Of a stretch of 32,000 bases of DNA, positions 1-32,000 are shown in pieces. This stretch comes from Ktedonobacterales bacterium (GTDB lineage Bacteria; Chloroflexota; Ktedonobacteria; Ktedonobacterales; JADMIN01). The stretch is taken from contig CP126532.1 in assembly GCA_030167145.1 (NCBI GenBank), forward strand, positions 1,200,001-1,232,000, written 5' to 3'. Each line of letters begins with the position of its first letter. Position 1 is the stretch's first letter. The notes under the pieces are model-generated. The model was not told where the DNA came from. It saw nothing but the letters and a program-made list of their open reading frames with translations, and ran no database searches. A program made the translations under genes and the position numbers.

Positions 1-46
1 GGAGCAATTCTCGCAACGCGAAACCCGTCCATCGCCAGAGAAGCGT

Positions 47-598
47 ATGCTCGCATTAGTGCGCGCCATGGGTATCTGCGTCAACGGCTTGCTCGAACAC
101 CATGGCATTTATGCGCGCCCCTTGCGTGGCCGGGGCGAAATCTCGCGCGAGGACGCCGCACGCTATCTGACGACCACTTGTGCGCCCTTGCTTACACGCT
201 TGCAGATTGACTTCCCACGCATGGACGAGGTGGTGCGCTTTATAGATGGGCGGCTCAACTATCAGGACGTAGAAAGCCTGCATCAGGTGGTGCGAGGACA
301 AGAATTGACGGAATGTTACTGGGACGCCGTGGGCCTCCTCTCCCAAATGCAACGCCTGCTCTTCGACCGCATTGTCGGTGACGAAGTAGGACGATCTCGC
401 GGCGGCAAGCCCTATGAAGAGGCTTGGAACGCTTATTTGCGCGATATTGATGAGGAGATCACGCGCCTGACCCACCAACGCGCAGCGGCGGCTGTGCAGG
501 CGGAACGCGCGGGCCAGCTACGGCCAGCGATGAGCGGACGAGATGGCCAGCCCTATACCTATGGAGTGGCTCAAGATGCGCAAAGGAGGTTTAGTTAG
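47..598 (+). CDS. hypothetical protein, first visible gene of the chemosensory operon (possibly 5'-truncated)
   Basis: 183-aa ORF with coding-like GC3 and no family recognised. The frame stays open back to nt 2, so the true start may lie outside the window. Its TAG (596-598) abuts the GTG start of the next gene (599), and that gene's SD AAGGAGG (583-589) lies inside this ORF, which suggests translational coupling. Confidence 0.5.
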   Translation: MLALVRAMGICVNGLLEHHGIYARPLRGRGEISREDAARYLTTTCAPLLTRLQIDFPRMDEVVRFIDGRLNYQDVESLHQVVRGQELTECYWDAVGLLSQMQRLLFDRIVGDEVGRSRGGKPYEEAWNAYLRDIDEEITRLTHQRAAAAVQAERAGQLRPAMSGRDGQPYTYGVAQDAQRRFS

Positions 599-1042
599 GT
601 GGAAGAGCCAGTTGTTTTGGTCGTGGACGATAGCCCAACCGTCCGAAAGATTGTCCAGCTTACGCTTCAGCGCGAGCGTATACGAGTTGTGACCGCCGGA
701 GATGGCCTCAGCGCATTGGCTACGGTGGCCGACGAACAACCTGATTTGATTCTGCTCGATATTATGCTGCCAAAGATGGATGGCTACAATATTTGCCAGG
801 TCGTGCGGAAGAATATGGCCTATCGTGATCTGCCGATCATCATGCTCAGCGGCAAAGATGGGCTTTTTGACAAGATGCGCGGCAAGCTTGCCGGATCAAC
901 CGAGTACATGACTAAACCGTTCGATTCAGCCGAGTTGGTGCAAACCGTCAAGCGACACCTTGATATGACCCTGGTGCGCGAACGCGCGGCGCAACGTGCG
1001 GCGCAATATCAGCGGAAGATGCAGCGCCGTTTAGCCTATTAG
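599..1042 (+). CDS. CheY-like single-domain response regulator (PilG-like) with a basic C-terminal extension
   Basis: Receiver motifs VLVVDDSPT, DLILLDIMLPKMDG and YMTKPF. GTG start 9 nt after AAGGAGG. C-terminal about 25 aa are Arg/Gln-rich (RAAQRAAQYQRKMQRRLAY). Confidence 0.88.
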   Translation: MEEPVVLVVDDSPTVRKIVQLTLQRERIRVVTAGDGLSALATVADEQPDLILLDIMLPKMDGYNICQVVRKNMAYRDLPIIMLSGKDGLFDKMRGKLAGSTEYMTKPFDSAELVQTVKRHLDMTLVRERAAQRAAQYQRKMQRRLAY

Positions 1043-1237
1043 GATAGAGTGGATAGCATATTGGCCTATGATAGTTGTATGAACTCACTCGCCTGCGTCT
1101 TATTGTTAGAGCGTGTTTTTGCGGCGTTTCACGGCATGGTGGACGCCGGTCTAGTCTAGTTCCACGGTAGCCGGTTTGGTGGGCGCACGGTTGGCAATGG
1201 CGCCAGTGGCCACTGTCGGCACAGGAGAGTTAAGAGG

Positions 1238-1603
1238 ATGCCCGCACCGAAAGTCCTGGTAGTTGATGATAGCTGGACCGATCTTACCTTGATCGCCACA
1301 CCGCTACGTGAAAGCGGCTACGACGTAATCACCGCAGTGGACGGCGATGAGGCGCTGGAGAAGGTGCAGCGTGAGCATCCCCAATGCGTATTACTCGATG
1401 TGATTCTGCCCCGCCAAAACGGATTTCAGCTCTGCCGACGCTTGAAGCAGATGGAACAGAGCCGCGATATTCCGATCATTTTGGTCAGCGCCAAGAATAC
1501 TGACCTCGACAAGCGCTGGGGATTGCAACAGGGCGCGGACATGTACATCACCAAGCCCTTCAGTCGCGAGGAATTGCTCGCCAGCGTCCGCAGCTTGATC
1601 TGA
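1238..1603 (+). CDS. CheY-like single-domain response regulator (PilH-like)
   Basis: 121 aa with VLVVDDS, VLLDVILPRQNG and YITKPF receiver motifs. GGAG lies about 10 nt upstream of the ATG. Confidence 0.88.
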   Translation: MPAPKVLVVDDSWTDLTLIATPLRESGYDVITAVDGDEALEKVQREHPQCVLLDVILPRQNGFQLCRRLKQMEQSRDIPIILVSAKNTDLDKRWGLQQGADMYITKPFSREELLASVRSLI

Positions 1604-1657
1604 TCGCCCGCGTAGGAATCACCATGAGGCTGATTCTTATTCGATCATGGAGGCCGC

Positions 1658-2377
1658 ATGAGTGATTTCCCATCCCCCTACTCACCGCTGGATTCGTCGA
1701 ATGACGAACGGAACCAGCGGCGTTCGGCTATGGCCGAAACGCTCCAGCAGGCGTTACGCAGCTTGCAGTCTGGCCAGCAGAGCGCGGGTGGAGCAGGTGG
1801 CGCGCCGCTCACCCCCGAGCAGCTCACCTTGCTTGCACAACGTGCCGGACTCTCAGTGGGCGCACCCGGAGACTCCACTCGCGGCATAGACCCCGGCCTC
1901 ATCATCCCCAGTATGAATCTCACTGGCGAGCCGCAGTACATCGTCTTCGCACTCTATAGCGTGGAGTGCGCCTTGCCAGGCAACTCGGTACAGGGCGTGG
2001 AGCGGCTCATTGAAATTACTCCCGTGCCCAATCTCGCCCCCTGGGTGCTGGGGGTCGTGCATCTTCGTGGCTCAATCTTGTCGGTCGTGGACCTTCGCAC
2101 ATTCCTGGGGTTCCCAACCCAGCCTATGACGGTGCGTTCACGTATGTTGCTCGCCACCAGTGGCGACATGATGATCGGCCTGCTGGTGGATGCGGTGACC
2201 GAAATGCGCCCGCTCAACAACGCTGACATGATGGGCAGCGAGATCAGCACCCCAGATTGGGCGATGCCCTACGCCGAACGTACCCTGAATATCCAGGGGC
2301 GCACAGTCGCCGTGCTGGACCCCGAACGTCTGCTCTTTTCTGAGAAAATGCACCGCTATCGCGCCGAGTTTGGTTGA
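1658..2377 (+). CDS. CheW-like coupling protein (PilI-like) with a disordered N-terminal extension of about 85 aa
   Basis: CheW-domain signature YIVFALYSVECALPGNSVQGVERL...PWVLGVVHLRGSILSVVDLRTFLGF. GGAGG lies 4 nt before the ATG. Confidence 0.85.
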   Translation: MSDFPSPYSPLDSSNDERNQRRSAMAETLQQALRSLQSGQQSAGGAGGAPLTPEQLTLLAQRAGLSVGAPGDSTRGIDPGLIIPSMNLTGEPQYIVFALYSVECALPGNSVQGVERLIEITPVPNLAPWVLGVVHLRGSILSVVDLRTFLGFPTQPMTVRSRMLLATSGDMMIGLLVDAVTEMRPLNNADMMGSEISTPDWAMPYAERTLNIQGRTVAVLDPERLLFSEKMHRYRAEFG

Positions 2378-2710
2378 GCGCCACGCCCGGTTCTCGCCGC
2401 TTTCAGGTGCGGCTTGTATGACCTCAGTCCCACTACACTCAGCATTCCCGTGCATTCCGTGATACTCTTGGGTGGGTACACAGTATGCTATAGGTACTGT
2501 GCGCTCATCCGCAGCGGTGGCAGGTGGCGTTTCCTGGCCTGAAGTGGCGGGGCGGTATACTGGATGGTAGCGGAAGCAGCTCGCGGAAGCATATCCATGT
2601 AGGCGCCAGCGACCGCACGGGTTCGGTATAGCACTCATTTTTCTGCTGGCTGGCGCGGCGGAAGTGATGGAGCATCGCGGGTCGTGCATTGGGGAGGACT
2701 CATACTACCT

Positions 2711-4582
2711 ATGGATCCTAATTCGCATGCGGAGCGCGCACTTGGGGCAAGGCTCAACTGGCTGCTGATCGTAGCCACGGCGCTTCCCGCGCTGCTACTC
2801 TTTGCGCTTGGTATCGTGGCGACTCGCGCTGGTGATATCACCAGCGCGTTGCCACCGGAAACGCTGTTGTGGGGCGCAACCTTTGGGCTGGCGCTGCTGG
2901 CTGCGCTGGCCGTGGCTGGTCTCTCCCTCCGGATGCGGGCGGTAGTTCGCACGTATACCTTGGAGGTTGCCGAGACGTGTCGGCAGGCTGTCAGCGGAGA
3001 TCGCTCGGTGCGGCTGCCTGTGGCTGGCGAAGACGAATTCGCCGTACTTGCCTCAGCGGTCAATGGGTTGATCGAAACGGCTCCCGGAGCACCGGGTGGC
3101 GGCATGGGCGAATCGCAAGATGCGGCGACGCTTCAGGCACAGATCGAAAAGTTGCTGCAAGAGGTCAGTTCCGTCGGCGACGGCGACCTACGTGTACAGG
3201 CGGAGGTCACGCCAGACACGCTCGGCGTGCTCGCGGACTCGTTCAACTACATGATCGAAGAACTGGCGAAGGTAGTGGGTCGCGTGCAGGCGACCACCTT
3301 TCAGGTGACCAACGCTACCCGCCGCCTGCTGGATCGCTCAGCAGAAGTCGCCGACGCCTCGCAGACCCAGGCGCACCAGATCTCGCAAACGACACAAGCG
3401 GTAGCACAACTTGCCGACTTCGTGCAGCTTTCCGCCAGCAACGCTATCTCGGCGGCAGAGGCAGCGCGCGAAACGTTGCGGAACGCTGAGGGCGGCCAGC
3501 AAGCCGTGGTGCAGACCATTGATGGGATGGTCCACATCCGCGAAAACGTACAGGAAACCTCGAAGAAGATCAAGCGCCTGGGCGAGCGCTCGCAAGAGGT
3601 CGGTGAAATCGTGCGTCTTATCGAAGACATTGCCGACCAGACCAACCTTCTCGCGCTCAATGCCGCCATCCAGTCGGCGATGGCTGGCGAACATGGGCGC
3701 GGCTTTGCTGTGGTCGCCGAAGAAATTCGTATGTTGGCCGAACGGGTCACCGAGGCCACCAAGCGTATCGCGACGCTCGTCAAAGGCATTCAAGGCGACA
3801 CCTACGAAGCGGTGGTCGCCATGGAAGAAAGCACCCAGGAGGTCGTCAACGGCTCCCGGCTCGCCGACGAAGCTGGTGAGGCGTTGCGTAGCATTTACAC
3901 GGGCGTGGACCGTCAGGCGCAGATGATCGAAGACATCGCCCGCGCCGCCAATGAGCGCGCCCAAACGTCTGAAGCCGTTGCCGCCGCAATGGCCAGGATC
4001 GCCGACATCACCCGCCAGACCAACACCGCCACGCAAGATACCACCGCTGCGGTGAGCTATCTCGCGGAGCTTGCCGAACAGTTGCGCGCATCTGTTGCCA
4101 CCTTCCGCCTGCCAGAACAGGCGACACAGGGGCAAGCGTTGCTGCCTCGCCCAGAGGAGGCGCCGATTCCGATGATGAGCCTGCCGAACCTGGGTCCGGC
4201 TGGATGGGGCAATGAAACCGCGTCTCCCTATCCCGCGTTGCCCCCAGCTCCGGCAAATGTCATCAGCGCCACCCCTGGCCCTGACTCGATGGAGTTTGGT
4301 GGCGGCTACGATAGCTACTACGGGGACCAGCAATTCAACGGCAATCAGTACAATGGCGCGGGGTATACTGGTGGCGGATATAGCAGCGACCAGTACAATG
4401 GGGGCGGGTATACTGGTGGCGGGTACAATAGCGACCAGTACTCGGGAAACGGCAATCAGTACAGCGGTGGGTATAATGATGGAGGGTACACCGGTGTTCC
4501 TTCGCCGCAGCCCACAACAGAGTATCCCTCCTATGGGGATGGCCAGCCCGGCGGCCCGCCATTCCCGCCTGAGCGCTATTGA
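2711..4582 (+). CDS. methyl-accepting chemotaxis protein (PilJ-like): TM hairpin, HAMP-like regions, MCP signalling domain, low-complexity tail
   Basis: Conserved MCP hairpin tip IADQTNLLALNAAIQSAMAGEHGRGFAVVAEEIRMLAE. Two N-terminal TM helices separated by only about 12 aa, so no periplasmic sensor domain. Start is uncertain: ATG 2711 (GGAGG 2693-2697, 13-nt spacing) or in-frame GTG 2684 (the ORF-track start). Confidence 0.85.
   Translation: MDPNSHAERALGARLNWLLIVATALPALLLFALGIVATRAGDITSALPPETLLWGATFGLALLAALAVAGLSLRMRAVVRTYTLEVAETCRQAVSGDRSVRLPVAGEDEFAVLASAVNGLIETAPGAPGGGMGESQDAATLQAQIEKLLQEVSSVGDGDLRVQAEVTPDTLGVLADSFNYMIEELAKVVGRVQATTFQVTNATRRLLDRSAEVADASQTQAHQISQTTQAVAQLADFVQLSASNAISAAEAARETLRNAEGGQQAVVQTIDGMVHIRENVQETSKKIKRLGERSQEVGEIVRLIEDIADQTNLLALNAAIQSAMAGEHGRGFAVVAEEIRMLAERVTEATKRIATLVKGIQGDTYEAVVAMEESTQEVVNGSRLADEAGEALRSIYTGVDRQAQMIEDIARAANERAQTSEAVAAAMARIADITRQTNTATQDTTAAVSYLAELAEQLRASVATFRLPEQATQGQALLPRPEEAPIPMMSLPNLGPAGWGNETASPYPALPPAPANVISATPGPDSMEFGGGYDSYYGDQQFNGNQYNGAGYTGGGYSSDQYNGGGYTGGGYNSDQYSGNGNQYSGGYNDGGYTGVPSPQPTTEYPSYGDGQPGGPPFPPERY
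4346..4435 (+). repeat. two tandem 45-nt coding repeats (a third degenerate unit runs to about 4495) in the MCP tail
   Basis: Unit 1 is 4346-4390, CAGTACAATGGCGCGGGGTATACTGGTGGCGGATATAGCAGCGAC. Unit 2 is 4391-4435, CAGTACAATGGGGGCGGGTATACTGGTGGCGGGTACAATAGCGAC. They encode QYNG(A/G)GYTGGGY(S/N)SD. Confidence 0.85.
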
Positions 4583-4651
4583 TACCGCTGCTTACATGCT
4601 CATGGCAAGGTAGTATGTACCGGTTCGCCGGCAACAATGGGTGCGTAAACT

Positions 4652-7600
4652 ATGTCAGATACCTTCGATAAGTCGGCGATCCTCGAAAGCTTCCTCGACG
4701 AAGTCACGAGCTATCTGCCTGAGATAGAAGCGAACCTGGATCGTCTGCAACAGCGACCCGATCAGATGGACATGATCGAGGAGACCTATCGCCGCGCGCA
4801 TACGATTGCCGGTTCTGCCGCAATGATGGAATTTGGCGCACTCTCGCATGTCGCGGCGGGGATCGAGGATACCCTTGGCAATGCGATTGACCAGCAGATC
4901 TCGCTGGATGCTTCGTCCATCGCCCTGTTGCGCCGCTCCTTTGGCAGGTTGAAACGCCTCGTAGATAATGTTCGCACCGGCGGCGATAGCGCTGCGCTGG
5001 TGGCGGAAGATGACGCCGACCGCGCCGCATCGCGTGGGGCACAGTCTCAGCCGGGCGTGGGCGGGCAATCTATGGGCAGCGCATCTGGCCCTGGCGCGTA
5101 TGCCTTTACGCCAGGAACAGATACTGCCAGTCAACCAGCGATTCAGGTGCCCGACTGGCTCGCGGCATTCGCCGGGCCAGGGATGGCTGGATCACCGCCC
5201 ACACCGCAGAATCCCCAATCCGCTGCGTCAGGTCCAGGCGCGGCGGGCGCGTATTTCAGCGCCTCTGGTCCACATCCACAAAGCCCCACAGATTTTTCGC
5301 AGTCTGGCATCAACTCTGGAGACGATCGGTGGGCCAGTTCGCTCTCAAACCTACCGACAGGACGTCCGCCTGCCGTCATGCCAGACCGTCCAGGGGCAGC
5401 CTCGCAGCCAGGCGTATTTGATCGCGCAGCCGCGCGCACGCGGCCCAATACCACGCCATTCACACCGCCGGGCAATGGCGCCGACCCCAGCATGGAAGAG
5501 ATGTTACAGGCCTTTCGTGTGAGCGACCCTACGCCGTCAGGGCCAGCGCAGTCGGGCATTTCTTCGCGGCCCACGATGCCGCCGCCTGCCCCGCACGATT
5601 ACTCGACGCTCGACACCAGCCGCCAGCCTACCGTGCCGCGCCCAGGCAGCGTGCGCCCGCCCGTGCCCGCAGCGCCACTCGCGCAATCCCCCCAGGCATA
5701 TGGGGGAGAGCAGCCCACGGCGCTTGATGATCTGCGCGCCGACACCGAAGCCCTGCGGCGCAACATCGCCACCCTGCGCGATCTCGCCGCGTCTGTCCGC
5801 GACGCCGCACATGTGATGGAGAACGAGCGCGCTGAATTGCGCGGCTTTCTGGACGGCTCGCGTGATGCCCTGGACCGGCTCGAAGAATGGTCCGGACGGC
5901 AGATGGGATTGGACCTCGGCAATAGTCCTGATTCGGTGCGCCGCTATCTGCCGCTCTCCGTGATCTGGGTCGTCACCGCGCGCTTGAAATCTCTCGCTAC
6001 GTTGCTGACCAATGCCAGCAATGGCGTCACGGTCAAGCAGGAGGAACTGGAAGAGTCGGTGCGCGCCCTGCGTGCGACCATCGAGAGCGTGGGCCAGATT
6101 TACGGCTCCATCGCCAGTGTCGGCGGCGATCCTTCCAATGGTTTCAGCGCCACCGTTGCCCAGGTTCGCTGGTCACCGCCACCCGCCGAGCCACCGAGCA
6201 TCCATGCCGATCTCTCACCAGCGAACCGCGCGGAACTTGAGCGCGAAGTTCGGGATCAGCTTCGCCGCGAGCTAGAAGATGAGGTGCGAGGCGAGATTGC
6301 CGCCGAAGTGCGTCGCGACGAAGAAGACCGCATCCGGCAGGAATTGCAGATTCAAGTCCGCCGTCAGATCCTGTCCGAATTGACGCCTGGCATGGGTGGC
6401 ATTGGTGGCCTGGATATGCCGCGCGAACCCGGACGCTCAGTTCTGCCGAATATGCCGTTGAGCGCCGAGCGTGTTCCCAAGCCTGTCCAGGTCACGAGCG
6501 AGCAATCGCCCGAGGCCCTGGATGTTTTCCGCGAGGAAGCGCAAGAGCACGTGCAGGCCATCACCACTGGCATTGCCCAGCTCGAAGCCACACCCGGCGA
6601 TACCACTGTATTGCAGTCCATCCGCCGCCCCATGCATACGCTCAAAGGCGCCGCAGGCATGATGGGCTTCACGCTCATCCAGCAGATTGCCCATGCCTCC
6701 GAAGACCTGTTGGATCGCTTGGTGGAAGGCGCCGCATCGCTCACACCAGCGGTCCACAGCCTATTGCTCGATACCTCAGAACTGCTCGATGATCTGGTCG
6801 TCAGCGGTGCGAACCAGCCCGATGAGCGAGTGCGCGACCTGCTCGGACGTTATAGCGCGTTCGGCGGCGAACCCGCCGCCGATGCGCTCGCCCGTGCAAG
6901 CACGCAGCGTGACGCCATCGCGGTGGATATGGCGGACGAGCAGGATGAGCGCGCGGAGCGCAGCGCCGACACAGCAAATCTCAGTGTGCGCGTGCAGCTC
7001 AGCAAGCTCGACGACCTCGTCAATCTCTTCGGCGAGTTGCTGGTCAGCCGCTCCATCCTTGAGGAGCGCTTGGAGCGCATGAGCCGCATCGCGGGCGAAA
7101 CCGTTGTCGCTGGGGAGCATCTGCGCACGTTCAGCGGCGACCTGGAGAAGAAGTTTGAGGCCGCGACACTGCCAAGCGGACGGGGCGGCTCCAGTCAGAG
7201 CGCGAACGGTAACCGTGGTTTCCTCGGTCTGTCGCTGGGTGGGAACCGGCGCAATGGCGGGCCATCTCAGCAGGACTTCGATCCGCTGGAGCTCGATCAG
7301 TATAATGAGTTCCACCCGATTTCGCGTGGGCTGAGCGAATCATCAGCCGATGTGTTGACGCTGAGCCACGAGATCGCGGCCATCATTCGTGAGGCCCAGG
7401 ATTCTTTCACTCGCGAAAATCGGCTCACCTCGGAGTTCCAGGATCGTCTGCTGAAAGCGCGGCTCGTGCCCTTGCAATCACTCGTGCCGCAACTTTACCG
7501 TGCAGCTCGTGCCTCAGCGCTTAAAGAAGGGAAAGAGGTCGAGTTCTTCACCGAGGGCGCAGAGACGGAAGTAGACCGTAAAGTCTCCGAAGAAGTAGCT

Positions 7601-9076
7601 GGCCCGTTGCTGCATCTGGTACGCAACTCAGTCAACCATGGCATCGAGCGGCCCAACGCACGCGAACTGGCTGGCAAGCCGCGCGCTGGACGCATAACTA
7701 TCTCGTCGGCATACGAGGGCAACCAGGTGGTTATCTCGGTGAGCGACGACGGCATGGGCATTGACCCAGAGCATATCCGCCAGACCGCCATCGCTCGCGG
7801 GTGGATTGACGCTTATTCGCACCTCTCGGATAAAGAGGCCATCAACCTCATCTTCCGGCAGGGCATCACCACGGCGGAATCACTTACCGAGGAAGCGGGA
7901 CGCGGCGTTGGTCTGGATGTTGTCCGCGACGCGGTCACGCGCCTACGCGGCACAATCGAGGTAGATTCGACCGTCGGACAGGGCACCACATTCACGCTGA
8001 AGTTCCCCATCGGCCTGCAAATCGCCCGTGCGGTGATGGTGAAGGTGGGGCCACAGACGCTCGCCATCCCCATGACCATCGTGGACCAGATTGGCCGCCT
8101 CGATTACTACCAGCGCATCCCTGGACCCACGCCAGCAGTCGAAATGCGGGGCGAGCGCTATCCACTGGCGTATCTCGCCGACTATTTGCGCCTGCCGCCA
8201 GGCGAGCTAACGGATCGCTCGTCGCTCTTGCTCGTGAACGCGGGCAAACGACGGGTGGCGCTGATTGTAGACGCCATCGCCGCGCAGCAAGAGATTGTCA
8301 CGAAGCAACTTGGTCCGCACCTGCGCGAGGTTCCCGGCATCGCTGGCGCCGCCGTGCTTGGCAATGGCCAGGTTGTCTTGATTCTGGAGTTGCATGAGTT
8401 GCTCGCCGCACCACCACGTACACAGGTTGTGCTACCGGCTCCGGGCGCGCAAAGCGCAGACGCCTCCACACCATCTGCTCCACAGCCCTTCGTGGTCTCG
8501 CGGCAGCCTGCGACCCCGCGCCCGCCTGTGGCGCCACCCACACGCGATGCATGGACCGGCCCGCTGACCGAGCCAGCGCCGCGTGTGCCGGTAAGCCCAC
8601 CGCCTGCTGCCGCGCACCGCGATCCCATCAGCGGCGCCAACACCATCATCGGTATGTCTGGAATCTCGCAGCATCACGTGGCCGTGCCACCCTCTTCCGC
8701 GCGCTCATACCTGCTCGTCGTGGACGACAGCCCCAGCGTTCGCCGCGTCGTCAGTGGCATGCTCAAAGCGCACGGCTGGGAAGTCCAGACCGCGCGTGAT
8801 GGCGTTGAGGCGCTTGATCTCATCGCCCGCCAGACGCCCGCCGCCGTACTGCTTGACATCGAGATGCCGCGTATGGACGGCTACGAACTGCTGGCGACGG
8901 TCCGCAGCCAGGAGCAATACGCCAATCTGCCGATGATCGTGCTCACTTCACGCGCGGCAGCCAAGCATCATCAGCGTGCCATCCAACTTGGCGCGAACGA
9001 ATATGTGGTCAAACCCTATCAGGATGAAGACCTGCTCAACATCATCGCGCGGCTGGTGCGCGCGCGGCAGGGCTAG
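4652..9076 (+). CDS. hybrid CheA-type histidine kinase (ChpA/PilL-like): Hpt, Pro-rich linker, Hpt, dimerisation, HATPase, CheW-like, receiver
   Basis: Hpt1 RRAHTIAGSAAMM (His codon 4799-4801). Hpt2 RRPMHTLKGAAGMMGF (His codon 6635-6637). P3-like VRVQLSKLDDLVNLFGELLV. N-box HLVRNSVNHGIE, G1 DDGMGID, G2 GRGVGLDVV. CheW-like IARAVMVKVGPQTLAIPM. C-terminal receiver from nt 8705 (LLVVDDSPS, LLDIEMPRMDG with Asp codon 8855-8857, VVKPY). Confidence 0.9.
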   Translation: MSDTFDKSAILESFLDEVTSYLPEIEANLDRLQQRPDQMDMIEETYRRAHTIAGSAAMMEFGALSHVAAGIEDTLGNAIDQQISLDASSIALLRRSFGRLKRLVDNVRTGGDSAALVAEDDADRAASRGAQSQPGVGGQSMGSASGPGAYAFTPGTDTASQPAIQVPDWLAAFAGPGMAGSPPTPQNPQSAASGPGAAGAYFSASGPHPQSPTDFSQSGINSGDDRWASSLSNLPTGRPPAVMPDRPGAASQPGVFDRAAARTRPNTTPFTPPGNGADPSMEEMLQAFRVSDPTPSGPAQSGISSRPTMPPPAPHDYSTLDTSRQPTVPRPGSVRPPVPAAPLAQSPQAYGGEQPTALDDLRADTEALRRNIATLRDLAASVRDAAHVMENERAELRGFLDGSRDALDRLEEWSGRQMGLDLGNSPDSVRRYLPLSVIWVVTARLKSLATLLTNASNGVTVKQEELEESVRALRATIESVGQIYGSIASVGGDPSNGFSATVAQVRWSPPPAEPPSIHADLSPANRAELEREVRDQLRRELEDEVRGEIAAEVRRDEEDRIRQELQIQVRRQILSELTPGMGGIGGLDMPREPGRSVLPNMPLSAERVPKPVQVTSEQSPEALDVFREEAQEHVQAITTGIAQLEATPGDTTVLQSIRRPMHTLKGAAGMMGFTLIQQIAHASEDLLDRLVEGAASLTPAVHSLLLDTSELLDDLVVSGANQPDERVRDLLGRYSAFGGEPAADALARASTQRDAIAVDMADEQDERAERSADTANLSVRVQLSKLDDLVNLFGELLVSRSILEERLERMSRIAGETVVAGEHLRTFSGDLEKKFEAATLPSGRGGSSQSANGNRGFLGLSLGGNRRNGGPSQQDFDPLELDQYNEFHPISRGLSESSADVLTLSHEIAAIIREAQDSFTRENRLTSEFQDRLLKARLVPLQSLVPQLYRAARASALKEGKEVEFFTEGAETEVDRKVSEEVAGPLLHLVRNSVNHGIERPNARELAGKPRAGRITISSAYEGNQVVISVSDDGMGIDPEHIRQTAIARGWIDAYSHLSDKEAINLIFRQGITTAESLTEEAGRGVGLDVVRDAVTRLRGTIEVDSTVGQGTTFTLKFPIGLQIARAVMVKVGPQTLAIPMTIVDQIGRLDYYQRIPGPTPAVEMRGERYPLAYLADYLRLPPGELTDRSSLLLVNAGKRRVALIVDAIAAQQEIVTKQLGPHLREVPGIAGAAVLGNGQVVLILELHELLAAPPRTQVVLPAPGAQSADASTPSAPQPFVVSRQPATPRPPVAPPTRDAWTGPLTEPAPRVPVSPPPAAAHRDPISGANTIIGMSGISQHHVAVPPSSARSYLLVVDDSPSVRRVVSGMLKAHGWEVQTARDGVEALDLIARQTPAAVLLDIEMPRMDGYELLATVRSQEQYANLPMIVLTSRAAAKHHQRAIQLGANEYVVKPYQDEDLLNIIARLVRARQG

Positions 9077-9113
9077 CGCCCGCGCGCCAACTGCAAGAAA
9101 CGAGGCGACAGCA

Positions 9114-9338
9114 ATGCATATGGGTCGCGAGCGCGCTGTGCTCTGCTGGGACATCCATCACACGCTGCTGCACGACGCTATCGCCCGCACGGAGGGGCAA
9201 CTGGCCGCGCAGCAGCCGGTGTCCAGCGCACCCGAACAGGAGGCACAGGCGCACGCCCAGGCTCTCAACGACGAATTAGCCAGCTTGCGCCGCCAACTCC
9301 GCGCGCTCGGACCCTCGCCTCGCGCTAAGATGGGCTGA
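9114..9338 (+). CDS. small hypothetical protein (74 aa), possibly the last gene of the chemosensory operon
   Basis: ATG 37 nt after the kinase stop. High GC3 like neighbouring genes. Predicted helical C-terminus (AQALNDELASLRRQLRAL). No family recognised and the SD is weak. The longer ORF-track version (8976) overlaps the kinase and is unlikely. Confidence 0.4.
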   Translation: MHMGRERAVLCWDIHHTLLHDAIARTEGQLAAQQPVSSAPEQEAQAHAQALNDELASLRRQLRALGPSPRAKMG

Positions 9339-9344
9339 ATGTTG

Positions 9345-10445
9345 CTACCGCGCCCCCGCAATGCGCGCCACCACCTGCGCGCCCATCTCGCGCGTCGAGA
9401 CGACTCTGCCCCGCGCGCCGGCGATGTCGGGCGTGCGATAGCCAGCTGCGATCACCCCGCGCACCGCCGCCTCCACCGCATGCGCTTCATCGGTGAGGCT
9501 GAGCGAGTAACGCAGCAGCAGCGCCGCGCTGAGAATCGCTGCCAGTGGATTCGCCTTGCTCTGGCCTGTGATGTCGGGCGCGGTGCCGTGAATCGGCTCA
9601 TATAGGCCGAACTGCCCGTGCTTTGTCTGCCGCGTGCCCAGGCTTGCCGAGGGCAGCATGCCCATGGACCCCGCCAGCATCGAAGCCTCATCGGTCAGGA
9701 TGTCGCCGAACATATTCTCGGTCACAATCACATCGAAGTCGCGCGGCTGGCGTATCAGCGCCATCGCGCAGGAGTCCACCAGCAGGTGCCGCAGCGTCAC
9801 ATCTGGGTACTCCGCCGCCACCCGGTCGGCCACCCGCCGCCACAGCCGCGAGCAACTCAGCACATTCGCTTTATCCACGGAGGTCAGGCTTTTGCGCCGT
9901 TCGCGCGCTAACTCGAAAGCGTAGTGTACAATGCGCTCGATCTCGGCCTCGGTATACACCATCGTATCCACGGATGATGCACCACCCTCGCCCTCGCGAA
10001 TCTCGCTTGGTTTGCCGTAGTACAACCCACCCGTCAACTCGCGCACCACCAGCATATCCACGCCGCGCAGCGTCTCGCGCTTCAGCGTCGAGGCGCTCAG
10101 CAGTTCGGGCAGGGTCCGCACGGGGCGCAGGTTGGCGAAGAGCGCCAGTTCTTTGCGTAGGCGAAAGAGCGCGTTCTCCGGCTGCGCTTTGGCGTCGGGC
10201 CGACCCACGCCTGCCCCGCCGACCGCGCCGAAGAGTACCGCATCGCTTCGCTGGCAGAGCGCCATCGTCTCACTACTGATCGCCTCGCCCTCCGCCTCAA
10301 TCGCCGCCTGCCCCACCAATGCTTCGCGTAGCGTGAAGGTATGCCCAAACCGTGTGCCCACCGCCTGAATCGCTGCCATCGCCTCAGCGGTCACCTCCGG
10401 CCCAATGCCATCACCCCCAAGCACCGCGATGGTAAATGTTCCCAT
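9345..10445 (-). CDS. leuB: 3-isopropylmalate dehydrogenase
   Basis: [47 protein letters not shown] and [28 protein letters not shown] motifs. GGAGGAA lies 9 nt before the ATG. Confidence 0.92.
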
Positions 10446-10488
10446 TCTATCCAGTTCCTCCGCAAGTATTCAGCGTTCCGCGCCTGCC

Positions 10489-10517
10489 ACTATACGCCGC
10501 AGCGGTCCGTCCGTCAA
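10489..10517 (-). promoter_or_regulatory. sigma70-type promoter candidate for leuB
   Basis: Minus strand: TTGACG (10517-10512), 17-nt spacer, TATAGT (10494-10489). This leaves a leader of about 35-40 nt, too short for a riboswitch or T-box. Confidence 0.5.
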
Positions 10518-10569
10518 GCGCACGCCTGCCCTCGAGACGTATGCTCCCCGGAAAACTGTCCCATCATCC

Positions 10570-10599
10570 TTGACACCTCTGCCGCAACGCCGGTACAGT
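10570..10599 (+). promoter_or_regulatory. sigma70-type promoter candidate for the 10667 gene
   Basis: TTGACA (10570-10575), 18-nt spacer, TACAGT (10594-10599). Divergent from the leuB promoter. Confidence 0.35.
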
Positions 10600-10666
10600 A
10601 CCCTTGCGGCGCGCGGCTCACGCAGGGCGTGCGCCGAGTACCGATGGCTGGGAGGAGACACCGGAC

Positions 10667-11440
10667 ATGCTCGACCGCGTTCGGCAGAAGGCGCTGGCCG
10701 CGGCGAAGAGCCGCCGCGCAAGCCAGGAAGAATTGAAGGAAGCTCCGCAACGTGTGAAGGAAATCGAGCGCGAGCTTCTGCAAATGCAGCTTCAGCCAGA
10801 GACCAAGCACGGTGAAGATCGTGCGCAACGCTATAGCCGTCTGCTACGGCTGCGCAATATGCGCCAGCGATTCACCGAACGCCGCCCGCTCGACACCTCC
10901 GACCAACCTAATGGCATCATCCTGGCGGTGGTAATGACTGTCGCGTCATTCATGATCTGCGCCTTCTGCGCAGTCGGCTCCTACGTCGGCGTCCAATATT
11001 TGCACCAGAAACCTGATCCTGTCGCCGCCGCCAGCGCCTTCTGGGTGAACATGGAATCGCGCTCGTATGGTGAGGTTCGCTCTAGCTACCTCTCGCCTAC
11101 CCTGCGCGTCCAGTATGACCAGAACTCCTTTCAGCAACTGGCGCAACAGGCCGATACCGATTACGGCCCCGTGACCAATGCCGTGCTTTTCAAGCAAGCT
11201 GGCGACATGACACAGACCGCGATTCTGACTTATCAGGTCACACGCAACAAAACCTACAACGCCACGCTGACGCTCGTATTGCATGGGGGCGTCTGGGGTG
11301 TAGATGACCTTGGCGCGGTCTTCGATCCCTCACAGGCTGGTCTTCCTGCGCCCACACCTTCGCCATCGCCCACTGGCCCGCCGACGCCAACCGATGTGCC
11401 TACTGTCACGCCGTTGCCCACCGCGACAACAGGCGGCTAG
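10667..11440 (+). CDS. hypothetical single-pass membrane protein with a small extracytoplasmic domain and a Pro/Thr-rich tail
   Basis: ATG preceded by GGAGGAG (10651-10657). The ORF-track TTG at 10604 is less likely. Charged helical N-terminus, one TM helix (IILAVVMTVASFMICAFCAVGSYVGV), a domain of about 110 aa, then PAPTPSPSPTGPPTPTDVPTVTPLPTATT. Confidence 0.7.
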   Translation: MLDRVRQKALAAAKSRRASQEELKEAPQRVKEIERELLQMQLQPETKHGEDRAQRYSRLLRLRNMRQRFTERRPLDTSDQPNGIILAVVMTVASFMICAFCAVGSYVGVQYLHQKPDPVAAASAFWVNMESRSYGEVRSSYLSPTLRVQYDQNSFQQLAQQADTDYGPVTNAVLFKQAGDMTQTAILTYQVTRNKTYNATLTLVLHGGVWGVDDLGAVFDPSQAGLPAPTPSPSPTGPPTPTDVPTVTPLPTATTGG

Positions 11441-11473
11441 TTCGCTCATCGCACAACCACATATTATCTCGAT

Positions 11474-11510
11474 CCCCCAGAGGCCACATAGCCGCCTGGG
11501 GGACTTTTCT
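11474..11510 (+). terminator. rho-independent terminator candidate
   Basis: CCCCCAG (11474-11480) pairs with CTGGGGG (11496-11502), with inner GGC/GCC pairs. It is followed by ACTTTTCTTGTG. Confidence 0.6.
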
Positions 11511-11591
11511 TGTGCTCTTCTTGGCATGAGAATTGTATAGAAAGGAGGAAGAGGCGGCCTCTCGCCGCCCCTCGCACACAAGGAATGCAGG

Positions 11592-12017
11592 TTGCCCTCT
11601 ATGCTCAGTACCGCACCTTCGCAGCACGCCAGCAATGTCGAGCCGCGCCCTTTCGTCGTCACTCGCGCGCTACCACAGGGCGCAACACACGTCAGCGCTC
11701 ACATCCGCCGTGACACCACACTGTTCACCCTGTTGGCGCTCTTCGCCGTGCTCAACATCGGCGATCTTGTCAGCACCTTCGTTGGCATCCAGGGCGGCAT
11801 GCGCGAAGGCAACCCGCTGATGAGCGCACTACTCACGCACTATGGCTTCGGTGCGCTGATCGTCTACAAGGCGCTGGTGATCGTCGCGGTGACGGTGGGC
11901 ATATCTATGCTGCGTAACCTGCATGCGCTCGCCGCGTTGATCACCCTGTGGGTCTGCAACCTGCTGGTCTTCTTCGTCGTCGTGATGAACGTTGTGCAAT
12001 TCAACGCGATCCGCTAA
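11592..12017 (+). CDS. small multi-pass membrane protein, DUF5658-like
   Basis: TM helices with an EGNPLM motif between TM1 and TM2, as I recall for the DUF5658 family (unverified). The start is TTG 11592 (AGGA 7 nt upstream) or ATG 11601. Confidence 0.6.
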   Translation: MPSMLSTAPSQHASNVEPRPFVVTRALPQGATHVSAHIRRDTTLFTLLALFAVLNIGDLVSTFVGIQGGMREGNPLMSALLTHYGFGALIVYKALVIVAVTVGISMLRNLHALAALITLWVCNLLVFFVVVMNVVQFNAIR

Positions 12018-12031
12018 GGTTCAGTTGCAGG

Positions 12032-13408
12032 TTACATGACTGGACCAACACTCGTAGGCCCGCTCGCCGTGATACGTCCGCGTCGCGGTACACGAAATGG
12101 CGCGAACATCGAGAGTAGCGCGGGTGGCAGCGCCCCCTCGATGCGCGTGCCCTCTGGTTCCTGGCGCTCGACCACAACATGCCCGCGCTGATGGAAGATC
12201 GCCACCAGGTCGCCGCGCTCGAACGGTACCAGCACTCGCACAGGCGACATTCCCTCTGCGATCACCTCGCCGATGCGCCGCAGTAGCTCCGGCACACCCT
12301 GCCCCGTTAGCGCCGAGACCGGCGTCGCATTCGGGAAGATCGTCGTATCCACCTCGCCGGGACGTGCCAGCGCATCTATCTTGTTCAGCGCCGTCACCCG
12401 TGGCTTTTCGTCCGTGCCCAGTTCGGCCAGCACTGCGTTCACCGTCTCGCTCTGCTCGATGGCGTTCTCGTGAGTAATGTCTACCACCTCAAGCAAAATA
12501 TCCGCCTCGATTACTTCTTCTAGCGTCGCGCGGAACGCCGCTACCAAACTTGTCGGCAGCTTCTGGATAAATCCTACGGTGTCTGTCACCAGCACCTCTT
12601 GATGTGTCGGCAGTGTGATGTGCCGCGTGGTGGGATCCAGCGTCGCAAAGAGCTTATGTTCTGCGAGTACGCCCGCTGACGTAAGCGTATTGAAGAGCGT
12701 GGATTTGCCCGCATTGGTATAGCCGACGATAGCCACCACTGGAATCGCCTTCGCGCTCCGCTGGCGGCGGAGAATGCCGCGCTGCTGGCGCACCACGTCC
12801 AGATCGCGCTTCAGTTCCGCGATTCGGGTACGGATGCGCCGCCGATCCATCTCCAGTTTGGTCTCACCCGGACCGCGCACGCCTATAGCACCGCCAGTGC
12901 CGCCGGTCGCCCCGCGCGAACCGCCGCCCACACGTGACATCGCGTGTCCTCGTCCCGTCAGCCGGGGCAGCCGGTATTCGAGTTGCGCAAGTTCTACTTG
13001 TAGCTGGCCCTCACGGGTATGTGCATGCTGAGCAAAAATATCGAGAATCAGCGCCGTCCGGTCAATCACCCGCGCGCCGGTTATCTCTTCCAGATTGCGC
13101 TGTTGCGCGGGAGTCAGTTCGTCATCGAGAATCACCAGATCGAAGTCGAGCTGATCGCGTAGCTGCGCTAACTCGTTGGCGCGTCCCTTGCCCAGATACG
13201 TTGCTGGATCGGGTGTACGTAGCCGCTGTGACATCGTCCCCACCACTTCGGCCCCTGCCGTGCGCGCCAGCGACGCCAACTCACTCAGCGAGTCTTCTAC
13301 ACTCCAGAGCGCATCCGCGCTGGACTGCTCGACGGCGGCCAGAAATGCTCGCTCCACCTGATTCGCCGGAGTAATGTAGAGAAATCGTCCGTTCTTTGCC
13401 GTAAGCAC
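12032..13408 (-). CDS. hflX: GTPase HflX
   Basis: HflX N-domain (LSELASLARTAGAEVVG...GKGRANEL). G1 VAIVGYTNAGKSTLFN, G3 DTVGFI, then QKLPTSLVAAFRATLEEV, and NKID. GTG start. Confidence 0.9.
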   Translation of the reverse strand: MLTAKNGRFLYITPANQVERAFLAAVEQSSADALWSVEDSLSELASLARTAGAEVVGTMSQRLRTPDPATYLGKGRANELAQLRDQLDFDLVILDDELTPAQQRNLEEITGARVIDRTALILDIFAQHAHTREGQLQVELAQLEYRLPRLTGRGHAMSRVGGGSRGATGGTGGAIGVRGPGETKLEMDRRRIRTRIAELKRDLDVVRQQRGILRRQRSAKAIPVVAIVGYTNAGKSTLFNTLTSAGVLAEHKLFATLDPTTRHITLPTHQEVLVTDTVGFIQKLPTSLVAAFRATLEEVIEADILLEVVDITHENAIEQSETVNAVLAELGTDEKPRVTALNKIDALARPGEVDTTIFPNATPVSALTGQGVPELLRRIGEVIAEGMSPVRVLVPFERGDLVAIFHQRGHVVVERQEPEGTRIEGALPPALLSMFAPFRVPRRGRITASGPTSVGPVM

Positions 13409-13623
13409 TGCCTCCCTCTATGCATGTATGTGAACCGATGGCGAGCATTGTATCATCGGCACGCATCCGCCGCCACGGCCACTGCAAGCGCGCATGGCAC
13501 ATCAGCGGGAAATCTGCCAGCGAGAAACCGCCACTCCGGCTCCGTGCGTGCCGAGGGTACGAGGAGCGCGAGCAGCCGCCCGCGTCGCGTATCGGAAACG
13601 CGCGCTCGTCGCGGCGCTCGCAG

Positions 13624-13653
13624 TTGACGCCCGCCCGCCGCTCGTGATATGAT
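13624..13653 (+). promoter_or_regulatory. sigma70-type promoter candidate for tRNA-Val
   Basis: TTGACG (13624-13629), 18-nt spacer containing an extended TG (13645-13646), TATGAT (13648-13653). The tRNA starts 25 nt downstream. Confidence 0.5.
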
Positions 13654-13677
13654 TCCTGAGCCGCACATGCCGCAGAC

Positions 13678-13753
13678 GGGTGGTTAGCTCAGCCGGCAGA
13701 GCGCGTCGTTCACACCGACGAGGTCACTGGTTCGAGTCCAGTACCACCCACCA
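13678..13753 (+). tRNA. tRNA-Val (anticodon CAC), CCA encoded
   Basis: Hand-folded cloverleaf. Acceptor GGGTGGT/ACCACCC. D arm GCTC-AGCCGGCA-GAGC. Anticodon arm CGTCG-TTCACAC-CGACG. Variable AGGTC. T arm ACTGG-TTCGAGT-CCAGT. Discriminator A plus CCA. Confidence 0.93.
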
Positions 13754-13758
13754 ATGCA

Positions 13759-13810
13759 CCCCCGCTACTTGCGTTGTCTTACGCACGACTGGCGGGGGAT
13801 TCTTTATTTG
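13759..13810 (+). terminator. rho-independent terminator candidate after tRNA-Val
   Basis: CCCCCGC (13759-13765) pairs with GCGGGGG (13792-13798), with an inner GCGT/ACGC pairing. It is followed by ATTCTTTATTTG. Confidence 0.55.
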
Positions 13811-13819
13811 CGGCTTTCC

Positions 13820-13840
13820 GGGGCGTCCGGCGGACGCCCC
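13820..13840. repeat. 21-nt palindromic hairpin repeat, family 1, copy 1
   Basis: GGGGCGTCCGGCGGACGCCCC (9-bp stem, 3-nt loop). Identical to 18046-18066. Confidence 0.85.
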
Positions 13841-14024
13841 TACTGTTGCTGGACGCGCTTTCGAACAGCGTGCTCGCGAGCGGTAATTCGTCACACAACG
13901 CGCCCCGGCGGGTCATATCCCGTCGCACTGACGGGCTGGATGCGCTATACTGGCGGCAACGCAGCCATACACAGGCTGGCCCCCACCATGCGGCCAGTCT
14001 CCCACGACAAGCACAGGACCAACA

Positions 14025-17000
14025 ATGACTGACCCAACCCATCTGCTGCTCGTTTCCCACACCCATTGGGACCGCGAGTGGTATCAGACCTTTCAGCAAT
14101 TCCGCATGCGTTTGGTCCGCACCGTAGACAAAGCGCTCGACGCTCTCGAAACCGACCCTGACTTCTCCTACTTCACTCTTGACGGCCAGACCATCGTCCT
14201 CGAAGACTATCTCGAAGTGCGCCCCGAAAATGCCGGGAGACTACGCGCGCTCGCCCAACAGGGACGTCTGCTCGTCGGGCCGTGGTATCTCCAGCCCGAC
14301 GAATACCTCGTTGGCGGTGAGTCGCTGATCCGCAACCTCCAACTTGGGCAGCGCATGGCAGCGCCGTATGGAGGCGCGATGTCTGTGGGCTATGTACCCG
14401 ACACCTTCGGCCATATCGCCCAATTGCCACAGATTCTGCGCGGATTCGGCATTGATAACGCCATCTTCTGGCGCGGCGTTGGCCCTGAGGTCGAACGTGG
14501 CGCGTTTCGCTGGGCCGCGCCGGATGGCAGCGATGTGCTCGTCATCTGGCTCTACGACCAGTTCGGCTATTCCAATGCCGCCGTGCTCCCGCTCGATGCT
14601 ACCGCCCTCACCGCACGCCTCACTACTATCGCCGAACGCATGCGCCCCCGCGCCGTTACCGATACCGTGCTGCTGATGAACGGATCGGATCACCAGGAGC
14701 CGCAGAGCGGCCTGCCTGCCGTGCTTGCGGAGGTTGCCCCGCGCCTACGTGAACATGGGCTAGACCTGCGTATTGGCACCCTGCCACAGTACGTCGCGCA
14801 TTTGCGCGCCGCCGATCTCAGGCTGCCCACCCTCAGCGGCGAGATGCGCAGTGGCCACACCGCACACCTGCTGCCCGGAGTCCTCTCTACTCGCATGTGG
14901 CTCAAACAGCGCAACGCCGCTGGTGAAGCGCTGCTCACGCGTTGGGCTGAGCCAGCCACCGCCTGGGCCGCGCTCTATGGCGCGCCCTACCCCGCCGCGC
15001 TGCTGGCCCTCGCCTGGAAGTTCCTGTTGCATAACCATCCGCACGATAGCATCTGCGGCTGCGGCATTGACGAGGTGCATGCCGAAATGCTGCCGCGCTT
15101 CGCTCAGAGCGAACAAATCGCCGAAGAACTGACCACCCAGGCGCTGAGCCATCTCGCCGCTCAGGCAGATACGTGTGGCGAGCCGCGCGCAGTACCTGTC
15201 GTCGTCTTTAATCCCGCGCCTGGCCCGCGCACCGAAGTCGTGCGGTGTGAGGCGCGTGTGCTGTTCTCGCATCTCGAAGTGGTAGACCCTGACGGCAACC
15301 GTATTCCGCATCAGGTGCGCGCCTCAAACGGTACGGAACTGCTCAATCAACAGGCCGACAAGCAGCTTGCCATCGCAATGATGGGCATGCTCTCCGATGG
15401 CCGTGCGCTTGGCTACGCAATTCTGGACGGGCATCTCTCACTCGGCGAGACCCCGGGAGTCCTCCGCCTGGATCTCGTCGTCGCCGAAAACGGCGAGCCA
15501 GATGTCGCGCGGGCCGACGCCATCAAGGCACGCATCCTGGAGCTTGCCCTGCGCGATGACATCACTACCGTCCATGTGGTCGCCCGCGAAGCTCCCAAGA
15601 CCGAACTGCTGCTGCTGGCGCGTGATCTGCCGAGCTATGGGGGGCGCGTCTTCTTTCTGCGACCCGTCACGGACGCGCTGTTGCACGCCTCGTCAGCCTC
15701 CGCGCAGTCATACGACGTTGCGCCTGGGGAGGAGCTACGTATCGGCTCCCATACACTGGAAAACGCACACCTGCGCGTCACCATTGACCCCACCGGTGGC
15801 ACGTTTACCTTGCACGACAAACACACTGGCGTGGAATACCCTGGCCTCAACGCTGTGGAAGATAGCGGCGATGTTGGTGACCTCTACAACTACAGTCCGC
15901 CCGCTCGCAACCTGCTGATTACCGCGCCCGCGTGGCCGCCCAGCGTCGAGTTAGTGGAACCTGGCCCCGCCCGCGCGACACTCCGCGTCCAGCGCACGTA
16001 TCTGCTCCCAGCCGCATGCGCCCCCGACCGCCAGTCGCGCGCGGGTGAGCAGATCACCTGCCTCGTTACCTCGGACATTTCGCTCACCCCGGCGGCGCGG
16101 CGGGTCGAGATTCGCACCACGGTTGAGAATACCTCACGCGACCACCGGTTGCGTATGCTTTTCCCTGTGCCATTCGTCGCGGAACACGCCGATGCCGAAG
16201 ATGCGTTCGCGGTCACGCGGCGGCCCGCGCAGGTGCCCGGCTCTGCCCCTGGCGAGTGGGATGCGACCGTTTCGTTTGAGCAGCCAGTCAACACCCAGCC
16301 ACAGAAACGTTTTGTAGATGTCAGTGACGGGACCCACGGGCTGGCCGTCTTGAATCGCGGACTGCCGGAATACGAAGTGCTGCTCGCACCGAACGGCACT
16401 GGCAGCGCCGTTGCCCTGACCCTGCTGAGATGTGTCGAATGGCTCTCGCGCGATGACCTCAGCACACGGCGCGGCCACGCTGGTCCACCCCTGCGCACAC
16501 CCGAAGCCCAGGGGCTAGGCACGCATGTCTTTACCTACGCGCTAGCCCCACATGCGGGCGACTGGCGCGCCGAGGACGCGCTTGCGCTTCAGGAGGCACA
16601 AGCGTTTGAGGCCAGCCCGCGCGCGATGGTCACGATCCAACACCCCGGTCCGCTGGGGAAGCGCTGGAGCTTTGTTCAGGCGACGCCAGCACATGTCGTC
16701 GTCAGCGCCATCAAGCGCGCCAATACCGGCGCCAGTGACGCAGAGAGCGCCGATAGTCCAGCCGACCGCGACACCTTGCTCGTGCGGGTGTACAATCCGT
16801 TGGAGAAGTCCATCACCGCCGAGGTGGTTCTGGCGCTGCCATTCTCTGAGGGCGAGGTTGTCGCCCTGGATGACCAGCGCATCCTCGCGGAGGAAACGTC
16901 GCGGCTGGCACGTATCTTGAATACCGGCGTAGAGAGCCAATTGCGCGCCGGAGAGATACAAACTCTGCGGTTTCGCATCACGCCACCCGGTCCCAAATAG
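14025..17000 (+). CDS. glycoside hydrolase family 38 (alpha-mannosidase / mannosylglycerate-hydrolase-like), cytoplasmic
   Basis: GH38 N-terminal signature LLLVSHTHWDREWYQTF, VGPWYLQPDEYLVGGESLIRNL and GYVPDTFGH. 991 aa with no signal peptide. Confidence 0.85.
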   Translation: MTDPTHLLLVSHTHWDREWYQTFQQFRMRLVRTVDKALDALETDPDFSYFTLDGQTIVLEDYLEVRPENAGRLRALAQQGRLLVGPWYLQPDEYLVGGESLIRNLQLGQRMAAPYGGAMSVGYVPDTFGHIAQLPQILRGFGIDNAIFWRGVGPEVERGAFRWAAPDGSDVLVIWLYDQFGYSNAAVLPLDATALTARLTTIAERMRPRAVTDTVLLMNGSDHQEPQSGLPAVLAEVAPRLREHGLDLRIGTLPQYVAHLRAADLRLPTLSGEMRSGHTAHLLPGVLSTRMWLKQRNAAGEALLTRWAEPATAWAALYGAPYPAALLALAWKFLLHNHPHDSICGCGIDEVHAEMLPRFAQSEQIAEELTTQALSHLAAQADTCGEPRAVPVVVFNPAPGPRTEVVRCEARVLFSHLEVVDPDGNRIPHQVRASNGTELLNQQADKQLAIAMMGMLSDGRALGYAILDGHLSLGETPGVLRLDLVVAENGEPDVARADAIKARILELALRDDITTVHVVAREAPKTELLLLARDLPSYGGRVFFLRPVTDALLHASSASAQSYDVAPGEELRIGSHTLENAHLRVTIDPTGGTFTLHDKHTGVEYPGLNAVEDSGDVGDLYNYSPPARNLLITAPAWPPSVELVEPGPARATLRVQRTYLLPAACAPDRQSRAGEQITCLVTSDISLTPAARRVEIRTTVENTSRDHRLRMLFPVPFVAEHADAEDAFAVTRRPAQVPGSAPGEWDATVSFEQPVNTQPQKRFVDVSDGTHGLAVLNRGLPEYEVLLAPNGTGSAVALTLLRCVEWLSRDDLSTRRGHAGPPLRTPEAQGLGTHVFTYALAPHAGDWRAEDALALQEAQAFEASPRAMVTIQHPGPLGKRWSFVQATPAHVVVSAIKRANTGASDAESADSPADRDTLLVRVYNPLEKSITAEVVLALPFSEGEVVALDDQRILAEETSRLARILNTGVESQLRAGEIQTLRFRITPPGPK

Positions 17001-17195
17001 CCCGGTCGGCGTATCTGGTTGAAGAAGACGGGGCATACCTGTTATCCTGATTCAGCGTGCCCGTTTTGGACGATGTAGGACACGCGCGTAGCGCCCACGG
17101 GGGCGCACGATGCACGGCTGGACGTTCGAGTGAGTTTGCGGTGAAGTGGCGCGGCAGGCTGCGCTCTTCGGGCGTCTGAGAGAGGTGGTTATCGA

Positions 17196-17807
17196 GTGAG
17201 TATGTTGCTGCAGCCCATCATCCATCAGGCGCTTGCGGTGGTCGCTGCCGCCAGCCCAACGGTCACGGCGACCGCTAACGCGACCGCGACACTGCCCCCC
17301 GCCCCGGCATCTACCGGAGGTAGCGCGGCAGATAGCCTCAAGGGGCTGCTGTACATTGTCGTCTTCTTCCTGGTGGCTTTTTTGGTGATCTTCTGGCTGG
17401 CACTGGCCTTCTGGACCTGGCGCGACGTGCGCTCGCGCACCCAAGACACCATCTTGCAGATTACCGCGACCCTTCTGGTGGCTGTCTTCAGCCTCGGTGG
17501 CCTGTTCATTTACCTGATCGTCCGCCCGCGCCAGACGCTCGCCGAACTCTATGAACGCCAGCTTGAGGAAGAATCACTCCTCGCTGAAATGACCGAACGC
17601 CAGACGTGCCCCACCTGCCATTATCGCGTAGACGGCGACTTCCAGGTCTGCCCCTCGTGCGGCACCAAGCTCCGTCGGCCCTGCCCGCGCTGCGAGCGGC
17701 TGCTGGAGCTGAAATGGAACGTCTGCCCGTACTGCGGCTACGGCGGCGGCGCAATGGATGGCGGCTCGCGCGCGCCTTCGCGTCAGGGCGCACGTATGGA
17801 GCGTTGA
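17196..17807 (+). CDS. membrane protein with a C-terminal double zinc-ribbon
   Basis: Two TM helices flank a WRDVRSR-type loop (PLD-nuclease-N-like membrane hairpin, recollection only). Then CPTCHYRV..CPSCG and CPRCE..CPYCG. The start is GTG 17196 or ATG 17202. Confidence 0.7.
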   Translation: MSMLLQPIIHQALAVVAAASPTVTATANATATLPPAPASTGGSAADSLKGLLYIVVFFLVAFLVIFWLALAFWTWRDVRSRTQDTILQITATLLVAVFSLGGLFIYLIVRPRQTLAELYERQLEEESLLAEMTERQTCPTCHYRVDGDFQVCPSCGTKLRRPCPRCERLLELKWNVCPYCGYGGGAMDGGSRAPSRQGARMER

Positions 17808-17839
17808 CGCGCTCAGCCCATCACAGAAGCAACGCGAGC

Positions 17840-17877
17840 AGAGGAGACAGCCGGACTGGCTGTCTCCTCTCTGTTTT
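17840..17877 (+). terminator. rho-independent terminator
   Basis: Perfect 13-bp stem AGAGGAGACAGCC (17840-17852) / GGCTGTCTCCTCT (17858-17870) with a 5-nt loop. It is followed by CTGTTTTCGG. Confidence 0.65.
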
Positions 17878-18002
17878 CGGCCATCCACATCTGCGATGCC
17901 CTCTGCATCGGCCCCCGCGCCGTCACATGCCGGATTCCCCGGCCAGTTCGCACCCTTGTGCAACGGGTGACGACGATGAGGTAGAAGTGTGATGTTGAGA
18001 TG

Positions 18003-18040
18003 CCGCGACGCCGCCCATTTGCATGTGGGCGGCGTCGCGG
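18003..18040. terminator. strong hairpin between convergent genes (terminator candidate lacking a U-tract)
   Basis: Perfect 15-bp stem CCGCGACGCCGCCCA (18003-18017) / TGGGCGGCGTCGCGG (18026-18040) with an 8-nt loop. Confidence 0.5.
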
Positions 18041-18045
18041 AGGGA

Positions 18046-18066
18046 GGGGCGTCCGGCGGACGCCCC
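18046..18066. repeat. 21-nt palindromic hairpin repeat, family 1, copy 2
   Basis: GGGGCGTCCGGCGGACGCCCC, identical to 13820-13840. It lies 18 nt downstream of the ABC-2 permease stop on the minus strand. Confidence 0.85.
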
Positions 18067-18083
18067 CACGCAGGAGTGTGCGT

Positions 18084-19172
18084 CTATTCCCATTTGAAGA
18101 GGCGGGTGGCGATGAGGGTGCAGGCGATGGCCCAGCCCGCCAGCACAGCGAGGTCAATCCACATGGGGAAGTCGGGGACGCTGCCAATGGAGACCTGCCG
18201 CACGGCGTCCGCAAGGTAGGTCAGCGGCATGGCGCGGACGATGGGCGCGAGGAAGGCGGGCAGGAAGGCCAGCGGGAAGAAGATGCCGCTGAGGAACATC
18301 ATCGGGAAGTTGACGGCGGAGGAGATGCCGCTGGCGGATTCGACGGAGCGGGCGATGGCGGCGATGAGGTAGCCGATGGCGACGAAGGTGAGCGCGCCGA
18401 GCAGGACGAGTCCGGCCAGAGCGAGCATGTTGCCCTGAATCTGGACGTTGAACGCGGCGACGCTGAGGCCAACGATGAGCGCAGCCTGGACGAAGCCGAT
18501 GGTGAGACGGAAAAGGATCTGGCCGATCAGCAGTTGCCAGCGGGGAAGCGGGGTGGCGCCGAGGCGGCGCAGCACGCCCTCTTGCCGAAGCTGGACGAGC
18601 GGCGTGGCGGTGGCAAAGAGGCCAAGCTGCATGAGCGACATGGCCAGAATGCCCGGCATGAGGAAGTCTATGGAGCGCAGATTACGCGCGGTGACGCTAA
18701 TGGTGTTGAGGGCCAGTGGTGGGACCGCCTGGATGTGGGCCGCGTTGAACTCGCTCAGCACCTGCTGGACGATGCTCTGCTCGACGCCAGCATCGGTCTG
18801 ATTTTTGGAGGGGTCGTTGTACATCTGCACGGTAGCTGTGTGACCTGCTTGCACGGCGTCGCTGAGTCCTGCGGGGATGACGATGACCATGTCGCGGCGG
18901 CCTTGCCTGAGGTTGCTCAGTTCGTCACTTTCCGCGCCGGTCTTGACGGTGAATACCTTGAGGCTCTTAAAGGTGGATTCGAGTTGAGCGCCTACAGGAC
19001 CGTTATCTTCGTTGACGAGGCCGACGGTATAGTTCACGGAGCCACCGCCGGAGAAGATGGCGCCGAAGAGAATGATGAAGAGAATGGGGAACGCCAGCGT
19101 CCAGAACATGGCGGCGCGGTCGCGGATGAATTCCTTCATGTTGGCGCGGTAGAGGCTAAGAATGGTGGACAT
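18084..19172 (-). CDS. ABC-2 type transporter permease
   Basis: Six-TM ABC-2 pattern starting MSTILSLYRANMKEFIRDRAAMFWTLAFPILF. ATG 19172 has GGGAG 11 nt upstream. An in-frame ATG at 19235 (the ORF-track start) adds 21 non-conserved-looking residues and lacks an SD. Confidence 0.8.
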   Translation of the reverse strand: MSTILSLYRANMKEFIRDRAAMFWTLAFPILFIILFGAIFSGGGSVNYTVGLVNEDNGPVGAQLESTFKSLKVFTVKTGAESDELSNLRQGRRDMVIVIPAGLSDAVQAGHTATVQMYNDPSKNQTDAGVEQSIVQQVLSEFNAAHIQAVPPLALNTISVTARNLRSIDFLMPGILAMSLMQLGLFATATPLVQLRQEGVLRRLGATPLPRWQLLIGQILFRLTIGFVQAALIVGLSVAAFNVQIQGNMLALAGLVLLGALTFVAIGYLIAAIARSVESASGISSAVNFPMMFLSGIFFPLAFLPAFLAPIVRAMPLTYLADAVRQVSIGSVPDFPMWIDLAVLAGWAIACTLIATRLFKWE

Positions 19173-19252
19173 GGTGAAATGCACTCCCTGTGTATGGTGA
19201 CGGATAGACGAGCCGTCGGGACGACGGCGCGACATAGGTGTATGGTTGGCCG

Positions 19253-20179
19253 TTAGTCGCGCAGGGCGCGGCCAGTGAGCTTGAGGAAGACATCTTCGAG
19301 GGTGGCGTTGTGGATGTTGAGGTTGCGGAGTGTGCCACCGCCCGCAGGCTCGCGGTCGAGCAGCGCGGCCATGGTGCGGGGCACGTCGTTGCTGTAGAGC
19401 GTGATGGTGCCGTCTTCAGCGGCGGCGTGTGAGACGCCGGGGATGGTCTGATAGCCATCTACGTCGCCCGAACCCTGGAAGGAGATGGCAATCTCGTTGA
19501 AATAACGCTGCACCAGTTCAGCGGGCGAGCCGATCTCGATGATGTGGCCGTGGTCTACGATGGCGACGCGGTCGCAGAGTTGTTCGGCTTCTTCCATATA
19601 GTGCGTGGTGAGCAGGATGGTCTTGCCCTGCTGCTTGAGGCCGAGGACGGTATCCCAAAGCTGGCGGCGGGCCTGTGGGTCCATGCCGGTGGTCGGCTCG
19701 TCGAGGAAGACGATTTCGGGATCGTTGACGAGCGCAAGTGCGACACTGAGGCGCTGTTTCTGGCCGCCAGAAAGCTGCTTGCTACGGGTGTCTTTTTTCT
19801 CTTCCAGGTCTACGATACGGATCAGTTCGTCGGTGGTCAGCGTTTTGCGACCGGGGTAGAACTTGTGGAAGAGATCAAGGATTTCAGTGACAGTCAGGCG
19901 TGGGTAGAGCGAGGTGGTCTGAAGTTGGATGCCGATGCGCTCTTTGATGGCTTTGGCTTCGCGGGGCAGCTTGTAGCCCAGAATAGCGACGGAGCCGGAA
20001 TCAGCGGTGCGCAGCCCTTCGATCATCTCGATAGTGGTGGATTTGCCTGCGCCATTGGGGCCGAGCATGCCGAAGACTTCGCCCTGACTCACGGTGAGGC
20101 TGATACCGTCAACAGCTTTGGTCTGGCCGTAATATTTGCGGAGGTTTTCCGCGATGATGACGTTGTGTTCGCTCCCCAT
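19253..20179 (-). CDS. ABC transporter ATP-binding protein (DrrA/ABC-2 subfamily)
   Basis: Walker A GPNGAGKST, signature LSGGQKQRLSVA, Walker B IVFLDEPTTGMD and H-loop TTHYMEEA. Confidence 0.92.
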   Translation of the reverse strand: MGSEHNVIIAENLRKYYGQTKAVDGISLTVSQGEVFGMLGPNGAGKSTTIEMIEGLRTADSGSVAILGYKLPREAKAIKERIGIQLQTTSLYPRLTVTEILDLFHKFYPGRKTLTTDELIRIVDLEEKKDTRSKQLSGGQKQRLSVALALVNDPEIVFLDEPTTGMDPQARRQLWDTVLGLKQQGKTILLTTHYMEEAEQLCDRVAIVDHGHIIEIGSPAELVQRYFNEIAISFQGSGDVDGYQTIPGVSHAAAEDGTITLYSNDVPRTMAALLDREPAGGGTLRNLNIHNATLEDVFLKLTGRALRD

Positions 20180-20487
20180 GCTTCAATTGCTCCTATGCTT
20201 GTGCTGACAAGTGGTATTGACGCCGTAGAGGGTTGGTCTGCATGAAAGGGTAGCATCAGCGGGCAATGCACGGTAAGTATCGTTGGTCATTATCTTTTCT
20301 ACGATGGGTGGTGACGAAAGTCATCCGGCGCATGCGCACCGTCATGCTCTTGGTCATGAGCGTCCGCAGCACGGGTTGTCGGCGTCTCTGAGCCACGGAT
20401 GGCCGGAGCACACTTGCGGAGCATGCATGCCCAGGATACATATGCACGCGGGCGAAAATGCCGCTGATGACGCCCACGTTGGGTGGG

Positions 20488-21153
20488 CTATGTCCCTTGT
20501 TTGACGGAGCCGATGCCGCTGATGTTTTGCTTGACGCTGGCGGGATTGCCGTAATAGGTGACGTTGCCTGCGCCGCTGACGGTGGCATCGAGGGTGCCGC
20601 TGACAGTGACGGTGGCTTTGCCGACGCCGCTGAGGTGGACAGTGGCGTTCTGGCTGGTAAGATCGCGGGCGGAGTAGGAGCCAGCACCGGAGAGTGAGAC
20701 ATCCTGGCTTTGGGTAGTACCGGAGACGCTGATGTTGCCTGCGCCGCTCAGATTAATGGTGAGGGCGGTAGCGGTGATGCCGGTGGCAGTGACGTTGCCC
20801 GCGCCAGAGATGTCGAGAGCGTCAAGTGTTTTGACGGTGAGGTTGAAGATGACTGGTTTGGTGGGCTGAAAGGTCGTGCCCGATTGATAGCTAATCTCTA
20901 GCTTGTTATTGACAACCTGGGTGGTGATTAGTGGGAGGATGTTGTCTTCGGCGGTGATCGAAAGCGACTCGACGCCAGTCTGGGCGATGTTGAGCGCGCC
21001 AGCCCCGGAGAGCGCGACACCGCTGAAGCCGCTGACGTTGCGCGTTTCGGTCTTGACATTGCCAGAGCCGACGACGTTGCCGCAGGCGGCGAGCGAGACG
21101 GTGGCGCTGGCGAGCACAGCCAGCAGGACATAGGCGAATAGCTTGCGTGTCAT
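20488..21153 (-). CDS. lipoprotein with a DUF2807 / head-GIN beta-helix domain
   Basis: Signal peptide plus lipobox (LASATVSLAAC). Then GSGNVKTETRNVSGFSGVAL...DNILPLITTQVVNNKLEI and repeated SGAGN(V/I) rungs. ATG 21153 is preceded by AAGGAG. The TTG at 21189 (ORF track) is unlikely. Confidence 0.78.
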   Translation of the reverse strand: MTRKLFAYVLLAVLASATVSLAACGNVVGSGNVKTETRNVSGFSGVALSGAGALNIAQTGVESLSITAEDNILPLITTQVVNNKLEISYQSGTTFQPTKPVIFNLTVKTLDALDISGAGNVTATGITATALTINLSGAGNISVSGTTQSQDVSLSGAGSYSARDLTSQNATVHLSGVGKATVTVSGTLDATVSGAGNVTYYGNPASVKQNISGIGSVKQGT

Positions 21154-21269
21154 AGGGGTCGGATCTCCTTCGCGCCGGAGCGGTATCAAACGCGCTCTCT
21201 GTAGAATGCCAGCAGATAGGTTCCGCTACGTTCCGTGCTACGAGCAGGAGTGCGAAAAGGCTCACGCTA

Positions 21270-21770
21270 CTAGCGCAATGGGAACGCGGCGCCAGTGGAG
21301 CGCAGGTACTTCCAATAGAGACAGGCACGGGTCGCCAGAATCATGCCAAGCGAAAGGGTGAGCAGCGCAGCCGTGAGGGGGCCGGCGACGACGTTGGGGG
21401 CGCCAGCGGTGAGCAGGTGCGCGAGGATCTTCGCCACGAAAGCCACGAGCCAGAAGACGAGGTTGAAGACCGAAGCTTTGAGGATGACCTGGCCGGTCGC
21501 GGTATCCAGATGGAGGCGCATCGCCGCTCCGCGTGCCAGGCCAAGCACGCCACCGGCGAGAAGGCCCAGGAGGAGCGCGAGCAGCGTGCCACCACCTGCG
21601 AGCAGATCCTGCGCCAGGCTGGCATAGCTTAGGACGAGCATGACGACCGGCATGATCCAGAGCGCGGCGGGCTTCATCTGGCGGTCGCGGAGCTGGCGCA
21701 CGATGATCCAGACGATGAGCGCTACACCGATGAGATAGACGGTGAGGGTTTGTTGGGATGGTACAGGCAT
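21270..21770 (-). CDS. CcdC-like (DUF1453) membrane protein
   Basis: ATG 21770 is preceded by AAAGGAG. Pattern IIVRQLRDRQMKPAALWIMPVV, GQVILKASVFNLVFWLV and ATRACLYWKYL parallels B. subtilis CcdC as I recall it. The ORF-track N-terminal 46 aa are likely not translated. Confidence 0.65.
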   Translation of the reverse strand: MPVPSQQTLTVYLIGVALIVWIIVRQLRDRQMKPAALWIMPVVMLVLSYASLAQDLLAGGGTLLALLLGLLAGGVLGLARGAAMRLHLDTATGQVILKASVFNLVFWLVAFVAKILAHLLTAGAPNVVAGPLTAALLTLSLGMILATRACLYWKYLRSTGAAFPLR

Positions 21771-21871
21771 GGTAGTGATTTCTCCTTTGCAGGTTGGGGG
21801 AATGAATGTATCCATCGTGTCGCTGAAGGGAAGTTTAGCCGTGGACGGGCGCGAGGGCATCGCCCGCTGGT

Positions 21872-21911
21872 TTGATGTGGGGTTGATTTTGTGGGGGTGG
21901 AGGATCAACCC
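21872..21911. promoter_or_regulatory. cluster of TTGAT-containing repeats (candidate response-regulator operator)
   Basis: Direct repeats TTGAT-GTGGGG (21872-21882) and TTGAT-ttt-GTGGGGG (21883-21897). Plus an 8-bp inverted repeat GGGTTGAT (21880-21887) / ATCAACCC (21904-21911). They lie 100-140 nt upstream of the CcdC-like gene. Confidence 0.35.
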
Positions 21912-21940
21912 AGAGGTGGAGATTGGCGTGGGGGAACGGG

Positions 21941-22609
21941 CTAGGCGAGGCCGCGCTGACGAGCGAGGACGAGGGCGTGGGCGCGGTCGCGTGCACCAAG
22001 CTTGGCGAAGATGTGGTTGATGTGGGTTTTGACAGTTGCTTCGCTGACGGTGAGATCGGCGGCGATCTCGCTGTTGGCGCGCCCCTGGGCCATGAGGCGC
22101 AGCACATCGCGCTCGCGCTCGGTGAGGCCGGAGGTGTCTTCAGGTTGCTTTTTGGCGAATTCGTGTGTGGTGGATGGCAGACTGGCAAGCAGTTGCGCGG
22201 CGCTCTGGGCTTGCAAGAGCACCTGCCCACGTGCGACGCCGCGGACCGCCGCGACGATTTCTTCGGCGCTGGAATCTTTGAGGAGATAGCCCGCCGCGCC
22301 TGCGCGCAGCCCGTCGACGACCAGTTCAGGGGTATCGTAGGTGGTGAGCAAAACGACGCGGGTATCGGGGACGGCGCAGCAGATACGCTCGGTGGCGGCG
22401 ATGCCGTCGAGCAGGGGCATGCGGATATCCATCAGTAGCACGTCGGGGTGTTCCAGCGTAGCCAGGGATACGGCGGCTTCACCATCGGCGGCTTCACCAA
22501 CGACGATCAGGTCGGGAGCGGCTTCGAGGATGATACGTAGCCCTTCGCGTAGGAGCCGCTGGTCATCGGCCAGGGCGACACGGACGCGTGCATCGTTCGC
22601 ATCGTTCAT
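21941..22609 (-). CDS. NarL/FixJ-family response regulator (receiver plus LuxR-type HTH)
   Basis: [27 protein letters not shown], then [44 protein letters not shown]. Its ATG overlaps the kinase stop (ATGA at 22606-22609). Confidence 0.92.
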
Positions 22610-23886
22610 GCGGCGCCCACTTTCTCTGGTGGCGACATCATAGACAGCGGCAGGCAGATGGTGACAGCGAATCCGCCCTCCGCGCGGGGACCGGCGACGA
22701 CGGATCCGCCAAGCGCCGTGGCGCGCTCACGCATGCCGCGCAGGCCATTGCCCGCACTGGCGGGTGGGATATCCAGCGAACACTGGCCATCGTCGCGGAC
22801 GGTGAGCGTGACCGATTCGCGCTGCCAGCGCAGTTCAGCGCGCACATGGTGGGCAGCGCCGTGGCGGTAGGCGTTGGTAAGGGTCTCGCGCAGTGCAAAG
22901 GCGAGCGCCTCGGTCTGTTTTTCGGTGGTGGCGTGCGGTTCGCCGATTTCCTCTAAGGCGCAGCTCACGCCGGTTCGCACACTGAAACGGTCAGCCAGCG
23001 ACGAGAGTTGCGAGCGCAGGTTCGCTGACGCATCGGTAGCTGGTGGCGCTTCGCGGAGGAGGCCGACGACCTGACGGCTTTCGGCAAGACTTTCTTTGAG
23101 TACCAGCGCCATGTCGTCGAGCATGGTGGCGGCGCGCTCTGGCTGCTGGCGCACAATCTGGCGGGCGGCTTGCACCTGAACGGAGAGCGTGGTGAGGGAG
23201 TGGGCCAGCACATCATGGATGTCGCGGGCGATACGGGCGCGCTCGCGGGCGGTGGCTAGCTCGCCGGTGCGGGCCATCTCGGCGCGCAGTTGCTCCTGGG
23301 TGGCACGCAGGCGCGCGATGACGAGGGAGCGGGCGCGCAGCGACCCGGCGATGGCGATAATAGCGCCCCAGGTTTCCAGCGTTCCCAGGAGGAAACCGGT
23401 ATTCGGCAGTGCGCTGGTGCGCAATAGTGCATGAAGTCCGTGGGTCCAGATGAGCGCCAACGTGATGGCAACGACGTAGGCGATAGCCCAGCGGATGGGC
23501 AGCCGTAGAATGGCGAGCGCGCCCACGGCATAGAGAATCACATCGCCCCAATTCGAGTCAATGAATTGATACACTATGAGGCCGAGGACGAGCGCTAGCG
23601 CGAGACTGGCGAGCGAGAGTGGCAATCGCTGCGTCGAACGCGCAAGCACAACTAAGCTCAATCCAGCAAGGAAGATCAGCATGGCAAGGATATTGTGACC
23701 GGTGGGCTGACGGGTCATGTTGATGATCGTCTGGATGATGAAGATACCGACCAACACTAATCCGAGCGCCATCACATAGTGCGCTGAGACAGACGCAAGC
23801 ATTTGTGGTTTGTCGCTGTTAGGCTGCGGCTGGGCGATGGTGCGCGGCGCATCGGAGATAGGTGCCACATTCTCTTCGCTTGCCAA
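22606..23886 (-). CDS. HisKA_3-family sensor histidine kinase, multi-TM intramembrane-sensing type
   Basis: H-box RIARDIHDVLAHSLTTLSVQ, HATPase LRETLTNAYRHG and DDGQ...GNGLRGMRERA. Five to six TM helices with no large external loop. The likely start is TTG 23886, 6 nt after AAAGGAGG (GGAGG 23893-23897). The ORF-track ATG 24162 would overlap the upstream disrupted gene. Confidence 0.85.
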   Translation of the reverse strand: MASEENVAPISDAPRTIAQPQPNSDKPQMLASVSAHYVMALGLVLVGIFIIQTIINMTRQPTGHNILAMLIFLAGLSLVVLARSTQRLPLSLASLALALVLGLIVYQFIDSNWGDVILYAVGALAILRLPIRWAIAYVVAITLALIWTHGLHALLRTSALPNTGFLLGTLETWGAIIAIAGSLRARSLVIARLRATQEQLRAEMARTGELATARERARIARDIHDVLAHSLTTLSVQVQAARQIVRQQPERAATMLDDMALVLKESLAESRQVVGLLREAPPATDASANLRSQLSSLADRFSVRTGVSCALEEIGEPHATTEKQTEALAFALRETLTNAYRHGAAHHVRAELRWQRESVTLTVRDDGQCSLDIPPASAGNGLRGMRERATALGGSVVAGPRAEGGFAVTICLPLSMMSPPEKVGAA

Positions 23887-24077
23887 TGATAGCCTCCTTT
23901 CTCGCGCTGGTGATGCGGGGACGCAACGCATACTCAGTAAATTGTAGCATGTGGATGGGTCAACAGGATGGAGGCGACAGATCGAACGTCGAGCAAAGGG
24001 AAAGCCAGGTCGGAGTTGGGAAGGACTCGTGTTTTCCGCTCTGGCCTGGCCTCTCTTGTGGGTTATGTGGCTTGTGA

Positions 24078-25049
24078 CTACTGCTGTTGTTGGCGGCGCG
24101 CGCCTCTGAGGAGCGTCCAGGCGTCTATCAGGATGACGATGATAAAGGCTATCGCCGTACATAGTAGGCCGTAGTACACGACATTGTTGATGCTGGGCGG
24201 TGCGCTGCGGGTGGGGTCGCTGGCCAGCACCACCTATTCACCAGCACGCAGCAGGTAGAGCAGAATGCCCAGCCCGGCAATATCCGTCGCCAGGCGTACC
24301 GCCCGGCGGAAGCGCAGCCACTCTGGGAGAACGAGGTTGACCACCGCCTGGGCGATGCTCACCGCGAGAATGAGCAGCGTGGGCAGGGCGATGTATTGCC
24401 AGACCGGCCCAAGCTGGTAGGCGTTCAGGGCTGGCCCGAAGAGCAGCGACGGTCGGTCGAATGCGAGCCACAGCCAGACGACGATCCCGACGATCTGCGC
24501 GATAGATTCCAGCCGGGGCACGCGCAGAGCGTTTCGTACAGCGGGTTGCCGTACAGGCGAACGGGGCACGCTCCACTACATGGTGGGCAGTTAGCGTTCC
24601 GCCGCCGCGAAGATGCCGGTGATCACGGCGAACTGAACGACAATCTGGAACGCGACTGAGGTCATTGCGTCACCGACGGTGCGCGGATTGCCGCTCACGG
24701 CGAACGCGACGAGCACCAGGGCGTATATGGCAAGCGAAATGCCCCTGATTACCAACAGCACGCGCACATAAAACGGGAACAGCACTGTGCCGATGAGTTC
24801 GCGACCGAAGACAACGCGCCCCTAGCTGGTCTGATAGCGGCTCGCGACGAGCATGGGGTGGCCATACCGCTGAAGGATAGTTATCTGTTCAGCTTCATCG
24901 AGCGGCCTGCCGAGTTCGGCTTCGTGGTCATCTGTTTGCGCTTGAAGATTCTCCAACAATTCGTTGATAATGTCGTCCTGCTGCGCCTATGGCGTGTTCT
25001 TGGGCAGGTACGTTCTGATGGCGTTCATGTACTGGTCAAGTACGTCCAC
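24078..25049 (-). pseudogene. PadR-associated membrane protein gene interrupted by five in-frame stop codons, with no frameshift
   Basis: GTG 25049 lies 6 nt after GGAGGA (25056-25061). A single frame runs to TAG 24078-24080. Internal stops are TAG 24987-24989, TAG 24822-24824, TAA 24591-24593, TAG 24576-24578 and TAG 24234-24236. The segments encode a helical N-terminal prefix (VDVLDQYMNAIRTYLPK..QQDDIINEL..AELGRPL..YGHPMLVASRY) and several TM helices. Confidence 0.75.
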
Positions 25050-25076
25050 AACGGTTCCTCCACGAGTTGATCCACT

Positions 25077-25433
25077 TCAGTTCTCAACGCTGGATGTACT
25101 GGGCGCACGGCCAATGATACGGTTGAGTGACGCATCCATGGAGCGCCATTCGTCGAGCAGTTGGGAGAGGATCACCTCACCCTCAGCCGAGAGATGATAG
25201 AATCGCTTGTTGCGTTTGTTTTCTTCGCGCCAGGCGCTCACGAGCAGACCCTGGCTCTCCAGCCGCCGCAACAGCGGATAAAGTGTGTTTTCTTCTATGT
25301 CCATGCCTTGGTCGGCCAGCGCCTTGCGCAGTGCATAGCCGTAATACTCTTCGCGCAACTGGGCCAGCACCGCGACGATCAGGCTGCCGCGCCGCAGTTC
25401 CAGGCGGAGGTTGTCCAGCAGCTCATCGTTCAT
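25077..25433 (-). CDS. PadR-family transcriptional regulator
   Basis: 118 aa: LRRGSLIVAVLAQLREEYYGYALRKAL...IEENTLYPLLRRLESQGLLVSAWREENKRNKRFYHLSAEG. ATG 25433 is preceded by GAGGA (25437-25441). The ORF-track 195-aa version is over-extended. Confidence 0.9.
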   Translation of the reverse strand: MNDELLDNLRLELRRGSLIVAVLAQLREEYYGYALRKALADQGMDIEENTLYPLLRRLESQGLLVSAWREENKRNKRFYHLSAEGEVILSQLLDEWRSMDASLNRIIGRAPSTSSVEN

Positions 25434-25443
25434 GTGTCCTCTG

Positions 25444-25472
25444 TACTGTGTGGCAAACAGTATGTTGCACAT
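25444..25472. promoter_or_regulatory. two adjacent palindromes just upstream of the padR SD (candidate PadR operator)
   Basis: TACTGT (25444-25449), 7-nt spacer, ACAGTA (25457-25462). This abuts ATGT-tgc-ACAT (25462-25472). Confidence 0.4.
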
Positions 25473-25681
25473 AGTGTATGGCCAACAGGAAATTTTGTTA
25501 AGGGTGATGTTCGCGCCACGAGGTTGGCTGGATTGAACGACGTAGATGAAGGGGAATAGAGGAGATAGCCGACGGTGTGGGTGGCGAGCGCGGACTATGA
25601 TCTGAATGGGAGCGGGATGCTCCGAACTGAGGACTTGCGCGGGATGCGCGCCAGGGGACAACAAGGGAAGGGAGCTGGGTT

Positions 25682-27022
25682 ATGGCGACCGTAACAGAGA
25701 TGTCCCGACAACCTCGGGTGGTGATTGTGGGCGGGGGCTTTGGTGGGCTGCGCGCGGCGCGGGCGCTAGGCAAGGCGCCGGTGCGGGTGACACTGATTGA
25801 CCGCAGGAATCATCACGTGTTTCAACCATTGCTCTATCAGGTGGCGACGGCGGCGCTCTCGCCCGCCGACATCAGCGCGCCAATCCGGCATGTGGTGCGC
25901 AAGCAACGCAATACAGAGGTGCTGTTGGCAGAGGTGACGAGTGTGGATGTGGAGCGGCGGGAAGTTCACATCCACGATCTGGCAGGCGGACTGGACCGGT
26001 CGGTGCCCTACGAGTATCTGGTGCTGGCGACGGGGGCTGACCAGAGCTACTTTGGGCATGAGGAATGGGAGCAGTTTGCGCCGGGACTGAAGTCGCTGGA
26101 GGATGCGACGGCGCTGCGGCGTCATATTCTGCTGGCGTTCGAGGCAGCGGAAAATCTGATGACGACGGACCCGGAGGCAGCGCGGACGCTGCTGACGTTC
26201 GTGGTGGTGGGGGCGGGGCCGACGGGCGTGGAGATGGCGGGCGAGATCGCGGAGGTGGCGCGCAAGGCGCTGATCGCGGACTTCCGGCATATCAATCCGG
26301 CGTCGGCGCGGATCGTGCTGGTGGAGGCGATGCCGCACATCCTGGCGGCATACCCTGAAGCGCTGGCGGCACAGGCGACAGCGAAGCTGAAGCGGTTGGG
26401 AGTGGAGGTGCGCACGGACACGCGAGTGGAGGAAGTGGATGCAGATGGGGTGACGATCAACGGGGAAAGGTTGACGGCGAAGACCGTGATCTGGGCGGCG
26501 GGAGTGACGGCGTCGCCAGCGGGGCGCTGGCTGGGCGCGGAGACGGATCGCGCGGGGCGGGTAATGGTGCGCGACGACCTGACGGTTCCAGGCCACCCCG
26601 AAATATTCGTGATCGGAGATACGGCGCATACGATATGGCGCGGCAAACAGTTGCCGGGTTTCGCGCCGGTGGCATTGCAGCAGGGCGCGTATGTGGCGAA
26701 GGTGATTCGCGAGCGCGTGGCGGGGAAGGAGGAGCATGCGCCATTCAGCTATTTCGACAAGGGTACGCTCTCAACGGTAGGGCGGCTGTATGCCATTGCG
26801 GATATTCGCGGGCTGAAGCTAGCGGGGTTCGTGGCGTGGGTGCTGTGGGTGGTAGTGCATATCTTCTTCCTGATCGGGTTCCGCAATCGCTTCGTGGTGA
26901 TGTTCCAGTGGGCGTGGGCGTTCGTGACGTATCAGCGCGGCGCGCGACTGATTACCAATGTGGGTGAAGCACAAACAGAAATAGCGCGACGTGAGTCGGT
27001 GGGCAGTGGCTGGCGGAGGTGA
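25682..27022 (+). CDS. ndh: type II NADH dehydrogenase (NDH-2), FAD-dependent
   Basis: RVVIVGGGFGGL...TLIDRRNHHVFQPLLYQVATA, second Rossmann motif VVVGAGPTGVEMAGE, GDTA, and a C-terminal amphipathic membrane anchor. GGAG lies 7 nt before the ATG. Confidence 0.9.
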   Translation: MATVTEMSRQPRVVIVGGGFGGLRAARALGKAPVRVTLIDRRNHHVFQPLLYQVATAALSPADISAPIRHVVRKQRNTEVLLAEVTSVDVERREVHIHDLAGGLDRSVPYEYLVLATGADQSYFGHEEWEQFAPGLKSLEDATALRRHILLAFEAAENLMTTDPEAARTLLTFVVVGAGPTGVEMAGEIAEVARKALIADFRHINPASARIVLVEAMPHILAAYPEALAAQATAKLKRLGVEVRTDTRVEEVDADGVTINGERLTAKTVIWAAGVTASPAGRWLGAETDRAGRVMVRDDLTVPGHPEIFVIGDTAHTIWRGKQLPGFAPVALQQGAYVAKVIRERVAGKEEHAPFSYFDKGTLSTVGRLYAIADIRGLKLAGFVAWVLWVVVHIFFLIGFRNRFVVMFQWAWAFVTYQRGARLITNVGEAQTEIARRESVGSGWRR

Positions 27023-27042
27023 GCGGCGTCATTTGAGGGAAT

Positions 27043-27068
27043 GGGGGCAGACAGGAATGTCCGCCCCC
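27043..27068. repeat. hairpin repeat, family 2, copy 1 (between convergent ndh and usp)
   Basis: Core GGGGCAGACAGGAATGTCCGCCCC (27044-27067) is identical to 30817-30840. It forms a 9-bp stem with one A-C mismatch and a 6-nt loop. This copy has an extra G-C closing pair. Confidence 0.85.
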
Positions 27069-27124
27069 GTTCGTTGTGCATAGCATGCCAGACATGTGCT
27101 AGCTGGACAGATGCCGGATAGATG

Positions 27125-28051
27125 CTAGATCGTAGATTCGGGGTTTTCTGTGTCCGTTTCGGCTGGCTGCGACTGCGCAGCGGGCGAGTGCAGCGGCGGG
27201 ATGATGACCAGAGGGGTCTCGGCCTGGCGGAGCAGTTCGGTGGCGACACTGCCCAGGAGGAGGCGAGCGACGCGCCCGCGTCCGCGCGTAGTCATCACGA
27301 CAAGACTGCCGTGGTGTTCGGCGGCGAGATGGGCCAGTTCGGTCGCGGGGTCGCCGCTGAGTAGCATGCTTTCGACGGTGAGTTCAGTGGTGGTGGCGAT
27401 ACGCCGCCGCAGATCATGCAGGTAGTGACGGGCATCGCGGGCGTCATCTTCTTGGGTGTGGATTTCGATGGGATAGGGGATACCCGTGCCGACGATTGGC
27501 GCGGGCGAAATGGCACGCACGAGCAGCAGCAACTGCCCGTATGCGCGGGCGAGCGCCTGGGCCATGGGCAGGGCACGCTCGGCCTCTTTGCTGCCGTCGA
27601 GCGGGACGATCACTTCGGCGGTAGGTTTGGTGAGCAGGTCATCAAAGGCCGTACCGGGAAGTTGCTGGGGCCAGATAAGCACTGGTACGGTGGCTTGCCC
27701 AATAATGCGCGCGGTCACACTGGGATGCCGCAATGATTGCAGGATGCTGTGATGCTGAGGGGAAATGACGAGCAAGTCGGCATTGGATGCGAGGGCCGCG
27801 TCGGCAAGCTTTTCGGCTGGGTGGCCGAATTTCATATGGCTTTCGGCGGATAGACCCGCTGCACGGAGCGCCTCTACCCGGCTGTGCAAATTGGCGCTGA
27901 TCTCCATTTCGCCCTGCGGGGGTGCGTCTTCTGGCGAGACGTGTACGAGGATGAGTTGGGCGTGCTCGCGTGCTGCCAGGGCGGTGGCTGCGCTAAACGC
28001 GCCTTCAATGCGTCCAGATCCGTCGTCTGCGAAGAGTATGCGTTTGAACAT
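27125..28051 (-). CDS. universal stress protein, tandem UspA domains
   Basis: MFKRILFADDGSG...LILVHV and a second repeat VIVPLDGS...GSLVVMTTRGRGRVARLLLGSVATELL. ATG 28051 lies 6 nt after GGGAGGA. The ORF-track start 28129 is less likely. Confidence 0.85.
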   Translation of the reverse strand: MFKRILFADDGSGRIEGAFSAATALAAREHAQLILVHVSPEDAPPQGEMEISANLHSRVEALRAAGLSAESHMKFGHPAEKLADAALASNADLLVISPQHHSILQSLRHPSVTARIIGQATVPVLIWPQQLPGTAFDDLLTKPTAEVIVPLDGSKEAERALPMAQALARAYGQLLLLVRAISPAPIVGTGIPYPIEIHTQEDDARDARHYLHDLRRRIATTTELTVESMLLSGDPATELAHLAAEHHGSLVVMTTRGRGRVARLLLGSVATELLRQAETPLVIIPPLHSPAAQSQPAETDTENPESTI

Positions 28052-28308
28052 GATTCGTCCTCCCTGGTCGTTCGAAATCGCTGCCATTTCGCGCCGGAAG
28101 GAGGAAGCAACATACCTCGTATCCAGCATGCTAAGCCTAGCGCCAGGAGGTCACAGAAATATCTCGCCCAGGGGGCGGGCGCTCACAAAGCGGTCACGAG
28201 GCTCGGCGGCATGGCTAGCAGCAGGTGGGCGGGCAATCCGCCGCCTACGCAGCGCTATACTGCCGCAAGCGTCGTGCCGAAGTGGATACTGTGTCGGACA
28301 CGGTTTGG

Positions 28309-28797
28309 CTATGGGGTGAGGGTGTAGGTGTAGAAGTGGTCGTCGCGCTTCCAGCCAGCGGACTCGTAGAGCGCCTGAGCGCTGAGGTTATCGAGGGCAG
28401 TTTGCAAGGATAGTTCGGCGGCGCCGGTGTCGCGCGCGAGGATGCGGGCACGCTCTAGCAGGGCGCGGCCAACGCCGTAGCGGCGGCAGGCTGGGGTAAT
28501 AAAGAGGTCATAGAGAATCCAGACGGGACGCAAGGCGAGTGAGCCGAAGGAGGGGTAGAGCTGGGTGAAGCCGGCAGCGATTTCGCCGTCGGATTGCGGG
28601 AGCAAGGCCAGGAAGATGACCGATTCGTTGCGCTCAATGCGTGCGGCAAGATACGCGCGGGCGGCATCGAGGTCGGCGGGCAGGCCGTAGAACTGGCGAT
28701 AAGCGTCGAAGAGCGGGGCGATGGCATCGAGATATGCCGCCGTCACCTGGATGATGCGCGGTGGGACCGCAGGCGGGGGTGTGTCGCTGAATGGCAT
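28309..28797 (-). CDS. GNAT-family N-acetyltransferase
   Basis: Acetyl-CoA binding motif LFITPACRRYGVGRALLERA and a YESAGW tail. GAGG lies 5 nt before the ATG. Confidence 0.85.
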   Translation of the reverse strand: MPFSDTPPPAVPPRIIQVTAAYLDAIAPLFDAYRQFYGLPADLDAARAYLAARIERNESVIFLALLPQSDGEIAAGFTQLYPSFGSLALRPVWILYDLFITPACRRYGVGRALLERARILARDTGAAELSLQTALDNLSAQALYESAGWKRDDHFYTYTLTP

Positions 28798-28815
28798 CGG
28801 CGCCTCACTGCTCTG

Positions 28816-29205
28816 CTAAGCGCGGCCTTTGGCTTCGGCTTCGGCTTGATGCTCAATGTCGTAGCGTGCTTCGGGCACCCGCCGCAGCCGTGCGAGCGGA
28901 ATGGGTTTGCCGCAGCGCTCGCAGAGGCCATAGGCGCCGGTATCGAACTTGGCGAGGGCATGGGTGACGGCGACCAGTTGGGCGCGCATGTCGGCTTCTA
29001 CCGCGCGCTCGGTGTCCTGTGCTTGCATGTCTACACTTTGCTCGCCGGAGTCTTCGGGGGCATCGGTGCTGGGTTCGTCTTCGGGTGGGGTGTTGGCGCC
29101 TTCAGCGGTGCGCAGCGCGCCGATCTGCTGCTGGAGGTGGGTGCGTTTTGCCTCAAGCTGGGCGCGAAGCTCCGCCAGTTCCGCTGTTGAGAGGTGATTG
29201 CTCAT
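28816..29205 (-). CDS. DksA/TraR-family zinc-finger protein
   Basis: Coiled-coil N-terminus (LRAQLEAKRTHLQQQI), then ALAKFDTGAYGLCERCGKPIPLARL. Only one CxxC pair is visible. ATG 29205 is preceded by GAAGGAA. Confidence 0.75.
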   Translation of the reverse strand: MSNHLSTAELAELRAQLEAKRTHLQQQIGALRTAEGANTPPEDEPSTDAPEDSGEQSVDMQAQDTERAVEADMRAQLVAVTHALAKFDTGAYGLCERCGKPIPLARLRRVPEARYDIEHQAEAEAKGRA

Positions 29206-29244
29206 CTTCGCATTCCTTCTTTCGCTGCCGTGCTGCGCCTGCGC

Positions 29245-29274
29245 TACCATATAACAATAGTATCACCTATGGTA
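29245..29274. promoter_or_regulatory. AT-rich inverted repeat upstream of the DksA/TraR-like gene
   Basis: TACCATA (29245-29251), 16-nt spacer, TATGGTA (29268-29274). On the minus strand the spacer carries an extended -10-like TGTTATATG. Confidence 0.3.
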
Positions 29275-29339
29275 CGACAACATGGCCAGGGGGAGTTTCC
29301 ACCTGACCATGTGCGATATGTTGCGAAACGGCGAGCCGC

Positions 29340-29999
29340 TTAGTTGGTGAAGATGCGGAAGATGTTGCGACCCTTGTCGTCTTCTCCGCCTTGCTGCTGG
29401 CCGCCCGCGCCTTGCTGCTGAGCAGCGCCACCCTGATAGGCCGCGCCGCCGTTGAAGTTGCCACGATTCACGCTAGGCACCGGAGCGGTGGGGCCATCAT
29501 CAGGCCGCGCGGGGGCGCGGTTGCCGAGCCAGTCGGGCACAGCGCCACCGGACGCGGCAGGCTTGCCACTGCCGCCGGCAGGTGATGAGCTGGCGATCTG
29601 GTTGTGGTCAATCCAGTCGTAGGCGCCACCGAGGGCGTGCTCACACCAGGTCGAGTAGTCTTTCGGGGCGAGGCCCGTGCGCTCGAAGTGGTCGAGGCGC
29701 CGCATGGTAAGCAGCAGCCAATCTTCTCCCTGTTCGACCATGCGGTCGAGCAAGTCTACCCCGGTGACGCCGCTTTGTTGCAAGCGCTCGATAGCCTGCA
29801 ACTCGGCGGGCGTGGGGCAGAATGATGCTTCTTTGGCGTCATTCTCACGCAGCTCCGCGCGGAGACCAGCCATAATTTCGTCGAGCTGGCGGGTCACGCG
29901 GTCTACATACCATGCCATGTAGCTATCGCTGAGCTGCTGCATGGCGTCGAGCGGAATCCGCTCGTAGAGCTTTGTGACTGCCGTTGGATCGGAAGCCAT
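29340..29999 (-). CDS. hypothetical protein with a Gly/Gln/Asn-rich C-terminal tail
   Basis: ORF of about 219 aa (ATG 29999, or GTG 30005). Structured-looking N-terminal 135 aa, then SSSPAGGSGKPAASGG...NFNGGAAYQGGAAQQQGAGGQQQGGEDDKGRNIFRIFTN. No family recognised. Confidence 0.6.
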   Translation of the reverse strand: MASDPTAVTKLYERIPLDAMQQLSDSYMAWYVDRVTRQLDEIMAGLRAELRENDAKEASFCPTPAELQAIERLQQSGVTGVDLLDRMVEQGEDWLLLTMRRLDHFERTGLAPKDYSTWCEHALGGAYDWIDHNQIASSSPAGGSGKPAASGGAVPDWLGNRAPARPDDGPTAPVPSVNRGNFNGGAAYQGGAAQQQGAGGQQQGGEDDKGRNIFRIFTN

Positions 30000-30026
30000 T
30001 CCCACACACCCTTCTCGTCGTCCAGA

Positions 30027-30545
30027 TTAGTCCGTATCCGTGGCGTGCTGGCGTTGCCACCAGTCGCCAACTGAGCCAGAGCGGGGCGCCTCACCCGTGA
30101 CGGGCGCCTGAGTCGCCTTGGACTCGGCCTCTTCCCTGGCACGCGAAAGTTCGCGCATCTGGTCCAGGGGATCAGAGGGGATGTTTTCCGCCCGCGCCAG
30201 TAGGCTCGCGACCACCGCCGTATCGGCAGCCTGCGCCGCCGCAACGGGAGCGGGGGTGGCGCTGGCTTTAGCGGTCGCGGGCTTACCCGCGGGCCGAAGT
30301 CGGTCCAAGTCTGGATCCAGTTTCGGCATAGCTGCCTTAATCACGTCAATGTCACTCAGCTTGTGGCCCTGCTGTGTGTAGTTAAGGAGGGCCGCAATGA
30401 TGGGGTTCTCCAGGGGAGGGAGCGCGGTGGGATGGGCTGGAGCCATCTTCTGCACCCGGACCCGTTCCTGCTCGTAGGTGTTAATCTGATCGCGCAGGCG
30501 GCGTCCGATCTCCTGGTGATGCAACCACTGTCTGTACTTGCCCAT
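30027..30545 (-). CDS. hypothetical protein
   Basis: 172-aa ORF with GGAG 7 nt before the ATG. Helical N-terminus, Ala/Pro-rich middle, acidic C-terminus. It stops 27 nt before the next ORF, which suggests an operon. No family recognised. Confidence 0.6.
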   Translation of the reverse strand: MGKYRQWLHHQEIGRRLRDQINTYEQERVRVQKMAPAHPTALPPLENPIIAALLNYTQQGHKLSDIDVIKAAMPKLDPDLDRLRPAGKPATAKASATPAPVAAAQAADTAVVASLLARAENIPSDPLDQMRELSRAREEAESKATQAPVTGEAPRSGSVGDWWQRQHATDTD

Positions 30546-30676
30546 TAGTTACTCCGCTGTCTGTGGGAGGGAGTGTTGTTTCACCCCGAACTCGTCACCG
30601 ACCCGGGAGCATCCCACCACCCTCACTGCCACGGCCGGCCTGCGCGTTGCGGACCCTGCCGAGCTATGACTGGGCT

Positions 30677-30705
30677 AGTATAGCATAGGCGAACAGGGCG
30701 TACAA
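30677..30705 (-). promoter_or_regulatory. sigma70-type promoter candidate for the 30545 operon
   Basis: Minus strand: TTGTAC (30705-30700), 17-nt spacer, TATACT (30682-30677). It predicts a leader of about 125 nt. Confidence 0.5.
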
Positions 30706-30747
30706 TCATCAGCTCCGCATGGGCCATTATGGGCTATTGGAAGCGCG

Positions 30748-30775
30748 GTGCTCCGGCCATCAATGGCCGGAGCAC
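30748..30775. terminator. perfect 28-nt palindrome / strong hairpin downstream of the M16 peptidase gene
   Basis: GTGCTCCGGCCAT (30748-30760), ca, ATGGCCGGAGCAC (30763-30775). No U-tract. Confidence 0.5.
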
Positions 30776-30816
30776 GGACGCGAAGGCATGAATGTCATGG
30801 GAGATTCCGTGCGGCA

Positions 30817-30840
30817 GGGGCAGACAGGAATGTCCGCCCC
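30817..30840. repeat. hairpin repeat, family 2, copy 2
   Basis: GGGGCAGACAGGAATGTCCGCCCC, identical to 27044-27067 and in the same orientation. It lies 33 nt downstream of the M16 peptidase stop on the minus strand. Confidence 0.85.
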
Positions 30841-30872
30841 ACCACAGGATGACCAGAGCGCACGGCGCGCTC

Positions 30873-32000
30873 CTATGAGGCTGCGTCGTCGGATTCGGTT
30901 TCGGATTGGGCGGTGACGCCAAGCTGGGCGGCTTCGACGGGGCCGTAGGCGAGCAGGACATGGCGGTCGGTGAGGGGGTAGCGGTCGAGGACGCGGCGGA
31001 TGTCGGCGATGGTGACGCGCTCGATCTCTTCCATCTCTTCTTCGATGGTGCGCAGGCGGTTTTCGCGGAGCCAGGTGTAGGCGAGGTCTTGCATGCGGCT
31101 GTAGGCGGATTCGCCGTCGAGGACGACACGGCTGACGAGTTTGTCTTTGGCGCGGCGCAGTTCGTCTTCGTGGACGCCGTCGTCTTGCATGCCTTTTAGC
31201 TCGGCCTTGACGAGTTCGAGGACGCCGGGGGCGTGGTCGGGGGTAGTGCTGATGAAGGTGAGTAGCATGCCGGTGTGGTCAAAGGGTGAAAGGGAGGCGG
31301 CGGCGGTTTCGGCGAGGCCTTTCTGAAAGATATTCCAGAAAAGGCGAGAGCCGGTGTGATCGCCAAGGACCATAGCGGCGAGTTCGGCGGGGTAGAGGTC
31401 GGGGTCCTGGAAGCTGACGGCAGGGCAGGCGAGGAGCATGATCTGCTGCTTGAGGTTGGGTTTGACGATGACGCGGGCGGTGGGTTGGGCGGGCAGATAG
31501 GGCTGGGCGGTGCGGCCTTGCTCGCCGCCGCGCCAGTCGCCGCATTTTTCGGCGGCGAGATCGAGCAGTTGCTGCCAGTCGAAGTTGCCAGCGATGGAGA
31601 GGATGAGGTTGTTGGCGGCGTAGCGGCGGGCAGCGTAGTCGCGCATCTGCTCAACTTGCAGGTCGCGGATGCTTTCGCGAGTGCCGAGGACTTCGTGGGC
31701 GAGGGACTGGCCGTCGAAGTAGGTGGCGATGAGCTTGCGGTACGCCTGGCTGGTGGGAACGTCTTCGGAGCGGGCGATTTCTTCGAGGATGACGTTGCGC
31801 TCCATGTCGAAGTCGGTGGCGTCGAGGCGGGGGCGCATCATGTCGCTGAGCAGATCTACAGCACGGGGGAGATATTCGCCGAGGACGCGGGCGTAGTAGA
31901 CGGTTTGTTCGACGGAGGTGAAGGCGTTGAATTCGGCGCCCATGGTGTTGAAGTCAAGGGTAATTTGTTCGGCGTCGCGGTGGGCGGTACCTTTGAATAC
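30873..32000 (-). CDS. M16-family (pitrilysin/insulinase-like) zinc peptidase, 5'-truncated by the window edge
   Basis: The frame stays open to nt 32000 (VFKGTAHRDAEQITLDFNTMGAEFNAFTSVEQTVYYARV), typical of an M16 N-domain after the HxxEH motif. The second inactive-type domain follows. Confidence 0.85.
   Translation of the reverse strand, partial: VFKGTAHRDAEQITLDFNTMGAEFNAFTSVEQTVYYARVLGEYLPRAVDLLSDMMRPRLDATDFDMERNVILEEIARSEDVPTSQAYRKLIATYFDGQSLAHEVLGTRESIRDLQVEQMRDYAARRYAANNLILSIAGNFDWQQLLDLAAEKCGDWRGGEQGRTAQPYLPAQPTARVIVKPNLKQQIMLLACPAVSFQDPDLYPAELAAMVLGDHTGSRLFWNIFQKGLAETAAASLSPFDHTGMLLTFISTTPDHAPGVLELVKAELKGMQDDGVHEDELRRAKDKLVSRVVLDGESAYSRMQDLAYTWLRENRLRTIEEEMEEIERVTIADIRRVLDRYPLTDRHVLLAYGPVEAAQLGVTAQSETESDDAAS

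Follow-up and report, generated by a model that had tools for sequence, protein, structure and literature searches.

A Probable Recently Inactivated, Nonsense-Rich Pseudogene of a HAAS-PadR Membrane Sensor in Ktedonobacterales

Results and Discussion

The frame that follows padR on the minus strand of the window (that is, the whole stretch of 32,000 nucleotides that was analysed, from a 5.07 Mb Ktedonobacterales metagenome-assembled genome with NCBI locus tags OJF49_) is, with good confidence, an ordinary pseudogene of a HAAS-PadR membrane sensor that was inactivated recently. This reading of decay is drawn from the disabling stops, which stand against sense codons in the close relatives L004 and L012 and in the wider family, and from the raised number of non-synonymous changes on its branch. 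The case corresponds to a young, nonsense-rich and otherwise ordinary pseudogene. The nonsense-only pseudogenisation considered by the first-pass annotation survives in this modified form, since the stops are accompanied by missense decay and by an in-frame deletion.

The Interrupted Frame and Its Gene Family

The frame extends from 25049 to 24078 over 324 codons, with five internal stops (four TAG and one TAA) and no frameshift, and its terminal stop is the TAG at 24080-24078. The padR stop, TGA 25079-25077, is followed by a 27-nt spacer and then by the GTG start of the pseudogene (25049-25047, minus strand), in front of which GGAGGA (25061-25056) lies at a distance of six bases. The coordinates given in the first-pass annotation for the frame, the spacer, the GGAGGA, the GTG and all of the stops were exact. 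The window corresponds to positions 1,200,001-1,232,000 of the JGI contig Ga0494333_323 (metagenome 3300045419). In the JGI gene calls, where alternative start codons are given their literal residue, the pseudogene is cut into pieces of 64, 95 and 51 aa. The features of the locus are as follows.

24078..25049, minus strand: HAAS-domain multi-TM membrane sensor, pseudogene; full-length homologues of 330-345 aa; GTG where the relatives start with ATG
25077..25433, minus strand: padR, intact PadR-family winged-helix regulator (Pfam PadR, E = 1.6e-15; WIG58374.1)
25473..25501, minus strand: TTAACA-17-TACACT, upstream of padR and promoter-like by match to the consensus only
21941..23886, minus strand: LiaS/LiaR-like two-component pair, intact, directly downstream of the pseudogene; HisKA_3 kinase at 22606-23886 (WIG58369.1) and REC-GerE regulator at 21941-22609
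18084..21770, minus strand: rest of the Lia-like envelope-stress neighbourhood, intact; DUF1453, DUF2807 (Toastrack), ABC ATPase and ABC-2 permease

A search of a collection of 5.8 billion proteins yielded 119 homologues with lengths of 320-350 aa, the best of which shares 64% identity at 100% query coverage. Each of the five stops falls on a sense column of the homologue alignment, which demonstrates that the continuity of the frame, claimed originally from translation of the pieces, is real. The named homologues are mainly from Ktedonobacterales MAGs, and most of them have a precomputed match to PF22564 (HAAS). The HAAS domain comprises three helices and carries a conserved GxP motif; it is always encoded beside a gene for a free-standing PadR wHTH, and fusions to multi-TM regions are frequent (mSystems 2024, PMC11237479). 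The first-pass annotation had described a membrane protein partner of PadR with a helical N-terminal prefix, and that prefix most probably corresponds to HAAS. In the pseudogene the GxP motif takes the form GHP at residues 63-65, Gly63 and Pro65 being invariant in all 29 aligned sequences, the pseudogene included. A hydropathy scan displayed about six TM-like segments downstream of residue 86.

The Pfam cut-off for HAAS is 27 bits, and the pseudogene remains below this threshold, at 22.0 bits with the stops masked and 23.6 bits when repaired. The open sister allele, L004, is also below the cut-off with 23.5 bits, and the full-length homologue P0004 (62% identity) is above it with 33.4 bits. 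Membership of the pseudogene in the HAAS family is therefore argued from its full-length homology to members that pass the cut-off, such as P0004. In addition, the stop-masked N-terminus gave a sub-threshold match to the NCBIfam model 'permease prefix domain 1'. The pairing of padR with a HAAS gene recurs on the contigs L002, L004-L008 and L012. Judged from its sequence, the gene would represent the membrane-bound sensor in a signalling dyad of the HAAS-PadR type.

The other genes of the neighbourhood are undamaged. Approximately 45 other gene calls over 49 kb (record 1,191,238-1,240,545) are all intact, and the DUF2807 protein of the Lia-like region falls under Toastrack (PMC11237479). No further stop-interrupted gene was detected among these ~45 neighbours. 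When ORFs were re-called with TAG, TAA or TGA read as sense, a few longer frames appeared, and all were explained. The region 2..1603 consists of three adjacent genes (the C-terminus of a PatA_N protein and two response regulators), with TAG 596-598 directly preceding the GTG start of a response regulator. The region 29202..30794 comprises two genes, and the minus-strand run at 1645..2634 is an antisense shadow of cheW. The first-pass annotation had recommended a whole-genome scan for other nonsense-only interrupted genes; over this 49 kb none was seen.

The Five Stops and the Accompanying Lesions

The closest relative, L004, is a forest-soil contig of 1,555 bp (ENA ERZ1760238) that was found via a PadR search. 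Its PadR is 94% identical to that of the window, and its downstream ORF is open for 252 codons, up to the end of the contig. The contig L012 (Logan SRR32609002) matches L004 without a difference over their 369 shared nt, and the intact allele, which appears in two datasets besides that of L004, is thus independently attested. With L005/L006 as the outgroup, changes could be polarised over 249 aligned codons. The lesions, all on the minus strand, are listed below.

24987..24989, minus strand: stop 1, TAG, codon 21; AAG (Lys) in L004 and L012, CGG in the outgroup, Q, E or R in the family; located in a variable HAAS loop
24822..24824, minus strand: stop 2, TAG, codon 76; CAG in L004, L012 and the outgroup, Gln in at least 90% of the family; C>T
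24591..24593, minus strand: stop 3, TAA, codon 153; TAT (Tyr) in L004 and the outgroup, mostly Tyr in the family; T>A transversion
24576..24578, minus strand: stop 4, TAG, codon 158; CAG (Gln) in L004, variable column in the family (E, Q, R, T, P)
24234..24236, minus strand: stop 5, TAG, codon 272; Trp invariant in 28 of 28 homologues, TGG>TAG (G>A) inferred, beyond the end of the L004 contig
24474..24485, minus strand: loss of 9 nt, in frame, within a Val-codon run; IVVW here against IVVVVVW in L004, in both nucleotide and protein alignments
24393..24395, minus strand: codon 219, TAC (Tyr); CAG (Gln) in L004 and the outgroup, Gln in at least 80% of the family
24327..24329, minus strand: codon 241, CTC (Leu); CGG (Arg) in the relatives, at least 90% conserved; non-conservative and confined to the pseudogene branch

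Alignment to orthologues, which had been proposed as a check, places K, Q, Y, Q and W at the five sites. The outgroup confirms the ancestral residue at stops 2 and 3 only and differs from L004 at stops 1 and 4. It can be observed that the five stops do not form the uniform set of deamination-type transitions described at first, as stop 3 arose by TAT>TAA (T>A) and stop 1 probably by AAG>TAG. The initial statement that the frame carries no indel holds as regards frameshifts but not as regards the deletion in the Val run, which stands out both against the closest relative and against the whole family. The replacement Q219Y (CAG>TAC) takes two substitutions, which in one of their two possible orders pass via TAG; changes of this type have been highlighted by Belinky et al. 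(PMC7918605). Moreover, the start codon changed from ATG to GTG on the pseudogene branch.

Polarised Changes in Comparison With L004

Over the 249 codons, the pseudogene is separated from L004 by 49 synonymous and 22 missense codon changes and by 4 nonsense ones, in addition to the one 9-nt in-frame deletion. Synonymous changes were polarised evenly, with 14 on each branch. By comparison, 13 missense changes (including the ATG>GTG start) were assigned to the pseudogene branch versus 5 to the L004 branch, and the nonsense changes were divided 4 versus 0. When missense and nonsense changes are combined and the start codon is left aside, the ratio becomes 16 versus 5 (binomial P = 0.013); for missense alone, likewise without the start codon, it is 12 versus 5, which is marginal (P = 0.07). 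At columns that are at least 80% conserved, the pseudogene branch acquired S32L, R42H, L116F, Q219Y and R241L, whereas only E43A arose on the L004 branch (5 versus 1). The impression that heavy missense decay is lacking was therefore overstated, several of the 13 changes being located at conserved columns. No acceleration is displayed by padR itself, for which 2 lineage-specific changes fell on the pseudogene branch and 3 on that of L004.

The pairwise values between the pseudogene and L004 are dS 0.344, dN 0.051 and ω 0.148. A low ω at this dS implies that constraint persisted through most of the time since the two lineages split and that inactivation is consequently recent, which also explains why the signal of relaxed constraint is modest. 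By our estimate, approximately one fifth of the pseudogene branch was neutral, corresponding to ~16 non-synonymous substitutions out of a gene-wide total of ~28. On this branch C>T/G>A changes account for 24 of 40, and GC>AT changes exceed AT>GC changes by 27 to 5; on the L004 branch, C>T/G>A changes account for 12 of 28. The GC3 of the pseudogene, 0.759, is undisturbed and lies within the range of its neighbours (0.62-0.84).

Comparison with more distant homologues gives a different picture. The pseudogene is 62-66% identical to the deep lineages, which are 64-68% identical among themselves, and neither Tajima relative-rate tests nor conserved-column counts against the deep homologues revealed acceleration, the rate tests being insensitive at such depth. 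Seen against these homologues alone, the excess of stops seemed extreme, and a reading without decay, obtained from them, was superseded by the comparison with L004. Other copies of the locus were also sought. A locus scan of metagenome contigs produced only one match, of 35% identity, and a scan of genome contigs none; a cluster look-up of the neighbouring proteins returned no sister-strain copies. A partial match of 70% identity, P0093, was considered as a second stop-interrupted copy; it proved to be a homologue with a frameshift, and further genes on its contig are split as well.

How Unusual Is the Number of Stops

All single-base changes of the reconstructed ancestor were enumerated, and nonsense changes amounted to 3.8-8.5% of missense changes, depending on the spectrum. 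With the spectrum of the branch itself, 6.2% of non-synonymous changes are nonsense, and it is the GC>AT-biased spectrum that raises the yield of stops to about 6%. For the 16-21 non-synonymous changes estimated on the pseudogene branch, the observed stops are ~4-6 times the neutral expectation, in agreement with the earlier claim that they are over-represented relative to other damage. The probability of at least four stops among 12-20 non-synonymous changes is 0.005-0.03. Monte Carlo simulation over the whole gene with the branch spectrum gave probabilities of at least five stops of 0.004, 0.018 and 0.078 for 28, 40 and 60 neutral substitutions, respectively; if the first inactivating change is taken as given, the probability of at least four stops is 0.02-0.2. 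At P ~0.004-0.08, the anomaly is weaker than was claimed. A several-fold excess of this kind is notable, and within reach of chance for a locus that was chosen because it looked odd.

The absence of frameshifts can be considered in the same way. In mutation-accumulation studies the ratio of indels to substitutions is ~0.1, at which about two to three indels would be expected. One was seen, with no frameshift, an outcome that appears mildly lucky. The single indel stays in frame because it sits in a triplet repeat.

Alternative Explanations

An error of sequencing or consensus, with sense codons in the true sequence, would be conceivable as the source is a metagenome-assembled contig. A Logan contig produced by a different assembler (run SRR22113990; 10,821 bp) is, however, 100% identical to window positions 20027-30847 without a mismatch or gap, spans the whole gene with all five stops, and gives the same fragment calls. 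The four CDS accessions between the kinase WIG58369.1 and PadR WIG58374.1 in the NCBI deposit are consistent with the same fragmentation, and five stop-only substitution errors in one gene beside ~45 clean neighbours do not correspond to any error pattern. Contigs with typical errors display frameshifts instead, as is the case for L002. The artefact raised in the first-pass annotation is accordingly very improbable. Equally improbable is targeted or clustered cytosine deamination, whether by a toxin deaminase or by a RIP-, APOBEC- or DddA-like process. C>T or G>A changes created three or four of the five stops, and they make up a larger part of the pseudogene branch than of its sister, as given above. 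Nevertheless, this origin is contradicted by the T>A change at stop 3, to which A>T at stop 1 is added if Lys is ancestral, as well as by normal GC and GC3 and by the lack of a common motif around the mutated bases. Under deamination, missense and silent changes should also outnumber stops by ~15 to one, and the branch carries only ~40 polarised changes. The small difference in spectrum between the branches is that expected of relaxed selection under the universal GC>AT bias. A Dcm-type 5mC hotspot (CCAGG to CTAGG) was also considered and found to fit the ancestral context of stop 2 only.

The possibility was also weighed that expression persists, if only under some conditions, because the stops are read through or suppressed by a tRNA, so that frameshifts were purged while nonsense was tolerated. 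The intact frame, the normal GC3 and the low overall ω are in line with it; near-cognate decoding might restore Gln or Tyr at several sites, and bacterial in-frame stops subject to purifying selection are on record (PMC7918605). On the other hand, the yield of five serial readthrough events multiplies to a negligible level, and the aligned residues K, Q, Y, Q and W are not a single residue. At each of the four stop positions that L004 covers, it carries a sense codon, and the conserved positions S32, Q219 and R241 are damaged too in the pseudogene. Among 24 neighbouring genes, the terminators are 14 TAG, 4 TAA and 6 TGA, TAG being the commonest. Since TAG ends 14 of these 24 genes, there is no recoding, and the earlier statement that TAG and TAA act as true terminators, a genome-wide change of code being unlikely, is borne out. 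Within the 32 kb window, tRNA-Val(CAC) is the sole tRNA and no suppressor tRNA was found, nor did Rfam give a match beyond the tRNA family. Readthrough or split expression, as first suggested, is therefore regarded as quite unlikely. Somewhat less remote, although still unlikely, is the idea that the excess of stops was selected. Under such a scenario a first stop (e.g., at W272 or Y153) would have left a truncated product of putative harm, for instance a misfolded piece of membrane protein or a HAAS domain locking PadR, and further nonsense changes upstream, each removing more of it, would then have been favoured successively. The ~4-6-fold excess, the distribution of the stops along the gene at the boundaries of the HAAS and TM segments, and a padR that is itself intact and constrained are all in its favour. 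Frameshifts would do equally well, though, and there are none; the chance probability reaches 0.08-0.2. A combined proposal, in which the stops were either selected stepwise to silence a harmful fragment or gate the full-length protein via a suppressor tRNA (e.g., of a stop-recoding phage), is as doubtful as readthrough; if it were true, the gated full-length protein might be membrane-active.

Proposed Course of Inactivation and Its Meaning

Recent inactivation of an ordinary pseudogene is thus the preferred reading, and the course of events may be outlined as follows. In the intact form, the N-terminal HAAS domain is proposed to communicate with the PadR repressor encoded next to it and would be joined to about six TM helices. 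Maintenance of the gene would have ceased in this Ktedonobacterales lineage, the loss plausibly being tolerated through redundancy with the adjoining intact LiaRS-like system and the Toastrack/ABC module. Subsequently, GC>AT-biased point mutations would have introduced the five nonsense codons, approximately eight extra missense changes that include conserved residues, and the ATG>GTG start, together with the 9-nt deletion, probably of slippage type. Translation is predicted to end at codon 21, so that no functional protein would be formed.

The case is one of a HAAS-PadR membrane sensor lost from a lineage of Ktedonobacterales in which the adjacent LiaRS-like system persists, and in itself it is of little importance. 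What it offers chiefly is a lesson of method. Judged by distant homologues (62-66% identity), the gene appeared highly anomalous, and it became ordinary after polarisation with a close relative (dS 0.34). Furthermore, a worked estimate is provided for a GC-rich gene under GC>AT bias, in which stops represent ~6% of non-synonymous changes.

Comparison With Known Systems

The resemblance to the HAAS-PadR dyad is seen in the probable N-terminal HAAS domain with its GxP motif, in the multi-TM fusion, in the position immediately downstream of a standalone padR, and in Lia-like surroundings that comprise a HisKA_3 kinase, a REC-GerE regulator, a DUF2807 Toastrack protein and an ABC transporter. The present copy differs in that it is inactivated by five nonsense codons and in its HAAS score of 22-23.6 bits, below the Pfam cut-off. 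With stop reassignment or suppression (code 15 phages, pyrrolysine, suppressor tRNAs) the gene shares several in-frame TAGs in a frame that is otherwise intact. It departs from those systems in that TAG ends most of the neighbouring genes, one of the stops is TAA, four ancestral amino acids are involved, the stops are not conserved in relatives, and the sequence examined contains no suppressor tRNA. There is agreement with ordinary bacterial pseudogenes (reviewed in PMC11078800, surveyed in PMC7918605), which are likewise single-copy and point-mutated, with intact close relatives, a raised lineage dN and GC>AT-biased changes; here stops are more numerous and frameshifts fewer than is typical, as the nonsense codons number five, the single deletion is in frame and the reading frame is nowhere shifted.

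Substitutions and annotation in the interrupted sensor gene

On the lineage of the window since its split from a close relative with an intact HAAS gene, two nucleotides have changed within the same codon at three codons of the pseudogene:

24393-24395, codon 219, CAG to TAC
24932-24934, codon 39, ATG to ACA
24327-24329, codon 241, CGG to CTC

Adjacent-base doublets account for two of the three. Such double changes could stem from multi-nucleotide mutation events or from nothing more than relaxed constraint. JGI's annotation also has a small gene on the strand opposite the pseudogene's 5' end:

24858-25070, plus strand, 70-aa gene (JGI call)

A Pfam search with this product gave no match, and the call is most likely spurious, arising because the real gene is fragmented.

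Related strains and a second split HAAS locus

A contig from another sequencing run (SRR25158444) represents a sister strain, with about 97.7% identity to window 29670-31226, and an identical response regulator is present on a contig from a third run (SRR19962773). A further PadR-HAAS locus was found at 5133-6636 of L002 (ENA ERZ25039458 contig_67160), where a frameshift splits the HAAS gene into 128 and 211 aa. Nearby genes are likewise split, for example OpuAC (140 and 129 aa). These splits are due either to sequencing errors of the indel type or to decay of that genome. The damage there is of the frameshift type, whereas that of the window pseudogene consists of substitutions only.

Genomic surroundings

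To the left of the window, record 1,191,238-1,195,216 (L013 1-3979) has the appearance of the border of an integrated mobile element, with the following genes beside smpB:

within L013 1-3979, large serine recombinase (Resolvase/Recombinase/Zn_ribbon_recom)
within L013 1-3979, M78 peptidase and HTH repressor pair (ImmA/IrrE-like)

About 8.6-9.9 kb to the right of the window lies a probable restriction-modification pair:

L009 659-1956, BglII-like endonuclease and MT-A70 methyltransferase

This pair was weighed as a source of methylation-linked CAG to TAG hotspots and rejected. The start of the window itself (1-9076) is occupied by a chemotaxis-like signalling cluster:

ends 598, PatA_N protein (460 aa), C-terminus in window
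599-1042, response regulator, single-domain
1238-1603, response regulator, single-domain
1658-2377, CheW
about 2711-4582, MCP
4652-9076, hybrid CheA (1474 aa), domains Hpt (two), CheW and REC

By chance, three consecutive genes of this cluster share one reading frame, and the TAG at 596-598 directly adjoins the following GTG start.

The module beside the dead sensor

Directly downstream of the dead HAAS sensor, an intact module is located:

18084-23886, minus strand, Lia-like module: HisKA_3 kinase, NarL-type regulator, DUF1453, Toastrack (DUF2807) protein and ABC transporter

At this locus a classical two-component system therefore neighbours the HAAS-PadR dyad. In the literature, the dyad has been proposed to take the place of a two-component system; here, by contrast with such replacement, the two adjoin.
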